Source: Alphaproteobacteria bacterium (GTDB taxonomy: Bacteria > Pseudomonadota > Alphaproteobacteria > Micavibrionales > Micavibrionaceae). Taken from it: a stretch of DNA of 64,000 bases. The notes beneath the pieces are model-generated. The model was given only the letters and a program-made list of their open reading frames with translations, ran no database searches and was not told the DNA's origin. The position numbers and the translations under genes were made by a program. The stretch covers positions 22,794-86,793 of the forward strand of contig JAWKVT010000003.1 in assembly GCA_041397865.1 (NCBI GenBank). The letters run 5' to 3'. This document shows positions 1 to 64,000 of the stretch, piece by piece. Positions within the stretch are counted from its first letter, which is position 1. The number at the start of each line of letters is the position of its first letter.

Positions 1-114
1 TAGCGACAGGTATAAACTTCTCTTCGCCTGAAGGCGAGGGATTTTAACCATCCCCGATGGGGACATTAACAATGATGACCTGAAGCCGTTTATCCGCGAT
101 CTGAACAGAAAAAA

Positions 115-687
115 CTAACCGCCCTCTTCAACCGCCTTCGGATCAATCACCTTATAGTAGTAATACCCCTGAAGCATCCCCTCGGGCAGACGCACAGAAT
201 AAGGATGCACGCCAAAACGCACATAACCCTGCGCTTCATAAATCTCAATTGCCCGCGCCATCGTTTCACGCACCTCAAGGTTAATCACCGCGAACTCTTC
301 GGCCCGCGCAACCTCTTCGGCTTTTTCAATCAACATCTTCGCCAGCCCGTGACCACGCGCCCAGGGCGCAACAAAATTCGTTGTCAATGTCACAATATGC
401 TGCTGCGCCTCATTATTCATCGGCGGTTTCCAGAGCTGGCACGTCCCGCAAATTACCCCGTCCAGACGCGCCACCAGTAAAATACGCGCCGGCATGGCAA
501 TCACGCCCTGCCAGTAACGCTCCATCACTTCCCGATTGGGAACCTCAACCCAGCCAAAACCTCCGCCGCCCTTGATCGCCGTATCCGTAGCGTCGCACAA
601 ATCGTTAAGATCCGGAACGCTCAAACTCTCAAGAACCTCCACCGTCGGCACAGGCGTTAAAGTCTGTAATCTCGTTTGATCGTTCAT
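115..687 (-). CDS. GNAT family N-acetyltransferase
   Basis: 190-aa ORF. Segments ...FVAPWARGHGLAKMLIEKAEEVA... and ...EIYEAQGYVRFGV... resemble the acetyl-CoA-binding core of the GNAT fold. Confidence 0.7.
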   Translation of the reverse strand: MNDQTRLQTLTPVPTVEVLESLSVPDLNDLCDATDTAIKGGGGFGWVEVPNREVMERYWQGVIAMPARILLVARLDGVICGTCQLWKPPMNNEAQQHIVTLTTNFVAPWARGHGLAKMLIEKAEEVARAEEFAVINLEVRETMARAIEIYEAQGYVRFGVHPYSVRLPEGMLQGYYYYKVIDPKAVEEGG

Positions 688-735
688 GACTACAAAACCT
701 CCGCTTTATTTATCTGGTCCCATGTTAAGCCTTTA

Positions 736-1422
736 TCAAGGCTTCCAATACATAAAATCACGCAGTAACCGCAGGCCTGCATCCTGACTTTTCTCCGGGT
801 GAAACTGCACACCCGCGATATTGTCCCGGCCTACTGCGGCGGCGAACAGTCCGCCATAATCGGCCAATGCTAAAACATGATGGTTATACTCACATTCAAA
901 CATAAAAGAATGAACAAAATAGTAATGATCGCGCCTTTGCTCAAAACTTTCTGTGCTGCGCAGCACAAAGTGCCGGTTGTCCTGTTCGCCCGAACCCGGC
1001 ATCACCAGTTCGTTCCAGCCCATATGCGGAATCTTCAGCGCCTTATCCGCAATGCGTTCAGCTAAAGGAACAACCTGCCCCGGCACCCAGTTAAGCCCGC
1101 CATGCACCCCATGCTCCAGCCCCCGAGTCGCAAGAAGCTGCATCCCCACGCAAATCCCTAAAAACGGCTTTCCGTCTTTAAGAACGCGGCTCTCCAGCGC
1201 CTCAATCATCCCCTCGGCCTGTTGCAAATTACCCATGCAATCGCCAAACGCCCCCTGTCCGGGAAGCACCAGCCGGTCCGCTTTCAAAACATCCTCCGCA
1301 TGCGAAGATACAACCACGCTTGCATGAATCGCCTCATTGCCGATCACATGCTCAAAAGCCTTCTGCGCAGAGGCGATATTGCCGGACCCGTAATCAATAA
1401 TCACTATGGTTTCTTTAGACAT
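736..1422 (-). CDS. hisH: imidazole glycerol phosphate synthase, glutamine amidotransferase subunit HisH
   Basis: IVIIDYGSGNI N-terminus, GKPFLGICVGMQLL (catalytic Cys context) and GVQFHPEKSQ (His/Glu of the triad). Start set at internal ATG 1422 (MSKETIV...); the ORF track starts at 1446. Confidence 0.9.
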   Translation of the reverse strand: MSKETIVIIDYGSGNIASAQKAFEHVIGNEAIHASVVVSSHAEDVLKADRLVLPGQGAFGDCMGNLQQAEGMIEALESRVLKDGKPFLGICVGMQLLATRGLEHGVHGGLNWVPGQVVPLAERIADKALKIPHMGWNELVMPGSGEQDNRHFVLRSTESFEQRRDHYYFVHSFMFECEYNHHVLALADYGGLFAAAVGRDNIAGVQFHPEKSQDAGLRLLRDFMYWKP

Positions 1423-1460
1423 GATGGTGTTATATCTATTTCGCAAGGTAAGGAAAAGCT

Positions 1461-2762
1461 ATGAATATTAATTTTTACCGCTGGAACAAAACCGATGAAG
1501 CCGACAAAGCGCGTATCATGCGCCGCTCACAGGCCGATATCGACGCTGTCGTAGAGCAAGTCATGCCCATCATCAATGATGTAGCCACCCGCGGCGACGT
1601 AGCGCTGATTGATTACGCCAAAAAATTTGAAAACGCCGATGTCAAAAACATCAAAGCTTGGGACAAGGAATTTGAAGAAGCGGAAAAAGCGCTCGATGAT
1701 GACCTGAAAGCCGCTATCCAGCACTGCGTGGCCAATGTCAAAAAATTCCATCAGGAACAGATGAACCGGGTCGAAGACCCTTGGATGGTCGAAATTGAAC
1801 CGGGCGTATTCGCAGGCGAACAGGTCAATCCGATAGAATCCGTTGGTTTGTACGTCCCGCGCGGCAAAGGCGCATTCCCTTCGGCGCTTTATATGCTTGC
1901 CGTCCCGGCTGTCATCGCGGGCGTAAAAAATATCGCCGTAGTCAGCCCGCCGACACCCGAAGGTAAAACCGACGCCGCAACGCTCTATACCGCCCGGCTC
2001 TGCGGCGTCGAAAATGTTTACAAATGTGGCGGCGCACAGGCCATCGCCGCGCTGGCATTCGGTACGGAAACAGTGCCCAGAGTCAAAAAAGTCCTCGGCC
2101 CCGGATCACCTTACGTTGCCGCCGCCAAACGAGTCTGTTCCGTCATCATGGACCCCGGCATGCCCGCCGGCCCTTCTGAATCAATTGTATTGGCCGATGA
2201 AACAGCAGACTCCGAAAACACCTGCTGGGATATCCTGAATGAAGCCGAACACGGCGAAGACAGCGCCGCTCTTTTGATAACACATGATAAAAAACTGGCT
2301 GAATTTGTGAGAGATAACTTGCCGAAAAAAATCGCCGAGCTGCCAGAGCCGCACAAATCCATCTGTACAAAAGTCATGAGCAACTACGGCGGGATTGTCC
2401 TCACCGAAAGCCTCGAACAATCCATTGAGGTCGCTAACCAATACGCACCGGAACATTTACACCTGAAAGTCAAAGACGCAGAAAACGTCGCCAAAAAACT
2501 ATTGCACGCCGGAGAAATCCTCATCGGCGAATACACACCCTCTTCGCTGGGCAATTACGGCATTGGCGTCAACCACGTTCTGCCCACCGGCGGCTGGGCG
2601 CATACTTATTCCTGCACGTCTGTTTGGGACTTCCTTAAGCGCACAAGCATTTCACGCTGCACAAAGGAAGGTTTTGAGAGCCTGAAAAATTCCGTTACAA
2701 TCTTAACCGATTACGAGAATTTCCCCGCGCATGGCGATGTTCTGCGCAAACGAAACTTATAG
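1461..2762 (+). CDS. hisD: histidinol dehydrogenase
   Basis: 433 aa. Contains GGAQAIAALAFGTETVPRVKKVLGPGSPYVAAAKR, EHGEDS, APEHLHL and NHVLPTGG, as in HisD. Confidence 0.93.
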   Translation: MNINFYRWNKTDEADKARIMRRSQADIDAVVEQVMPIINDVATRGDVALIDYAKKFENADVKNIKAWDKEFEEAEKALDDDLKAAIQHCVANVKKFHQEQMNRVEDPWMVEIEPGVFAGEQVNPIESVGLYVPRGKGAFPSALYMLAVPAVIAGVKNIAVVSPPTPEGKTDAATLYTARLCGVENVYKCGGAQAIAALAFGTETVPRVKKVLGPGSPYVAAAKRVCSVIMDPGMPAGPSESIVLADETADSENTCWDILNEAEHGEDSAALLITHDKKLAEFVRDNLPKKIAELPEPHKSICTKVMSNYGGIVLTESLEQSIEVANQYAPEHLHLKVKDAENVAKKLLHAGEILIGEYTPSSLGNYGIGVNHVLPTGGWAHTYSCTSVWDFLKRTSISRCTKEGFESLKNSVTILTDYENFPAHGDVLRKRNL

Positions 2763-2772
2763 GAAAACAGTC

Positions 2773-3654
2773 ATGAAACTTTTAACGCTGCTTGTTTGTC
2801 TGCTCATCCCTTTCTCTGCCCAGGCGCAAGATAACAACGACATCGAAATCATCAAGGTTCGTGACGGCATCCATATGCTCATCAGCCCCGAAGGCGGCAA
2901 TATCACCGCATCCACGGGCGAAGACGGCACATTCATTATAGATGACAATCTGGAAGGCCGGGAGTCCGTTATTACCGATGCGATTAAAAGCCTGAACGAA
3001 CAAAACGTTAAATTCGTTCTCAACACTCATTACCATTTCGACCATACCGGAACGAACGAAACTTTCGGCGATGAAGGCGCGATAATCGTCGCGCATGATA
3101 ACGTGCGCAAACGCCTGAGCGAGCGCCAGTTCATTAGCTTCTTCAACAAGGAAATGCCCGCACTTGAAAAATCTGGCCTGCCCGTTGTCACCTTTAGCGA
3201 AGGATTAAACCTGCACTATAACGGCGATGACGTGCAAATCATCCACATGCCCGGCGCACATACCGATGGCGACGCCGCCGCATTTTTCAAAAACGCCAAT
3301 GTCATCGTCGCCGGTGATGTCATCTTCAACGGCATGTACCCCTTCATCGACGCCCAACATGGCGGATCAATCAAAGGCGTACTGGCCGCACAAAGCACGC
3401 TCCTGAACATCGCCGATGACAACACCGCCATCATCCCCGGCCACGGCCCGCTGATGAACAAAGCCAACCTCCAAGCCTACCACGATGCGCTCGCCGAAAT
3501 TACAGGCAACATTGAAACCGCAATCAAAAACGGAAAAACGCTCGAAGAAACTCTGGCCGCAAAACCCACCGCAAAGTTTGATGAAAAACTCGGCGGCGGC
3601 TTCATAACGCCTGATGTGTTTGTCACATTTCTCTACGAACATTTAAACCGTTAA
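2773..3654 (+). CDS. secreted metallo-beta-lactamase-fold hydrolase
   Basis: HYHFDHTG (HxHxDH) motif. Signal peptide MKLLTLLVCLLIPFSAQA. ATG 2773 is preceded by AGGAAAA. Confidence 0.8.
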   Translation: MKLLTLLVCLLIPFSAQAQDNNDIEIIKVRDGIHMLISPEGGNITASTGEDGTFIIDDNLEGRESVITDAIKSLNEQNVKFVLNTHYHFDHTGTNETFGDEGAIIVAHDNVRKRLSERQFISFFNKEMPALEKSGLPVVTFSEGLNLHYNGDDVQIIHMPGAHTDGDAAAFFKNANVIVAGDVIFNGMYPFIDAQHGGSIKGVLAAQSTLLNIADDNTAIIPGHGPLMNKANLQAYHDALAEITGNIETAIKNGKTLEETLAAKPTAKFDEKLGGGFITPDVFVTFLYEHLNR

Positions 3655-3655
3655 C

Positions 3656-4366
3656 TTGATGATACGCGAACCGAACATAGAGTTGAAAAAAACACAGGCC
3701 GGAAACGCACTGTTCCTGATTTTAATCGCCGTCATTCTTTTTGCTACACTGTCTTTCGCTCTGACAGGCAGCTCGCGGACAGGCACGGGAAACGCCGACA
3801 ACGAATCCGGACAAATTTACGCTACGCAGCTAAATCAATACCCGGCGCTGGTCCGTTCTCAGATTCTGCGCATGCGGGCCAATAAAGTTGAAATAGAACA
3901 GCTCGAATTCAACCCGCCTTCCGATTTCGGCAGCATAAGTAACCAGAAATTCAGCGTATTCTACCCCGGCTCCAACGCCGCCTACGCCCTTTCCGCCCCG
4001 GCCCTCATGGCAAATGCCCAGCAAGGCCGATGGTTTTTTAACTTAAATTTTGAAATCAATAACATCGGCTCGAACAGCCCCGGAAATATGCAAGGCAACG
4101 ACCTCGTCGCATTTTTACCGGGGCTAAAAGCCAATATATGCCAGCGCGTAAACGACCTCTTTAACCTGTCGACCATACCCAGCGTAAATAGCGGCGCATA
4201 CTATACACAAAGCATCGACTATATGGATCACAGCTATAGCCTCCCGGCTTCGGAAACCGTTATCGGCGACACAAATTTAAGCGAACTCGACGCGCAGCCC
4301 TTCGGGTGCTTCCTCGAAACCTCCAATAACGTTTATATTTATTACTTTACCCTGATTGAACGTTAA
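3656..4366 (+). CDS. hypothetical membrane-anchored protein (hydrophobic N-terminal helix, pilin-like but non-canonical)
   Basis: 236-aa ORF, TTG/ATG start. N-terminus KKTQAGNALFLILIAVILFATLSFALTGS followed by a polar domain. I recognise no catalytic motif. Confidence 0.45.
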   Translation: MMIREPNIELKKTQAGNALFLILIAVILFATLSFALTGSSRTGTGNADNESGQIYATQLNQYPALVRSQILRMRANKVEIEQLEFNPPSDFGSISNQKFSVFYPGSNAAYALSAPALMANAQQGRWFFNLNFEINNIGSNSPGNMQGNDLVAFLPGLKANICQRVNDLFNLSTIPSVNSGAYYTQSIDYMDHSYSLPASETVIGDTNLSELDAQPFGCFLETSNNVYIYYFTLIER

Positions 4367-4386
4367 CCTTTGAAAACACAAACGCG

Positions 4387-4869
4387 ATGAGCGATGAAAT
4401 TCATTACATGACGCCGCATGGCCACAAAACCCTCACCGATGAACAGGATTTCCTGATCCACACTGAACGTCCGAAAATCTGCGAAATCGTTTCATGGGCC
4501 GCCGGAAACGGCGACCGTTCCGAAAACGGCGATTACATCTATAACAAAAAACGCCTGCGCGAAATTGATCGCCGCCTGCGTTACCTGAAAAAGAAACTCG
4601 ATAATTGCAAAATCGTTAACCCCAAAGATCAGCAAAATTGTGACCGTGTCTATTTCGGCGCCACCGTCACCTACGCCCGCGAAAGCGGCAACGAAGTCAC
4701 CGTAAAACTCGTCGGCGTCGATGAAGCCGATTTCGCAGAAGGCAAAATCAACTGGCAATCCCCCGTCGGCAAAGCCCTGCTGAAAAGCGAAGAAGGCGAC
4801 ATCGTCAAAGTACGTACGGATGAAGGCGTTGAAGAAATTGAAGTGATAAAAATTTCTTATCCGCTATAA
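4387..4869 (+). CDS. greB: transcription elongation factor GreB
   Basis: 160 aa. GDRSENGDYIYNKKRLREIDRRLRYL closely matches the GreB coiled-coil region as I remember it from E. coli. C-terminal GreA/B domain present (SPVGKALLKSEEGD). Confidence 0.88.
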   Translation: MSDEIHYMTPHGHKTLTDEQDFLIHTERPKICEIVSWAAGNGDRSENGDYIYNKKRLREIDRRLRYLKKKLDNCKIVNPKDQQNCDRVYFGATVTYARESGNEVTVKLVGVDEADFAEGKINWQSPVGKALLKSEEGDIVKVRTDEGVEEIEVIKISYPL

Positions 4870-4921
4870 AATCGAACCAAAACGAACCGCCCCTTGCAGG
4901 GCGATTCGCATTGATTTAGTA

Positions 4922-5113
4922 TCAAAATAGGCTAGATTGCCTATTCTCAATGTTAAGTAGCCAATCCCAATGCCCATTTTTCACTTCGGAAATCCGGCCT
5001 TGGTTTACATCTACTTGTGCAGCGATTTGGTGTTGATGATATCGGCGAGTGTCCAACAAGTCCTTTATCTTCTTCACTAAATCCGCTGTCATTCTTCTCG
5101 AAGGCTTTTTCAA
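4922..5113 (-). CDS. small putative helix-turn-helix DNA-binding protein
   Basis: 63-aa ORF in a low-GC pocket between greB and hisB. ...YHQHQIAAQVDVNQGRISEVKNG... resembles an HTH recognition segment. Confidence 0.35.
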   Translation of the reverse strand: MKKPSRRMTADLVKKIKDLLDTRRYHQHQIAAQVDVNQGRISEVKNGHWDWLLNIENRQSSLF

Positions 5114-5312
5114 TATAAAGCTCCTCTAAAATGTGGGACGTACTTTTTCCCACTTGTATTCCTCGATAAACACTCCAAGAACTGAAGTGTATAAATACAA
5201 GAGTGCGCCGATAAGCACGCTCAACGACTCACTGTTAGCATTTTACTAATGAATCTGTGTATTACCGAGTCTTTTCCAACAAATACATGGGAATAACGAG
5301 GATAAATAACAC

Positions 5313-5921
5313 TTAAAGCGCACCCTTCGTGCTCGGCAGCGCGTCCGGATTACGCGGATCGCTCTCCACCGCCATACGCAGCGCTTTGGCAAACGCCTTA
5401 AACACCGCCTCAATAATATGGTGATTGTTCGTCCCGGCCAGTTGGCTCACATGCAAAGTCATGCCCGCCGCCCCGGCCAGCGCGTTAAAGAATTCCTGAA
5501 ACAGCTCCGTATCCATCTCCCCCAAACGATCAACGGTAAAATTCACATCCCACACCAGATAAGGCCGGTTCGATAAATCCAGCGAAACGGAAGAGCGCGC
5601 CTCATCCATCACCAAATCAAAATGCCCGTAACGGCGAATGCCGCATTTATCACCGACCGCCTCACGAATAGCCTGCCCCAGCGTAATTCCGACATCTTCC
5701 GCCGAATGATGCCCGTCAATATGCAGATCGCCATCGCACCTGATCGTCATATCAATCAACGAGTGCTTCGAAAGCTGCTCCAGCATATGATCGAAAAAGC
5801 CAATCCCGGTTGAAACATCATAAACCCCGCGCCCGTCTAGATTCACGGTTGCACTCACAGACGTTTCATTCGTTTTGCGGGTAATTGTCCCCAATCTTTC
5901 ATCCCGGCCTTCTTTAGGCAT
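5313..5921 (-). CDS. hisB: imidazoleglycerol-phosphate dehydratase
   Basis: RKTNETSVSATVNLDG, TGIGFFDHMLEQLSKHS, DGDLHIDGHHSAEDVGI and HHIIEAVFKAF motifs. Confidence 0.93.
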   Translation of the reverse strand: MPKEGRDERLGTITRKTNETSVSATVNLDGRGVYDVSTGIGFFDHMLEQLSKHSLIDMTIRCDGDLHIDGHHSAEDVGITLGQAIREAVGDKCGIRRYGHFDLVMDEARSSVSLDLSNRPYLVWDVNFTVDRLGEMDTELFQEFFNALAGAAGMTLHVSQLAGTNNHHIIEAVFKAFAKALRMAVESDPRNPDALPSTKGAL

Positions 5922-5986
5922 CTTTGCATGCTCCCGTATATGGTTTACGCTTTTTAAAAACAGCGCTCACCATAACATAAAACCTT

Positions 5987-7378
5987 ATGAAATTGCCATT
6001 CAAAACACTGTTACAAACTATGACACTGACGCTAGCCTTAAGCGCATGCGGCGCACCGGTCAAGGAAGTTCACTTCGCCCCCACCCCCGACATCCCCGAA
6101 ACCGCAACCCCAACCCCTATAAAATACAGCGGGATTGAGCTCCTCCTGCCCCCCGGCATGAATATCGGAACACAGCAAGGCGGGCAATTCTGTATCTCCC
6201 CCGCGCTGCCCGTAAACCGCAATGTCCTGTCCAAAGCCATAGATAAAAAATTCCTCCGCCAATCTTTCCACGATGCGATGGAGGCCAACGGCTACGATGT
6301 TGTCGGCTCGCTCGATATTCTCTTCGAACCCGATGATGAAGACCAGCGCGCCGAATATTCCATCAAGGGCAAACTCAGGGATGCCCAGGTCAATATGTGC
6401 AATCATGACGGCTTGCTAAACCCGGATTGGCTCACCGGCTGGCCGGGCGACCGCGGACGCATGTATCTCGCTTTTGACTGGAGCGTTTACGACCAGCTCC
6501 GCCGCACGGTTGTCTATAAAACAAGCACCGAGGGCTACACAAAGCGACGCACACCGAACGAGGAAGGCCTCGCCCTGCTCTTCAGTGACGCTTTCGAAAT
6601 GGCGGTGCATAACCTCGCCGCCGATGAAGAGTTCCGCGCGCTCATTGTCGATGGCAAAAAACCCGAACATTCCGGCCTCGCCCGCGACATGCGCGGCGAA
6701 AAAATCGACCGCCGCCCAAGGCTGTTCGAGCCCGATGAGGAAGTCACCCTGCCGGACAACCCCCTCTCCCGCCAACCATTCGCCAAAACCGCCGATGAAG
6801 GACGCAATGTCTCCGTACTGGTGCATAAAGGCCCGCATGGCTCGGGCTTCTTTCTAACCCGCGAAGGCCACATCCTCACCACCGCTAGCACCGTCGGCGA
6901 AGCCCGCCGCACCCGCATCGTCACAAACGCCCGCAAAACCGGGCTCACCGCCGAAGTTCTGCGCGTCGACCGCGCCCGCGATGTCGCCCTGCTCAAGCTA
7001 GAGGAAATCCCCGAATGGCTGGACATCAAAACCCTGCCCATTCGCCTCGATCTGCCCAAAGTCGGCGAGGATGTCTACGCCATCGGCGTTCCGCGCGACT
7101 GGAAAGCCTTCCGCGGCTCGCTCACCAAAGGCATCGTCAGCGCCCACCGCAAAAACATGAAGGTCCACGGCCTGCGCAATAACTTTATTCAAGGCGACGT
7201 AGAAATCCACCCCGGCTCTTCAGGCGGCGTCCTACTCGATGAATACGGCAACATTATCGGCATCGCTTCAGGCGACAGTAACGATTTCAGCGCCGGTGAC
7301 AGCGCCCGCATCGGCACCGGCCTCAACCTGTTCATCCCGATTCGCGAAGCCCTCGACCGCCTCGGTATTGCATATTAA
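5987..7378 (+). CDS. lipoprotein with C-terminal trypsin-like (S1) serine protease domain
   Basis: Lipobox LALSAC. C-terminal GSGFFLTREGHILTTASTV (His), DVALLKL (Asp) and GDVEIHPGSSGGVLLD (Ser) match the chymotrypsin-fold triad order. Confidence 0.7.
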   Translation: MKLPFKTLLQTMTLTLALSACGAPVKEVHFAPTPDIPETATPTPIKYSGIELLLPPGMNIGTQQGGQFCISPALPVNRNVLSKAIDKKFLRQSFHDAMEANGYDVVGSLDILFEPDDEDQRAEYSIKGKLRDAQVNMCNHDGLLNPDWLTGWPGDRGRMYLAFDWSVYDQLRRTVVYKTSTEGYTKRRTPNEEGLALLFSDAFEMAVHNLAADEEFRALIVDGKKPEHSGLARDMRGEKIDRRPRLFEPDEEVTLPDNPLSRQPFAKTADEGRNVSVLVHKGPHGSGFFLTREGHILTTASTVGEARRTRIVTNARKTGLTAEVLRVDRARDVALLKLEEIPEWLDIKTLPIRLDLPKVGEDVYAIGVPRDWKAFRGSLTKGIVSAHRKNMKVHGLRNNFIQGDVEIHPGSSGGVLLDEYGNIIGIASGDSNDFSAGDSARIGTGLNLFIPIREALDRLGIAY

Positions 7379-7410
7379 CAGCTACATATTGCCCATACCT
7401 TCACACAAAC

Positions 7411-7445
7411 GTCATTGCGAGGAAGCAAAGCTGATGAAGCAATCC
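7411..7445. repeat. short purine-rich pseudo-palindromic element (possible degenerate relative of the hairpin family)
   Basis: GTCATTGCGAGGAAGCAAAGCTGATGAAGCAATCC, just downstream of the protease gene. ATTGC/GCAAT ends flank a GAGGAAGCAAAG core. Confidence 0.3.
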
Positions 7446-8075
7446 AAATATAGCGCATCCCTTATAAAACGATCATGCTTCCCCCGCGAATACCCTCTGA
7501 GGCACAAGAGCGGGGATCTTACAGCATTGTTTTTAAAATATATTTGATCTGTCAAAATAAAAAGACGGATCTGACAATAAACGCGAAAGCCCATGCGTCT
7601 TCTTTGTTCCCATGGCGTGAACAAAACAATATTCACCCAATAACGAATCCCAAAAAAACATTCCCCTCACACACCCCACAGTCCAAAAACAACCCCCTAC
7701 TGCCCCCGTTTTAACCCGAAATACAGGCCATACGCCGCTTAAAAAGCCCCATTGTCTATAATTTATAGCATTTTAACCCCTTTTAGCCTGTGCAAAACCA
7801 TAAAAACGCTACGGTCTAAAAATCGCTCAAACCCACAACCAAAGCGAGCAACCAGCCGTCAACCCAATCATAAAATATATTTTTAAGGCATTGAATGCTA
7901 TAGATGCTGCACAGCCATTGACATTCTGTGTTCTTTCGATCACACCCCCCAAAAACATGCCGAAAATTACACTCGACTCTCCAAAAAAGACTCAATATTT
8001 TAAGATTATTAAAACCAGAAACAGTTTTTCTTGCATTTGACCTGCAATTAATGATACGTTTCGTTCTATATATGA

Positions 8076-8450
8076 ATGGAGAGAAAAATGGCTCCCGATG
8101 TAAACAAATCTTTCGCGGCAAAAGCTGGCCTAGCCCTTTTATCCTTGGGCCTCACCTTTTTGCCCGCCGCGAACGCAGGCGCACAAAGCACGCATACTCA
8201 AGCTGCTCCGCAAACTGTTGCCCTCAATCAAACCGGTAAACCTGTAACCTTGAGCGTTGGCCCAGGCTTTAGCCCGGCATCAGCAGAGTCCATGGCAAGA
8301 GTAATAAATAGTGAAGGTTGCCCTGTGACATTGCGTAATGATGGTTTTATTCCCGATTCTATTGATGTTGAAGTTAACGGAAGGCTAGCTAATTTCACAA
8401 GTGTCGGCTCCGCCGGATCGTTCGCACTCAGGAATTGTACGCCTAGCTAA
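8076..8450 (+). CDS. small secreted hypothetical protein
   Basis: 124-aa ORF with signal-peptide-like AAKAGLALLSLGLTFLPAANAGAQ, preceded by GGAGAGAAAA. Lies in a low-GC island. Confidence 0.45.
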   Translation: MERKMAPDVNKSFAAKAGLALLSLGLTFLPAANAGAQSTHTQAAPQTVALNQTGKPVTLSVGPGFSPASAESMARVINSEGCPVTLRNDGFIPDSIDVEVNGRLANFTSVGSAGSFALRNCTPS

Positions 8451-8453
8451 AAA

Positions 8454-9713
8454 CTAGCTAGTAAAATTGTTTGATGGAAGAATATTGGAAGACGCAACAG
8501 AAGAACTTTCTCGCGTCTCTGTTGTTGTCTTATCTTGGAATGCTATTTTCAGATCTCCCGATAGTCGACTACCGACGGATTGACTTTCGTTTTTGGCAAG
8601 TATTGAACTAGAAACAAGAGCATCTTTAACATCTACCGATACGTGCTGCTCTTCAAGCAACGCCACTTTCGTTTTTTCATCAAACCTCTTAAGAATGCCT
8701 TGCAAAGCATTCTCATAGCTCGGTTGGCCTTTTAATTTTTCAATACGGCCATAGAGAATATTAAATTCAAAAACTTTTAGCCTTGTTAACAAAAATGAAT
8801 TTGTAACTTCATTCCCCATTAATTCATTTCTTGTATCTTGGTCCAGTTTCGCAATAAACGCATCCGCAGCCGCTGCAAATTCCGGCGTATTTTCCTTACC
8901 TCGCCACTTCGCCAAAAATGTCCCGGTTAAATCCTGTTCCTTTTCCTCTACGTTATCCGCCGCATCAAAGCTGCTCTTCGTACTAAAATCCATAAGAGCG
9001 GTAACATCTTCTTCAGGTGGATTACTTCGATCAAAATTATTCCCCGCCGCAACATAATCCTGAACCAGTGAATCATAATGGGCCTTTGTAAAATCAATCG
9101 GCTTTCCTGTATTCATTGCATGAGCGAAATCAGAATGCCTGTTTTCCAAATCATCCTTATCCCGCTTCAAAACCTCAACTTCATCCCGGTCAACCTGCAT
9201 TTGCTCGGCCAGAATATCCACCAAAAGCACATCCACATTATCGGCTTTCGGGTCAAATTTTTGCCCGTGACGCTTTTCCCATGCCTTAATGGCCCGCTGC
9301 ACGGCCTTATCCCGCAAGGCATCATCCACACCCATTTCGCCGTTTTGCAACGCGTCATGAGCGATTTTCATATCGCTGATATGACGCTCCAATTGCCGGA
9401 TCTGACGGCTAAGTCTGTCAATCTGATCTTGTATATCGAGAAGAATCTGCTGAATATAGTTCTGGCGCCGCGCTTGCTCACTGCCACCGCTACCCTGTTC
9501 GCCACGGTGAACGCGGCGCTGACGCCCCCCTATGACAGAGCTATCATCCCCGGCATCTTGCATTTCCCTGAAAAGATCCTCAAGCTCCTGCCCTTTCGCA
9601 CGGACGTGCGGTACCTCTAAATGAGCGGCCTCAAACGCAGCTTGAAGCTCGGAAACCTCGGGTTGCCCGGTAAGCTCGAGCGCAGCCGCTCTAAATTCCG
9701 GCTTTGAAACCAT
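8454..9713 (-). CDS. hypothetical coiled-coil protein
   Basis: 419-aa ORF with no signal peptide. Long heptad-like charged stretches (QILLDIQDQIDRLSRQIRQLERHISDMKIAHDAL) and a Ser/Thr-rich C-terminus. Confidence 0.55.
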   Translation of the reverse strand: MVSKPEFRAAALELTGQPEVSELQAAFEAAHLEVPHVRAKGQELEDLFREMQDAGDDSSVIGGRQRRVHRGEQGSGGSEQARRQNYIQQILLDIQDQIDRLSRQIRQLERHISDMKIAHDALQNGEMGVDDALRDKAVQRAIKAWEKRHGQKFDPKADNVDVLLVDILAEQMQVDRDEVEVLKRDKDDLENRHSDFAHAMNTGKPIDFTKAHYDSLVQDYVAAGNNFDRSNPPEEDVTALMDFSTKSSFDAADNVEEKEQDLTGTFLAKWRGKENTPEFAAAADAFIAKLDQDTRNELMGNEVTNSFLLTRLKVFEFNILYGRIEKLKGQPSYENALQGILKRFDEKTKVALLEEQHVSVDVKDALVSSSILAKNESQSVGSRLSGDLKIAFQDKTTTETRESSSVASSNILPSNNFTS

Positions 9714-10088
9714 GATAATCCCCTGTTACACACACGCCGTTCATTCAACACCTGAACTTTTTCTTATTTAAAACCCGCGCGCTTTCCATACGCTTTTCGC
9801 ACTTTTTTCCGCGCGCGCATCTCTAAATTAAGCGATAAAAATTAACAAATTACGTAAACAATACACAATTTATCTAAAATTTTAGCTAAATTTGAAATAT
9901 TTCTGTTTTTAATGAATCCCGCGCTTGAATTTATGACCGTTTCACGGCAAAAAAACACGCAAGAGTTGTATAAAGTTTATTTTCACATTTCACATTTTTT
10001 TCGCCTGCCTCTGGCGATTACAATCGTATGCGGCAAAATCCCGCCAAACACCCAAACCCGCGCTCAGCAAAGTTTTCCGTAAAAAATC

Positions 10089-10117
10089 TTGACATAACGT
10101 TAATGTTTTGTTAACTT
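10089..10117 (+). promoter_or_regulatory. sigma70-like promoter (TTGACA-N17-TAACTT) upstream of the 689-aa ORF
   Basis: TTGACA at 10089-10094, 17-nt spacer, TAACTT at 10112-10117, about 70 nt upstream of the ATG at 10186. Confidence 0.4.
10100..10115 (+). promoter_or_regulatory. CtrA-box-like motif TTAA-N7-TTAAC
   Basis: The exact sequence TTAATGTTTTGTTAAC overlaps the spacer and -10 of the promoter above. Confidence 0.3.
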
Positions 10118-10185
10118 ATGGGAACTTAGGACAACTACGCGCACAAAAAAGCGCCGCCTTTCAAAACGTGTGAGGAGAGGGACCA

Positions 10186-12255
10186 ATGGCACCAAACAAC
10201 GCCGCAGCAATAGCGCAAATTGATGCGCACATAGCGGCCATCCAAAACGGCGACGACGGACGCGCCGCCCCCGAACCCAAATCCGCCACTGACGCCCCGA
10301 ACGATCAAACCACGCAAAAGCGGCAACTCGTCCAAGCAGCGCTATCTATAACAAAACGGTTCAAAGCACTTAAAACCGGAGCCGACACAACCCGCGAACG
10401 AATAACAGAACACACACAAAGGCTGGAACACATAAATGCGCAACTTCGTCCCCTTCTGGAAAGCGAAAACAAAAACAAAAAATTACGAAAAAAAATAGAG
10501 TCTATAAACTCAGAATGTGACCGGCTGGCAGAAAATGACGAGCAGCTCCGCAGCCTGACAACAACCCTGTCTGAAAAATTAGAAGACACGAACGACCGGA
10601 TTAACAATTTGCTGGGCTTGCTAAAAACCAAGGCCGCCGACGCCGAAATTATTTCCACGGCACAAAGCCATATTGACGGCATAAAGGAACAAATTACCGA
10701 ATTAGCAAATATAAAAAATCAAATAAACCAACAACTGACATATAAAACCGGCATTCTGGATAATATAGAAGAACAGCTCAACGCCATATCTGTGCCCGAT
10801 TTAACCAAGCAGGTTAGACTAAAATCAGACATTTCCACTTACCCGTCCGCCACAGATGAAGATTTGAAACCGCAAACAGCGCCCGGAATCTTCACTCCAT
10901 TCTTGGCTTTTCTGAAAAAGTTTTTCACCGGCACAAAATACGAACCCCTGCCGCTCCACGAACGCATCGACCCGATCTTGTCCAAACCCACCGGCCCGGC
11001 ACCGGAAACACCGCTGCCCGCAATTTTCAGATACCCCAGAAAAGCACAAAATCCAGATACCGCAGCAAAACCCTCTGCACCGGAGCAAACCCCTACACAG
11101 GAACAAACCATCCCCAATCTGGATGTTTCATCAGGTTGGAAAACATACCTCGAAAAAAGGAACGCCATAGACGAAAAAGTGCAAGCTGCCGCCGCCATAC
11201 AGCAACAACCCGGAACCGGAATGTGGGAAGATATACAAAACTGGTGGCGCAACCTGTGCAACAATAAAAGCAATGACAAAAACGATCCGCTCACGCAAAA
11301 AATAAGAGCAGCGCTGGAAGAATCCTACCGGAACGGCTCACGCCAACGCCCCGAAAACAGCCAGCCCAACGGCAACCAAAACGGCCCCGATAACACGCCG
11401 CCACCGGAAGTAATAACTTGCCCGCAGCCACCACACACAGAGCCACAACCCGAAGACCCGCAACAACCGGAAAGCAGCAATCAGCCCCCGGAAAAACAAC
11501 CGGCGCAAAACGGCAATGAAAACAACAAAGAAAACAGCCCAAGCATAGAAAAAACAAAAAAAGAAACAAAGGACACCGAAATCCCACCACCAGCCGCTGC
11601 GCCATCCGAACCGCAAACTTTCGTGCAACAACCCATACCGCCAAGTCGCGCAAATGCTGCAAACCCTCAACCTGCGCATATGACAGGAAACAACGTCATA
11701 AACCTAAACGCACACGGAACAAGTGTACACATATCCGCCAACCCCCAATCAACAATCAACCAGACCATACGCCCGGACGGAAGCCTGAATATCACAATCG
11801 GACCCGCCTTTGCCCAAACCGCAAGCAATGAAAATACACCCGGGGCAGCACCTGCCCAACCAACCCCGGAGGAAGCAACAACGGGGCCGACAATCCAGCC
11901 TACACGCACACAGCAGCGCCGCCTACCGGAGCCGCCAAAACCCGGTAAACTTGCTCTGAGTGAGTACGCCCCCACGCTTGGCGCCACCTTCCTTAAAAGC
12001 GCCAACATAAACCCCCTTGCAATCAAGGGCGTTACGGAAATCAACGATGAAAACAAACTGGTTTTCGAACTAAAAGACGGACAAGCCATCACCGTCCCGA
12101 TTGATACCGCACAACACCACTTCGAAAACACGCGGGATCTGGCCGTCGGTATAAACCGGGCGCTGGATATAATAAACAGGAAGTCCGCGCACGACACGTT
12201 GTCCGAAAAAGAAATGTGGGCACGACGGGCAGAATTTCTACCTGCTGCCGCTTAG
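10186..12255 (+). CDS. hypothetical protein, N-terminal coiled coil and central Pro/Gln/Asn-rich low-complexity region
   Basis: 689-aa ORF with GGAGAGGG RBS. No signal peptide. PPPEVITCPQPPHTEPQPEDPQQPESSNQPPEKQP low-complexity tract. Confidence 0.6.
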   Translation: MAPNNAAAIAQIDAHIAAIQNGDDGRAAPEPKSATDAPNDQTTQKRQLVQAALSITKRFKALKTGADTTRERITEHTQRLEHINAQLRPLLESENKNKKLRKKIESINSECDRLAENDEQLRSLTTTLSEKLEDTNDRINNLLGLLKTKAADAEIISTAQSHIDGIKEQITELANIKNQINQQLTYKTGILDNIEEQLNAISVPDLTKQVRLKSDISTYPSATDEDLKPQTAPGIFTPFLAFLKKFFTGTKYEPLPLHERIDPILSKPTGPAPETPLPAIFRYPRKAQNPDTAAKPSAPEQTPTQEQTIPNLDVSSGWKTYLEKRNAIDEKVQAAAAIQQQPGTGMWEDIQNWWRNLCNNKSNDKNDPLTQKIRAALEESYRNGSRQRPENSQPNGNQNGPDNTPPPEVITCPQPPHTEPQPEDPQQPESSNQPPEKQPAQNGNENNKENSPSIEKTKKETKDTEIPPPAAAPSEPQTFVQQPIPPSRANAANPQPAHMTGNNVINLNAHGTSVHISANPQSTINQTIRPDGSLNITIGPAFAQTASNENTPGAAPAQPTPEEATTGPTIQPTRTQQRRLPEPPKPGKLALSEYAPTLGATFLKSANINPLAIKGVTEINDENKLVFELKDGQAITVPIDTAQHHFENTRDLAVGINRALDIINRKSAHDTLSEKEMWARRAEFLPAAA

Positions 12256-12324
12256 TCAGGATCAAAAACGCCCGGCCCAGGATTTTAATTCCAATTCCGC
12301 CGGAAATTTGCTTTCATAACGCAC

Positions 12325-13317
12325 ATGAAAACACATTTACCGCTCCTGTTAACTTTAACAACCCTGCTCGCCGCCCCGGTATATGCACAACCATCCCCGC
12401 AATTTGCTTTCCCGGTTGATTGCACGCTCGGCACAAATTGCTGGATCGCCAATTACGTAGATACCGACCCGGCCCCCGACTCCCACAAAGATTTCAAATG
12501 TGGCGGCAAAACATATGAAAACCATAAGGGAACAGACTTCGCCCTGCGCAATTATGCGGAAATGGAAAAAGGTGTCGATGTTCTGGCCGCAAAAGCCGGA
12601 ACCGTCCTGCGCCTGCGCGATGGCGAAAATGACAAACTCAAAACCCGCGCAGAGCTTGAAAACATCTCCACCGCCAATAAAGATTGCGGCAACGGTATCG
12701 TTCTCGATCACGGCAGCGGCCTGCTTAGCTATTACTGCCATCTTAAAGACGGCTCCATCACCGTAACGCCGGGCCAAAAAATCGAAGAAGGCCAAAAAAT
12801 CGCACAAATCGGTCAGTCCGGCTACGCCGAATTCCCGCACCTTCACCTCACCCTCATCTGGGAAGGCAGCCATATCGACCCCTTCACCGGACTGGCCAAA
12901 GAAGAGGGATGCGGAAATTTTAAAGACAATCTCTGGAAAGACGATCTGGCCTACGCCCCTTACGCCATTTTTGACGGTGGTTTTTCATCGCGTGTTCCGG
13001 ACTTCAAAACCATAGAGGCCGGAACCCCGGACCAAAACCGCCCGAGCCTCGCCGGTGAGGCCTTCGTCTTCTGGGTCAGCTTCTATCAGGTGGAAAAAGA
13101 CAGTGAAATCACCCTGACAATCAAAGATCCCAAAGGCGGTATTTTTGCACATACGGTAACAACGCAGGATAAACACGCCGCCCGCCAGCATTATTACACA
13201 GGCCGAAAATTAAACGCGCATACGCGCCTCATCTCCGGCACGTACACCGGCATCGCCACCATCAAATACGCAGGCGAAGCGCCACAAAGCGCCGAATACA
13301 AAATAGAGATAAAATAA
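12325..13317 (+). CDS. secreted M23 family metallopeptidase
   Basis: Signal peptide LLLTLTTLLAAPVYAQ. HKGTDFAL ... GNGIVLDHGSGLLSYYCHL ... GQSGYAEFPHLHLTL (HxxxD / HxH LytM motifs). Confidence 0.85.
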   Translation: MKTHLPLLLTLTTLLAAPVYAQPSPQFAFPVDCTLGTNCWIANYVDTDPAPDSHKDFKCGGKTYENHKGTDFALRNYAEMEKGVDVLAAKAGTVLRLRDGENDKLKTRAELENISTANKDCGNGIVLDHGSGLLSYYCHLKDGSITVTPGQKIEEGQKIAQIGQSGYAEFPHLHLTLIWEGSHIDPFTGLAKEEGCGNFKDNLWKDDLAYAPYAIFDGGFSSRVPDFKTIEAGTPDQNRPSLAGEAFVFWVSFYQVEKDSEITLTIKDPKGGIFAHTVTTQDKHAARQHYYTGRKLNAHTRLISGTYTGIATIKYAGEAPQSAEYKIEIK

Positions 13318-13331
13318 ACCCCTAGCACCGG

Positions 13332-13859
13332 CTAACGCCGCCGCCGCAACAACACATACAGCGCACCATCCCCGCCATGCTGTGGCCGCGCTTTCTCAAA
13401 CTTCAAAACCACTGCATCCAGCGGCGGCGAATCCATCCACTCCGGCACCTTGCGCTTTAAAACCCCCTGCCCTTGCACAAGCGGGTCGCGCCGCCCGTCC
13501 GCCCCCGCACCCTTACCGGTAATAACCAAAACGCAGCGCTTCTCCGCATGATACGACGCGCCAATAAAAGCGTTCAAAGCCTCATACGCCTGATCCTGCC
13601 GCAAACCGTGTAAATCCAACCTCCCTTCAATCGGCATCTGGCCTTTTCGAAATTTCTCCGCCGTCTTACGATCAACCCCGTGGCCCATAACCTTCTTCGG
13701 CGTTACAACCGCCTCCGTCACCCGCCGCTTTGCCGGCGCGGCTTTCGGCCTCTCAGCTACCGGTTCAGGCTCCCTGCCATCCTTCACCGGCTGTTCCCGC
13801 TTAATCTTTTGAACATCGCGCATCATATGCGCCCAAAGCTCGTCATCATCCTCGCACAT
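13332..13859 (-). CDS. Smr domain-containing protein
   Basis: C-terminal LDLHGLRQDQAYEALNAFI ... VLVITGKG ... GVLKRKVPEWM. Start set at ATG 13859 (MCEDDDELW). Confidence 0.78.
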   Translation of the reverse strand: MCEDDDELWAHMMRDVQKIKREQPVKDGREPEPVAERPKAAPAKRRVTEAVVTPKKVMGHGVDRKTAEKFRKGQMPIEGRLDLHGLRQDQAYEALNAFIGASYHAEKRCVLVITGKGAGADGRRDPLVQGQGVLKRKVPEWMDSPPLDAVVLKFEKARPQHGGDGALYVLLRRRR

Positions 13860-13963
13860 CACCTCATCATAAGACAAAACCGCAAAAATCCATAGAGTCG
13901 ACAAATCTGGCATAAATCGCGTAATTTTGTTATAATGAAGGTGGGGACAATAGGTGTAATAGG

Positions 13964-14539
13964 ATGTTCAGCGCCCTCGGAAACATATTTTCTATCAAGC
14001 CGCGTCAGGCCGAACAAACAGATACCCGTCAGGATATCCGGCGCCATGACCCCGATTACGAACGTCCGCACAAAGAAAAACCACACAAAGAAGAAAGTGA
14101 TTTCGACCAAGATGGCGCAACCGTATCGGTCGAGGCCCTGTGGATCTTCCTCGAAAATTTCATCAAAAACGTCGCGGAAGAAAATGCGCCCAGTGCCGAA
14201 ACACAAGACCCCGCGCCGCAAGGCCATGCCATGCAAACCGAAACAAATCCGGCAATAAACGAAAAACAGGCAAAATCAAGCCCCGCCGCCTACGCCGCAT
14301 CAAGCTACCAGAACGCCGCACAAGCAAACGAAAAAAGCGCGATATTGCTTGAAACAACCGACGCCGCAAGCGGCCCGCCGCTGGACTTAAGCGCCGCCGA
14401 TATCCGCGCCATCCACACATTGATTGAGGATCTTAAAATCCTCAACGCCGCAAATATCGAATACCTGAAAATCGAACGCGCCGCCAGCTTCCTTGAAAGC
14501 CTGCGCAATGCGGTCAACAAAGTAAAAACCTCACTCTGA
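13964..14539 (+). CDS. hypothetical protein
   Basis: 191-aa ORF with a charged N-terminal half. No motif recognised. Its 3' end overlaps the convergent regulator gene by 9 nt. Confidence 0.45.
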   Translation: MFSALGNIFSIKPRQAEQTDTRQDIRRHDPDYERPHKEKPHKEESDFDQDGATVSVEALWIFLENFIKNVAEENAPSAETQDPAPQGHAMQTETNPAINEKQAKSSPAAYAASSYQNAAQANEKSAILLETTDAASGPPLDLSAADIRAIHTLIEDLKILNAANIEYLKIERAASFLESLRNAVNKVKTSL

Positions 14540-15133
14540 AAGAATATACCCCGCCTCGCTCGTCAGCAAAATTTCAGGACTGGCCGGGTCTTTCTCTATT
14601 TTTTGCCGAAGCCTGTATATATGCGTCTCCAGCGTATGCGTTTCGATATCGCTCCCGTATCCCCACACCGCATGCAAAAGATCCTCACGCAAAACCGGCT
14701 GGCCGGTATGCTCATGCAAAAAAACAAGTATTTCCTTCTCCTTCTCCGTCAGGCGAATCTCAGCCACGCCCTCACCTGCATGACGTCCGCGCAAGATATT
14801 ACGAACGGGATCAACCACCCACGGCCCCACGAATATGGTGTTAAGCGGCGCAGACACCGCCCCGCGCGCAATCAAACGCCTGAGCGCATCGCCCACCGCA
14901 CCGATACGTACAGGCTTGGGCAAATGCATACACGGCTCAAACCCCGAAACACTGCTGTCTTTCTCTCCAATCAATAGGCACAAATCCGCCGCCGCGCCAT
15001 GAAACTCCGCAGAAGAACAAACAACGCACGTCCCCCCGCCCGAAAACGCGAGTTGCCCGGCATAAAGCCGCAAAACACGGCGCGAACGCGCATCCTCGTC
15101 AACAATCGCAATCCGCGGTTTCTCATCATCCAT
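14531..15133 (-). CDS. OmpR/PhoB-type winged-helix transcriptional regulator with short, atypical receiver-like N-terminus
   Basis: C-terminal LTEKEKEILVFLHEHTGQPVLREDLLHAVWGYGSDIETHTLETHIYRLRQKI is a typical trans_reg_C domain. The N-terminal roughly 100 aa (IAIVDED..., LPKP) only partly matches a receiver domain. Start set at ATG 15133. Confidence 0.7.
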   Translation of the reverse strand: MDDEKPRIAIVDEDARSRRVLRLYAGQLAFSGGGTCVVCSSAEFHGAAADLCLLIGEKDSSVSGFEPCMHLPKPVRIGAVGDALRRLIARGAVSAPLNTIFVGPWVVDPVRNILRGRHAGEGVAEIRLTEKEKEILVFLHEHTGQPVLREDLLHAVWGYGSDIETHTLETHIYRLRQKIEKDPASPEILLTSEAGYILSE

Positions 15134-15287
15134 AGCGGGAAAAAACCTCCATATCCGGCCCTTCAAACGCCCCTTGCGCAAAACCACAATACCCCCAACA
15201 CGCTGATTTTTCTAGCTTTACAGACAAAACATATTGGCATGGCGCTTGCAGCCTTGTTTTCATGAACTTGCCGAAAGAACAAAAATC

Positions 15288-15974
15288 ATGATGGACGGCC
15301 TCTACAGCGCCCTGCAACAATATCCGGCCCACCGACAACAACAAATCGCGCCGCAAAAAACCCTGCACATGGTCAAAAATGATCGCATGGCAGGCTCCGT
15401 CCCGTCTTGGACAACAACCGGCGCAAACAGCATCGAAACATCGCTAAGCCGTGCCGCAGCGGCAGCCGAAACAAAAACGCTTCCCCAAAACGCCCTGAGC
15501 TATAAAGCCCCCGCCATCCCCGCCAAAAAAGCGCAAACCGAAGCGTTCGGCTTTGGTGATTTGCTGGATATGGTCAACCCGCTCCATCACATTCCAATCG
15601 TTGGGAATTTTTACCGCGAACTTACCGGCGATGAAATCAAGCCCATCGGAAAAATCATGGGCGGTGCGATTTTTGGCGGCCCGCTTGGCGCCGCCGCCGG
15701 GCTTGTGAATCTGGTCGCCGAACAGGAAACCGGCAAAGACATAACCGAAAACGCTATCGCTTTTGTCGCAAGCGGAAATGCGCCGCATTGGCGTTCGCAC
15801 GATACGGTTTTAAGCCAAACCCCGGAAACACGGCTCGCCGCCGCGCAAACAGAAACAAAGGAAAATATGCCCGCCAATCTTCTCGCCTTCGTGGACATGA
15901 AAGCCCGTCCCGAAATCGTGATCCAAAGAACCGCGCCGCGCCAACCTATAACCCAAATGCGTTTTAACAGCTAA
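15288..15974 (+). CDS. hypothetical protein
   Basis: ORF with a Gly-rich hydrophobic segment, IMGGAIFGGPLGAAAGLVNL. Start set at ATG 15288 (MMDGLY). Confidence 0.45.
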   Translation: MMDGLYSALQQYPAHRQQQIAPQKTLHMVKNDRMAGSVPSWTTTGANSIETSLSRAAAAAETKTLPQNALSYKAPAIPAKKAQTEAFGFGDLLDMVNPLHHIPIVGNFYRELTGDEIKPIGKIMGGAIFGGPLGAAAGLVNLVAEQETGKDITENAIAFVASGNAPHWRSHDTVLSQTPETRLAAAQTETKENMPANLLAFVDMKARPEIVIQRTAPRQPITQMRFNS

Positions 15975-15986
15975 GACCAAAACGCA

Positions 15987-16670
15987 TCAAAGCCGTACCC
16001 CAAAAACCCCGGTTCCCACGCGCACATAGGTCGCACCCAAAGCAATCGCTTTGTCAAAATCCGCGCTCATCCCCATGCTCAGCTCTTTCAAATCAAGCTC
16101 TGCCGCATATTTTTGCAACAAGGCAAAATGTAGCGCCGCCGGTTCGCCTGCGGGCGGAATGCACATAAGACCAATTACTTTCAACCCGCATTCATAATAG
16201 CAATAATCATAAAACGCCGTCACCTGCGCCGGGGGCACGCCCGCTTTTTGCTCTTCCTCCCCGGTATTGACCTGAATAAAACACGGCAAATCACGCCCCT
16301 GCACGGCCATTTCTTTCGCCAGCGCATCAGCAAGTTTTTCCCGATCAAGCGTCTCAATCACATCAAACAGCTTCACCGCCTCTTTAACCTTATTCGTTTG
16401 TAATGGGCCGATAAGATGAAGCTTTAAATCCGGATATTGCAACCGCCGCTCCTGCCAGCGCTGCGCCGCTTCCTGCACGCGGTTCTCTCCAAAAAGCCGA
16501 TGCCCCGCCGCCAAAGCCTCCTCAATCCGCTCATCAGGCTGCTTCTTACTCACGGCAACAAGATTCACATCCGCCGGATCGCGCCCGGCACTTTCCGCCG
16601 CAGCGCTTATAGCGTCTTGAATATCTTTAAGATTTTCCTCAACAGACATAAGTTCCTTTATAAATGTCAT
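15987..16670 (-). CDS. yggS: YggS family pyridoxal-phosphate homeostasis protein
   Basis: LVAVSKKQP (PLP Lys), [29 protein letters not shown] and VRVGTGVFG. The alternative start at 16649 (MSVEEN) is also plausible. Confidence 0.88.
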
Positions 16671-16691
16671 CCCGAGCGAAGTCGAGGGGTC
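16666..16691. repeat. short purine-rich pseudo-palindromic element (possible degenerate relative)
   Basis: GTCATCCCGAGCGAAGTCGAGGGGTC overlaps the annotated yggS start. CCC/GGG ends flank GAGCGAAG-TCGAG. Confidence 0.25.
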
Positions 16692-16760
16692 TGATTATGT
16701 TTCAGATCCTTCCACTCCCCCGGAACAAATCCGGGGTTAAATCGGGAGATGACAGGAAAC

Positions 16761-16790
16761 AAAAAAGAAAGGGCGCCAGAAAGCGCCCTT
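16761..16790 (-). terminator. rho-independent terminator downstream of the porin gene
   Basis: 8-bp GC-rich stem AAGGGCGC / GCGCCCTT with a 6-nt loop, followed on the minus strand by TCTTTTTT. Confidence 0.7.
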
Positions 16791-16815
16791 CCAAATTTTT
16801 AAGGTTCGAATCAAC

Positions 16816-17994
16816 TTAGAAGTTGATTTGTGTACCCAATGTTACAGATGTCGCATCGATGCTGTCACCTGTTGTCAGACCGGCAACATTGTCGTGCTCT
16901 ACGTGTGAGATAGAACCACGGAATGTCATACCAGGACCGTAAGTATAAACAACACCGCCTGTGTAGCGATCTGTTTCAATACCGTCATTACCGACAGCGC
17001 CGGCAATGTTACGTGTACCGTCTACATTCATGTATGAAGCACCGAGTTTGAAAGGACCGGTTGTGTAGTCAACACCAACAACCCATGTCTGTTCGTCATC
17101 CATCTCGTCTGTCGCTGAAACAGGGTCTTCACCGTAGTTGTCTTCTTTATAAGAAGCACCGACGCCAAAAGGCCCGATATCAAGGTCAAGACCGACGTTC
17201 CAAGCTTGACGGTCATCAGAGAATGAATCACCAGCAGCCTGAGGTGCCAGATTTTCTTCCAGATCAACATGCGTATAACCTGCACCGGCGATGATGCCGA
17301 CATTGTTGAACATGCCTTCGTAACGAACAGCACCTTCATAAGCTGAACCCAGAGTGTCATCAACTTCATCGAGGTTCAAAGCATCTTCCGTAGAAGCGTC
17401 TGCAACGTCAGGAGTGTATGACAAACCAAGCTGGAAACCGTTCATAATTGGTGAAAGGTATGTCAGCTTGTCAGCATAGCCTGTAACATCTTGTGCATAG
17501 TCAAGACCAAGGCCGCCTTCAACAGCAAGTGTTGTCAGACCTGTACCGCCTGTAGCCGTTGTGTAGTGAACAGGATTCACATACTGACGGATACCGTCGA
17601 TGTTAGAGTCACCGGAAGGAGCAGCAACCTGAAGAAGGTAAGCAGCGCCATCTTCAGCACCGAAGTTTACACGGCCCCAGCCGCCTGAGAAATAAACATA
17701 GCTCTCTTGGGCTTCAAAGCTATCTGCTGAGTTACCATCAGCTTCAGCTTCAATATGCGCACCAACTGTCAGACCGTTGTCCAGAGTTGTTTCGCCACCG
17801 AAGTGAACTTCTGTGTTACGGATGATGTCCAGATCACGGTTTTCGGCTGTAGCAGCAGAATCTTCGTCAGTATCTGAATAAACACCGTAACCTTTAAAAT
17901 AACCGCCAAGCTCAAGCTTAACCTGAGCAGCAGCCGGGTTGGCGATTACAGCCATACCGGCAATAGCAGCCGTGCTTAAAAGTACTTTTTTCAT
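16816..17994 (-). CDS. outer-membrane porin
   Basis: Signal peptide MKKVLLSTAAIAGMAVIANPAAAQ, alternating beta-strand pattern, Gly/Asp/Tyr-rich, C-terminal ...LGTQINF. Start set at ATG 17994. Confidence 0.8.
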   Translation of the reverse strand: MKKVLLSTAAIAGMAVIANPAAAQVKLELGGYFKGYGVYSDTDEDSAATAENRDLDIIRNTEVHFGGETTLDNGLTVGAHIEAEADGNSADSFEAQESYVYFSGGWGRVNFGAEDGAAYLLQVAAPSGDSNIDGIRQYVNPVHYTTATGGTGLTTLAVEGGLGLDYAQDVTGYADKLTYLSPIMNGFQLGLSYTPDVADASTEDALNLDEVDDTLGSAYEGAVRYEGMFNNVGIIAGAGYTHVDLEENLAPQAAGDSFSDDRQAWNVGLDLDIGPFGVGASYKEDNYGEDPVSATDEMDDEQTWVVGVDYTTGPFKLGASYMNVDGTRNIAGAVGNDGIETDRYTGGVVYTYGPGMTFRGSISHVEHDNVAGLTTGDSIDATSVTLGTQINF

Positions 17995-18259
17995 TATCAT
18001 TCCTCCAATAAACAGATGATAATAGTTGAACAAAAGGCTCGAAACGAACCAGTGATATTCGCCTTGTACAAGCGAACACACACAGTAAGCCCCAATAAAA
18101 GCCTCGTATCAACGCGAATTTGAAACCGATATGTCACATTTTTTCTACACGTTGCATTTTTGCAACATCGCCGGACAGCGGAAATATGAAAAAATACGGC
18201 AAAAAACCCCTCTTGAGACACAAAGCGCGACATGCTAATTATCCTGAAATAAATGAGGA

Positions 18260-18838
18260 GTGCAAAATAAAGCCATGCATGATATCCGGAAAAGCTTTTT
18301 ATCTTTATGCCTTTGCCTTGCCGCAGCGATAACCTTAAACGCTTGCGCAAGCGAAGAGGGCGGACTTATTAAAACCGAAGCCAAATACCCCACCGGTGTA
18401 GACCGTGACGGCCAGCAAGGCGGCGACATCTACGCCAAAGCCCCCAGCATTTTCGGCTCCGAAGGCCTGTCCTTTGGCGGTAAAAAAGATAAAGACAGCG
18501 AGGATGGTTCTTCCGGCATCGCCGTAAACAGCTTCCTCTGGCGCGCCTCGCTCGATACCGTCTCCTTCATGCCGCTCGCCAGCGCCGACCCGTTTGGCGG
18601 CGTAATCCTCACCGATTGGTACACCCCGGCGGAAAACGCCGATGAGCGCTTTAAACTCAATGTTTTTATTCTCAGCCGCGCCTTACGTTCCGACGGTGTG
18701 CAGGTTCGCGTTTTTAAGCAGGTCAAAAGCAAAGGCTCTTGGCGCGATATGAAACCCTCCGCCGAAACCGCCCGTCAGCTTGAAGACACAATCTTAACCC
18801 GTGCCCGCCAGCTCCGCGTCGCCCAACTCGGTGAATGA
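18260..18838 (+). CDS. lipoprotein (DUF3576-like)
   Basis: Lipobox AITLNAC. SFLWRASLDTVSFMPLASADPFGGVILTDWY resembles the alphaproteobacterial DUF3576 family; this assignment is from memory. Confidence 0.55.
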   Translation: MQNKAMHDIRKSFLSLCLCLAAAITLNACASEEGGLIKTEAKYPTGVDRDGQQGGDIYAKAPSIFGSEGLSFGGKKDKDSEDGSSGIAVNSFLWRASLDTVSFMPLASADPFGGVILTDWYTPAENADERFKLNVFILSRALRSDGVQVRVFKQVKSKGSWRDMKPSAETARQLEDTILTRARQLRVAQLGE

Positions 18839-19614
18839 TTCCCGCATTTGTAATATCTCTCAAGGAAGAGACCGCCCGGCGGGAAGCCATTTCAGCGCAC
18901 CTTAAAGAACGCGGCTTTGAATTCGAATTTTTCGATGCCGTAGACGGACGGCAAATGGATGTGCTTAAACACCCGGATTATGATGCCACAAAACGCCGCG
19001 CGGCCCATGGCCGCGACCTCAAACCCGGCGAACTGGGATGCCTTCTCTCTCATCGCAATATCTATGAGGAAATTGTAAAACGAAACCTCGATATTGCTTT
19101 GATTCTTGAAGACGACGCCCGCCTGCACGAAGACACAAAAGCCGTGCTGGAGGCGCTTTTAAAGAAAAATATAACCTTTGATCTCATCCGCCTTTTAGGA
19201 AGCCCGAAAGTGGCCAAAGGCAAACACCGCAAAATCGCAAAACTCTTCAAAGACTTCTGGCTTGTTCGCCTGCGCACAACGCCCGGAGGCGCTCACGCCA
19301 CGCTCGTCACCCGCCGGGGGGCGAAAAAACTGGTCAAGACAACACAAAAATTTGCCTTTCCGATAGACACCATTTTGGGCCGCGGCTGGGAAACCGGGAT
19401 TGACGCCTATTCCATCCAGCCCGGTCTCGCCGTTCAGGACCTCTCCTTTGAATCTGCCATCGGTGAAGAACGGCATGACAAAACCGCGGTGCCCAAAAAC
19501 CTCAAATTCAAATTTACCCGTCTGGTTTTTAAAATCGGAGAGGCCGCCGGCAAAGCGCAAGTCTATTACGCAAATGCACCACGGGACCTTGCCACACGCA
19601 AAAAATTCAGCTAA
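18835..19614 (+). CDS. glycosyltransferase family 25 (LPS/LOS biosynthesis)
   Basis: N-terminus IPAFVISLKEETARREAISAHLKERGFEFEFFDAVDGR and ...GELGCLLSHRNIY...LILEDD are typical of GT25. Start overlaps the upstream stop by 4 nt. Confidence 0.78.
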   Translation: MIPAFVISLKEETARREAISAHLKERGFEFEFFDAVDGRQMDVLKHPDYDATKRRAAHGRDLKPGELGCLLSHRNIYEEIVKRNLDIALILEDDARLHEDTKAVLEALLKKNITFDLIRLLGSPKVAKGKHRKIAKLFKDFWLVRLRTTPGGAHATLVTRRGAKKLVKTTQKFAFPIDTILGRGWETGIDAYSIQPGLAVQDLSFESAIGEERHDKTAVPKNLKFKFTRLVFKIGEAAGKAQVYYANAPRDLATRKKFS

Positions 19615-19623
19615 TCGTCTCTT

Positions 19624-22203
19624 ATGACACAAGAAAAATACAATATTAAAGAGTGCGAAAAAAAATGGCGCGCGCGTTGGGACGAAGCCAAATGCTTCGA
19701 GGTCACAGAAGACCCGAGCAAAGAAAAATACTATGTGCTGGCCATGTTGCCTTATCCGTCTGGCCGTATCCATGTCGGCCATGTTCGTAATTACACACTG
19801 TCCGATGTTGTCGCGCGCTATAAAAAAGCCCAGGGTTTTAACGTACTAAACCCCATGGGCTGGGACGCACTCGGCCTGCCTGCGGAAAACGCCGCCATGG
19901 AGCGCGGCACCCACCCCGCCGATTGGACCTATTCCAATATCGAAGAAATGAAACGCCAGCTCAAAGCCATGGGCCTAGCGATTGACTGGAGCCGCGAAGT
20001 AGCCTCCTGCGATCCGGAATATTACAAACACGAACAAAAAATGTTCCTCGATTTCTACGAAAAAGGCTTGGCTTACCGCAAAGAATCAGTCGTAAACTGG
20101 GACCCGGTCGATAACACCGTACTGGCCAATGAACAGGTTGTAGACGGCAAAGGCTGGCGCACCGGCGCACCGGTTGAGCGCCGTACGCTTTCACAATGGT
20201 TCCTCAAAATAACCCATTATGCCGATGACTTACTCGAAGCCCTCAAAGACCTGCCCCGCTGGCCGGAAAAGGTCCGCATCATGCAGGAAAACTGGATCGG
20301 CAAGTCACAAGGGCTGCAATTCAAATGGGACGTAATTCCGCAGAATGGCACCCGCATTTCAAACCGCAGCGAAGCGGAGGCAGGAAATGCGGAAATAGAA
20401 GTTTTCACCACGCGGCCCGATACACTTTTCGGCGCATCCTTTATCGCGCTGGCTCCCGATCACCCTATGGCAAAAAAACTCGCCGAAGGTAAGGACGGAT
20501 TCAATGAATTTCTTAAGCAATGCCAAAGCGTCGGTACATCTGAAGAAGCCATCGCCCAGGCCGAAAAAATCGGTTTTGATACGGGTTATAAGGCCACACA
20601 CCCGCTTCTACCCGGTCAGGAATTCCCGATCTATATTGCAAACTTCATCCTCATGGATTACGGAACCGGCGCAATTTTCGGCGTTCCCGGCCATGACCAG
20701 CGCGACTTCGACTTTGCGAAAAAATACGGCTTGCCGATTAAGGAAGTCATTTCCTCCGGCAACAGCTCCATCGAAAACGAAGCCTACACAGGCCCCGGCA
20801 AGCTTGTGAATTCGCAGTGGCTCGACGGACGCGAGATTGAAGACGCCAAAGCCGAAGTAATTAAACGCTGCGAAAACATCGGCAACGGCTTCGGCACTAC
20901 ACAATACCGCCTGCGCGATTGGGGCATAAGCCGCCAGCGCTATTGGGGCTGCCCGATTCCGATGGTTCACTGCGACAAATGCGGCGTTGTGCCGGTACCC
21001 GAAGACCAGCTTCCCATCGAACTGCCCATGGACATCAATTACGACGAACCCGGCAATCCGCTGGCTCGCCACCCGACATGGAAAAACACCAAATGCCCGA
21101 AATGCGGCGAAAAAGCCACCCGCGAAACCGACACCTGCGATACGTTTTTTGAATCAAACTGGTATTTCCTGCGCTATCTCGACCCGTGCAATGAACAACG
21201 CGGCTTCGATAAAGACAAGGCTGCTTACTGGATGCCCGTTGACCAATATATCGGCGGCATTGAACACGCCGTTCTTCACCTTCTATACGCCCGTTTCTGC
21301 ACACGTGCCTTGGCTGATTGCGGCTGGCTCGATGTCAAAGAGCCCTTCACCGGCCTGTTTACCCAAGGCATGGTCACACATGAAACCTATCAGGATGAAA
21401 AAGGCCATTGGGTTACCCCGGCCGAATATGAAGCGCTCAAAGACAAATCGAAAATCAAAGTCGGTCCGACAATTAAAATGTCGAAATCAAAAAAGAACGT
21501 CATCGACCCCGAAGATATTCTCGGCACATATGGCGCAGATGCGGCACGGCTTTTCATCCTCTCCGATTCCCCGCCCGAGCGCGATCTGCAATGGACAGAA
21601 AGCGGTATCGAAGGCGCATGGAAATATATCAATAAACTCCACCGTATGATCATGGAGCAAAAAGATAATCTTCCTGCACCCGGCGCACCCAACCCTTCAA
21701 AATTCAGCGAAAACGCATCAAAGCTTCGCAGCGCTACACACAAAGCCATCGCCGGTGTCGCCAAAAGCATCGAATCCTTCGCCATGAACAAAGCCGTCGC
21801 GCAAATCCGCGAACTTTCAAACGCTATTCAAAGCTTCAAACCCGCCGATGATGCAGACCGCTGGGTACAGCGTGAAGCCTTCGAAACCCTCATAAAACTT
21901 TTCGGCCCGATGATGCCGCACCTGGCCGAAGAGCTTTGGGCCGCACTCGGCCACAAAACATTGCTGGCGCAAAGCCCGTGGCCGGAAGTCGATGAAAGCT
22001 TGCTAGCCAATGATACCGTCACCATCGGTGTACAGGTCAACGGCAAAATGCGCGCACAAATCACCCTCGCCCCAGATGCCGCCGAAGATACGGCCCGCGA
22101 AGCAGCCCTCGCGCAAGACAATGTACAAAAAGCCATGGACGGTAAAGAGATACGCAAATTTATCTACGTTCCCGGCAAAATCGTGAATGTGGTGGCAAAC
22201 TAG
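19624..22203 (+). CDS. leuS: leucine--tRNA ligase
   Basis: 859 aa. [11 protein letters not shown] (HIGH motif), KMSKSKKN (KMSKS motif) and a CP1 editing domain. Confidence 0.97.
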
Positions 22204-22236
22204 ACGTAAGATCATAAGAAATACGAAAGTAAGATC

Positions 22237-22767
22237 ATGATAATAAAAAAAAGACCATTTCCGCTTTTGATAGTCTTATTTCTTACCTCTTCTCTCTTCC
22301 TTCTTTCTTCCTGCGGCTTCCACCCTGTATACGGCGTTAATAAATATACGGCCACAGGCGTCGAAGAACATCTGTCGCAAATCGAAATCGCAGGAATTCC
22401 CGACCGTGAAGGGCAATTCCTGCGCAACGCCCTGATAGACCGGTTTTACCGCACAGGCCGCCCGGCGCATCCGCACTACACGCTATCTGTTACCCCGGTT
22501 GCCGAAAGCACCCGCGATCTGGACATCACCATCGATTCCGACACCACGCGCGGCCAACTCGCCCTTAAAACCACAATGCAGCTCATCGACAAAAAAACCG
22601 GGCAGACCATTCTAAAACGAAATCTGCGCTCCATCGCCAGCTATAACATCATAGACAGCGAATTCGCCAACCGCGTTTCGGAAGCAAATACCCGCGAAAA
22701 CGCGCTAAACGACCTCGCCCGCCAGATTGAAGAACAGCTCGCACTGCATTTCAAACGCAGCGCCTAA
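22237..22767 (+). CDS. lptE: LPS-assembly lipoprotein LptE
   Basis: 176 aa. Lipobox LLSSCGF. Sits immediately after leuS, the conserved leuS-lptE arrangement. Confidence 0.72.
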   Translation: MIIKKRPFPLLIVLFLTSSLFLLSSCGFHPVYGVNKYTATGVEEHLSQIEIAGIPDREGQFLRNALIDRFYRTGRPAHPHYTLSVTPVAESTRDLDITIDSDTTRGQLALKTTMQLIDKKTGQTILKRNLRSIASYNIIDSEFANRVSEANTRENALNDLARQIEEQLALHFKRSA

Positions 22768-22858
22768 CCCAATCTATAAAAAAACCACAAAACACCCTAG
22801 AAAATATCTTGACGGCTTTCCAAAAAACAGACTATAAGGGTCTATTATTTCGTCAAAT

Positions 22859-22942
22859 GGTTTTGGTTTTTGACAAGAAACGAGGAGCGAAGAGTATAAT
22901 TTTATACTTAAGCGACGAGTGACGCAGACAAAAGCCAAAAAC
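22859..22942. repeat. covarying hairpin element, copy C (core GAGGAGCGAAG-[stem-loop]-AGCGACGAG)
   Basis: Outer stem GGTTTTGGTTTTTG / CAAAAGCCAAAAAC. Inner stem AGTATAA / TTATACT. The conserved purine-rich flanks are shared with 35715-35791 and 35807-35867. Confidence 0.5.
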
Positions 22943-23192
22943 AAAAGACGAAAATTGCGGCATTTGATGGACTCAGCTTGCACCGCATTAAAAAAGCTAA
23001 AGCGCCACGGCTCGAACGCCGGCTGCGAAAGATCTTCAAACCTTTTGACAAGCAGCCAAAAAAGTTCCCGCCCGTGGTCTCCATAATTTGGAAACCTGGC
23101 GGGGTATGCTTTTAAAGCAGATCTTTAACATTCCCTAACAGATTTACAACTTTAAGCATTTTTAAAAATGCAATGAGGGAATTTATAAACAA

Positions 23193-24713
23193 ATGTCTCA
23201 GTTACGGAAAAAATTTGTTGTTGTTGGAGCGGGAGCGGTCGGCGTTTCATGCGCTCTCATGCTTAAACGAGGACTGGAGCAAAAAATTCAAGAAAACAAA
23301 AACAGCCAAACTACAAAATATTCTATTACCCTCGTTGACCCGAATGATTTTGCCGGAGCTGGCACAACATACTGGGACTATGATTGCGGACAAGACTCTA
23401 ACGTTTATCTTAATAATCAACCGAACGAACGCATGATCGTTGATCTACAACAACGCGACGCATACACAAATTTTCTAATAAAAAACGGTCATACCCAACA
23501 AACAGACCCGAAACTTGTCGCAAAGTCCTTCAGCAGCAGAGCCACATTCGGACGATTTGTAAACAACCAGCTATGGGAGACTATAAAAAATAGTCGAAAT
23601 TCTTCAGTAGAAATAAACATCAAAAACGCAACTGCAAAAAACCTGATACAAACCGACACAGAAAAATTAGAGCTTATTTTAGATAACGATAAAATAGAAG
23701 CAGACATTGTGTTAAACGCCTCAGGCCATCGACCAAACCATCTCTTTGGTAAATTTAACGATGTTAGCGGCTTTTTTAACTCTCCTGCTTGCATTAAAAG
23801 CCTCCACGAACATATAAACAGCGCGACAAACAAAGCCGTAGCGATTCTGGGAAGCGGACAATCCATGATCGACGCTTTTGCAGCCCTTGATCGAAATCAA
23901 GCACTTCAATATTATACAAACCCTGGACAGCCTCAACCGGAATGCTTCTCAAGAGAAGTCCATGTATTAAGTCGGTCTCCGTCCTATCACTGGCCTTTTA
24001 TTCCTGAAAACAACCCAACAGAACTGGACGACACGCCCTTTGAACCCAAAATTCTTACAGCCGCTAATATTGTACGGGAACAAGCGTATACTTTAAAAAA
24101 ACTCGCAACGCTTTTGGAAAAAGAAGTGAAAACTGCAACCAATTATCCAATTGAAATAGACGGACAGTCTTTTAGCTTCGGACCGGGCCATATATACGCA
24201 AAACTAAATATGTCCAGCGTTGAAAATCTTTTCGATACGGAAGAAAAACAAAAAGCGTTAAATGATTTCAAACAACATGTAAGAGCCCTGTTTAGCAACC
24301 CAACTCCGCTTGAAAGATATAGAATGCTAAAAGATACAAACTATACTCTTCATCTGGGCAGCATTATGCCGGATGATATTACACAGCAGAAAGATGGATC
24401 GTTTATTCTTCAAACAAAGAACGGTGACAATATCCATGTCGGAACAATCATTAATGCAACAGCATTTGCCAGAAACGCTTTCACAAATCCGGAAGAGCCT
24501 GAAACTGTCCGTGATCCGTTTTTAAGACGTTTGCACGAAAAAAGTTACTTAAGTATTAACCCTACAAGTAAAGGACTCTTCGCAGCCGGACATCAAAAAA
24601 TTTCCGGATTGTTTCTAGCTCATAATGCCGCAACGCATGAATCTTGGGGCATGGAAAAATTCTCCAACGAAAACCAAACATTGATCACCCAGCTTGTTCG
24701 GGATTATGCTTAA
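23193..24713 (+). CDS. FAD/NAD(P)-binding oxidoreductase family protein
   Basis: 506 aa. N-terminal VVVGAGAVGVSCALML (GxGxxG) and a second dinucleotide-fold-like VAILGSGQSMIDAFAAL. Visibly lower GC than its neighbours. Confidence 0.6.
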   Translation: MSQLRKKFVVVGAGAVGVSCALMLKRGLEQKIQENKNSQTTKYSITLVDPNDFAGAGTTYWDYDCGQDSNVYLNNQPNERMIVDLQQRDAYTNFLIKNGHTQQTDPKLVAKSFSSRATFGRFVNNQLWETIKNSRNSSVEINIKNATAKNLIQTDTEKLELILDNDKIEADIVLNASGHRPNHLFGKFNDVSGFFNSPACIKSLHEHINSATNKAVAILGSGQSMIDAFAALDRNQALQYYTNPGQPQPECFSREVHVLSRSPSYHWPFIPENNPTELDDTPFEPKILTAANIVREQAYTLKKLATLLEKEVKTATNYPIEIDGQSFSFGPGHIYAKLNMSSVENLFDTEEKQKALNDFKQHVRALFSNPTPLERYRMLKDTNYTLHLGSIMPDDITQQKDGSFILQTKNGDNIHVGTIINATAFARNAFTNPEEPETVRDPFLRRLHEKSYLSINPTSKGLFAAGHQKISGLFLAHNAATHESWGMEKFSNENQTLITQLVRDYA

Positions 24714-24753
24714 ATCTCTGTAAGATCCCGCATAATGAAATAAGGAACAGGCA

Positions 24754-25119
24754 ATGTCTAAAATCAAACAGTTTCAGGAAGAGCGCGAAAACTACAACGC
24801 CATCCTCGCAAAATACGCCAACCGTTCGCAAAAAACATTCTATGGCCTTGACGCCAAAACATATCAAGCCGATGCTCTGGACAAAAAGACCAAGGAACTG
24901 CTCGGCTTTGTCGCCTCGCTCGTTTTGCGCTGCGACGACTGCATCCTCTACCACCTGATCGAATGCCATAAGGCAGGCGTAAGCAGCAAAGAACTCGCCG
25001 ACGCCGTTTCAATCGGCATGCTGGTCGGCGGCTCCATCACCATTCCCCATATTCGCCGAGCCATGAAAATCTGGGACGAAGAACTGGCAGACGATACGCC
25101 CGCTGAAAACGCCGAGTAA
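24754..25119 (+). CDS. carboxymuconolactone decarboxylase / AhpD-like family protein
   Basis: 121 aa. ...ELLGFVASLVLRCDDCILYHL... gives the CxxC..H core of the AhpD/CMD fold. Confidence 0.72.
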   Translation: MSKIKQFQEERENYNAILAKYANRSQKTFYGLDAKTYQADALDKKTKELLGFVASLVLRCDDCILYHLIECHKAGVSSKELADAVSIGMLVGGSITIPHIRRAMKIWDEELADDTPAENAE

Positions 25120-25197
25120 ACCCCAAACATTTGCCTTTCACAACCACCTGCCCCATATTAGGGTCTTAATCCGGGACAAAAAAGAAAGGCCCGCGCT

Positions 25198-26646
25198 ATG
25201 TCCGAAGTCAACGCCGCCGATTTACGGCCCGTCGAATCACCCGATGACGTCATCCACACCTACGAAGGCGCGGGACAAAACGCCAAAACCGGCGTAGAGG
25301 TTGAGCTGGCCTTTTTCGACCCGCAAAGTCCTGACCTGGCCACCATGACACCTGCGCAAAACAAAGTCGTGAAAAACGCAACCAATGCGCAATGCGGCGG
25401 CGACTTCGCCCGCAACGAACCGACCAGCGAAATGCTGGAAATCGGCTCCATTGCCGGAAACCCCGATGAGCTCAGGCACATAATGAAAGACACCCAAAGC
25501 AAAATCGAATGCCTGAGCCAAAAAGCCGCTGATATAGGCCTAAAACGCTCATATTTCCAGCACTTGCCGGATAAAACCGCCACCCAGCTTCTCGCCAATC
25601 TTATGGATGTCGACCGCTATCAAGCCTTCTTCGGCCCCCCGCGCGAAGACATGAAGGCCGTTGCCGCTTACTTTTCCGTCTGCAAATCCAACCAGATCTC
25701 CGTAAGCTACCGTAATCACAATCACCTGCTGGAAAATATCCGCAGACTCTATGTCCTCGCCCCCTTCCTGTTCATGATTACCGATAACGCCGCCCCCTTT
25801 AACGAAGGCTTGCCGTTCAAAGGCAATGCAGGCATGCACCACCGCGCAGCCCTTGGCGACCGCGGCGGCGTCCCGCCCTATGTCTACACCGCCAAAACCG
25901 GTGAGGAATACATCGCCGCCCACATCGACCATGTCATGAACAACCCGCTTTTCGTCTATTACGACGAAAAAGGCAACCTCATCCGCCTGCCCTCCGGCAC
26001 ATGGACAAGCTTTAATAAACTGCGCGATAAAGGCCTAAGCACCGCAACAAACTACTATTTCTCCGAAAGCATCCTCTGGCCGGACGTTAAAATCGCCGCC
26101 CTAAAAAACGATGCGGGCGAAGTCATCAACCACCGCTATGAGGCCCGCATGTTCGGCGTCGGCCTCCACCAACACCAAACCGCGCTGCTTATCATGGCCG
26201 CGCTGGCTTTTGACCCGGAGTTTGCACAAAAAACCGGCGAGCTTTTAGAGCGCTACGGCTTCAACCTGTCAAACCCCGAAACCCTGAAAACCCCGCTGGA
26301 AAACGCCTATAAAACAGCGCAGGAACACGGCGGAAAATTCCTCAATATCCCCTATGGCAACAGCACAATGGCCGCCTTCGCCCGCAACTTCGCAGACCTC
26401 ATTGAAAACGCCGCGCTCATGCAAGGCTTTGAAAACGAACTCACCCCCCTTCTCGCCATCTGCCGCACAGGCTGCACAGATTCCAAAGTAAACGCCCTGC
26501 TCTTTGACACGCTGGATAAAGCCAAAAACTTCCAACGCGCTTACAACCCGGACATGTTCAAAAACCCGAATCTTTGCGCCCATATGCTTTTCGAAAAAGA
26601 AATATCCTCCCACCCGGAAGCTCCAAACGCCTGCCCAACAACCTAA
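25198..26646 (+). CDS. divergent glutamate--cysteine ligase family (GCS2 / plant-type GshA-like) protein
   Basis: 482 aa. Collinear weak similarity to plant/alphaproteobacterial GCL blocks, from memory: GVEVELAFF, NEPTSEMLEIGS, CKSNQISVSY..., LAPFLFMITDNAAPFNEG and WPDVKI. Confidence 0.5.
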   Translation: MSEVNAADLRPVESPDDVIHTYEGAGQNAKTGVEVELAFFDPQSPDLATMTPAQNKVVKNATNAQCGGDFARNEPTSEMLEIGSIAGNPDELRHIMKDTQSKIECLSQKAADIGLKRSYFQHLPDKTATQLLANLMDVDRYQAFFGPPREDMKAVAAYFSVCKSNQISVSYRNHNHLLENIRRLYVLAPFLFMITDNAAPFNEGLPFKGNAGMHHRAALGDRGGVPPYVYTAKTGEEYIAAHIDHVMNNPLFVYYDEKGNLIRLPSGTWTSFNKLRDKGLSTATNYYFSESILWPDVKIAALKNDAGEVINHRYEARMFGVGLHQHQTALLIMAALAFDPEFAQKTGELLERYGFNLSNPETLKTPLENAYKTAQEHGGKFLNIPYGNSTMAAFARNFADLIENAALMQGFENELTPLLAICRTGCTDSKVNALLFDTLDKAKNFQRAYNPDMFKNPNLCAHMLFEKEISSHPEAPNACPTT

Positions 26647-26754
26647 ATCAAGCAAAACATACGAAAAAGACCAGCCAGCCAGTATGTTTATAACCTTTAC
26701 AAGTAATGCCGCTTTGCAATTGACGCTCCCACAAATCTCTTTACCCTAGAGCCT

Positions 26755-27771
26755 ATGAAATTAGCATACCGTGACATCGAACCCTTTGTAAAAGCGCCCA
26801 ACCCTGCGGCGCGGGTCATCCTCACCTATGGCCCCGATAACGGCCTTATGAAAGAACGCGCCCAAATAATGGGCAAAACCGTTATCGGCGATTTGAACGA
26901 CCCGTTCAACGCCGTCACACTTTCTACTGATCTCCTAAGCGAAGACCCCGCCAGACTCTCTGACGAAGCCGGAGCAATCTCCATGATGGGCGGCCACCGC
27001 CTCATCCGCGTTGAAGATGCAAGCGATAAAATCACCCCCCTCATCAAAACATATCTCGAAAACCCGTCCGAATCGACGCTAATAATCCTCGAAGCAGGGG
27101 AACTCAGCCCGCGCAGTTCCCTGCGCAAACTTTGCGAATCAGCCAAAAACGCCGCTGCCGTCCCCTGTTACGTTGAAGACGAGCGCGATTTAGCCCGCCT
27201 CATCCGCGAAACATGCCAGAGCGAAAACATTGGCATCGACCAGGACGCCGTAAGCTGGCTCGCCGCCAATATCTCCGGCGACCGGGCAAAAGCCCGCAAC
27301 GAACTCGAAAAACTTATAACCTATAAAGGACAAGACAAAACCCCCGTAAGCATTGATAACGTTCGTGCTTGCTGCGGCGAAGCCGGAGCGCTAGCCCTCG
27401 ATGATCTCGTTTACGCTACCGCAGGTCATAACACCGCCGCCGCACTTAAAACTTTCAACCAGCTTATAGAAGAAGGAATCTCCTTCGTTGTCATCCTCCG
27501 CGCCCTGCAAACGCACTTCCGCAAACTGCACCTCACCAAAACCAAGGTTGAAAGCGGCGAATCGCCAGAAACCGCCATGAAATCCCTCAGCCCGCCAATA
27601 TTTTTTAAACAGCAAAATGCGTTTAAAACACAAATAAACCGCTGGTCCGTAAACGGGCTTGCCAAAGTATTACAAAAACTTATGGATCTGGAAAGCCAGT
27701 GCAAACAAACCGGCGCACCCGTAGAAACACTCTGCTCTCAAGCAGTCTTGGGAATCAGTAAGTCTCGATGA
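26755..27771 (+). CDS. holA: DNA polymerase III subunit delta
   Basis: 338 aa. N-terminal ...PAARVILTYGPDNGL..., ...ISMMGGHRLIRVEDA... and ...ISGDRAKARNELEKL... resemble HolA. Confidence 0.82.
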   Translation: MKLAYRDIEPFVKAPNPAARVILTYGPDNGLMKERAQIMGKTVIGDLNDPFNAVTLSTDLLSEDPARLSDEAGAISMMGGHRLIRVEDASDKITPLIKTYLENPSESTLIILEAGELSPRSSLRKLCESAKNAAAVPCYVEDERDLARLIRETCQSENIGIDQDAVSWLAANISGDRAKARNELEKLITYKGQDKTPVSIDNVRACCGEAGALALDDLVYATAGHNTAAALKTFNQLIEEGISFVVILRALQTHFRKLHLTKTKVESGESPETAMKSLSPPIFFKQQNAFKTQINRWSVNGLAKVLQKLMDLESQCKQTGAPVETLCSQAVLGISKSR

Positions 27772-27772
27772 T

Positions 27773-28693
27773 TTAAGCGCTCAAACGCCCCGCCGGAACA
27801 TTATCCGCAGCCAACCTCTGCAACAAATAATCTAATTGATCCAATGACTTAAAAGAAACACTCAGCCTTCCGCTCTTACCGTCGTGACTGTCGATACTCA
27901 CCCGCATTCCAATCTTATCGGAAAGATCTTTCTCAAGCGCAAGCGTATCAACATCTTTTTTCGGCTCACTCTTCGCCGCACGTTTAGTCGTTTTTTGCGA
28001 ACGCCCCTGCGTATCAGCCACCAGTTTTTCTGTTTCACGTACACTAAGGTTTTGAGAAATAATCTCTTTAGCCAAATCATCGGCATTTTTCGCCGTAATC
28101 AACGCCCGCGCATGCCCGGTCGTAATCTCACCCGCGCTAAGATGACCCTGCACACCTTGCGGTAACTGCAAAAGCCGCATCATATTGGCAATATGTGAAC
28201 GACTCTTTCCAAGACTTTCCGCAAGCTTTTCCTGTGTATAACCATGCTCATCAATAAGCCGTTGATAGCCATTAGCCTCATCAATCGGATCCAAATCCTC
28301 CCGCTGAAGATTCTCAATAAGCGCAATTTCAAACGCCTCAGCATCGCTAATATCAAGAACAATAACGGGTAGATCGTGCAAACCCGCCTTCTGCGCCGCA
28401 CGCCAACGCCGTTCACCGGCAATAATATGATAACCGCCATCTTCCTTTTCACGCACCAAAAGCGGCTGCAACACCCCATGCTGTTTAATCGAATCGGCAA
28501 GCTCGCTTAAAGCCCCGTCATCAAAAACCCGGCGCGGCTGACCCCGCCCCGGCTCCAATTGATCAACCCCGGCCACATCGCGCTTCCGTCCCTCTGCGGG
28601 AAAATCAACATTACCTTGTGAAAAATCCGCCTCTTCATCTTCAAATAGCGCATTTAAACCACGCCCCAGCCCCCGCTTTTGAGGTTCCACCAT
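27773..28693 (-). CDS. parB: chromosome partitioning protein ParB
   Basis: RGLGRGLNALF N-terminus, IIAGERRWRAA ParB box, HTH segment LAESLGKSRSHIANMMRLL. Confidence 0.95.
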   Translation of the reverse strand: MVEPQKRGLGRGLNALFEDEEADFSQGNVDFPAEGRKRDVAGVDQLEPGRGQPRRVFDDGALSELADSIKQHGVLQPLLVREKEDGGYHIIAGERRWRAAQKAGLHDLPVIVLDISDAEAFEIALIENLQREDLDPIDEANGYQRLIDEHGYTQEKLAESLGKSRSHIANMMRLLQLPQGVQGHLSAGEITTGHARALITAKNADDLAKEIISQNLSVRETEKLVADTQGRSQKTTKRAAKSEPKKDVDTLALEKDLSDKIGMRVSIDSHDGKSGRLSVSFKSLDQLDYLLQRLAADNVPAGRLSA

Positions 28694-28718
28694 AACAAAA
28701 CTCCCTTAACAAATACCA

Positions 28719-28734
28719 TATTTCACGTGAAACA
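28719..28734. promoter_or_regulatory. parS-like site TATTTCACGTGAAACA
   Basis: 15/16 match to the parS consensus TGTTTCACGTGAAACA. Lies in the parA-parB intergenic spacer. Confidence 0.8.
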
Positions 28735-28746
28735 TTAAACCAAGGA

Positions 28747-29586
28747 TTAAGCCGCAAGCAATTCTTTTTTAATCTTCCGCTCACGTTTTATAACCTCGCT
28801 CGCCAAGTGAATATAAGCCTGCGCACCCGCACACTTCATATCATAAACAATCGCAGGCAAGCCGTATGACGGCGCCTCCGACAACCGCACATTACGCGGA
28901 ATCACCGTTTTATACACCTTCTCTCCGAAATAAGACCGCACATCGCGCTCCACCATCGCGGTCAAATTATTGCGCTGGTCATACATCGTCAAAACCACGC
29001 CCTGAATACCAAGACGCGGATTAAACTGCTTGCGCACCCGCTCAACCGTCTTGGTCAGATGGCTAAGCCCCTCCAGCGCATAAAACTCGCACTGCAACGG
29101 CACAATCACAGAATCCACAGCCACCAGCGCATTAAGTGTCAACAAATTAAGAGAAGGCGGGCAATCCAGAATCACATAATCATAGGGCAGAGGACGATGC
29201 AAAGCTTCCTTGAGACGATACTCCCGATTATGCGCCGTTACCAACTCAATCTCCGCGCCCGATAAATGGATAGACGACGGCACTACACTCAGCCGCGGCA
29301 CTTTCGTCCTCACAACGGCTTCCTCAACCGAAGCATCGCCAAAAAGAACATCATACGAGCTTGACTTAATCACACTGCGGCGAATGCCCAAACCTGTCGA
29401 CGCATTCCCCTGCGGATCAAGATCGACAATCAAAACCTTTTTCCCCACAGCCGCCAGCGCCGTCGCCAAATTAATCGCCGTCGTGGTTTTTCCCACGCCG
29501 CCTTTCTGATTGGCAACCGCAAGCAAACGCGGGCGTTCATGCGCCTTAAAAGACGGAGACACAGAAGAAACAGGAAGCTTTTTCAT
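28747..29586 (-). CDS. parA: chromosome partitioning ATPase ParA (Soj)
   Basis: AVANQKGGVGKTTTAINLA deviant Walker A. ILDCPPSL. Confidence 0.95.
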   Translation of the reverse strand: MKKLPVSSVSPSFKAHERPRLLAVANQKGGVGKTTTAINLATALAAVGKKVLIVDLDPQGNASTGLGIRRSVIKSSSYDVLFGDASVEEAVVRTKVPRLSVVPSSIHLSGAEIELVTAHNREYRLKEALHRPLPYDYVILDCPPSLNLLTLNALVAVDSVIVPLQCEFYALEGLSHLTKTVERVRKQFNPRLGIQGVVLTMYDQRNNLTAMVERDVRSYFGEKVYKTVIPRNVRLSEAPSYGLPAIVYDMKCAGAQAYIHLASEVIKRERKIKKELLAA

Positions 29587-29680
29587 GACATCAACCTTCT
29601 GAAAATAAAAAAACCGGAAGTAAAAACACTATGCCCCAATTCTTTTTAAAATTCAACAACGCCAAGGCTTTTCAAGCATT

Positions 29681-30322
29681 TTATACACCGCTTTTACTGG
29701 CGATATTCCGCAAATGAAGAACGCAAGCCTGCGAATCTGTCACGCTTTGATAAGCCTCACAATCAAACAGGAAATGCGCCCGCGCTGCATCCAGTTCCTC
29801 ACCAGCCTGCACACCTTTCAAGAACAAACACTGCAAATGCGGCGAAGAGGAAGCCCACGGCGCAACATATCCCAATAACGTTTTTAAATCCGCCAGCGCC
29901 CGGGCCGTAACAAAATCGGGACAAACATCACCTTGCGCACATTCTATACGTGTATTATGCACCGTTACATCCACACCCGTTTCACGTGAAACGGTTTTCA
30001 AAAACTGACACTTTCTCTCATCCGATTCAATAAGACGGACCTTCAAATCCGACCGCATGATCGCCAAAACCATTCCGGGAAACCCGGCCCCGCTCCCCAA
30101 ATCAAAAACCATTCGTGATTCACGTGAAACATCGCCCGGAATATGAGAAATATAACGTTCAATCTGCGCCGAATCAGCAAAATGCCTACACCATGCCTCA
30201 TCAATTGTTTTAGGGCTAACCAGATTAATCGCCCTTTGCCACTTCAACAAAAGCGCGTGATAAATTTCCAGTTTTTCATACATTTCACGTGAAACATCAA
30301 TATTAAGATCACTCGGCCACAT
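29681..30322 (-). CDS. rsmG: 16S rRNA (guanine527-N7)-methyltransferase RsmG (GidB)
   Basis: DLGSGAGFPGMVLAI SAM motif. Position between mnmG and parA. Start set at ATG 30322 (MWPSDL). Confidence 0.9.
   Translation of the reverse strand: MWPSDLNIDVSREMYEKLEIYHALLLKWQRAINLVSPKTIDEAWCRHFADSAQIERYISHIPGDVSRESRMVFDLGSGAGFPGMVLAIMRSDLKVRLIESDERKCQFLKTVSRETGVDVTVHNTRIECAQGDVCPDFVTARALADLKTLLGYVAPWASSSPHLQCLFLKGVQAGEELDAARAHFLFDCEAYQSVTDSQACVLHLRNIASKSGV
29978..29993. promoter_or_regulatory. parS-like site CGTTTCACGTGAAACG
   Basis: Perfect 16-bp palindrome, 14/16 to the parS consensus. Inside rsmG. Confidence 0.75.
30116..30131. promoter_or_regulatory. parS-like site TGATTCACGTGAAACA
   Basis: 15/16 to the parS consensus. 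Inside rsmG. Confidence 0.75.
30281..30296. promoter_or_regulatory. parS-like site CATTTCACGTGAAACA
   Basis: 14/16 to the parS consensus. Inside rsmG. Confidence 0.7.
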
Positions 30323-30764
30323 TTTGCATCTCATGTTTCATATAATAATCACCCTCATCCTCGCCATATTGAATAAAACCAAGCCGATCATATAATCGCT
30401 GCGCCCGGTTTGTTTTCAAAACATAAAGCCGTACATGCTTACCCATTGCCTTAGCATCACGCATCACATTCTGAACAATATCAGTGCCTATACCCTGATT
30501 TTGATGCGATGGCTTAATCCAAAGCTGAGAAATAAAAAGATGGTCTTTATTATCATCAATCTGAACAAAACCGATATCAACACCCTCAGCCTGAATAACT
30601 TTCGCTCTGGAAGCTTCAAATTCATCCCCAACCATTTTCGCCTGCACACCATCATCCCAACCCCAAATCGCTTCAACATAGTCCCTCAGAACTTCATCAT
30701 GCAGTGCCTTATAAAAAGAAAAGTCTGACGATTTCAGCTCACGAAAATTATATTCAAGCCGCAT
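30309..30764 (-). CDS. GNAT family N-acetyltransferase
   Basis: ...[50 protein letters not shown]... is the GNAT acetyl-CoA motif. ATG 30764 overlaps the mnmG stop by 11 nt, and its own stop overlaps the rsmG start by 14 nt. Confidence 0.72.
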
Positions 30765-32670
30765 TTTTCTGCTTCTTGTCTTTACGCTTGACATGCCTCA
30801 AAAGAGCAACAATCGCCGCCGGAGTCACACCGGGAATTCTCGAAGCCGCCCCCAACGTGGCGGGCCGCGCCTGCTCCAGCTTCGCCCGCACCTCATTCGA
30901 CAAACTGCCAATATCCGCATAATCAAGCCCCTCCGGCAAAGCCAAAGCTTCATCCTTGCGGAAAGCCGCAATATCGGCCTCATGCCGCTCCATATAATTC
31001 GCATAAAGCGCATCACACTCAACCTGCTCGCGAATATCCGGCTCAATCATCCCCAGCTGCGGCCAAACCGCCTCTAACTGCTCCCAGCCAATATCCAGAT
31101 AGGCAAGCAGGTCAGAAACGCTCCGCCGCTGCCCGTCTTTATTAATACCAATCCCATGTGCTTCAAGCTCATTCGGAGTCATATTTAAAGACACCACCAT
31201 TTCACGCGCCGCCATCAGTTTCTCAGATTTTGCTTTCCACGCTTTTTCACGTGAAACGCCCACACAGCCAACCTCAATTCCTTTATCGGTAAGCCGCTGA
31301 TCCGCATTATCAGCCCGCAAACGCAAACGATATTCCGCCCGGCTGGTAAACATCCGGTATGGCTCTGGCGCACCGCGCGTAATTAAATCATCAATCAAAA
31401 CCCCGATATAGGCATCGGCCCGGTCCAGCGTAAAAACCTGCGCATCCTCCCGCAAAGTTTCACGTGAATCATCCACAGAATTATCCACATATTTTGCCTG
31501 CAACGCAGCATTCACCCCGGCCATAAGCCCTTGCGCCGCCGCTTCTTCATAACCGGTCGTCCCGTTAATCTGCCCCGCCAAAAATAATCCGCCCGCACGC
31601 TTGCTCTCCAGTGTGGCTTTCAAATCCCGCGGATCACAATAATCATATTCAATCGCATACCCCCATTCCAGCACCTCAACATTCTCAAGCCCTGCAATAC
31701 TGCGAATATATTTATCCTGAACCTCAACCGGCAAAGACGTCGAAATTCCGTTCGGATAAACAGTATGATCGTCCAGCCCCTCCGGCTCCAAAAAAATCTG
31801 ATGCCGCGCCTTATCCGCAAAGCGGGAAATTTTATCCTCAATAGAAGGACAATAGCGCGGTCCAACGCCGGAAATATTGCCCGAATACATCGCACTGCGA
31901 TGAAGATTATCAGCAATAATCTTATGTGTCTTTTCATTGGTATAAGTAATGTGACATTTAATCTGCGGAATGCTAACTTCTTGATTTAAATAAGAAAACG
32001 GAACCGGCTTCACATCCCCGGGCTGCTCTTCACATTGCTCCCAATCAATCGTCCTCCCATCCAACCGCGCTGGAGTCCCGGTTTTCAGCCGCCCCAGAGG
32101 AAAGCCCAGACGCTCCATCGTTTCAGCCAAACCGACAGACGGAGCCTCACCCACACGCCCGGCAGGAATCTGCTCCTCCCCGCGATGAATCATGCCGCGC
32201 AAAAACGTCCCGGTTGTCAAAACAACACAGCGACATTGAAATGTGCGCCCATCCAGCGTTTTAAGGCCGGCAACTTGACCATCTTCTAGAATAAGGTCGT
32301 CCGCCGCACCCTCCACCAATGTCAGATTGGGATAATCTTGCAACTCAGCCTGCATCGCTTCGCGGTATAACTTCCGATCTGCCTGCGCGCGCGGCCCGCG
32401 CACTGCCGGCCCCTTGGACGCATTCAGCATCCGGAATTGAATCCCCGCCTTATCAATCACCCGGCCCATCAAGCCATCCAGCGCGTCAACCTCCCGCACC
32501 AGATGCCCCTTGCCCAAACCGCCAATCGCCGGGTTACAGGACATGACGCCAATCGTCTCCAGCTTATGCGTCAACAAAGCCGTCTTCACACCCATACGCG
32601 CCGCCGCCGCCGCCGCCTCACATCCGGCATGCCCACCGCCAACAACAATAACGTCAAAATCCTGTTCCAT
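30754..32670 (-). CDS. mnmG: tRNA uridine-5-carboxymethylaminomethyl modification enzyme MnmG (GidA)
   Basis: 638 aa. [19 protein letters not shown] motif and [17 protein letters not shown]. Confidence 0.97.
31243..31258. promoter_or_regulatory. parS-like site TTTTTCACGTGAAACG
   Basis: 14/16 to the parS consensus. Inside mnmG. Confidence 0.65.
31456..31471. promoter_or_regulatory. parS-like site AGTTTCACGTGAATCA
   Basis: 14/16 to the parS consensus, GATTCAC half-site variant. Inside mnmG. Confidence 0.65.
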
Positions 32671-32721
32671 CGCGGCTTTATAACCTGAAAACCCACGAAA
32701 GCGCCAGATTATTTTCCGCCA

Positions 32722-34059
32722 TCACTTCCCGATACAAAAATCTCTGAAAATCACGTCCAGCAAATCTTCTACGTCCACGCGCCCCGTAATCCGCCCCAGC
32801 GCCCGTACTGCCAGGCGTACATCCTCCGCCATCAACTCCGGCAACGCCGCTTTTAGTGAGCGCTGCAAAGCTTCCAAAGCTTCCTCAACATGCCCTCTGT
32901 GCCGCTGACGCGTCAGCGAAGGAGTCTCGCGCGATACATTCATAAGAACCTTAATCCTGTCCTCCAGCACTTTGAGCAGATCCCGCAAGCCCGTATTTTT
33001 TTTCACGGAAATACCAACGGCCCCGGCCATAATATTCTCCGAAAACAAATCATCCATTTTATTCACCACCAGAATAGAGCGCTCATCAATAAGATTAAGC
33101 GTATGTGGATCGGGAGCCCGCGCACTGGCATCAAAAACAAGCAGCTTAATATCGGCGTTTTCCGCCCGCTCAAGCGCCCGGCGTATCCCTTCGGATTCAA
33201 TCGCCTCCTGCCCTTCATTACCAATCTGATCGGGACGAAGCCCGGCAGTATCGGCCAGAACGACCGGATAACCACCCAGATCAAGATTCACCTCAATCAC
33301 ATCGCGTGTGGTCCCCGCCATATTGGATATAATCGCCACATCCCGCCGCGCCAGCGCATTCACAAGGCTGGATTTTCCGACATTCGGTGCGCCGATTACC
33401 GCCACCTGAATGCCGTCGCGCAACCGCTCCCCCCGCCGGTTATCATCCAGATGCTCTCCTATTTCGGCGACAAGTTTTTCAATCGCTTCGCCAATTTCCG
33501 GCGCAATGCCCTCCGGCAAATCCTCATCAGGAAACTCGATATCCGCTTCCAGATGCGCCAGCGTTTTGGTGAGTTGATCAACCCAGCTTTCATAAAGACC
33601 AGAAAGCGCTCCGCCCATTTGCGCCAACGCCTGAATTTTTTGCGCCTGAGTTTCCGCATCAATCAAATCCGCCACGGCTTCGGCTTCGGTTAAATCCATC
33701 TTACCGTTTTCAAACGCCCGGCGGGTAAACTCCCCCGGCTCGGCCATCCGGTGATTTTTCTGCTTGGAAAGCACAGACAAAACAGCCTCAATCACCGCCC
33801 GGCCGCCATGCAGGTGATATTCAACTGTCTCCTCCCCCGTATAGCTCGCCGGAGCCTGAAAAGTCAGGACAAGCGCCCGGTCAAGCGTTTCACGTGAATC
33901 AGGATGGCGCAAAACCGCAAGCTGCGCGCGGCGCGGCGCAAAATCGGACCGCCCTGTAAACATAGTCAGACTATCGCGGCTTTGCGGCCCGGAAACCCGC
34001 ACCACCGCAACGCCGGCGCGGCCTCCGCCACTGGCCAATGCATAAATCGTTTCACTCAT
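32722..34059 (-). CDS. mnmE: tRNA modification GTPase MnmE (TrmE)
   Basis: GAPNVGKSSL (G1), DTAGLR (G3), NKMD (G4), C-terminal CIGK. Start set at ATG 34059 (MSETIYALAS). Confidence 0.95.
   Translation of the reverse strand: MSETIYALASGGGRAGVAVVRVSGPQSRDSLTMFTGRSDFAPRRAQLAVLRHPDSRETLDRALVLTFQAPASYTGEETVEYHLHGGRAVIEAVLSVLSKQKNHRMAEPGEFTRRAFENGKMDLTEAEAVADLIDAETQAQKIQALAQMGGALSGLYESWVDQLTKTLAHLEADIEFPDEDLPEGIAPEIGEAIEKLVAEIGEHLDDNRRGERLRDGIQVAVIGAPNVGKSSLVNALARRDVAIISNMAGTTRDVIEVNLDLGGYPVVLADTAGLRPDQIGNEGQEAIESEGIRRALERAENADIKLLVFDASARAPDPHTLNLIDERSILVVNKMDDLFSENIMAGAVGISVKKNTGLRDLLKVLEDRIKVLMNVSRETPSLTRQRHRGHVEEALEALQRSLKAALPELMAEDVRLAVRALGRITGRVDVEDLLDVIFRDFCIGK
33886..33901. promoter_or_regulatory. 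parS-like site CGTTTCACGTGAATCA
   Basis: 14/16 to the parS consensus. Inside mnmE. Confidence 0.65.
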
Positions 34060-34176
34060 AAAAACTTTTAACCACAGATAGGGGCCAATGAACACAGATA
34101 TTCATTTACCCATGAAAAAATCCATGTGAACCTGTGTAAATCTGTAGTTGTTATATAACACTTACGAGTTTTAAAG

Positions 34177-35694
34177 TTGGACGAAGAAACACCCTCAGAT
34201 GCAAATGAAAACCTCTCGGGCAACACAGGTCCGCAGGTTTATCATTCCAAAATTGACCCAGAGCTCAAAACCCTTGCGCTCAAACAAATGGTTGACGCTC
34301 TGAAAGGCAACGGCATAACAGCCGAAGATATTGAAATCACGAAATTCGAAGGCGAAACGCTCGAATTTCTGGCCATCACCGAACTTAAACTCGATACAAA
34401 ACTCTCCACAAAACATCAGGCCGGAAAAGTTACAGGACCGATGCTTTTGCCCAATACCGGAGCATTTCAGGAAGCGATGAATAAGGAGGTATATAAAATC
34501 ATTCATAGCCTTGATGTCGTAGAGCGTATAAACAAGGCTGTTCTGGATCGCCCGGATAAAGGGCTTTGTCTGGAAAACATCATGATAAAGCTGCCGTTCC
34601 TGCATAAGGATTTCGTCGTTCACGAACCCTGCAAAGCCTGCGCGGCAAAAGGCAAAATCAACTGCGCACGCTGTCATGGCAAAGGCGAAGAGCCATGCCC
34701 GCGCTGCCATGCCCGCGGCAGCGAAACTTGCCCGACCTGCGGCGGACGGCAATATATTCAAGGACCGAATAACCAAAACCAGCAATGCCAGCGCTGTAAC
34801 GGTTCAGGCCGCGTGGGGTGTACGCAATGCCACGAAAAACGCGAAGTGCATTGCTCGATCTGTAAAGCCGTTGGAACGGTTATGTGCAAACAATGCAACG
34901 GCCACGCCTGGAATTCTGTCATCGGCATGGCCGAAATAAATCCAATCGCTTTCTACAGCTTTGACCGGAAAAACATCCCTCACCAACCGCTGGAAAAACT
35001 GGACCTTCTTGGCTCCGACATACAATTTCACAGCAATATACAGGTCATCCACCGTCATAAAGAGTTGGAACAGGAACGCGACGACATTTCCATTCCCTAC
35101 CATATCAAAGTGCCCATGGCACAAGTCGAATTCATGTTAAAAGAAAAACTGGCTGTTCCCGCATTTCTATTCGGCACACAAGGAAAACTTTATGATATGC
35201 CGCCTTTCATGGAAAAAATCATGGCCCCCGGCATTCAGGCTTTAAAAAAGGCCGCGCTGGGGCAAGGCGACGTAGCAAAGCTTATACAAACCGCTGGACG
35301 TTACCGGACATTACGCCACGTGATCCTTTCAACATCAAAACTCAGCGCAAAAAAAGCGCTGCGCATTATCATGAAGGAAAACCCGATCGGCCTGTCCGAA
35401 GACACCGCAAAAAAACTGATCGTCATGGCCGGGAAAGCACTTACCTTAATCAGTAAAAAGCCCCGTTATACAGGTATCGCAATCGGCCTGCTGCTCGCCG
35501 GACTTATAACCACCGGTTATTTCACCGCCGGACAAGCCGTGATCTATCCGCACCTGCCAAACACAAATGTAGCGCTAGGGGTAGATGCACTCGCTGGTCT
35601 AGCCGCATTAGGCATAGGTTACGTCGCCGCTAAAACCTACACCAAAGGCGCCATGCAAAAATCTCTGGAAACCCTCTTCTCAAAAAACCGTTAA
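34177..35694 (+). CDS. hypothetical protein with eight CxxC motifs (DnaJ-type zinc-finger-like cluster) and C-terminal transmembrane helices
   Basis: 505-aa ORF with a TTG start. CKAC, CARC, CPRC, CPTC, CQRC, CTQC, CSIC and CKQC all fall within about 90 aa. C-terminal hydrophobic segments IAIGLLLAGLITTGYF and ALGVDALAGLAALGIGYVAA. Confidence 0.6.
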   Translation: MDEETPSDANENLSGNTGPQVYHSKIDPELKTLALKQMVDALKGNGITAEDIEITKFEGETLEFLAITELKLDTKLSTKHQAGKVTGPMLLPNTGAFQEAMNKEVYKIIHSLDVVERINKAVLDRPDKGLCLENIMIKLPFLHKDFVVHEPCKACAAKGKINCARCHGKGEEPCPRCHARGSETCPTCGGRQYIQGPNNQNQQCQRCNGSGRVGCTQCHEKREVHCSICKAVGTVMCKQCNGHAWNSVIGMAEINPIAFYSFDRKNIPHQPLEKLDLLGSDIQFHSNIQVIHRHKELEQERDDISIPYHIKVPMAQVEFMLKEKLAVPAFLFGTQGKLYDMPPFMEKIMAPGIQALKKAALGQGDVAKLIQTAGRYRTLRHVILSTSKLSAKKALRIIMKENPIGLSEDTAKKLIVMAGKALTLISKKPRYTGIAIGLLLAGLITTGYFTAGQAVIYPHLPNTNVALGVDALAGLAALGIGYVAAKTYTKGAMQKSLETLFSKNR

Positions 35695-35714
35695 TCGAAA
35701 AATTGTCGTTTTGC

Positions 35715-35791
35715 TTTGCTTTACACAGGGGCATGAGAAGCGAAGCGTATAAACATACGTGAGCGACGAAATAACGCTGTGTAAAAGCAAA
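35715..35791. repeat. covarying hairpin element, copy D
   Basis: Outer stem TTTGCTTTACACAG / CTGTGTAAAAGCAAA. Inner stem GTAT / ATAC. Core GAGAAGCGAAGC...GAGCGACGAA. Confidence 0.5.
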
Positions 35792-35806
35792 TGAAAGCGG
35801 CAAGAA

Positions 35807-35867
35807 CGAGAAGCGGCCGTCTCGAAAACCGTGTGGGGGTTTTCAGAGACGACCAGCGACGCGAGGG
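35807..35867. repeat. covarying hairpin element, copy E
   Basis: GAGAAGCGGCC, then stem GTCTCGAAAACC / GGTTTTCAGAGAC, then GACCAGCGACGCGAG. Same flanking core as copies C and D. Confidence 0.45.
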
Positions 35868-35943
35868 ACAGTCTTAATTTTACAGCAACTTTAGGTTTCG
35901 TCAGACTTTCCGGCAAAACTGAGTACCGGAAAGGAAAGGCTGT

Positions 35944-36456
35944 TCACCGAGTCCAACGAAATCCGCTGATAGCTTGAAGCGCCTGTTCTTTCTGGCACTG
36001 GCGATAGGCCGAAACCGCAAGAGCAGCGCGGTTTTCACCATTATCACCAACAGGTTGCCAAAGATCCAGACGTGGTCTGTCAGCATATGACTTGGTCTTA
36101 GTCGGCGGCGAGAGGGCAAAACGCACGCCAAGGACCAAGCTCAAAGCCGCTGCTTTTCCAGCCGAGCGCTGGTTCCGATCCATGGAGGATGTTGGAGAGT
36201 TGAGATGGATGGATTTGAGCAGGGGAAGGCATGAATCCACCACGGTCGGGGAAGAAGAATACTTGGAAACGAGAGCTTGCTGCTGCTCGCTTGCAGACGT
36301 GTCTTTCTGACTTTCAATCGTCTCAAAAGACCATGCCGGCTGGGCAGCAACACACAAAACCAGAATAAAAGAAACCAGCAAAACACCTGGAATATAAGCA
36401 GCGCGCGGATCAGTCTTCCACTTATCGGAACAGTTAAAAAATTTCATTTTACCCAC
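35944..36456 (-). CDS. hypothetical secreted or membrane-anchored protein
   Basis: 170-aa ORF. Hydrophobic N-terminal segment IPGVLLVSFILVLCVAAQPAWS. No recognised domain. Confidence 0.4.
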   Translation of the reverse strand: MGKMKFFNCSDKWKTDPRAAYIPGVLLVSFILVLCVAAQPAWSFETIESQKDTSASEQQQALVSKYSSSPTVVDSCLPLLKSIHLNSPTSSMDRNQRSAGKAAALSLVLGVRFALSPPTKTKSYADRPRLDLWQPVGDNGENRAALAVSAYRQCQKEQALQAISGFRWTR

Positions 36457-36770
36457 CTAAGTCTTACACACTTAATTTTGTTTTTTTCTTTTACCCGGCC
36501 TCATAAAATCTGGTTTTTATTTTTTTTATAACCTTTAAGATAGGCTAGGCTTATACTTCCATAGAACCACATAATTTACATTATGGCAAACACTTTCGTT
36601 TCGATTTTATGTGTAATTTCAAATGATTAAGAGGATAATTTAGAAAAAATTTATCCGATATTTTATATGTATACAAATATTCGGCGCATTTGCTTTTTAT
36701 TTTCAAAGCATTAAAATAAACGCTCTAACTGCGTAAACATCCCGCAAACGCAAAACGAAAAGAGACGATC

Positions 36771-37175
36771 ATGAAAATCGCCGATATGCCAGAATTTCAA
36801 AACAGAATACAAGTTGTAACCTGTAGCCCCGATGAAACCATCTATGACGCTGTTGTAACGATGACCTATAAGCAATGCGGCGCTATAGCGGTAACGGAAA
36901 AAGACAAGCTTGTAGGTATTTTTACCGAGCGCGATCTACTTGCCCGTGTCGTCGGTCAAGGCCGTGATGTCGAAAACACAAAAGTTTCGGAAGTAATGTC
37001 CAGAAACATTGAAACCGCAACGCCTCACGACTCTGTCGAGCTGTGCATGGGCCGTATGGATCACGGACGTTATCGTCATATGCCCGTCACCGATGAGAAC
37101 GGAAACCTGATAGGCATGCTCTCACAGCGTGATTTCATCGCCTACACAATACGCACATTAAAAGAAAAAGATTAG
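36771..37175 (+). CDS. CBS domain-containing protein
   Basis: 134 aa with two CBS repeats (...VGIFTERDLLARV... and ...IGMLSQRDFIAY...). Confidence 0.85.
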   Translation: MKIADMPEFQNRIQVVTCSPDETIYDAVVTMTYKQCGAIAVTEKDKLVGIFTERDLLARVVGQGRDVENTKVSEVMSRNIETATPHDSVELCMGRMDHGRYRHMPVTDENGNLIGMLSQRDFIAYTIRTLKEKD

Positions 37176-37218
37176 AAAAACAAAACCGCACCAAGCTTAT
37201 ATTCGCCGTGGTGCGGTT
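37171..37218 (-). terminator. rho-independent terminator downstream of rho (possibly bidirectional)
   Basis: 10-bp stem AACCGCACCA / TGGTGCGGTT. On the minus strand it is followed by TTTTGTTTTT. Confidence 0.6.
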
Positions 37219-37274
37219 GTCTAATAAGGGCTTAAAGCCCAAAAATCATAACATTACGGAAAAGATCGAAGCCG

Positions 37275-38531
37275 TTACTGGTTCATAGAATTAAAAAACT
37301 CATCATTATTCTTCGTCTGCTTCATCTTGCCGAGCAGGAACTCAACAGCATCGACAGTGCCCATCGGATTAAGAATCCGCCGCAAGACCCACATTTTCTG
37401 CAAGGTATCTTTATCAACCAGCAATTCTTCTTTCCGTGTGCCCGATTTTTGAATATCAATCGCCGGGAACACCCGCTTATCGGAAATCTTACGGTCCAGA
37501 ACAATCTCGGAGTTACCCGTACCCTTAAACTCTTCAAAGATCACCTCATCCATCCGCGATCCCGTATCAATCAAGGCGGTAGCGATAATCGTCAAAGACC
37601 CGCCCTGTTCAATATTCCGCGCCGCGCCAAAGAACCGCTTGGGACGCTGCAAAGCATTCGCATCCACGCCGCCTGTCAAAACCTTGCCCGATGATGGCAC
37701 AACCGTATTGTACGCCCGCGCCAGACGCGTAATGGAATCCAGTAAAATCACCACATCGCGCTTATGTTCGGTCAGGCGCTTGGCCTTTTCCATCACCATT
37801 TCCGCGACCTGTACGTGCCTCGAAGCCGGCTCGTCAAACGTGGAAGATACGACCTCCCCGCGTACGCTGCGCGCCATATCCGTCACCTCTTCCGGGCGCT
37901 CATCAATAAGCAAAACAATCAAATACGCATCCGGATGATTTTCCGCAATGGAGGTTGCAATATTCTGCAACATCACCGTTTTACCCGTACGCGGCGGCGC
38001 GACAATAAGCGCACGCTGACCAAAACCAATCGGCGAAGTCAGCTCAATCACCCGCTGTACGTTATCCTTTTTCGTCGGATCATCCAGCTCCAGCTTGATT
38101 TTCCGCTCCGGATAAAGCGGCGTCAAATTGTCAAAATTAATCCGGTGACGCAGCTTATCCGGCGTTTCATTATTAATAGAGCCCACCTTAAGCAGCGCGA
38201 AATACCGCTCTGAATCCTTCGGCGCGCGAATTTCACCTTCCAGCGTATCGCCTGTACGAAGGCCAAAACGGCGGATCTGTGAGGGGGAAACATAAATATC
38301 ATCCGGTCCGGGAAGGTAATTTTCCTCCGGAGAGCGCAGGAAACCAAACCCGTCCTGCAAAACTTCCAAAACCCCCGCGCCAGATATCGGCGTGCCTTGC
38401 TGCGCAAGCTGCTTCAAAATCGCAAACATCATATCCTGTTTGCGCATGGCGTTACAGTTTTCAACCTCCAACTCTTCCGCAAAAGCCAGAAGTTCCGCCG
38501 GAGAGCGCGTTTTTAATTCTTGTAAATTCAT
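37275..38531 (-). CDS. rho: transcription termination factor Rho
   Basis: 418 aa. GFGFLR RNA-binding region, APPRTGKT Walker A and the conserved C-terminal half. Confidence 0.97.
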
Positions 38532-38844
38532 CAGGGCTTAGTCCTGTTTAAAGTTATACCACAAACTACATATCTGGGATTTACGCTTAAATTTTTTGGG
38601 AAATAATTTTACTTTGCTGTGTTTATATATTCCGCCGGTTTTCATACACCGCGCTCTTAAAACGCCTTATTCTCTCACATCTGTGACCATGCATAAATCG
38701 CGCGGCTCAAATTAAAACATCCCAAATTTTCTGGATTTATCCTTAAAAGACACTTCCCTTTAACCATAAGGGTTAAACACTGTCAAGCATTTATCTGATT
38801 ATTTTAGTATGCCGCCTTAAAGTTTCCAAAAGCTTAAAGCTCCT

Positions 38845-39300
38845 TCAAAAAGGCTGCACCACCGCCAGGATAACAATAGCAATCATGAGCACCGCCGGAA
38901 TCTCATTAAGAATGCGAAAATATTTGGCCGATTTTACATTCTCATCCCGCGCAAAAACCTTCACCTGCTTCACGAGCATCCCGTGAATCCCCGACATAAT
39001 CAACACCAGCAAAAGTTTCACGTGAATCCACCCGGACCCTTCTCCTGATGCCATCCCCGGATTGGCATACAGCATCAACACGCCAAAAATCCACGCCGAC
39101 ATCATCGCCGGATTAATAATAATTTTAAGAAGCCGCCGCTCCATAATTTTAAACGTCTCGGATGTATCCGACCCCGCTTTCACCTCGGCGTGATAAACAA
39201 ACAATCGCGGCAAATACAGCATTCCCGCCATCCACGACATAACGCTGATAATATGCAGCGCCCTGAGCCATTCATAATTCTGAGATAATATTTCCTGCAT
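38845..39300 (-). CDS. hemJ: protoporphyrinogen IX oxidase HemJ-like membrane protein
   Basis: 151 aa with about 4 TM helices. WLRALHIISVMSWMAGMLYLPRLFVYH is typical of the HemJ/UPF0093 family. Adjacent to hemH-hemE. Confidence 0.75.
   Translation of the reverse strand: MQEILSQNYEWLRALHIISVMSWMAGMLYLPRLFVYHAEVKAGSDTSETFKIMERRLLKIIINPAMMSAWIFGVLMLYANPGMASGEGSGWIHVKLLLVLIMSGIHGMLVKQVKVFARDENVKSAKYFRILNEIPAVLMIAIVILAVVQPF
39014..39029. promoter_or_regulatory. parS-like site AGTTTCACGTGAATCC
   Basis: 13/16 to the parS consensus, same core TTCACGTGAA. Inside hemJ. Confidence 0.55.
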
Positions 39301-40344
39301 TTAAATTTCTCCTTGCCGCATACAACATTGGCCGAATTCAGGCGGGCAGGGGGCTTTAAACCCTTCAGAAGCAATGCCCAGCCTATCTAAATGCGCCTTC
39401 ACAAGCCCCGCCAGCCCAGCAATAAACGCTTCATGCGTCCCCGCCGTAGCCGCGCGGTAATATCCCTTTTGCCCGATCTTCTGCGCCTCTTCTTTATACT
39501 CAATATCAAGCTCAACCAGCGTTTCCACATGTTCCTGCGTAAATGCATGCGGATAAATCACCACCGCTTTGCCATCCCGCGCCGCTTTTTCCAACGCCGC
39601 ATCGAGCGAAGGCCCAATCCATTTCATTGGCCCAACGCGGGACTGGTAACAAATCTGCCAATCCAGCCCTTTAATACCCAGCTCCTTCACAATCGCTTCC
39701 GCCGTTTGCTCACACTGCCATTGATACGGATCGCCCTTCTCAATAACTTTCTCCGGCAAGCCATGCGCGGAAAAAAGCACCCGCGGCGCTTCATGCCCGT
39801 CCTTAACCGCCTGCTCATATTGCCCACGAATATTCTCCACCGACGCTCTCACAAAACCCGCATTGGCGTGATAACAACAAACCATCGAAACCGGAATATC
39901 AAGACCCGCCTCACGCGAAGACTTCTTCCACCGCTCCAAAGAAGATTTTGTCGTCGTCGTTGAAAATTGCGGATAAAGCGGCAAAAGCACAATTTTCTCC
40001 GCCCCCCAGTCCCGCACCTCCCGCGCCACTTGCGCCGCCATCGGATGCCAATACCGCATGCACACAAATGTTTTAAAATCACCGCCCAATGCTTTTTCCA
40101 AAGCCTGCGCTTGCTGCGCCGTATTTTCAAGAAGCGGCGATTTATCACCAAGCTCCCTATAGCTCTCCCCTGCTTCACGCTTTGAGCGCTTCTTACTAAT
40201 CAACTTCGCCAGAAAAAACCGCAGCGGCGCAGGCAAAGCAATAATATTTTTATCCATAAAAAAGTTAAACAAAAACGGCTCAATCGCCGTCTTGGAATCC
40301 GGCCCGCCAAGATTAAAAAGTACAACTGCAACCTTCTCGCCCAT
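39301..40344 (-). CDS. hemH: ferrochelatase
   Basis: VVLFNLGGPD N-terminus, LLPLYPQFS, FSAHGLP, and a C-terminal Cys cluster (CPPEFGQCC). Confidence 0.94.
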   Translation of the reverse strand: MGEKVAVVLFNLGGPDSKTAIEPFLFNFFMDKNIIALPAPLRFFLAKLISKKRSKREAGESYRELGDKSPLLENTAQQAQALEKALGGDFKTFVCMRYWHPMAAQVAREVRDWGAEKIVLLPLYPQFSTTTTKSSLERWKKSSREAGLDIPVSMVCCYHANAGFVRASVENIRGQYEQAVKDGHEAPRVLFSAHGLPEKVIEKGDPYQWQCEQTAEAIVKELGIKGLDWQICYQSRVGPMKWIGPSLDAALEKAARDGKAVVIYPHAFTQEHVETLVELDIEYKEEAQKIGQKGYYRAATAGTHEAFIAGLAGLVKAHLDRLGIASEGFKAPCPPEFGQCCMRQGEI

Positions 40345-40348
40345 CCGC

Positions 40349-41395
40349 TCACCCGCCTCTAATCATTTTCACGAGAGCTTCAACATGCTCCACCGGCGTA
40401 TCCTTGTGAATACCGTGCCCCAGATTAAAGACATACGCACCCCCCGATAAATCCCCCATAATTTTTTCAACTGCCAGCGCCATCGCATCCCCCCCGGCCA
40501 TAAGCGCAAACGGATCGAGATTCCCCTGCACCGGGCAAAGCGTTTGCAACGCCCGCACTGCCCAATCCGTGGGCACATGCTGATCCAGCCCAAGCGCCGT
40601 AACCCCGGTCCCTTGAACATAACTCAAATAATTATACCCCGCGCCCTTGGGAAACCCGATAATCGGCACATGCGCATACGCATCACGCACCATCTCCACA
40701 ATCCGCCGCGTCGGCTGAATGCACCAGCGCTTAAATCCATCCGCATCCAGCGCACCGGCCCAGCTATCAAAAATCTGCACCGCCTCCGCACCCGCTTTAA
40801 TCTGATTAATCAAATACGTCGCCGTGGCCTCCACCAGCATATCAATCAACGCTCCAAACCCTTCCGGGTCGCGATAAGCCATCAACTTCACCTTCATAAA
40901 ATCCCGCGATGACCCGCCCTCAACCATGTAAGTCGCCACCGTCCAGGGCGCACCAGCAAAACCGATCAACGCCGTACTGCTAAACCCCTCCGCCGACAAA
41001 GCCGTCTTCACATTCCCCAGCGCTTCATACACCGGGTCAAGCTTTGAAAATTCCGCATAATTCAAAGCTCCAATATCCAGCTCTCCCAGCTTCGGCCCTT
41101 CCCCTTCCGCAAATTCCAACGATTGCCCCAGCGCCATCGGCACAGTCAAAATATCCGAAAAAATAATCGCCGCATCCATCCCGAACCGCCGAACGGGCTG
41201 CATCGTAATCTCACACGCCGCCCGCGGATCAAACGCCATCGCCAGAAACCCGCCCCTTTTCGCCCTAAGCTCACGATACTCCGGCAAATACCGCCCCGCC
41301 TGACGCATAAACCAAAATGGCGGTCTTTCAGCTTTTACACCATTCAAAGCATCCAAAAACGGTTTATCGGTTTTCAAACTCTCAGCTGCAAACAT
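40349..41395 (-). CDS. hemE: uroporphyrinogen decarboxylase
   Basis: PPFWFMRQAGRYLPEYR signature, IFDSWAG, and 348 aa length. Confidence 0.95.
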   Translation of the reverse strand: MFAAESLKTDKPFLDALNGVKAERPPFWFMRQAGRYLPEYRELRAKRGGFLAMAFDPRAACEITMQPVRRFGMDAAIIFSDILTVPMALGQSLEFAEGEGPKLGELDIGALNYAEFSKLDPVYEALGNVKTALSAEGFSSTALIGFAGAPWTVATYMVEGGSSRDFMKVKLMAYRDPEGFGALIDMLVEATATYLINQIKAGAEAVQIFDSWAGALDADGFKRWCIQPTRRIVEMVRDAYAHVPIIGFPKGAGYNYLSYVQGTGVTALGLDQHVPTDWAVRALQTLCPVQGNLDPFALMAGGDAMALAVEKIMGDLSGGAYVFNLGHGIHKDTPVEHVEALVKMIRGG

Positions 41396-41785
41396 CCATT
41401 CAAATCCATTTCATCATTCCGGCCACTCTGCCCCATTGAAGCTCGCTATACTAATTATATATTTATTTTTAAAAAGAGTTTTTATAGTTATAGGTCCTGT
41501 GAATAACGGGCACAGATTTAGCCCCCATTTTTACCCCCAAACACCAGCATAAGAACACTCCTTATTTCTTAACGATTCGCGATGATTCCCCCAGATAAAT
41601 TAAAACAAACAATAATCCGTTTTCCCCATGGGGATGACTCTCATTTAAAAATCGGCATGAAATGGGTGTAACTTCCTCCCGGATTTTTCCTGTGATTCTT
41701 TGGCAACTTACACACAGACCTATGCGCAGAATCGATTCTGTGTTAATCATTAAAACAGAATATATGCTAACGCAGCGGATTTCTT
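41396..41785. other. candidate chromosomal replication origin (oriC) region next to hemE
   Basis: Non-coding 390 bp next to hemE, the conserved alphaproteobacterial origin position. AT-rich tract at 41451-41490. DnaA-box-like TGTGAATAA at 41498-41506 (8/9). Six GANTC sites at 41574-41738. Local switch of gene orientation from minus (left) to plus (right). Confidence 0.45.
41574..41738. promoter_or_regulatory. cluster of six GANTC (CcrM-type methylation) motifs
   Basis: GATTC 41574, GATTC 41584, GACTC 41636, GATTC 41694, GAATC 41729 and GATTC 41734: six sites in 165 bp against fewer than one expected. Confidence 0.5.
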
Positions 41786-42400
41786 ATGTATCAAGAAGCT
41801 TTCACAAAGCTGGAACTCGATGAAACAGCCCTGATTTTAGACAGGCTGAACCCGGAATTTGATGGAAGTGTTTTCGATCCTGTAGAAACGACCGTGCTTG
41901 CACAAAACATCCGATTCTACCCCGGATTCAGGATTCTTGATATCGCTGATTATGGCACCATACCGCCGCTGCGGCGCTTTGTTCTTTACAGCGCCGATAT
42001 GTTTTCGATTCTGGACTTCTCAAATGAACCGCTCTACGCCCTTAATCAAAAACTTCCCATAGATTTAAATGAAAATAATGTTGCAGATTATATTCGGTTT
42101 TTCTTCACTTACGTAAGAGGACGTCATGGCCGTTTTATCATCACTGAAAGTGTTGACGATATAAACTGGAAAGAAGAACCGCCGCCAACAGCGCGCAAAG
42201 CTATCGGGAAAATGCTGACGCCCGTAAAACTCGAAAAAAAGGATGAAAACGGAAACTATCATTTAAATGCCTGTATGGTTTTCAAAGACAGCCTGTTCAA
42301 AAGCCGTATAAAAGTTGAGCCAAACGGCTTCGTATCCTTAAGTGATGAGGAGTTATTGGTCGAGGATATGCCCGTTCTGGATGACACATTCGGGCAATAA
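41786..42400 (+). CDS. hypothetical protein
   Basis: 204-aa ORF, lower GC, no recognised motif. Confidence 0.5.
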   Translation: MYQEAFTKLELDETALILDRLNPEFDGSVFDPVETTVLAQNIRFYPGFRILDIADYGTIPPLRRFVLYSADMFSILDFSNEPLYALNQKLPIDLNENNVADYIRFFFTYVRGRHGRFIITESVDDINWKEEPPPTARKAIGKMLTPVKLEKKDENGNYHLNACMVFKDSLFKSRIKVEPNGFVSLSDEELLVEDMPVLDDTFGQ

Positions 42401-42693
42401 AGCCTCAAATTATCCGATACTGCTGGAAAATTTTATCGTACCGGAACGTCAGAAAAATTAACCTCATATCAATGAAAAATAATATTACGTAAACTAAAAA
42501 TTAACACTAGGTTAAATCCCGTACATTATTTGCGATAACATAGGCTATTTCTTTGATTTTTCCCGATTTTTTCGATTTTTAGAAAGGTTCCGTTAAGGAA
42601 TTAAGCGCCATAATGGAATCATAAGCCGTAAAAAAGCGGCAAGGGCATTTACAAATTAGGGTTCTTTAAAAACATCAAAAAATTGGGTTCATT

Positions 42694-44043
42694 ATGAGCG
42701 ATTCATTTGGGGACATTACGAGACAAAATCAAAGTGTAAAAACGGTTTGCCGGGTTGCTTACACGATTAACGGTGTGCAGCCGGTCATCAGCACGATTAT
42801 TGATGACCAGCCGCTTTTTTACATGGATTTTAATTACAGCTATGAAGACGAAGAGGATATGAGATTCGATGCTGCCGATATTGGCATTCTGGAAAGTGAA
42901 ATCTGTGCTTTAAAAAACGAAATAGGAACCATCGAAAGATTATCGAAAAATTTTGTCAGGGAAAGTGACGAAAAAGTTGAAGAGTTTTTAGATGATGCAA
43001 GTTTCATGACAAACACTGCGCAAATATATGAAGAATTTCCAATAGAAAATCTCATAGAAATCTTGCGCGAAAGCCGCTTGGCCACCGCTTATCTGGCATG
43101 TGCGGAAAAATACGACGTAAACGTAAAATACTCGGCCCAGATTGAAACCGCACAATATGACCGCAATGCGGGGCTTATCCTTGTTAATCCAAATCTGGAT
43201 ATAGTCGATCAGCAATTAATAACGGTTCAGGAATTGCGCCGCCATTGGCAGCATCGCCAGGGTGTATTAATCCATCCGCTTATGTTTCATCCTGATAACG
43301 CGATTCTTGTAAACCGGGCGCAAGTCGCCGATCTGGTCGTATCCATGATCCGTGTGGCGTGGGAGCTTCAGCTTTCCGGAGAAAAAGAAGTTTGGGAGCG
43401 CATCGAAAACTCATCCATGGCCGATCTGGGCCGCGCCTTTGCCCGCGAAGCTTTTCTCGATTTTCGCACCATTAATAACGGACAGGCCGCTGCGGCTGTT
43501 TTCGAAGCATGGTTCCTGAGTGAAAGATGCAGAGCGCAAGATAAAGTTATTATCAATCAAATGCTTGCTGATTATAAAGGCTATGTTTTTGACCTGAAGG
43601 AAGCTGAGCAAAACATCACACCATCCTTAATTGCTGCGCTGGGTGAAATGCCTTTCGGCAAAAATTACCTGGCAGAACATGCCGTCACCATCATGGAAGA
43701 TGCGATATTTACCGATGTGCGTGATCGTTCAAACGCGAATTTCCTTTGGTTTATCAAGTTTGAGCGCTCTTTCCGCGAATCGGAACAGGAGTTGCAAACA
43801 TCCGCCCCATCATCCGCAGGAGACATTCGTTTTTCTGCATCATATCTCGAAGGGGTTCAGGATCATGCATTCACAGGGCAATCAGCACAGGTCATTTCAT
43901 TATTTACAGAAGAATGTAACGAAGCAGGGGATAAATCTGGAAAAGACGGCGGACGCTTGGCACCAAAGCCGCGTCCAAAACGAACAAATAATAAGAGCGA
44001 AGACTCAAACATCGTATATATCCGGCGCTTTCCTACAGAATAG
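42694..44043 (+). CDS. hypothetical protein, paralog A of a tandem pair
   Basis: 449-aa ORF. Roughly 300 aa are collinear with the next ORF (for example ADLVVSMIRVAWELQLSGEKEVW vs ADLDILAVLVGWELRGEGKGSLW, and NGQAAAAVFEAWF vs NGKALAAAFTQWF). Confidence 0.6.
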   Translation: MSDSFGDITRQNQSVKTVCRVAYTINGVQPVISTIIDDQPLFYMDFNYSYEDEEDMRFDAADIGILESEICALKNEIGTIERLSKNFVRESDEKVEEFLDDASFMTNTAQIYEEFPIENLIEILRESRLATAYLACAEKYDVNVKYSAQIETAQYDRNAGLILVNPNLDIVDQQLITVQELRRHWQHRQGVLIHPLMFHPDNAILVNRAQVADLVVSMIRVAWELQLSGEKEVWERIENSSMADLGRAFAREAFLDFRTINNGQAAAAVFEAWFLSERCRAQDKVIINQMLADYKGYVFDLKEAEQNITPSLIAALGEMPFGKNYLAEHAVTIMEDAIFTDVRDRSNANFLWFIKFERSFRESEQELQTSAPSSAGDIRFSASYLEGVQDHAFTGQSAQVISLFTEECNEAGDKSGKDGGRLAPKPRPKRTNNKSEDSNIVYIRRFPTE

Positions 44044-44098
44044 GCAAGTGCAGGAATCTCAAAAGCGGTTTTTCGATCTGCGTAACGGGGAGTGTGGC

Positions 44099-45178
44099 AT
44101 GAGCGATCATGATTCACAAAAAAAAGAAAATATAAATACGGAAAAAACAGGCTCTTCTGCTGATTTCAAACCTGTAAATTTTCAAAAACAAACATGTATA
44201 GCGCCATCATTAAAGGCGTTTCGTGAATCATCCTGCGAATCATGGACGATCGGGGATCTATCCGAAGAATCGTCTTCTGCAGCAACGCCGGATAGTAAAT
44301 ATGGAATTTTGTCATGGGCCGTTGCGCATCTTGCAAACAGCCCGGCGGCATGCGCGATGCTGAAAGAAGCGGAAAAAGAAAACTGGTCTTTTGCGCTCGA
44401 ATCGCTGGGTGGGCCGGACTTTCATCTGGATGTTCCTGAAAAGCTCATCGTTCTGGATAATCAGGATTTAATGACGGGAGCTTTGGGTCGCTCGGAATAT
44501 TTCAAAAACGCGGTTTTGGTATCCATGATCCGCGCTCTGCGTGATGTATGGCAGGAAAAACGCCACGGTGCTTTTGATATACAATACGGTCCCGAAGCCG
44601 TCTTAATGCTTGAGCGCATCCGCGCTGCCGATCTTGACATACTTGCTGTCCTCGTGGGCTGGGAACTGCGCGGTGAAGGAAAAGGCAGCCTGTGGCGTCA
44701 CCTTATAGGCTCTGAAGACGGCGATATTGCCATGCGTTTTTCAGGTTTTCTGGAGCGTGATCCGTCCTCCCTGTTTAACGGCAAGGCTCTGGCCGCAGCG
44801 TTCACACAATGGTTTCGCAATGATCGCCGCGTTGATAGCTGCGATCATGAGGTTCTGAATTATCTCGACGATATCGTAGAGTGCAGTAACTCTTGCCAAG
44901 AATCTTTTGGCTGTAAAAAACTCACACCTGTTGGTGCAGAAACGCTTTCATGCTTGCCGGACAAAACCGCCTATCTTCAGGGGCAGGGCAGAGAAATTAT
45001 CGGCAATCCGCTTTATACGGGTCTCACAGACCCGATCAATCAGGCCCATTTCATGCAGATCATGTACGACCTAAAAGTCGTACGCGTACAGAGCGTACCC
45101 TTCCGCGATGCAAGGCTGGCCGAGATGATTTTCCCCGGCGGCGAATTTACCGCTGATGATGAAGATGTAATTCATTAA
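44099..45178 (+). CDS. hypothetical protein, paralog B of a tandem pair
   Basis: 359 aa from ATG 44099, preceded by GGGGAG. The ORF-track frame stays open back to 43631, but that upstream part overlaps paralog A and does not look protein-like. Confidence 0.6.
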   Translation: MSDHDSQKKENINTEKTGSSADFKPVNFQKQTCIAPSLKAFRESSCESWTIGDLSEESSSAATPDSKYGILSWAVAHLANSPAACAMLKEAEKENWSFALESLGGPDFHLDVPEKLIVLDNQDLMTGALGRSEYFKNAVLVSMIRALRDVWQEKRHGAFDIQYGPEAVLMLERIRAADLDILAVLVGWELRGEGKGSLWRHLIGSEDGDIAMRFSGFLERDPSSLFNGKALAAAFTQWFRNDRRVDSCDHEVLNYLDDIVECSNSCQESFGCKKLTPVGAETLSCLPDKTAYLQGQGREIIGNPLYTGLTDPINQAHFMQIMYDLKVVRVQSVPFRDARLAEMIFPGGEFTADDEDVIH

Positions 45179-45221
45179 ACTTAGCTTTACAGAAAAGACA
45201 TGAAAAGATAGAAAATATGGC

Positions 45222-46031
45222 ATGTCACAAAATCACAAGCAAAAAAAAGAGCAATCACCATTCAGACATTTAAGATTGGCAATATTGTTGCTGATACTTG
45301 CCTTTCTTGCCACGCCGCATTTGCGTAGTTCACTCGATACAATCCGGCAAAACCCCGATCAATATGAACACCATTATTCATTTGGTCTGACCTTTCCTTT
45401 TGTTGGCAGTTACTACCTCATGAAACCGGAAAACTACGACCCGGCAAAGCAATATCCCTTGGTTGTCGCTCTACATGGCGTTAGCAAACACGCTTATCCT
45501 GCAGAAGCATTGGCACAACCGGATTTCAGGAAAAAGTATCCGTTCTTTATAATGGTTCCGATTGCTCCCGGGCAGGCATTTTGGGCCACACCGAAAAACA
45601 AAAATTACCAGATGGATCAAGGAGCGCTGCCTTGGCCGGACCATTTGCCATTAGTCATTTCCGGGATAGAAGGCATTGCCTCACAATACAATATCAACAA
45701 ATCTAAGATTATAATTACCGGGCATTCAATGGGCGCAAGCGGCGTTATCGGCGCTTTGGAACGTTACCCTGATTATTTTTCCGGTGGAATCGGTTCATCC
45801 GGCGTCTGGGACCCTAACCAGATATCCAATATTCGCACACCACTATTCATATTCCATGGAACGCAGGACGCTGCGGTCCCTGTGCATTACGCCACAGCTC
45901 TAAAAGAAGCTGCGCGAAATAAAGGGCGGCTTATTCGCGTTCATATCTTGGAAAACCGTGGTCACGAAATTGGCAGCGTTATTTATAAAAGTCCGCAAGT
46001 CTGGGATAATTTAATAGCGGCACTAAAATAA
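45222..46031 (+). CDS. alpha/beta hydrolase (esterase family) with N-terminal membrane anchor or signal
   Basis: GHSMGASG nucleophile elbow (GxSxG), downstream FHGTQD and GHE (Asp/His candidates). Hydrophobic N-terminus LAILLLILAFLATP. Confidence 0.7.
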   Translation: MSQNHKQKKEQSPFRHLRLAILLLILAFLATPHLRSSLDTIRQNPDQYEHHYSFGLTFPFVGSYYLMKPENYDPAKQYPLVVALHGVSKHAYPAEALAQPDFRKKYPFFIMVPIAPGQAFWATPKNKNYQMDQGALPWPDHLPLVISGIEGIASQYNINKSKIIITGHSMGASGVIGALERYPDYFSGGIGSSGVWDPNQISNIRTPLFIFHGTQDAAVPVHYATALKEAARNKGRLIRVHILENRGHEIGSVIYKSPQVWDNLIAALK

Positions 46032-46086
46032 TTCTGATTATACTTTGCCCGATTGCTTTAGCCCGTAATCCCTTTAATATGGGCGC

Positions 46087-46971
46087 ATGAGCAAGCAAGA
46101 ACCGCCCAAAGAAGAATCCAAACAATTCCACCTGCATCTGGTGTCCGATGCAACCGGCACAACGCTGCTCGGTCTGGCCCGCGCCTGCCTTGCGCAGTTC
46201 GAACATATCGAGCCGGTGCAGAAATTCTGGCCGCTTGTGCGCTCTGAACGGCAATTAGAGCGCATTATAGCCCGTATCAAGGAAACCCCCGGACCCGTAA
46301 TCTTTACCCTTGTTGATCCTAATATGCGCCGCCGCCTGCAGGATTTCTGCGATGAAATGGGCATCCCTTGCGTTGCCGTTCTCGATCCTATTATCCGCAG
46401 CCTGTCCTCTTATCTGGGTGAACACGCCGTCGGTGTCCCGGGCTTGCAGCACGCCATGGATGATGCGTATTTCAAACGCGTTGAAGCCATTGATTATGCC
46501 ATGCGCCACGATGACGGCAAAACCCTGAAAGGACTTTCAAAGGCCGATGTTATTCTGGTCGGCGTGTCGCGTACGTCAAAAACCCCAACATCCGTGTTCC
46601 TCGCTCGGCGCGGGATCAAGGTCGCCAACATCCCGCTGGTTCCCGGCGTCGAAGTGCCCAATGAAAAGCTTTCATTGGAACGGCCCATGTATGTCGGCCT
46701 GACCGCCTCTCCTCAGCGTTTGATGCATCTGCGCCGCACGCGGCTAAATTCAAACGGGGAAGCGGTACCGGAACATGTCAAAGACAATCTATATCTCGAT
46801 GAGGAAGAAATCGAAGAAGAAGTTCGTCTTGCCCGCCGGATGTTCAGCAAGAAAGACTGGCCTGTGATTGATGTGACAAAACGCTCTATCGAAGAAACCG
46901 CGGCTGAGATTATGGCGCTTTTGCAAAGCCGTCTCGATAAAATTGCAAAAGCAAAAGAGGCCAAGGAATGA
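46087..46971 (+). CDS. pyruvate, phosphate dikinase / PEP synthase regulatory protein (kinase/pyrophosphorylase, DUF299)
   Basis: FHLHLVSDATGTTL N-terminus and ILVGVSRTSKTPTSVFLARRG P-loop. Confidence 0.9.
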   Translation: MSKQEPPKEESKQFHLHLVSDATGTTLLGLARACLAQFEHIEPVQKFWPLVRSERQLERIIARIKETPGPVIFTLVDPNMRRRLQDFCDEMGIPCVAVLDPIIRSLSSYLGEHAVGVPGLQHAMDDAYFKRVEAIDYAMRHDDGKTLKGLSKADVILVGVSRTSKTPTSVFLARRGIKVANIPLVPGVEVPNEKLSLERPMYVGLTASPQRLMHLRRTRLNSNGEAVPEHVKDNLYLDEEEIEEEVRLARRMFSKKDWPVIDVTKRSIEETAAEIMALLQSRLDKIAKAKEAKE

Positions 46972-47549
46972 TGCTGATTCTCGCATCGAAAAGCAGTGCG
47001 CGGCAAAATATGCTCCGCGCTGCCGGACTCGAATTTGAAATCCGCCCCGCTGAAATTGATGAAAGCGTAGCGCAAAGCTCAAACGCCCCGCCTTCGGAAG
47101 TTGCGCAGGAACTCGCCCGCGCCAAAGCGTTGCATGTCGCCGCCGGGCACCCCGATGCGCTGGTCATCGGCTCCGACCAAATTCTGGAATGCGAAGGACA
47201 AATATTGACTAAAGCTGCAAACAAAGATGAGGCCCGCGAAAAATTAAAAACCCTGCGCGGCAAAACCCATAGCCTTATCTCCGCTGTCACGCTCGCAAAA
47301 AACGATGAAATTTTATGGCAGCAAACCGGCAATGCATTTTTAACCATGCATAATTTTAATGATGATTTTTTAGAAAGCTATATCGAAAGGGCAGGGGAGG
47401 CGCTCACCCGTTCCGTCGGCGCATATGAATTGGAATCTACAGGCGTGCAGCTATTCGAAACTATCAAAGGCGACTACTTCACAATCCTAGGCATGCCGCT
47501 TTTGCCGCTTCTGACATATCTACGGACGCAGCAAGGAATAGGCCTATGA
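46968..47549 (+). CDS. maf: Maf family nucleoside triphosphate pyrophosphatase
   Basis: LILASKSSARQNMLRAAGL, VIGSDQIL and GAYELES motifs. 4-nt overlap with the upstream gene. Confidence 0.9.
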   Translation: MMLILASKSSARQNMLRAAGLEFEIRPAEIDESVAQSSNAPPSEVAQELARAKALHVAAGHPDALVIGSDQILECEGQILTKAANKDEAREKLKTLRGKTHSLISAVTLAKNDEILWQQTGNAFLTMHNFNDDFLESYIERAGEALTRSVGAYELESTGVQLFETIKGDYFTILGMPLLPLLTYLRTQQGIGL

Positions 47550-48379
47550 ACAAATTCGTGAAAGCCGCCGTGGTTGGCCACCCGGTCAGCCACTCAAAAT
47601 CCCCGCTCATCCATAATTACTGGATTGAAAAATATGGATTAAATGGCGCCTACGAAGCGATTGATACCGCTCCGGAAAATCTGGAACAAAGCATCCGTCG
47701 TCTGGTAGACGAAGGTTTTACCGGGTTTAACGTCACCGTCCCGCATAAAGAGGCTGTTTTGACGCTCTGCGATGAAGCCGATCATAACGCCCGCGCTATC
47801 GGTGCGGTGAACACCGTTGTAATTAAAGACGGTAAACTGCGCGGCCTCAATACCGATGGCTTCGGCTTCCTGCATAATATCTGGGAGGTCGCGCCCGATT
47901 TTGAATTTCAAAACAAACGCGCGGTTATATTGGGCGCAGGCGGCGCGGCCCGCGCAATTATCAGCGGCCTGATCGGTGAGGAAATAGGCCAAATCGTGCT
48001 GACAAACCGCACCCGCGAAAAGGCTGAAAAAATTAAAGATGAAATGGGTTCTTCAAGTGATTTGATTGTGGTTGAAGACTGGGAAAACCGTAATCAAGTT
48101 TTAGAAAATGCCGATTTACTGGTCAACACAACATCACTGGGAATGAACGGTCAGCCGCCGCTGGACATAAATTTAAACGCTCTGCCAAAAACAGCGCTGG
48201 TCAACGATATTGTCTATGCGCCGCTGCAAACCGATCTTTTAAAAGCAGCAAAAGAAAACGGCAATATAGCCGTAACGGGAATCGGCATGCTCATTCATCA
48301 GGCCCGCCCCGCTTTTAAAGCGTGGTTTGGTGTATTGCCGGATGTAACGGATGAACTAAGAGAGCTGGTTTTAAAATGA
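47546..48379 (+). CDS. aroE: shikimate dehydrogenase
   Basis: VVGHPVSHSKSPLIHN, GFNVTVPHKE, NTDGFGF and ILGAGGAARA. Confidence 0.92.
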   Translation: MNKFVKAAVVGHPVSHSKSPLIHNYWIEKYGLNGAYEAIDTAPENLEQSIRRLVDEGFTGFNVTVPHKEAVLTLCDEADHNARAIGAVNTVVIKDGKLRGLNTDGFGFLHNIWEVAPDFEFQNKRAVILGAGGAARAIISGLIGEEIGQIVLTNRTREKAEKIKDEMGSSSDLIVVEDWENRNQVLENADLLVNTTSLGMNGQPPLDINLNALPKTALVNDIVYAPLQTDLLKAAKENGNIAVTGIGMLIHQARPAFKAWFGVLPDVTDELRELVLK

Positions 48380-49056
48380 TTGTCATCGGCATAACAGGTT
48401 CCATCGGCATGGGCAAATCGACTGCCGGGTCCATGCTCGAATATCTCGGCGTGCCCGTCCACGATTCCGATGCCGCCGTACATGAGCTTCTGCGTTATGG
48501 CAGCGAGGCATGGTACGCCATCACCGCCGCATTCCCCTATTTCTCTTACCCCCAGATCTATGGATGCAAACATTTCTGGAACCCGCTTAAAGACACGCAG
48601 CGCTATTTAAAACGCGATGCGCTGGGCAAACTCGTTTTTGAAAAAGAAAAGGAGCGCGAAAAGCTTGAAGCAATCCTGCACCCCCTCGTACGCAAATCCC
48701 AAAACGAATTCATCAAAGCGCAAGCGCGGTTGGGCCGTGATATAGCCGCGCTGGACATTCCTTTGCTCTTTGAAACCGGCGCGGATACGTATATTGATTA
48801 TACGCTAACAATCACCGCCCCGCCCTTTGTCCAAAAATCCCGCGTACTGGCCCGTTCCGGGATGACACAAAAAAAACTATCCGGTATTTTAAAACGCCAG
48901 ATGCCCGACGGCGAAAAACGCGCCCGCGCTGATTTTGTTGTACATAGCGGACTGGGCCGCGCGGTTATGATGAAAGAATTAAAAGCTGTCCTGGTTAAAA
49001 TCAGGGAGCATCAGAATCCGCAAGATGAAACTCTGAAAGAGGAAAATGCCGGATGA
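48376..49056 (+). CDS. coaE: dephospho-CoA kinase
   Basis: IGITGSIGMGKST P-loop and ILHPLV. Confidence 0.9.
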   Translation: MIVIGITGSIGMGKSTAGSMLEYLGVPVHDSDAAVHELLRYGSEAWYAITAAFPYFSYPQIYGCKHFWNPLKDTQRYLKRDALGKLVFEKEKEREKLEAILHPLVRKSQNEFIKAQARLGRDIAALDIPLLFETGADTYIDYTLTITAPPFVQKSRVLARSGMTQKKLSGILKRQMPDGEKRARADFVVHSGLGRAVMMKELKAVLVKIREHQNPQDETLKEENAG

Positions 49057-49778
49057 GTGATAAACAAAAAGGCGCATTCATTATCACGCAGTTGCAAAAT
49101 GAAGGCTCATGCACATTAGGAAAAATCCTTCATGATCGCGGGCTCCGTATAAAAACGCGCAATGCGCCGCGCATAGATTTAAGCGAGATTGACCCGCTGC
49201 GCCCTGATCTGCTCGTTATCATGGGCGGCCCGATCGGCGTATATCAGCAAGACGATTACCCGTTTCTCAAAGACGAAATCGAAATCCTCAAAACCCGCCT
49301 TGCCGCCGATAAACCGACAATCGGCATATGTTTAGGCTCGCAGCTTATGGCCGCAGCTTTAGGTTCGAAAGTATATCCCGGTAAAAAAGGCAAAGAGCTG
49401 GGCTGGGCCGCGTTGAACATAACCCAAGCCGGATATGATACACCGGCGCGTCATTTCGCTCCGGAAAAAACAAGCATGTTCCACTGGCACGGCGATACGT
49501 TTGATTTGCCCGCAGAGGCAACTTTACTGGCCTCTTCTGCGCAATACGAAAACCAGATTTTTCAGATCGGTCAAAATGCTCTAGGCTTGCAATGCCACCC
49601 CGAAGTGCGCGCGGATCAGTTGAAAGAATGGTTTGTCATGTTCACAGGCCAAATCACGGGCAAAAACCCACTCGTACCAATTGATGATTTACGGGCTCAA
49701 ACGGCGCGTAATATCGAAACGCTGAACATGCAGACCGAATTATTTTTTAATGAATGGCTTAAGCAACGGGATTTATAG
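49053..49778 (+). CDS. class I glutamine amidotransferase-like protein
   Basis: PTIGICLGSQLMAAALG (Cys nucleophile) and LGLQCHPE (His/Glu). Confidence 0.8.
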   Translation: MSDKQKGAFIITQLQNEGSCTLGKILHDRGLRIKTRNAPRIDLSEIDPLRPDLLVIMGGPIGVYQQDDYPFLKDEIEILKTRLAADKPTIGICLGSQLMAAALGSKVYPGKKGKELGWAALNITQAGYDTPARHFAPEKTSMFHWHGDTFDLPAEATLLASSAQYENQIFQIGQNALGLQCHPEVRADQLKEWFVMFTGQITGKNPLVPIDDLRAQTARNIETLNMQTELFFNEWLKQRDL

Positions 49779-49779
49779 A

Positions 49780-50463
49780 ATGAAAGAAATCGTACTCGAT
49801 ACTGAAACCACCGGCATGGATCCTAATGATGGCCACCGCATCGTTGAGATTGGCTGTGTGGAGCTTGAAAACCATATTCCCACGGGCAAGGCTCTCCAGT
49901 TTTATCTCAATCCCGAGCGCGACATTCCCGCCGAAGCCACGGCTGTCCACGGCATAACCAACGAATTTGTCGCAGATAAACCTGTCTTTTCGCAAATTTA
50001 CAGCGAATTTATGGAATTTATAGAAGGTGGCAGGCTTATCATCCACAACGCCGAATTCGATATGAAATTCATTAACTGGGAATTGGGGCAGGTTGGCCAC
50101 CCTGCGGTGAAATGGAGCAATGTTGTAGATACGCTGGCCATGGCCCGCAAGAAGTTTCCCGGATCTCCGGCCAATTTGGACGCGCTGTGTCGGCGTTTCG
50201 GCATTGATAATACCGGACGCACCTATCACGGAGCGCTTTTGGACTCTGAATTACTCGCAGAGGTTTATCTTGAGCTTTTAGGTGGCCGCCAACACGGCCT
50301 CAGCCTTGCCGCGCAATCGAGCGAAGCACAGCAGACGCAAAGCCAAACAACCAAAGCCAAACGAAAATTCAGGAAGCCGAGAGAACATAAACCCCTTGTA
50401 GAAGAATTGGCATCCCACAAAGAGCTTCTGGAAAAAATCAAAGACCCGCTTTGGAAAAAGTAG
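49780..50463 (+). CDS. dnaQ: DNA polymerase III subunit epsilon
   Basis: IVLDTETTG (ExoI), IHNAEFD (ExoII), HGALLDSELLAEVY (ExoIII). Start set at ATG 49780. Confidence 0.93.
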   Translation: MKEIVLDTETTGMDPNDGHRIVEIGCVELENHIPTGKALQFYLNPERDIPAEATAVHGITNEFVADKPVFSQIYSEFMEFIEGGRLIIHNAEFDMKFINWELGQVGHPAVKWSNVVDTLAMARKKFPGSPANLDALCRRFGIDNTGRTYHGALLDSELLAEVYLELLGGRQHGLSLAAQSSEAQQTQSQTTKAKRKFRKPREHKPLVEELASHKELLEKIKDPLWKK

Positions 50464-50468
50464 GCCCG

Positions 50469-50597
50469 TTAAAGATTTTGAATGGATTCGCCAGCGTTCT
50501 CAATATCCTGCCCAAGCCCGTCAATCGTATTACAAGCGCTCAAAGACGTGGAAAACACAATCAACCCGGCAATCAAAAGCAATGTTCTCATATTCAT
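50469..50597 (-). CDS. entericidin A/B family small lipoprotein
   Basis: 42-aa ORF absent from the ORF track: MNMRTLLLIAGLIVFSTSLSACNTIDGLGQDIENAGESIQNL. Lipobox LSAC plus CNT..G.G.DI...G..I, as in entericidins. AAGGAG lies upstream. Confidence 0.7.
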   Translation of the reverse strand: MNMRTLLLIAGLIVFSTSLSACNTIDGLGQDIENAGESIQNL

Positions 50598-50611
50598 AGT
50601 CTCCTTATTTC

Positions 50612-51163
50612 TTACTCGTCATTTTTAGATTTTTTAACAGATTTCTTTTTAGGCGCTTCTTCCTCTTGTAGATCTCTTTCAGCCTGGGCAATTTCATCCT
50701 TAAAGCGCTCCATATATAAAGCCCTGAAATCTACAGGGTTAAGAATAAGCGGTGGATATCCGCCCTGCGTAGTTAAATCGCTAACAATTTGGCGAACATA
50801 AGGAAACGCCAGCCGGGGAATTTCAATCAGCAATACGGCATGATGATTGTCTTCAGGAATATCGCTAAGCGCAACAGTCACGCCGTATTGCATTTCTAAA
50901 ATAAAAAGAGGCTGCTCTTCACTACGCTGCGCAACGGCGCGCAAATTCACAACGACCTCATAAAGATTATCCAGATCTTTATCCGGGAGCTTACGCGCAT
51001 CCATACCGATACTGATATCCATCTCCGGATTATCCAATCCGCTGCGCAAAGAGTCTGGCGCCATCGGATTTTCAAAAGAAATATCGCGTATATATTGCGC
51101 CAAAATATTAATCGGCATGGCCGATGTCGCAACACCTTCAGCCTCTGCGTTTGTATCACTCAT
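50612..51163 (-). CDS. secB: protein-export chaperone SecB
   Basis: INILAQYIRDISFENP..., ...FPYVRQIVSDLTTQGGYPPLILNPVDF. Start set at ATG 51163. Lys-rich C-terminal tail. Confidence 0.9.
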   Translation of the reverse strand: MSDTNAEAEGVATSAMPINILAQYIRDISFENPMAPDSLRSGLDNPEMDISIGMDARKLPDKDLDNLYEVVVNLRAVAQRSEEQPLFILEMQYGVTVALSDIPEDNHHAVLLIEIPRLAFPYVRQIVSDLTTQGGYPPLILNPVDFRALYMERFKDEIAQAERDLQEEEAPKKKSVKKSKNDE

Positions 51164-51232
51164 AAAACTCTCCAATTCATACCTAATATTGTGACTACCA
51201 CGTTTAAAGTCCCGCTTCAATTGAGATTGATC

Positions 51233-51691
51233 TTACCGATTCGTATCATCCCGTATTTCTTTATCCGGTTCGTCAACATGCTCATATTCACCCTCAAGAA
51301 TGTCAGGATCCTGGCGTTTATAAGATCCCGAAGAGGTAACAGACCAGCTTGTATATTGACGGATAAAGTGACGAAGCCCTGCGCGCACCGGTGGGATCAA
51401 CAGGGCAAAACCGATTGTATCTGTGACAAATCCGGGCGTAATCAGCAAGGCCCCGGCAGCCACCAGACAAAACCCGTCAAAAATAGCGTCCAGCGGCATT
51501 TTCCCCCGGTTCATCGCACTGCGCATAGTAATAAGGGTCTGTAAACCCTGATGCTTTACAAGCATCCCTCCGATGATGGCGGTAACAAAAGCAAGCGTAA
51601 GCGTTGTCCATATCCCTATATGTTCGCTTACGCTGGCGAAAACAGCCAGTTCAATAAAGGGAACCACAATAAAAATGATAATAAACGGCAT
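51233..51691 (-). CDS. fxsA: FxsA family membrane protein
   Basis: MPFIIIFIVVPFIELAVFASV... and LITPGFVTDTIGFALLIPPVR. Confidence 0.8.
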   Translation of the reverse strand: MPFIIIFIVVPFIELAVFASVSEHIGIWTTLTLAFVTAIIGGMLVKHQGLQTLITMRSAMNRGKMPLDAIFDGFCLVAAGALLITPGFVTDTIGFALLIPPVRAGLRHFIRQYTSWSVTSSGSYKRQDPDILEGEYEHVDEPDKEIRDDTNR

Positions 51692-51844
51692 ATTTATCCT
51701 TTGTTTAGGTGGTCAGAGCCTCAATCTAGGCCACTGACCGGTAAAACACAATCTGCGTCTTTTTAAGCTTTTATTGGACTTTTTGTGCTAATATGAACAT
51801 ATTGCTTTTGAGAATAGGATTTTACAAGGTAAGGGGCTTTTTTC

Positions 51845-52567
51845 GTGCCAGCAGATTTAATCGTTTACGCGCTTGTCGCCGCCGGACTTGTTGTCTGGCT
51901 GCGCAGTATTTTGGGAACCCGCCACGGCGAAGAGCGTGAGCGCCCAAGCCCGTATTTAAGCTCCGAACAACAAGACCCGGGACAGGGCGCCGCAACACAG
52001 GCGGAACACCCCATCGGCCCGGAAGAGCAAATTATAGCGCTGGCGAAAACCCCGCGCCGTAATTATGGTGTTGACAACAAAACCGCAGAAAACGGTCTGC
52101 TTGATATTGCCAGAATAGATAAAACATTCGACATCGACTTTTTCATGGAAGGCGCGCAGGATGCGTTTGCCATGATTGTCGAATCTTTTGCCGAAGGCGA
52201 CCTCGAAACGCTTAAAAATCTTTTAAGCCCTAGTGTTTATAACGCCTTTGAAGGCGCGGTTCTGGAGCGTCAAAAACGCAAGGAAACGGAAAACACTGAC
52301 ATACACGCAATCCGCAAAGCCATGGTCACGGCGGCGCGTCTTGAAGGAAAAACTGCCTACATCACCGTTCATTTCACGGCTGATGAAACCACGGTAACAC
52401 GAAATGAAAATGATGAAATCATAGCCGGAAACCCTGACAGAACCATTGAAATGCAGGACATCTGGACTTTTGGCCGCGATGTGAAGTCAAAAGATCCAAG
52501 CTGGCTTCTATACGAAACGCGCGGCGGTTTTGACGAAGATAACGATCGGATCCCCGATACACATTGA
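51845..52567 (+). CDS. Tim44-like domain protein
   Basis: N-terminal TM helix, then FDIDFFMEGAQDAFAMIVESFAEGDLETLKNLLSPSVYNAF..., typical of alphaproteobacterial Tim44 homologs. GTG start. Confidence 0.78.
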   Translation: MPADLIVYALVAAGLVVWLRSILGTRHGEERERPSPYLSSEQQDPGQGAATQAEHPIGPEEQIIALAKTPRRNYGVDNKTAENGLLDIARIDKTFDIDFFMEGAQDAFAMIVESFAEGDLETLKNLLSPSVYNAFEGAVLERQKRKETENTDIHAIRKAMVTAARLEGKTAYITVHFTADETTVTRNENDEIIAGNPDRTIEMQDIWTFGRDVKSKDPSWLLYETRGGFDEDNDRIPDTH

Positions 52568-52609
52568 TCCTGCTTTTTTCATCCGCAGTCCTGTGCTACA
52601 CATAGGCTC

Positions 52610-53746
52610 ATGCGCATTGTCTCGATAATTTTCTTATGGGTCTTGGCCGGATGTTCAAGCATTCCGGTGAAAGACAAACCGCCTGAACTTACATTGAAAC
52701 AGGTGGAGTTTTCCGATCTGCCCGGTTGGGCTGCGGACGATCTGAAAACGTTTGTTCCTGCATTTTCGAAAAGCTGTCAGCGTATCTTGAAGGCGCAGCC
52801 TGATGAACAGTTTGGAAGTTTGAAACAAGCTGGAACATACGGCGACTGGCAGCCGGTCTGCCGGAGTTTTCCCAATGTCGCTCCGCAAAGTTTAAAAGCA
52901 TTTTTTGAAAGTCGTTTCACGCCCTATCAGGTATTGGCTGATAACGATTCCGAAGGGCTGTTCACCGGCTATTATGAAGCCTCGCTGAAAGGCTCCCGCA
53001 TGCGCGGGGGGCCGTATCAAACCCCGCTATATGCCCGGGCCGATGATCTGGTTATGGTCCAGCTCGGCGAATTCCGTGAAGATTTAAAAGGCCGCCGCAT
53101 CGCCGGACGGGTGGTTGACGGTAAGCTTGTGCCCTATGAATCGCGCGAGGAAATCGTTAGTGGCAACTGGCCGCATAATGACAAAGTTCTGGTCTGGGTC
53201 GATGATCTCGTTGATGCGTTCTTCGTACAGATTCAAGGCTCCGGCGTTGTGGAGTTAGATGACGCCAGCACCATCCGTATCGGCTATGCCGGGCAAAACG
53301 GCCATGTTTACTACGCCATTGGGCGAGAGCTTATAAAGCGCGGGGCATTAACAAAAGAAAATGTCTCAATGCAGGCCATTCGCGATTGGCTCACCGCCAA
53401 CCCGAACGAGGCCGATGAGATTATGAACACCAACGCTTCTTACGTATTTTTTAAAGAACTGGAAGGCGAAGGACCGTTGGGCGGTGAAGGCGTGGCCTTA
53501 ACCGCTGGCCGCTCGCTGGCCGTAGATCACTCTCTTTTATCTTACGGCCTGCCGCTTTGGGCCGACATAGAAGCGCCGATTGAAGGCACTCAAAATATCC
53601 GCCGCCTCATGGTTGCGCAAGATACCGGCGGCGCAATTCGCGGCCCAGTGCGCGGCGATGTTTTCTGGGGTTACGGCACCCGCGCGGAAGCCCTCGCCGG
53701 GCCTATGAAGTCAAAAGGCCGCTATTGGGTTTTATTACCCCTATAA
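52610..53746 (+). CDS. mltA: murein transglycosylase A
   Basis: Lipobox VLAGCSS. MltA-specific and 3D-domain blocks (FFVQIQGSG, VAQDTGGAIRGPVRGDVFWG). Confidence 0.88.
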   Translation: MRIVSIIFLWVLAGCSSIPVKDKPPELTLKQVEFSDLPGWAADDLKTFVPAFSKSCQRILKAQPDEQFGSLKQAGTYGDWQPVCRSFPNVAPQSLKAFFESRFTPYQVLADNDSEGLFTGYYEASLKGSRMRGGPYQTPLYARADDLVMVQLGEFREDLKGRRIAGRVVDGKLVPYESREEIVSGNWPHNDKVLVWVDDLVDAFFVQIQGSGVVELDDASTIRIGYAGQNGHVYYAIGRELIKRGALTKENVSMQAIRDWLTANPNEADEIMNTNASYVFFKELEGEGPLGGEGVALTAGRSLAVDHSLLSYGLPLWADIEAPIEGTQNIRRLMVAQDTGGAIRGPVRGDVFWGYGTRAEALAGPMKSKGRYWVLLPL

Positions 53747-53769
53747 CGGCCTGAAATGAAAATGTTACA

Positions 53770-54423
53770 TTAAAACCGGTATGAAACACCGGCTCCGACA
53801 ACATATGGATCAAGTTCTATATCTGAAAGAATAGTATTGCCGTTCAGACTGGCATCAACATCCAGATAAACTTTTTTGACATCAAGGTTGAGACCCCAGT
53901 GATCATTAAGCCAGTAATCAAACCCGGCCTGTAAAGCGAAACCAAAACCACCCTCAATATCCAAATCTGTAAAACCGGCTCCGGAATTTTCACCGTAAAA
54001 GATAGAGTAATTAACGCCCGCGCCAAAATAAGGGCTGAAATCGCGACCTTTAAGCGGGTGGTATTGCAATGTAACCGTAGGTGGCAATGCCCAGGCATCA
54101 CCCAGATCTGTATTACCGTTGTAATACACGTCATGCGGTGTAGTTGCGGCAATTGCCTCAATGGCAATTTTATCTGTAATAAAATAGGTAAGGTCGACTT
54201 CCGGCATAACGGGGGACTCATCAACATCCGTCTTGCCGCCGATATTCACGCTGGAATCGTCATCAGGCGCAAGAACGATCCCGCGTAAGCGAACTTGGAA
54301 CCGCTCCTTATCCCACAGCGATTCAAAGTCCGAACCCGCATAAGCCGCAGCATTAATAAAAAAACTTGTAAAAAAGACGGCGCCGACACCGGCAACGCCT
54401 ATGGCCTTGAAAAAAGCTTTCAT
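53770..54423 (-). CDS. ompW: OmpW family outer-membrane protein
   Basis: Signal peptide. LPPTVTLQYHP, PYFGAGVNYSIF, GFALQAGFDYWL, C-terminal ...GVSYRF. Confidence 0.85.
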   Translation of the reverse strand: MKAFFKAIGVAGVGAVFFTSFFINAAAYAGSDFESLWDKERFQVRLRGIVLAPDDDSSVNIGGKTDVDESPVMPEVDLTYFITDKIAIEAIAATTPHDVYYNGNTDLGDAWALPPTVTLQYHPLKGRDFSPYFGAGVNYSIFYGENSGAGFTDLDIEGGFGFALQAGFDYWLNDHWGLNLDVKKVYLDVDASLNGNTILSDIELDPYVVGAGVSYRF

Positions 54424-54575
54424 TCCTCTCTCCCAAAAAGTGAAAATTCAAAAGACTTATTGAAAATAAATACGCAGGAAACAAAGATCAGTATGTGCAG
54501 CATACACAGACCAAAGTTAAAAAAATCTTAAACTATACAAGAGTATAAATCCATACTAACTAACATTTCTGTATA

Positions 54576-55616
54576 TCAGTAAGGAACCGGATAATCGCGC
54601 CGAACCGCTTCTATGTCCTTTAAAACTTCACTCGATAAATTGATATCAATCGAGGCAATATTGGTCTTTAATTGCGCCATCGTGGTCGCGCCGATAAGTG
54701 TCGAAGTCACAAACGGTTTCGCGTTCACAAAGGCCAGCGCCATCTGGCACACATCAAGCCCATGCCGTTCAGCCACCTTCACATACGCTTTCACAGCCGC
54801 ATTGCATTGTGCGGTCAGGCGTTGTTCGGGCCGCGCATCCAGATCAATGCGTGTGCGCTTGGGCCGCGCCCCGTCAATATATTTCCCGCTTAAAATCCCG
54901 CGAGACAGCGGCGACCAGGCCAAAAGCCCGCAATCCTCCGCCACCGCGATCTCCTGTAAATCCGTTTCAAACAAACGGCAGAGCAGCGAATATTCATTCT
55001 GAATAGAGGCCATGCGCGGCAGCTCTTTTTCTTCGGCAAGCCGCAAGCATTTGCTCATCCCCCACGCTGTTTCATTCGACAATCCGATATGACGGATTTT
55101 CCCCGCAGTAATAAGCTCTTGCATGGTTTCAAGCACTTCAATGAAGTTTTCTTCTTCGGCCTTCACATCAAAGCTTGGCGCATAACCCCAATGCTGCTGA
55201 AAATGATATGACCCCCGGTTGGGCCAGTGAAGCTGGTAAAGATCAATATAATCCGTTTGCAACCGCTTGAGCGAACCTTCAACGGCTTCCAGAATATTCT
55301 TCCGGTCAATCCGTGCTTTCCCGCCGCGAATCCACGGCAATGCAGGTCCGGCAATTTTACTGGCCAGAATAACTTTATCGCGGCATCCTCGCGCAGAAAA
55401 CCACGATCCGATAATCTCTTCCGTCTTCCCGCAAGTTTCCGCAGAGGGCGGAACAGCGTACATTTCCGCCGTATCAAAAAAATTGATTCCTTGATCCAGC
55501 GCATAATCCATCTGCGCATGGCCTTCTTCTTCGGTATTCTGATTACCCCATGTCATGGTGCCAAGGCCGATTAAACTAACCTCTAGGCCTGTACGGCCCA
55601 ATTTACGATATTGCAT
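54576..55616 (-). CDS. NADP(H)-dependent aldo/keto reductase (Tas/YajO-like)
   Basis: MQYRKLGRTGLEVSLIGLGTMTWG, FFDTAEMY, IDLYQLHWP and IGLSNET. Confidence 0.9.
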   Translation of the reverse strand: MQYRKLGRTGLEVSLIGLGTMTWGNQNTEEEGHAQMDYALDQGINFFDTAEMYAVPPSAETCGKTEEIIGSWFSARGCRDKVILASKIAGPALPWIRGGKARIDRKNILEAVEGSLKRLQTDYIDLYQLHWPNRGSYHFQQHWGYAPSFDVKAEEENFIEVLETMQELITAGKIRHIGLSNETAWGMSKCLRLAEEKELPRMASIQNEYSLLCRLFETDLQEIAVAEDCGLLAWSPLSRGILSGKYIDGARPKRTRIDLDARPEQRLTAQCNAAVKAYVKVAERHGLDVCQMALAFVNAKPFVTSTLIGATTMAQLKTNIASIDINLSSEVLKDIEAVRRDYPVPY

Positions 55617-55640
55617 GAAAAATCCTTATATGGGTAATAG

Positions 55641-56300
55641 CTATAAAATCGGTTTGCGGAACAAATCGGTTTCGATCTGCAAATTTTTAAGGCTGTCCGG
55701 TAGCGGGTAAGGAATAGTCAAGTCCGGCGGATTTTGCAAAATGACAGGAAGAATCTTGTTAAAAAGCTCAACACGTTCCGGGTCAACCTCCCGGCGGTTG
55801 ATTGTAATACGCTCAACAGCAGAGCCCATAACCTCGTCGGGACGGAAATTGCATTGAATGCTCTCCATCCGGTATTCGCCGAAAGCATCAAGCTGCGTGT
55901 ACCATATCCGCACATAGTCACCAAAATCATCAACTGTACTAATACGCAAATCTTTAGGAAACTGGACATGAAGCTCAAGAAAAACCTTGCAAACGCCAAA
56001 GGTTAACCCGGCTTTATAAGGCACGAACAAACCGTAGGCAAACCAGCTAAAAAGCGCTAGCCCTGCTAGTGCGCCTCCTCTTGTAAAAAGTTTTTTACGC
56101 TTAAGTTTTTGCGTTGCCGCCATCTTGCTGTTTGCCAACGCAATTTCAACTTCATCTGGCGCAATTTCAGTTTTTTTTGATGCCGCCTTGGCCTTCGCTT
56201 TTGCTTTCAAGGCTATGCGCTCAGCTCTGTCCATAATTTCCGCGCCGAGCGTTGCGCCGCCGTCTTCAGTGTTATCGTCGTCTTTCGGTGTGTCGCTCAT
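55641..56300 (-). CDS. hypothetical single-pass membrane protein, last gene of the icm-like block
   Basis: 219-aa ORF starting 10 nt after the icmB-like stop. Acidic and Lys/Ala-rich N-terminus, TM segment GGALAGLALFSWFAYGLFV. No motif recognised. Confidence 0.5.
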   Translation of the reverse strand: MSDTPKDDDNTEDGGATLGAEIMDRAERIALKAKAKAKAASKKTEIAPDEVEIALANSKMAATQKLKRKKLFTRGGALAGLALFSWFAYGLFVPYKAGLTFGVCKVFLELHVQFPKDLRISTVDDFGDYVRIWYTQLDAFGEYRMESIQCNFRPDEVMGSAVERITINRREVDPERVELFNKILPVILQNPPDLTIPYPLPDSLKNLQIETDLFRKPIL

Positions 56301-56310
56301 GGCTTTTCCG

Positions 56311-59300
56311 TCAGGTTAACTTAACCCGTTTACCGGCCTCTTCCTTTTGCGAAGCTTTGCTGTGTTCAACCATTTCTTCGACGATTTCTTCAATAATCGT
56401 ACTGATCATGGCCGCTCTGGCCTCGCCGTCTTCGCTGCGCGCCAAAACGCGGCGGCGTATTTCACTGCGTGCGCTTCCTCCGGGATAGCTTGCCGCCAGA
56501 ACCTGCCGCGCCCGTCCTGCGCCAAGCTTGTTATAAAGTCTGTTTCGTATGGCCACATCTTCGGAAGAAGTTGATAAGGCCCAAAGTTCGATAGGGCCAA
56601 GTGTGCTGTATAGATGCTGCTCATAACGGCCTTCGGTCGATCCCAAAACAAACAGGCAGGGCGCACCTGTTGATTTTGGCCCGGTCAGCTTATGGCGGAT
56701 AACCGCACGCGCGGTTTCGGATAGCCCAAAACGCTCAACAACATTATCAACCGCTTTATCGGAAATCGCCGTGCCCAAAACCCACACACCTGTGGCCAGA
56801 TCGACCATATCCTGAGAAAAGTCATCTATAAGTTGAGAGGTCAGCACGATCTGGACTCCGCGCTTCCGCCCTTCGCGGACATCGCGGATAACCTGATTGC
56901 GTACAGAGCTTGATTTACTGGTTCTGTGAAATTCGTCGTAGCACAAACGTTTTGGAGATTCCGCAAGCTCCTGTAAGCGCATTTCATGATATTCCCGGTA
57001 TCTTTGCGGTACAAATTGTACGGCTTCCGGCCCCATCCACCAACTTCGCACCAATGCATGACGCGCCAGCATGTACATGATAGATGTTTGCCGGTCTGCC
57101 GTTTCATCGCCTTGAGGCGCAACATCCATAAGATCCAAAGAGCATACACGCGAATCGGCAATGTCGAACTGGGTAACGGAAGACAGGATGGGATATTCAC
57201 GAATGGCCGAAGTCACCATACGTTCAAACGCGCTGACAACGGTTTCAGCGCTAAAACCAACGGATGTTTCCTCAAGAAGCGTTCTGATTTGCGGCCTGCG
57301 CGAAGCCGTAATCGAATCATTCAGCGTTGGTACGGCATGACGTTGTGCAAGGTTTGCAATATGATATTGCCCAAGGTCGAACATCTTATCGACAATATCC
57401 CACCAATACGGGTCCGCCGGTAAATGAACGTTAAACTTAAGCAAAGCCTCATCAACCTCGGCCTCAAGACGTGGAAGATAGGGCCGCGGTTCTGCATTGG
57501 CTTCATTATCGTTACGCCAGCGATACATTTCATCGACCACAAGCCCGGCCATTTGCTGCATCCCGTCATAAGGTTTATCATAGCCCGGAGGCGTACACAG
57601 CAACGTCAAAAGTTCGGTAAGATAGCTGCGCTCATCAGGCAAAGGGCTGCGGCAGCCAAGCTGCGTATCAAAAGGATTGATCGCAAACTGGTGGTTCATC
57701 TGTAACCGGTAATAGGTGGCTTCATGCTGGCGGTTCAGCGGCAAAGCTTCACGGATAAGAGAGATAAGTCCCGAAGATGAAGGACCGATGTCAATAACGG
57801 CAACATAGGGAAGCTTGCTAAGACCCGGAGAAAGACAGGTTCCCAGATTAAGCGTATTAAGCAAAACGGATTTCCCGGCGCCGGGTTGTGCAAAAATCAA
57901 ATCGAACCATGTCGTCGTGATATTGGTTCCCGTCTGATAGGGCCAGACTTTACCATCAGGCGTACGGAAAAGCATGGAGCCGCCCTCTGTAAAGGGACTG
58001 GAAGGACGCTGCCACGGTAGAAGCTTCATAACTTCAATCATGGGGGCAATGCCCGTGGGGGCCGATCCGGCGCAATGGATTCCCATCGCAGAAGACATAA
58101 TGCAATCAAGCGGATCGCCGGAAAACTCGCTAACCTGCGCATAACCCCAACTCTCTATAGCTTGCAGAAGAATGGAAAGCCGATCGAGTATTTCATCTTT
58201 TTCTTCAATAACGCACCATGTTGCAAAAGAGACGCGCAAACGCACAACAGGCTCACTTCTGGCCATAGCCTGCAAGCCCTCCAGAGAATACTTAACCTGT
58301 TTATTAACGGCATTTGTAGGCCCCATAATGGTCGCCAAAAATGTACGCATCTGTGTTGCATAAATGCCGCCGCCTTCAATCAGGAAAGAAATACGGAAAG
58401 GAATATCGGCCTCAACAAGACGGTTCAAAAGCCGAGGAAAAGCCATAGCATCCATAGGACCAAGGGTCATGTCCCCCCCGGCCCAGAACAAATTTCCGAT
58501 CCGGCAAACGGATTTACCTAAAACTTTCGCATCACCGGCAACAATCTGATTCGGAATATTGGGCCAGAGAAGATCGGACATATCAATTTTATTTGTCGGC
58601 GCGCGTGCAGGAATGGGATCGCCCGGCAGGCAGGCCCGCCAGCTTTGATTTGCGCGGTCGGGAAACAGATTGCTTCGCACAGCATTAAGAGCTTTATGAA
58701 CCTCCATCAGGTCTCCGCTGAGTCCCATTTCATCTAGCGCGCCAAGAACGGCGGAAACAAAGCTTTTATGCCGGGTTCGTAAAGGCTCAAGAGCGGCAAA
58801 TGGATATTGCGATCCCGATGCGTTAACCCACTCTTTTGCATTTTCCTTGGAATCTTTAGCTGAGCGATCAATTTCACTTTTTGTCAGAATGCTCGGACGT
58901 GTCCAAAGTACAAAATAAGCCTCCTCATGGCTTAAAAACCGTTGCAAATGCGAAATACGCTCACTAATCAAATCGTCAAGTTCCAAACCTATATTGTCTG
59001 CGGAAATACGAACCGGACGAACCAGAGAGTTTAAAACTTGCCCGATACGGCCTGGGTCGCGGACATAGTAAACCTGCATGGCATGGCCTTGACGATCAAA
59101 TCGGGAACCGATCTTAATCGTTGAGGCTTCGACAATATTATTATACTCCTCTTCCCCGATAATCTGTTTACTGCCCTCAATCTTTATATAAGACACAAGA
59201 GAGCCATCGGTCGAAACAAGCGATGTATCGCTATCGGCCGTTTCCAGGTTAATAAAAGACGATATCGACTGGCGCATCGCCTTTTGAAACGGCGCAAGTA

Positions 59301-59319
59301 TTTTTTGCAAAGTGTTCAT
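56311..59319 (-). CDS. icmB: type IVB secretion ATPase IcmB/DotO-like
   Basis: 1002 aa, close to the roughly 1000 aa of DotO/IcmB as I recall. N-terminal ...INLETADSDTSLVSTDGSLVSYIKIEG..., Walker A FAQPGAGKSVLLNTL. Lies directly downstream of icmJ- and icmD-like genes, as in Legionella. Confidence 0.8.
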   Translation of the reverse strand: MNTLQKILAPFQKAMRQSISSFINLETADSDTSLVSTDGSLVSYIKIEGSKQIIGEEEYNNIVEASTIKIGSRFDRQGHAMQVYYVRDPGRIGQVLNSLVRPVRISADNIGLELDDLISERISHLQRFLSHEEAYFVLWTRPSILTKSEIDRSAKDSKENAKEWVNASGSQYPFAALEPLRTRHKSFVSAVLGALDEMGLSGDLMEVHKALNAVRSNLFPDRANQSWRACLPGDPIPARAPTNKIDMSDLLWPNIPNQIVAGDAKVLGKSVCRIGNLFWAGGDMTLGPMDAMAFPRLLNRLVEADIPFRISFLIEGGGIYATQMRTFLATIMGPTNAVNKQVKYSLEGLQAMARSEPVVRLRVSFATWCVIEEKDEILDRLSILLQAIESWGYAQVSEFSGDPLDCIMSSAMGIHCAGSAPTGIAPMIEVMKLLPWQRPSSPFTEGGSMLFRTPDGKVWPYQTGTNITTTWFDLIFAQPGAGKSVLLNTLNLGTCLSPGLSKLPYVAVIDIGPSSSGLISLIREALPLNRQHEATYYRLQMNHQFAINPFDTQLGCRSPLPDERSYLTELLTLLCTPPGYDKPYDGMQQMAGLVVDEMYRWRNDNEANAEPRPYLPRLEAEVDEALLKFNVHLPADPYWWDIVDKMFDLGQYHIANLAQRHAVPTLNDSITASRRPQIRTLLEETSVGFSAETVVSAFERMVTSAIREYPILSSVTQFDIADSRVCSLDLMDVAPQGDETADRQTSIMYMLARHALVRSWWMGPEAVQFVPQRYREYHEMRLQELAESPKRLCYDEFHRTSKSSSVRNQVIRDVREGRKRGVQIVLTSQLIDDFSQDMVDLATGVWVLGTAISDKAVDNVVERFGLSETARAVIRHKLTGPKSTGAPCLFVLGSTEGRYEQHLYSTLGPIELWALSTSSEDVAIRNRLYNKLGAGRARQVLAASYPGGSARSEIRRRVLARSEDGEARAAMISTIIEEIVEEMVEHSKASQKEEAGKRVKLT

Positions 59320-59432
59320 ATAGAATGTTTATTCATTTCTTCTTAAAAGACTACCACAGATAAATATAGCCAAGATCACGCCTGCATCCTAGGGGTTTAA
59401 AGAGAAAGAGGAACTTTTTGCCCGAATAAAAA

Positions 59433-60155
59433 TCAGGCTGCCTGATCTATAAGCTCCTGATAAATCGAAATCCATTGCGGCGGAGTTTTCCCTCCAAACG
59501 GCCCGTCTTTTGAACGCCAATAGGCAAGAATTTGCGGAAATTGATTAAATTCCAGATCCGCTTCTTTAATAATGCGCCGGTCAAGCGGGAACAGCCGCAA
59601 GCCCTCAAGCTTCTTTTGGCGTTCCGCATAATGCTTCGGCCCCAGATAGTCTTTTAAAACCATGGCAAGAATATAAGGATCGTCGGTATGAACGCGCCTT
59701 GTGGCTTCTTCACGCCGCCCCATAATGATATCCAGAGATTTTCTGGCGGCCTCCGCCACCGGTCCTTGTGAAATGCGCGCAACGTAAATAGCGCGCGCAA
59801 GATGATGAAGCATGGCCTGATCTATTTCGGGCAGCCAGATCAGAACGCCGGATTTCATGCTGCTGACATTCTCCAGACAAAAACATTGATGGCAAAAAAT
59901 ACAGACGGTTAAAAGATTGTCTTCCGAAAAATCCGCCGGGTTGTGATTTTTATGGTGAATTTCCTGATACTTCTTGGACTGAAACCCGCAGCACTGACAC
60001 GTAAAATCGTCGCGCTCAAAAATTTTTTGCTTAAGCTCTTTCGGAATTTTGCCGCCCACAGCAGAAGAGGAGCCGGATGTTCCGGCTCCACTCTGTCTTT
60101 TTGCATCGCCCGGATCTGACCGGGAGATACCCAATATAATGGGATAATTTCCCAT
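59433..60155 (-). CDS. icmJ: IcmJ/DotN-like Cys/His-rich zinc-binding protein
   Basis: 240 aa. FTCQCCGFQSKKYQEIHHKNHNPADFSEDNLLTVCIFCHQCFC is an HNH-like Cys/His cluster. Position between icmD-like and icmB-like genes. Confidence 0.68.
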   Translation of the reverse strand: MGNYPIILGISRSDPGDAKRQSGAGTSGSSSAVGGKIPKELKQKIFERDDFTCQCCGFQSKKYQEIHHKNHNPADFSEDNLLTVCIFCHQCFCLENVSSMKSGVLIWLPEIDQAMLHHLARAIYVARISQGPVAEAARKSLDIIMGRREEATRRVHTDDPYILAMVLKDYLGPKHYAERQKKLEGLRLFPLDRRIIKEADLEFNQFPQILAYWRSKDGPFGGKTPPQWISIYQELIDQAA

Positions 60156-60158
60156 GAA

Positions 60159-60542
60159 TTAGGTAACGTTAAAGTTTGTTTTGTTCAGCTTTGCAGCGTC
60201 TGTCGTTGTACCGCCTGAACCAACTGTCTCGAACATCGCTTCGAACAGGATCGGCAACGCAAACAGCGCACCACCGGCCGCCAGTCTGATCGCACCGTCT
60301 TTCAAAGGTGTCTGCGTTGGGTTTTCAACGTGATCTTTAACTTTCATCACGCCAAGAACGCCGAGCAGGATCCCGAACATATACGACAGAGCCGTCAACA
60401 GACCCGGAAGATCCTGAATAGATGTCGTAATGTTTGCGGCGATAGTGCTGAAGTCGTTACCAGCATGTGCCTTTGACGCTTGTCCGGCAACCATACCGGC
60501 AACCATCACTGCACCCATTTTATTGTAAGTTTTCTTAAACAT
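60159..60542 (-). CDS. icmD: IcmD/DotP-like small membrane protein
   Basis: 127 aa. Signal-like N-terminus, two hydrophobic helices around MKVKDHVENPTQTPL. 4-nt gap to the icmJ-like start. Confidence 0.68.
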   Translation of the reverse strand: MFKKTYNKMGAVMVAGMVAGQASKAHAGNDFSTIAANITTSIQDLPGLLTALSYMFGILLGVLGVMKVKDHVENPTQTPLKDGAIRLAAGGALFALPILFEAMFETVGSGGTTTDAAKLNKTNFNVT

Positions 60543-60606
60543 AGTTTAGTTCTCCTCTACCAAAGGTTTGCTCACTTAAAATTTACACTCTCACGGACCA
60601 CCCGCT

Positions 60607-62403
60607 TTACGAGAATGCAATACCATAACTCCCAAGTCCCAACGTGGTTTGCACCGCATTGATTAGGGGGCCTAAGTTCACAGCCAGCGCCCCACCTACG
60701 ATGTGGGTTATACCGGCCATGACCGAAGCTTGTTGGTTGCCCTCTGCAACGCCTCGTATAATAAATATACCACGAACGAAGCTTATAAGGCCAACAATGA
60801 TCACAAATTGTAAAATTGCACTAATCGTCATATGCGCAGAAACAGCCTCGGCACAGCCCAAGCCGCCACCAACACACGGGCTGTATTGCATTTCTGCGAA
60901 AGTTGCTGTCATGGGGCTTCCGACAAATGTTGTAGAAAATGCCCGCACCAGTTCGTTATAAGAAATCAGTGCAGCGCCCATGACAAAGGTCATGGCTGTG
61001 CCAATTCCGCCGGGGCCGCGTGCGCCATCTTGTGCGCTTTTAATAAGGCGCGAGATACCGATCATCAATAAGATCATACCTGAAACAAAGGCGAAAAAGT
61101 TCAGCACGACATGCAGCGGACCCATAATATCGCCCATCGCACAAGCAAGAATTTCATCCAAACCCAAGCCGCCGCCGCCGCCGCCGCCAAGTCCAAGCCA
61201 GCCAAGGAAGCCGCCACCGCTGCAACCGCCGCCGCCAAGCAGACTGGCCAAAAACCCGCCGCCATCATTATAGCCCTTGAAGCTAATGGGAATAAGGGCA
61301 CTTCCGGACAGCAGCGGTCCGCCAATAGTATTTCTTGTTACTTCGACAATAATAGGCAAGGCGAAAAAGAAGCCGCCAGCTAGAAGGCGTGAAACCCCTT
61401 CCCATACCTGTGTTTGTTGAGGATTTAAAACGTGATCGCGGATTTTAAATATGCCCCAAAGCCCGAGGATCAGACCGATAACATAGGCGCATGCGGTCAA
61501 AAACGCGGGAAACGCGCCGGCATGAAGAAGAATGCCGCACATCAATTGTCCTAAGCTTGGTCCGCTTCCTACACCGATTATAGCGCCAACACCGCCAACA
61601 GTAGATGCAACCGGATTACACAATCCTTGCGCATAAGAAGAATAAAGGAAGTTAAAGCCGCCTAACAAAGACGTAATATTGCCGATAATGCCAAGGCCGT
61701 TACCGCCCACAGCATCAAACATGGCGTTATAGATCGTTGGCAACGCAAACAGCGCGCCGCCGACAAGCAGGCGGATAACGCCTTCCTTAATAGGGGTTCC
61801 TTGCGGTCCGTCCGGGTTCTCCACATGGTCTTTGATTTTCAAAAGCCCCTGTATCGTGATAACAAGGCCAAGAAGATAGGCCGCTGCGGAAATTGCCCCC
61901 GGCACATTTTCAATAGAATCTATTAAATTATCCAAGACAGCATTGAAGTTTAAGCTTACGACACCACCAAGCGTCCCTAAAAACCCGGAAATATCATTGG
62001 CGATTGAAGTATTGTTAAACGAAAGCGTATTATTGCCGATCGTTAAAAACACGGCTTCATAAACAATAGGCAGAGCAAACAGCGCGCCGCCGATAATCAG
62101 ACGGATAATGCCGGTTCGCAACGGAACCTGAGCTGGATTCTCAACATGTTCTTTTATTTTAAGGACGCCCAATACGCCAAGCAGCAAGCCAAGAAGATAG
62201 GCCACTGCGGAAACAAGGCCGGGAAGGCGTTCTACAGATGTGATAATGTTCTCTGTTACATCATCAGCAGAAATCGTTTGCGCAAACGCAAAATCGCCAT
62301 AAACAACGGAAAAGAATAAAGAAAACAGAAAAACCGCGCCCAGTTTTTTAAAACATGCGCTTACACGACCCGTACCATATCTTTTATTAAAAAACACCAC
62401 CAT
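60607..62403 (-). CDS. icmC: IcmC/DotV-like membrane protein with five tandem IcmD-like hairpin modules
   Basis: 598 aa. Modules at about residues 47-122, 154-232, 286-361, 416-492 and 521-590. The first three carry [LF]KI[KR][ED]HV.NP, as in the 127-aa neighbour. Gly-rich linker at residues 379-414. Confidence 0.6.
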   Translation of the reverse strand: MVVFFNKRYGTGRVSACFKKLGAVFLFSLFFSVVYGDFAFAQTISADDVTENIITSVERLPGLVSAVAYLLGLLLGVLGVLKIKEHVENPAQVPLRTGIIRLIIGGALFALPIVYEAVFLTIGNNTLSFNNTSIANDISGFLGTLGGVVSLNFNAVLDNLIDSIENVPGAISAAAYLLGLVITIQGLLKIKDHVENPDGPQGTPIKEGVIRLLVGGALFALPTIYNAMFDAVGGNGLGIIGNITSLLGGFNFLYSSYAQGLCNPVASTVGGVGAIIGVGSGPSLGQLMCGILLHAGAFPAFLTACAYVIGLILGLWGIFKIRDHVLNPQQTQVWEGVSRLLAGGFFFALPIIVEVTRNTIGGPLLSGSALIPISFKGYNDGGGFLASLLGGGGCSGGGFLGWLGLGGGGGGGLGLDEILACAMGDIMGPLHVVLNFFAFVSGMILLMIGISRLIKSAQDGARGPGGIGTAMTFVMGAALISYNELVRAFSTTFVGSPMTATFAEMQYSPCVGGGLGCAEAVSAHMTISAILQFVIIVGLISFVRGIFIIRGVAEGNQQASVMAGITHIVGGALAVNLGPLINAVQTTLGLGSYGIAFS

Positions 62404-62548
62404 ATATCTATTACATCACACTTTTCATAAACTGAGCAAATTTGAATAAAATTTTATTAAAAATGCTCAAAAACAACAACCTGCAGTTAGCATAACATAT
62501 AAAATGTAAAGAAAGTGTTACCGTAATTTATATAGATTTATCAACGGC

Positions 62549-63823
62549 TTATTGAGAAACTGAACCTTCGGAACCGCGAACCACCCAAAGACCGTTCTCT
62601 ATGGCAATAGATTCTATACGTCCCAGCCCGGCAACATGATCGCCAACCTCAACACGGCGAAAATCAAGGCTGCCTTTGGGCGCAATACTCGCTTCACCGG
62701 GCCGTGCGGAGCGCATAACCCATTCTGTTGCCTCAGATTTTTCTTCCAAAGAAGCCGGTTGTTTCTCGATTTTAGAGGCGCTGTTTTGGGTCGATGAGGC
62801 CGGGGAAATCTTGGCCCGGCCCGCTTTGGCATCCTGCGCCGCCGAAACATTGTGAGAAACGCTGGAAGCCGCACCCTTTTTCAGCGCAGCAATTTCATTT
62901 CGCAAATTGCCAATCTCGGCGTTAAGAGCCTCAATCTCACCTTGTGCCGAACTCAGATCTGCAGAAAGCTTCTTTTCTCTCTCACCGGCCTTCCTTAAAG
63001 CGGCCTCGTTGTCGCTAAGGGTGGAACGAAGTTCGGCAATAGTATTGTTCGTAGCGTCTTGCCGGGGCGTTTTTTCATCATCTTCAACAGCGGGCACCCT
63101 ATCCTCAACAGGCAGTTCGTCCTCCATCCGGATTTCTGTTTCCGCAACATCTGCCTGAAGATCTGAAAGGACATTATTTTCGGCAAGATTCTGCGGCGCT
63201 TCTGCAGTGGGAAGATCTGACGTTTCAAGAGGAAGATCCAGATCGGCCAGCATATCGTCTTCGCCATCCGCCGAAAATTCAGGCAATGGCGTTAAAACAT
63301 CATTCTCTCCCGGCTCTGCCGCATCGCCCTGTAAATCGGCTAAATCGGTGCCAAGACTTTCAATTTCATCAATGCCCATAGCTACTTGATCGTCACCTGC
63401 GCTTTCAATTGGCGCGGGCATAGGCGGAAATGTACCATCCGCATCGGCATCCGTAAGGATCGGCAAGGCGTCCTCCGGGGAGTGATCCAGCGCTGTCTGT
63501 GCAGGTTGTTGCTCATCGGGCAACGTCGCTGTAGGCCCGCCGCCAAGCTTTGAAAAAATAAACCCGCCACCGCCAAGGACTGCAACGCCTATAACGATAA
63601 GGGTAAAGTTTTTCTGCAAAAAAGTTTTCTTTTGTGGAGCTGCCGCAACATCAGCATGGGCGGCCTTTTCGTTATCATCCGCATGGGCCGTAACATCAGA
63701 GCCCCCATCATCCTCGTCGAAATCGTCCCACGTTTCGTCGTCGAAATCATCGTCCGTGTCGATGTCCTCAAAATCTATATCTTCAAAATCTTCATCTTCT
63801 ACGGCGTTTTTGTCATCTTGCAT
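62549..63823 (-). CDS. icmG: IcmG/DotF-like bitopic membrane protein
   Basis: 424 aa. Extremely acidic N-terminus, a single TM helix (FTLIVIGVAVLGGGGFIF), acidic/Pro region, coiled coil (LSSAQGEIEALNAEIGNLRNEIAAL) and a small C-terminal domain. The architecture and position match IcmG; the sequence itself I do not independently recognise. Confidence 0.5.
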   Translation of the reverse strand: MQDDKNAVEDEDFEDIDFEDIDTDDDFDDETWDDFDEDDGGSDVTAHADDNEKAAHADVAAAPQKKTFLQKNFTLIVIGVAVLGGGGFIFSKLGGGPTATLPDEQQPAQTALDHSPEDALPILTDADADGTFPPMPAPIESAGDDQVAMGIDEIESLGTDLADLQGDAAEPGENDVLTPLPEFSADGEDDMLADLDLPLETSDLPTAEAPQNLAENNVLSDLQADVAETEIRMEDELPVEDRVPAVEDDEKTPRQDATNNTIAELRSTLSDNEAALRKAGEREKKLSADLSSAQGEIEALNAEIGNLRNEIAALKKGAASSVSHNVSAAQDAKAGRAKISPASSTQNSASKIEKQPASLEEKSEATEWVMRSARPGEASIAPKGSLDFRRVEVGDHVAGLGRIESIAIENGLWVVRGSEGSVSQ

Positions 63824-63903
63824 GATTACAGTCTTCCATTTTCAAAACTCTCGTGATCTTACAAAGAGAAAATGAAACAGTCCAGAGCATAAAATTATGA
63901 TCT

Positions 63904-64000
63904 CTACGGCCCTTCTTCATTTACGACAGGCTCAAGAAATAAAACGCCGATAGGCGTACCAACGGCAATACGAACCAGAACTTCAGTATCATCTGCCATT
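63904..64000 (-). CDS. 3' end of an upstream ORF, possibly IcmE/DotG (VirB10/TrbI-like C-terminus); partial
   Basis: Open frame entering from beyond the window, ending ...ADDTEVLVRIAVGTPIGVLFLEPVVNEEGP* (stop at 63904-63906). The G..I.V.F motif resembles VirB10-family C-termini, and the position matches icmE. Confidence 0.3.
   Translation of the reverse strand, partial: MADDTEVLVRIAVGTPIGVLFLEPVVNEEGP

Follow-up and report, generated by a model that had tools for sequence, protein, structure and literature searches.

Does the packed gene block at the right-hand end of this stretch encode part of a Dot/Icm-type secretion machine, and if so, what would such a machine do in an alphaproteobacterium? 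A sequence-only reading of the window, by which we mean the whole 64,000-nucleotide stretch analysed, had placed a Dot/Icm-type block on the minus strand at 55641-64000, and all six of its open reading frames were recovered at the positions first assigned to them, the identities of most of them now being backed by profile or PDB matches. The genes are separated by gaps of 3-145 bp and are given here in their order across the block, followed by the gene at its inner boundary.

63904..64000, minus strand: icmE/dotG 3' end, VirB10/TrbI-like core-complex protein, truncated by the window edge
62549..63823, minus strand: icmG/dotF-like bitopic protein, 424 aa (family profile against Legionella DotF)
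60607..62403, minus strand: icmC/dotE-like polytopic membrane protein (fusion), 598 aa (three IcmD-like modules and a TraQ/IcmC-like C-terminus)
60159..60542, minus strand: icmD/dotP-like small inner-membrane protein, 127 aa (position and architecture)
59433..60155, minus strand: icmJ/dotN, 240 aa, zinc-binding subunit of the coupling-protein complex (NF038221, PDB DotN)
56311..59319, minus strand: icmB/dotO, 1002 aa, TraU-family VirB4-type ATPase (TraU match, Walker motifs)
55641..56300, minus strand: u219, 219-aa bitopic membrane protein of no known family (conserved position after icmB)
54576..55616, minus strand: aldo/keto reductase, inner boundary gene (PF00248 in a relative)

The 1002-aa protein is a member of the TraU/IcmB/DotO branch of VirB4-type ATPases. 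It is 28% identical to IncI1 TraU with 92% of the length covered (tblastn, E 1e-78), the IcmB family profile matches TraU with E 6.7e-116, and 42 sequences share Walker A GxGKS (residues 480-484) and Walker B DE (795-796) without variation, identity within the clade being 63-91%. Components of the system are furthermore already annotated, since both NCBI and JGI use the names IcmB (MEZ5815330.1 in the source genome) and DotB here. Clustering with the classical VirB4/TraC proteins of type IVA systems had been named as the finding that would speak against a Dot/Icm ATPase; the corresponding model, TIGR00929, matches weakly (E 1e-4) and at the N-terminus alone, and this identity was rejected.

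The neighbouring genes likewise gave DotN, DotF, TraQ and DotG matches. IcmJ/DotN matches NF038221 with E 2.4e-26 (92.5 bits, the cut-off being 100) and the Legionella DotN structures in PDB (5x1h/6sz9/7ovb) with E 1e-20, its family profile matches IncI TraT with E 1.6e-8, and all of 40 homologues retain C53, C56, C85 and C88. IcmG/DotF occupies the position of IncI TraP and has an acidic N-terminus, one predicted transmembrane helix (residues 71-94), a coiled coil and a small C-terminal beta domain; as a single sequence it matches NF038218 weakly (E 4.8e-4), and its family profile has Legionella DotF (PDB 7muc) as top match (E 8.6e-7). The final 97 nt of the window encode MADDTEVLVRIAVGTPIGVLFLEPVVNEEGP*, in agreement with the conserved C-terminus of 28 IcmE/DotG homologues in relatives, and the full-length homologue in one relative locus (L002) matches NF033900 DotG with E 1.7e-48 as well as PF03743 TrbI. 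The IcmC-like protein is built from three tandem IcmD-like hairpin modules (residues 49-124, 152-236 and 280-361), which share 40-61% identity with the 127-aa protein; a Gly-rich linker and a TraQ/IcmC-like C-terminal domain come next, residues 437-590 matching NF033883 TraQ_IncI1 with E 4.9e-13; this fused form, 541-668 aa long, is found in 34 related loci. The earlier pairing of IcmC with DotV has to be corrected, since IcmC is DotE in the established nomenclature and DotV is a paralogue. The label IcmD-like for the 127-aa protein comes from its place in the block, its membrane hairpins and a weak match to DUF6750 (E 0.0037). It has 27 invariant columns, including KDHVENP, among 22 homologues, and searches of PDB and against IncI TraR returned no match.

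The last gene of the block, u219, starts 10 bp downstream of icmB and directly follows it in 44 of the 48 sources compared (the window and 47 related loci). It has no match in Pfam, NCBIfam or PDB and does not resemble IncI TraV, its positional equivalent. Reading of the alignment gives a basic N-terminus, a hydrophobic segment and a C-terminal domain of ~120 aa, with two Cys invariant among homologues, whereas a hydropathy scan predicted no transmembrane segment. It is probably a clade-specific component of the apparatus. The aldo/keto reductase lies 24 bp further downstream on the same strand and comes after u219 in the window and in 33 related loci (34 sources), but it is not itself a secretion gene.

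Beyond the window the locus was extended by way of close relatives and the source genome's own protein accessions, which added icmK, icmL, dotB, icmT, dotC and dotD. In 46 related species-level genomes the block continues as icmK and icmL, and a second cluster, dotD-dotC-dotB-icmT, lies ~10 kb away, preceded by a TrbN-like lytic transglycosylase (in the order u370, TrbN-like, DotD). The two clusters are separated by flgK-flgL and by a tandem set of three paralogues that encode a secreted, all-helical protein; together with u219 and a TcpQ-domain protein, these paralogues make up the extra clade-specific genes. The source genome is arranged in the same way: IcmB (MEZ5815330), a secreted paralogue (MEZ5815338) and DotB (MEZ5815345) are on the same 191,630-bp contig and their accession numbering agrees with the gene order of relative locus L050. 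Model scores were 395.7 bits for DotB with TIGR02524 against 248.3 with TraJ, 165.4 bits for DotG with the Dot/Icm model against 102.2 with TraO, 203.9 bits with the IcmL_DotI_only model (cut-off 175) and 65.1 bits with the IcmT/TraK model (cut-off 40), and DotD matches NF033882 with E 2.6e-31. The secreted paralogues may be IcmX-like according to a structural model (pLDDT 69.5) whose Foldseek comparison with IcmX gave a weak match (E 0.067, TM 0.27); sequence comparison with IcmX gave no support. DotL/IcmO, DotM/IcmP and DotA were not located within ~100 kb around the clusters in the source genome and its MAG relatives, and icmN, icmM and icmF/H were not found in the regions read. By homology, DotC, DotD, DotH/IcmK, DotG/IcmE and DotF/IcmG make up an outer-membrane core complex, DotI/IcmL, IcmT, the DotE/IcmC-DotP/IcmD fusion and IcmD are inner-membrane parts, DotO/IcmB and DotB are the two ATPases, and DotN/IcmJ is the zinc-binding subunit of the coupling complex. 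Judged from these homologies, the block is a genuine and intact portion of a Legionella-like type IVB machine. It makes up the distal half of the main operon in a chromosomal type IVB secretion system (T4BSS) of the Dot/Icm kind.

The host had been taken for an alphaproteobacterium, which holds and can be narrowed to the lineage of Micavibrio-like predators; the source organism is known as a metagenome-assembled genome (MAG) only, and related MAGs carry the label Micavibrio sp. or that of Pseudobdellovibrionaceae, the family in which NCBI places Micavibrio. Both proposed alphaproteobacterial flanks, holA-parB-parA-rsmG-mnmG-mnmE-rho-hemH-hemE and PDRP-maf-aroE-coaE-dnaQ-secB-Tim44, are confirmed, and an origin-proximal location agrees with the surrounding parAB-gidAB-hemE genes as well as with a switch in GC skew and an AT-rich stretch, both at about 41.5-43 kb of the window. 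In 46 species-representative genomes the block adjoins AKR-MltA-Tim44-FxsA-SecB-DnaQ-CoaE-AroE-Maf, and IcmB identity (median 75%, against 48-73% for neighbouring housekeeping genes) drops in step with that of these neighbours across species, while DotB is 82-93% identical across the best 120 matches listed. In a few relatives icmB lies apart from its partner genes (L032, L034, L045) or the operon is broken up (L016, L027, L047). The same core-gene neighbourhood in ~40 species-level genomes together with matching divergence means that the description of the system as chromosomally fixed holds, and the comparison of genomes shows vertical inheritance and strong purifying selection, the system being embedded in core genes near the replication origin.

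As to function, the Micavibrio-like bacteria in culture live as obligate epibiotic predators on Gram-negative bacteria, and the reading we find reasonably probable, with the bacteria-killing 'kib' T4BSS of Pseudomonas putida IsoF as a precedent for the mode of action, is that the system serves contact-triggered delivery of effectors into an attached prey bacterium. The DotL/IcmO coupling protein would then be encoded elsewhere in the genome, the machine would span the predator's envelope, and on contact effector proteins would be translocated into the prey, killing it or making it permeable. For this system no effector, immunity gene or translocation signal has been identified. In M. aeruginosavorus ARL-13 a 2583-bp gene, GMV_383, is named 'icmO' and is expressed in both phases (2011 genome paper, supplementary table), while the text of that paper reports no type IV system. 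The ARL-13 gene spacing between FlgK (GMV2433) and entericidin (GMV_2458) is consistent with a candidate icmB there.

The same apparatus could alternatively be aimed at eukaryotic cells, injecting effectors, as in Legionella and Coxiella, so as to survive protist grazing or to live in association with eukaryotes. The classical chromosomal Dot/Icm systems all have eukaryotic hosts as their targets, and kib is to our knowledge the only well-studied chromosomal T4BSS that does not target eukaryotic cells. Several HMM scores are nearer to Dot/Icm than to IncI models, and the clade consists mostly of uncultured MAGs without known lifestyle. Needham et al. 2022 (PMC9418006), mentioning in passing relaxase-less T4BSS of the protein-secretion type in seven marine Micavibrionales, take such systems as a sign of host association. 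We nevertheless regard a eukaryotic target as unlikely, since the sole cultured members prey obligately on bacteria, since neither the adaptor/chaperone genes icmS, icmW, icmQ and icmR in the regions read nor eukaryote-like domain proteins in the window were found, and since there is precedent for a T4BSS aimed at bacteria (Pseudomonas putida IsoF, PMC9519443).

A DNA-transfer machine of the conjugation type (IncI-like, MPF_I), or a domesticated remnant of an integrated conjugative element serving DNA export, uptake or mating, is suggested by the gene order itself. The order icmE-G-C-D-J-B, first read as that of Legionella and Coxiella, is indeed present but not distinctive, since L-K-E-G-C-D-J-B also corresponds to traM-N-O-P-Q-R-(S)-T-U of IncI1, and order alone therefore cannot separate Dot/Icm from IncI conjugation; the best IncI match is moreover always the positional counterpart, and the C-terminus of the IcmC-like protein matches the IncI1 TraQ model. 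Such a function is however made quite improbable by the facts that the core-gene location is shared with matching divergence, that the GC content of the block is unremarkable and equals that of its flanks, that DotB, DotG and DotI score higher with Dot/Icm than with IncI models, and that neither the window nor the ~45 kb across both clusters in relatives yielded a relaxase, NikA, TrbC, TrbA, TraY, ExcA, shufflon, integrase or tRNA. Homologues of IncI1 NikB (relaxase), TrbC (coupling protein), TrbA and TraY were likewise absent from every fetched locus, as were an integrase and a shufflon from their called and annotated genes. As first proposed, the system is chromosomally fixed; it is not an integrated IncI element. 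That the system is decaying or incomplete and no longer functions, or that it serves only as an adhesion or envelope structure and translocates no substrate, is scarcely credible. Coupling-protein and DotA genes were not found near the clusters, and a few relatives have a detached icmB or a split operon, but all open reading frames are intact, the ATPase motifs and DotN zinc ligands are invariant, and IcmB and DotB rank with the most strongly conserved proteins of this region in dozens of species, a pattern incompatible with decay.

Injection of proteins into prey bacteria is the most plausible role of the system in Micavibrio-like predators. Compared with Legionella-type Dot/Icm systems it shares homologues of DotO/IcmB, DotN/IcmJ, DotF/IcmG, DotG/IcmE, DotH/IcmK, DotI/IcmL, DotB, DotC, DotD and IcmT, the local order icmL-K-E-G-C-D-J-B and a chromosomal location without adjacent relaxase, but it resides in an alphaproteobacterial predator lineage instead of Legionellales, its DotG is short (about 420-450 aa, TraO-sized), its IcmC is fused with three IcmD-like modules, u219, the secreted helical paralogues and the TcpQ-domain protein are additional, and its target is probably bacterial. 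With the IncI1 (R64-type) Tra/Trb system (MPF_I) it is collinear over traM-N-O-P-Q-R-T-U and traH-I-J-K, whereas NikB/NikA, TrbA/B/C, TraY, ExcA, thin pilus and shufflon were not found nearby and the system is inherited with core genes off mobile elements. It falls in the same TXSScan class as the pT4SSi of 'Candidatus Comchoanobacter'/UBA7916 and other marine genomes (PMC9418006), although in that work, focused on symbionts of eukaryotes, the Micavibrionales systems were only counted. The X-T4SS of Xanthomonas, Stenotrophomonas and Lysobacter, which passes toxic effectors into Gram-negative rivals or prey on contact, is a functional analogy only, being of the VirB/VirD4 type IVA with other components and other effector recognition. 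The kib T4BSS of P. putida IsoF (Purtschert-Montenegro et al. 2022, PMC9519443), which is used to kill Gram-negative bacteria on contact, likewise belongs to a non-intracellular bacterium; it includes dotH-G-F, and its hypothetical-trbN-dotD resembles, by gene arrangement, the u370-TrbN-like-DotD found here, where no effector-immunity pair has been identified. Kib however lies on a 67-kb genomic island that was acquired recently, has a lower GC content and an integrase, and occurs in a few Pseudomonas strains, whereas the present system is part of the core genome, ancestral to a whole order and housed in an obligate predator.

The six minus-strand open reading frames described in the sequence-only reading were recovered at exactly the positions claimed when the open reading frames of the window were checked, and they are separated by gaps of 3-145 bp:

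55641-56300, minus strand: u219, 219 aa, no family
56311-59319, minus strand: IcmB/DotO, 1002 aa, assigned by TraU homology and database names
59433-60155, minus strand: IcmJ/DotN, 240 aa, assigned by NF038221 and DotN chains in the PDB
60159-60542, minus strand: IcmD/DotP-like protein, 127 aa, assigned by position and membrane-hairpin architecture
60607-62403, minus strand: IcmC-type fusion, 598 aa, three IcmD-like modules and a TraQ-like domain
62549-63823, minus strand: IcmG/DotF, 424 aa, assigned by a family profile against 7muc

In 28 related genomes the gene upstream of icmG has a conserved C-terminus, and the last 97 nt of the window, which encode MADDTEVLVRIAVGTPIGVLFLEPVVNEEGP followed by a stop codon, align with it; this bears out their tentative reading as the end of icmE. 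The large ATPase aligns with IncI1 TraU over 92% of its length (28% identity, E 1e-78; family profile against TraU, E 6.7e-116), and its Walker A (GxGKS, residues 480-484) and Walker B (DE, 795-796) motifs are invariant in 42 sequences, while a generic VirB4 model matches weakly and in the N-terminal part only, so that the protein belongs, as had been proposed, to the TraU/IcmB/DotO branch. There was no Pfam match, and since a sequence search of the PDB found no relative, DotO seemingly being without a deposited chain, the identity of IcmB rests on the homology to TraU and on the source names, which are 'type IV secretion protein IcmB' at NCBI for the protein of the window itself (MEZ5815330.1) and 'intracellular multiplication protein IcmB' at JGI for its relatives. 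IcmJ/DotN matches NCBIfam NF038221 with E 2.4e-26 and 92.5 bits, slightly below the cut-off of 100 bits, as well as the Legionella DotN chains 5x1h, 6sz9 and 7ovb in the PDB (E about 1e-20), and its cysteines C53, C56, C85 and C88 are invariant in 40 homologues. As a single sequence IcmG/DotF gives a weak match (E 4.8e-4), and with a 22-member family profile Legionella DotF (7muc) is the top PDB match (E 8.6e-7). The 127-aa protein is IcmD/DotP-like to judge from its position, its membrane-hairpin architecture and a weak match to DUF6750, and a PDB search with it gave no match. In the 598-aa fusion three tandem modules (residues 49-124, 152-236 and 280-361) with 61%, 46% and 40% identity to this separate protein are followed by a Gly-rich linker and a C-terminal domain, of which residues 437-590 match the IncI1 TraQ model (E 4.9e-13), TraQ being the IncI counterpart of IcmC/DotE.

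The gene of u219 directly follows icmB in 44 of the 48 sources (47 related loci and the window), and we can conclude that it is a real and conserved gene. To judge from its alignment, u219 begins with a basic N-terminal part, followed by a hydrophobic segment and by a C-terminal domain in which two cysteines are invariant; a hydropathy scan predicted no transmembrane segment and no family match was found. A single-sequence AlphaFold model (pLDDT 46.9) was too poor for a fold search. The notion that u219 is the counterpart of IncI TraV, which occupies the same position, was not supported by HMM or profile-profile comparison. [quoted passage not shown]

That the system is chromosomally fixed and close to the origin had likewise been proposed; the first notion holds up, and the second fits the sequence around hemE. 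The alphaproteobacterial core flanks are present as described, with holA-parB-parA-rsmG-mnmG-mnmE-rho-hemH-hemE and PDRP-maf-aroE-coaE-dnaQ-secB-fxsA-Tim44-mltA. Beside hemE, at window positions 41400-43600, the GC skew rises abruptly, from about -0.37 to about 0/+0.18, and at about 41.5-43 kb the largely non-coding sequence falls to a GC content of 37-39%. In many alphaproteobacteria oriC adjoins hemE, and this stretch, in which no cluster of DnaA boxes of the E. coli-type consensus was found, is a probable replication origin, which would place the block about 13 kb away from it. The nearest IcmB proteins (77-91% identity) come from metagenome-assembled genomes labelled 'Alphaproteobacteria bacterium' or 'Micavibrio sp.', and when each GTDB species was represented by a single genome, 46 loci with IcmB 63-90% identical were found, all of them metagenome-assembled and labelled Alphaproteobacteria, Micavibrio sp., Rhodospirillales, Pseudobdellovibrionaceae or Bdellovibrionales, the last two labels arising because NCBI taxonomy places Micavibrio in Pseudobdellovibrionaceae.

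When the gene order of all loci was tabulated, most genomes had icmL-K-E-G-C-D-J-B-u219 followed by the aldo/keto reductase and MltA-Tim44-FxsA-SecB; about 40 species keep the block in the same place beside core genes, and the flanking genes of the relatives, read by eye, look like housekeeping genes. Since in three genomes (L016, L027 and L047, with the icmL-K-E-G half elsewhere) the operon is interrupted in front of icmC and icmB lies apart from icmJ/D/C in three more (L032, L034 and L045, usually together with the u219 gene, which is absent in L034), contiguity is not obligatory. The GC content of the block is 47-51%, like the rest of the window, in which no tRNA is found, as had been noted for the inner boundary of the block. 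Identity between the proteins of the window and their orthologues declines in parallel with that of the core genes nearby, IcmB staying higher, with medians of 75% for IcmB, 73% for DnaQ, 72% for PDRP, 59% for SecB, 58% for AroE and 55% for CoaE, and DotB is 82-93% identical among its best 120 matches. This argues for strong purifying selection on the block, and the idea that the machine has no function is accordingly very improbable. A recently integrated IncI-like element is excluded by the constant synteny, the in-step divergence, the lack of a tRNA and the lack of a composition shift, and synteny, composition and the absence of mobility genes from the fetched loci likewise speak against an IncI-type conjugative plasmid or integrative conjugative element. 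Between mltA and the aldo/keto reductase lies a 217-aa protein (53770-54423, minus strand) that by eye resembles an outer-membrane beta-barrel, with signal peptide and C-terminal Phe, and has no counterpart at the same position in any related locus.

The locus was extended by way of a 90%-identical relative (L001/L002) and tied to the source contig through the numbering of NCBI accessions. Upstream of the block this relative carries icmE (TrbI domain; DotG model, E 1.7e-48), then icmK (PF12293, E 4e-76), then icmL (NF038072, 203.9 bits, over the cut-off), from which three tandem paralogues of a secreted protein (458, 462 and 607 aa) diverge, followed by flgK and flgL, and beyond these, on the opposite strand, by a TcpQ-domain protein, icmT (65.1 bits against a cut-off of 40) and dotB, which in the related locus L050 matches the DotB model TIGR02524 with E 2e-118 as against 1e-73 for TraJ. 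Two further genomes extend the dotB cluster with dotC (PF16932) and dotD (PF16816; NF033882, E 2.6e-31), and also carry a TrbN/IagB-like lytic transglycosylase, an uncharacterised 344-370-aa protein and a DsbG-like thiol-disulfide isomerase, whose gene lies upstream of dotD in the relatives and might, as a mere conjecture, stand in for TrbB. On the source contig (191,630 bp) IcmB is MEZ5815330, the first secreted paralogue MEZ5815338 and DotB MEZ5815345, the last (MEZ5815345.1) being 92% identical to the DotB of L050, and since the offsets of +8 and +15 are exactly those predicted from the gene order of L050, the layout of the source genome is the same as in the relatives. In all three genomes examined flgK and flgL lie between the two secretion clusters (14734-18399 in L050 and 12998-16664 in L051), a position that raises the possibility of regulation shared with motility and the attack phase.

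By homology the class-specific envelope components are present, with DotF, the TraQ-like domain and the DotG tail in the window and with IcmL, IcmK, DotG, DotC, DotD and IcmT in close relatives that share the order of the source contig, IcmD being assigned by position and architecture, and so is the PilT-like ATPase DotB/TraJ. The set recognised by homology for the outer-membrane core complex (DotC, DotD, DotH, DotG and DotF) is complete, and it is joined by the inner-membrane proteins DotI, IcmT and DotE/DotP, by the ATPases DotO and DotB and by the coupling subunit DotN. With IncI1 proteins as queries no homologue of TrbC/DotL, TrbA/DotM or TraY/DotA was found in any fetched locus, nor of NikB, TrbB or ExcA. 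Of the coupling complex, the subunit DotN is encoded in the block; DotL and DotM are probably encoded elsewhere in the genome, as is suggested by the gene annotated icmO at another locus in the cultured predator Micavibrio aeruginosavorus ARL-13.

The secreted paralogues belong to an all-helical, Cys-containing family of about 450-610 aa (10001-14605 in L050, 122-6700 in L019 and 16802-21158 in L051) with the motifs AMQQ..G.F.DA, YCDP.DNN and YQNPDFYANLYDKPANV, which occurs as two or three tandem copies diverging from icmL, or six in L019, and has more than 1,400 database relatives, none of them named. One paralogue was modelled with AlphaFold from a 49-sequence alignment (pLDDT 69.5, pTM 0.54). 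Among PDB folds the Legionella DotA-IcmX protochannel (9ngy) matched this model best, though weakly (E 0.067, probability 0.94, TM 0.27), and profile searches gave no sequence-level support for IcmX. The model offers a weak lead that the paralogues may be IcmX-like; a TraW-like identity was rejected.

If complete, the machine would load substrates at the inner membrane and push them across the envelope into a contacting cell. A prey bacterium is the most likely target, at odds approaching even, since all that has been cultured among the relatives preys obligately and epibiotically on bacteria, and since a bacteria-targeting T4BSS is known. It is conceivable, and we advance it tentatively, that Micavibrio and its relatives use the T4BSS as the attack organelle of their epibiotic ('leeching') predation. 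It would be an injector of effectors into Gram-negative prey, ancestral to the whole order, and the IcmD-IcmC triple fusion, the tandem IcmX-like paralogues and u219 may fit it to the envelope of a bacterial target. A eukaryotic cell as the target, in keeping with the classical role of type IVB secretion in life inside such cells, is unlikely for the same two reasons. Transfer of DNA is more doubtful still; neither a relaxase nor an oriT turned up in the window (64 kb) or, in the relatives, within the stretch of about 45 kb that takes in both clusters.

Several proteins of the window lack a Pfam family and are only candidates for effectors. The 689-aa product of 10186-12255 (plus strand), located in a 2-kb bin with an extreme AT skew of 0.448, is coiled-coil in its N-terminal half and includes a long region rich in Pro, Gln and Asn. 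It may be secreted or lie at the cell surface, and is a candidate substrate. The others are encoded at 8454-9713 (minus strand, 419 aa), 25198-26646 (plus strand, 482 aa) and 34177-35694 (plus strand, 505 aa), the last with a CxxC run at about residues 153-241 that looks zinc-finger-like by eye and with hydrophobic C-terminal segments.

In the genome paper of M. aeruginosavorus ARL-13 (PMC3189940) type III and IV systems were sought and none reported, and haemolysins and type I/II secretion were proposed instead, but supplementary file 4 of the same paper names GMV_383 'icmO' (2583 bp, expression index 4.3 and 3.5, expressed in both phases), a gene that adjoins gyrB and argS, and type IVB genes thus appear to have been overlooked in that conclusion. 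In the ARL-13 genome FlgK (GMV2433) and entericidin (GMV_2458, at 2.461 Mb) are about 25 genes and 25 kb apart, which equals the interval from FlgK to SecB/entericidin that holds the T4BSS in the relatives, and this spacing is consistent with the presence of the same cluster in ARL-13. Relaxase-less type IVB systems were counted in seven marine Micavibrionales by Needham et al. 2022 (PMC9418006) with no further comment, and our literature search found no paper that describes or tests a Micavibrio T4BSS. Since NCBI and JGI annotation already names IcmB and DotB and since there is this one mention from 2022, the discovery itself is not new; the block is a new lineage of a known type of machine. 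An intact Dot/Icm-like machine that is conserved above the neighbouring housekeeping genes throughout the lineage is nonetheless a concrete and testable candidate for the predation apparatus of Micavibrio. It also broadens the view of type IVB secretion, which reviews still regard as characteristic of Legionellales and IncI plasmids, with Dot/Icm treated in a 2024 review as belonging to one group within the Gammaproteobacteria, and if the predatory role is true, type IVB secretion would be an ancient tool of bacterium-on-bacterium predation, beyond life inside eukaryotic cells.

As to known systems, the IncI1 order traM-N-O-P-Q-R-(S)-T-U corresponds to L-K-E-G-C-D-J-B of the Micavibrio-like block, and since the latter order is common to Legionella region II and IncI1, gene order alone cannot separate a translocator from a conjugation system. 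The relative model scores, from which we judged the affinity, lean to Dot/Icm for DotB, DotG and IcmL, and the conjugation-specific genes of IncI1 were not found near the block in the fetched loci. In contrast to Legionella, DotG is short and TraO-sized, IcmC carries three fused IcmD-like modules, u219, the secreted paralogue family and a TcpQ-domain protein are present, and flagellar genes separate the two secretion clusters. An exhaustive IcmB search gave 1,424 cluster representatives, the closest of which carry no taxon names. The best plasmid match lies on Rhizobium leguminosarum pRlX5 (NZ_CP140867.1 280820-323714; 43.8% identity, full length), where RecD2-, UvrD-, RecJ- and PrimPol-like neighbours rule out a T4BSS and place an IcmB-type ATPase in a DNA-processing context. 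The hypothetical-trbN-dotD arrangement of kib, the island-borne T4BSS with which Pseudomonas putida IsoF kills Gram-negative bacteria by contact (Purtschert-Montenegro et al. 2022, PMC9519443), recurs in the TrbN-like-dotD stretch of the Micavibrio-like relatives, and with this precedent the system may possibly be the second type IVB system aimed at bacteria and the first that is vertically inherited.
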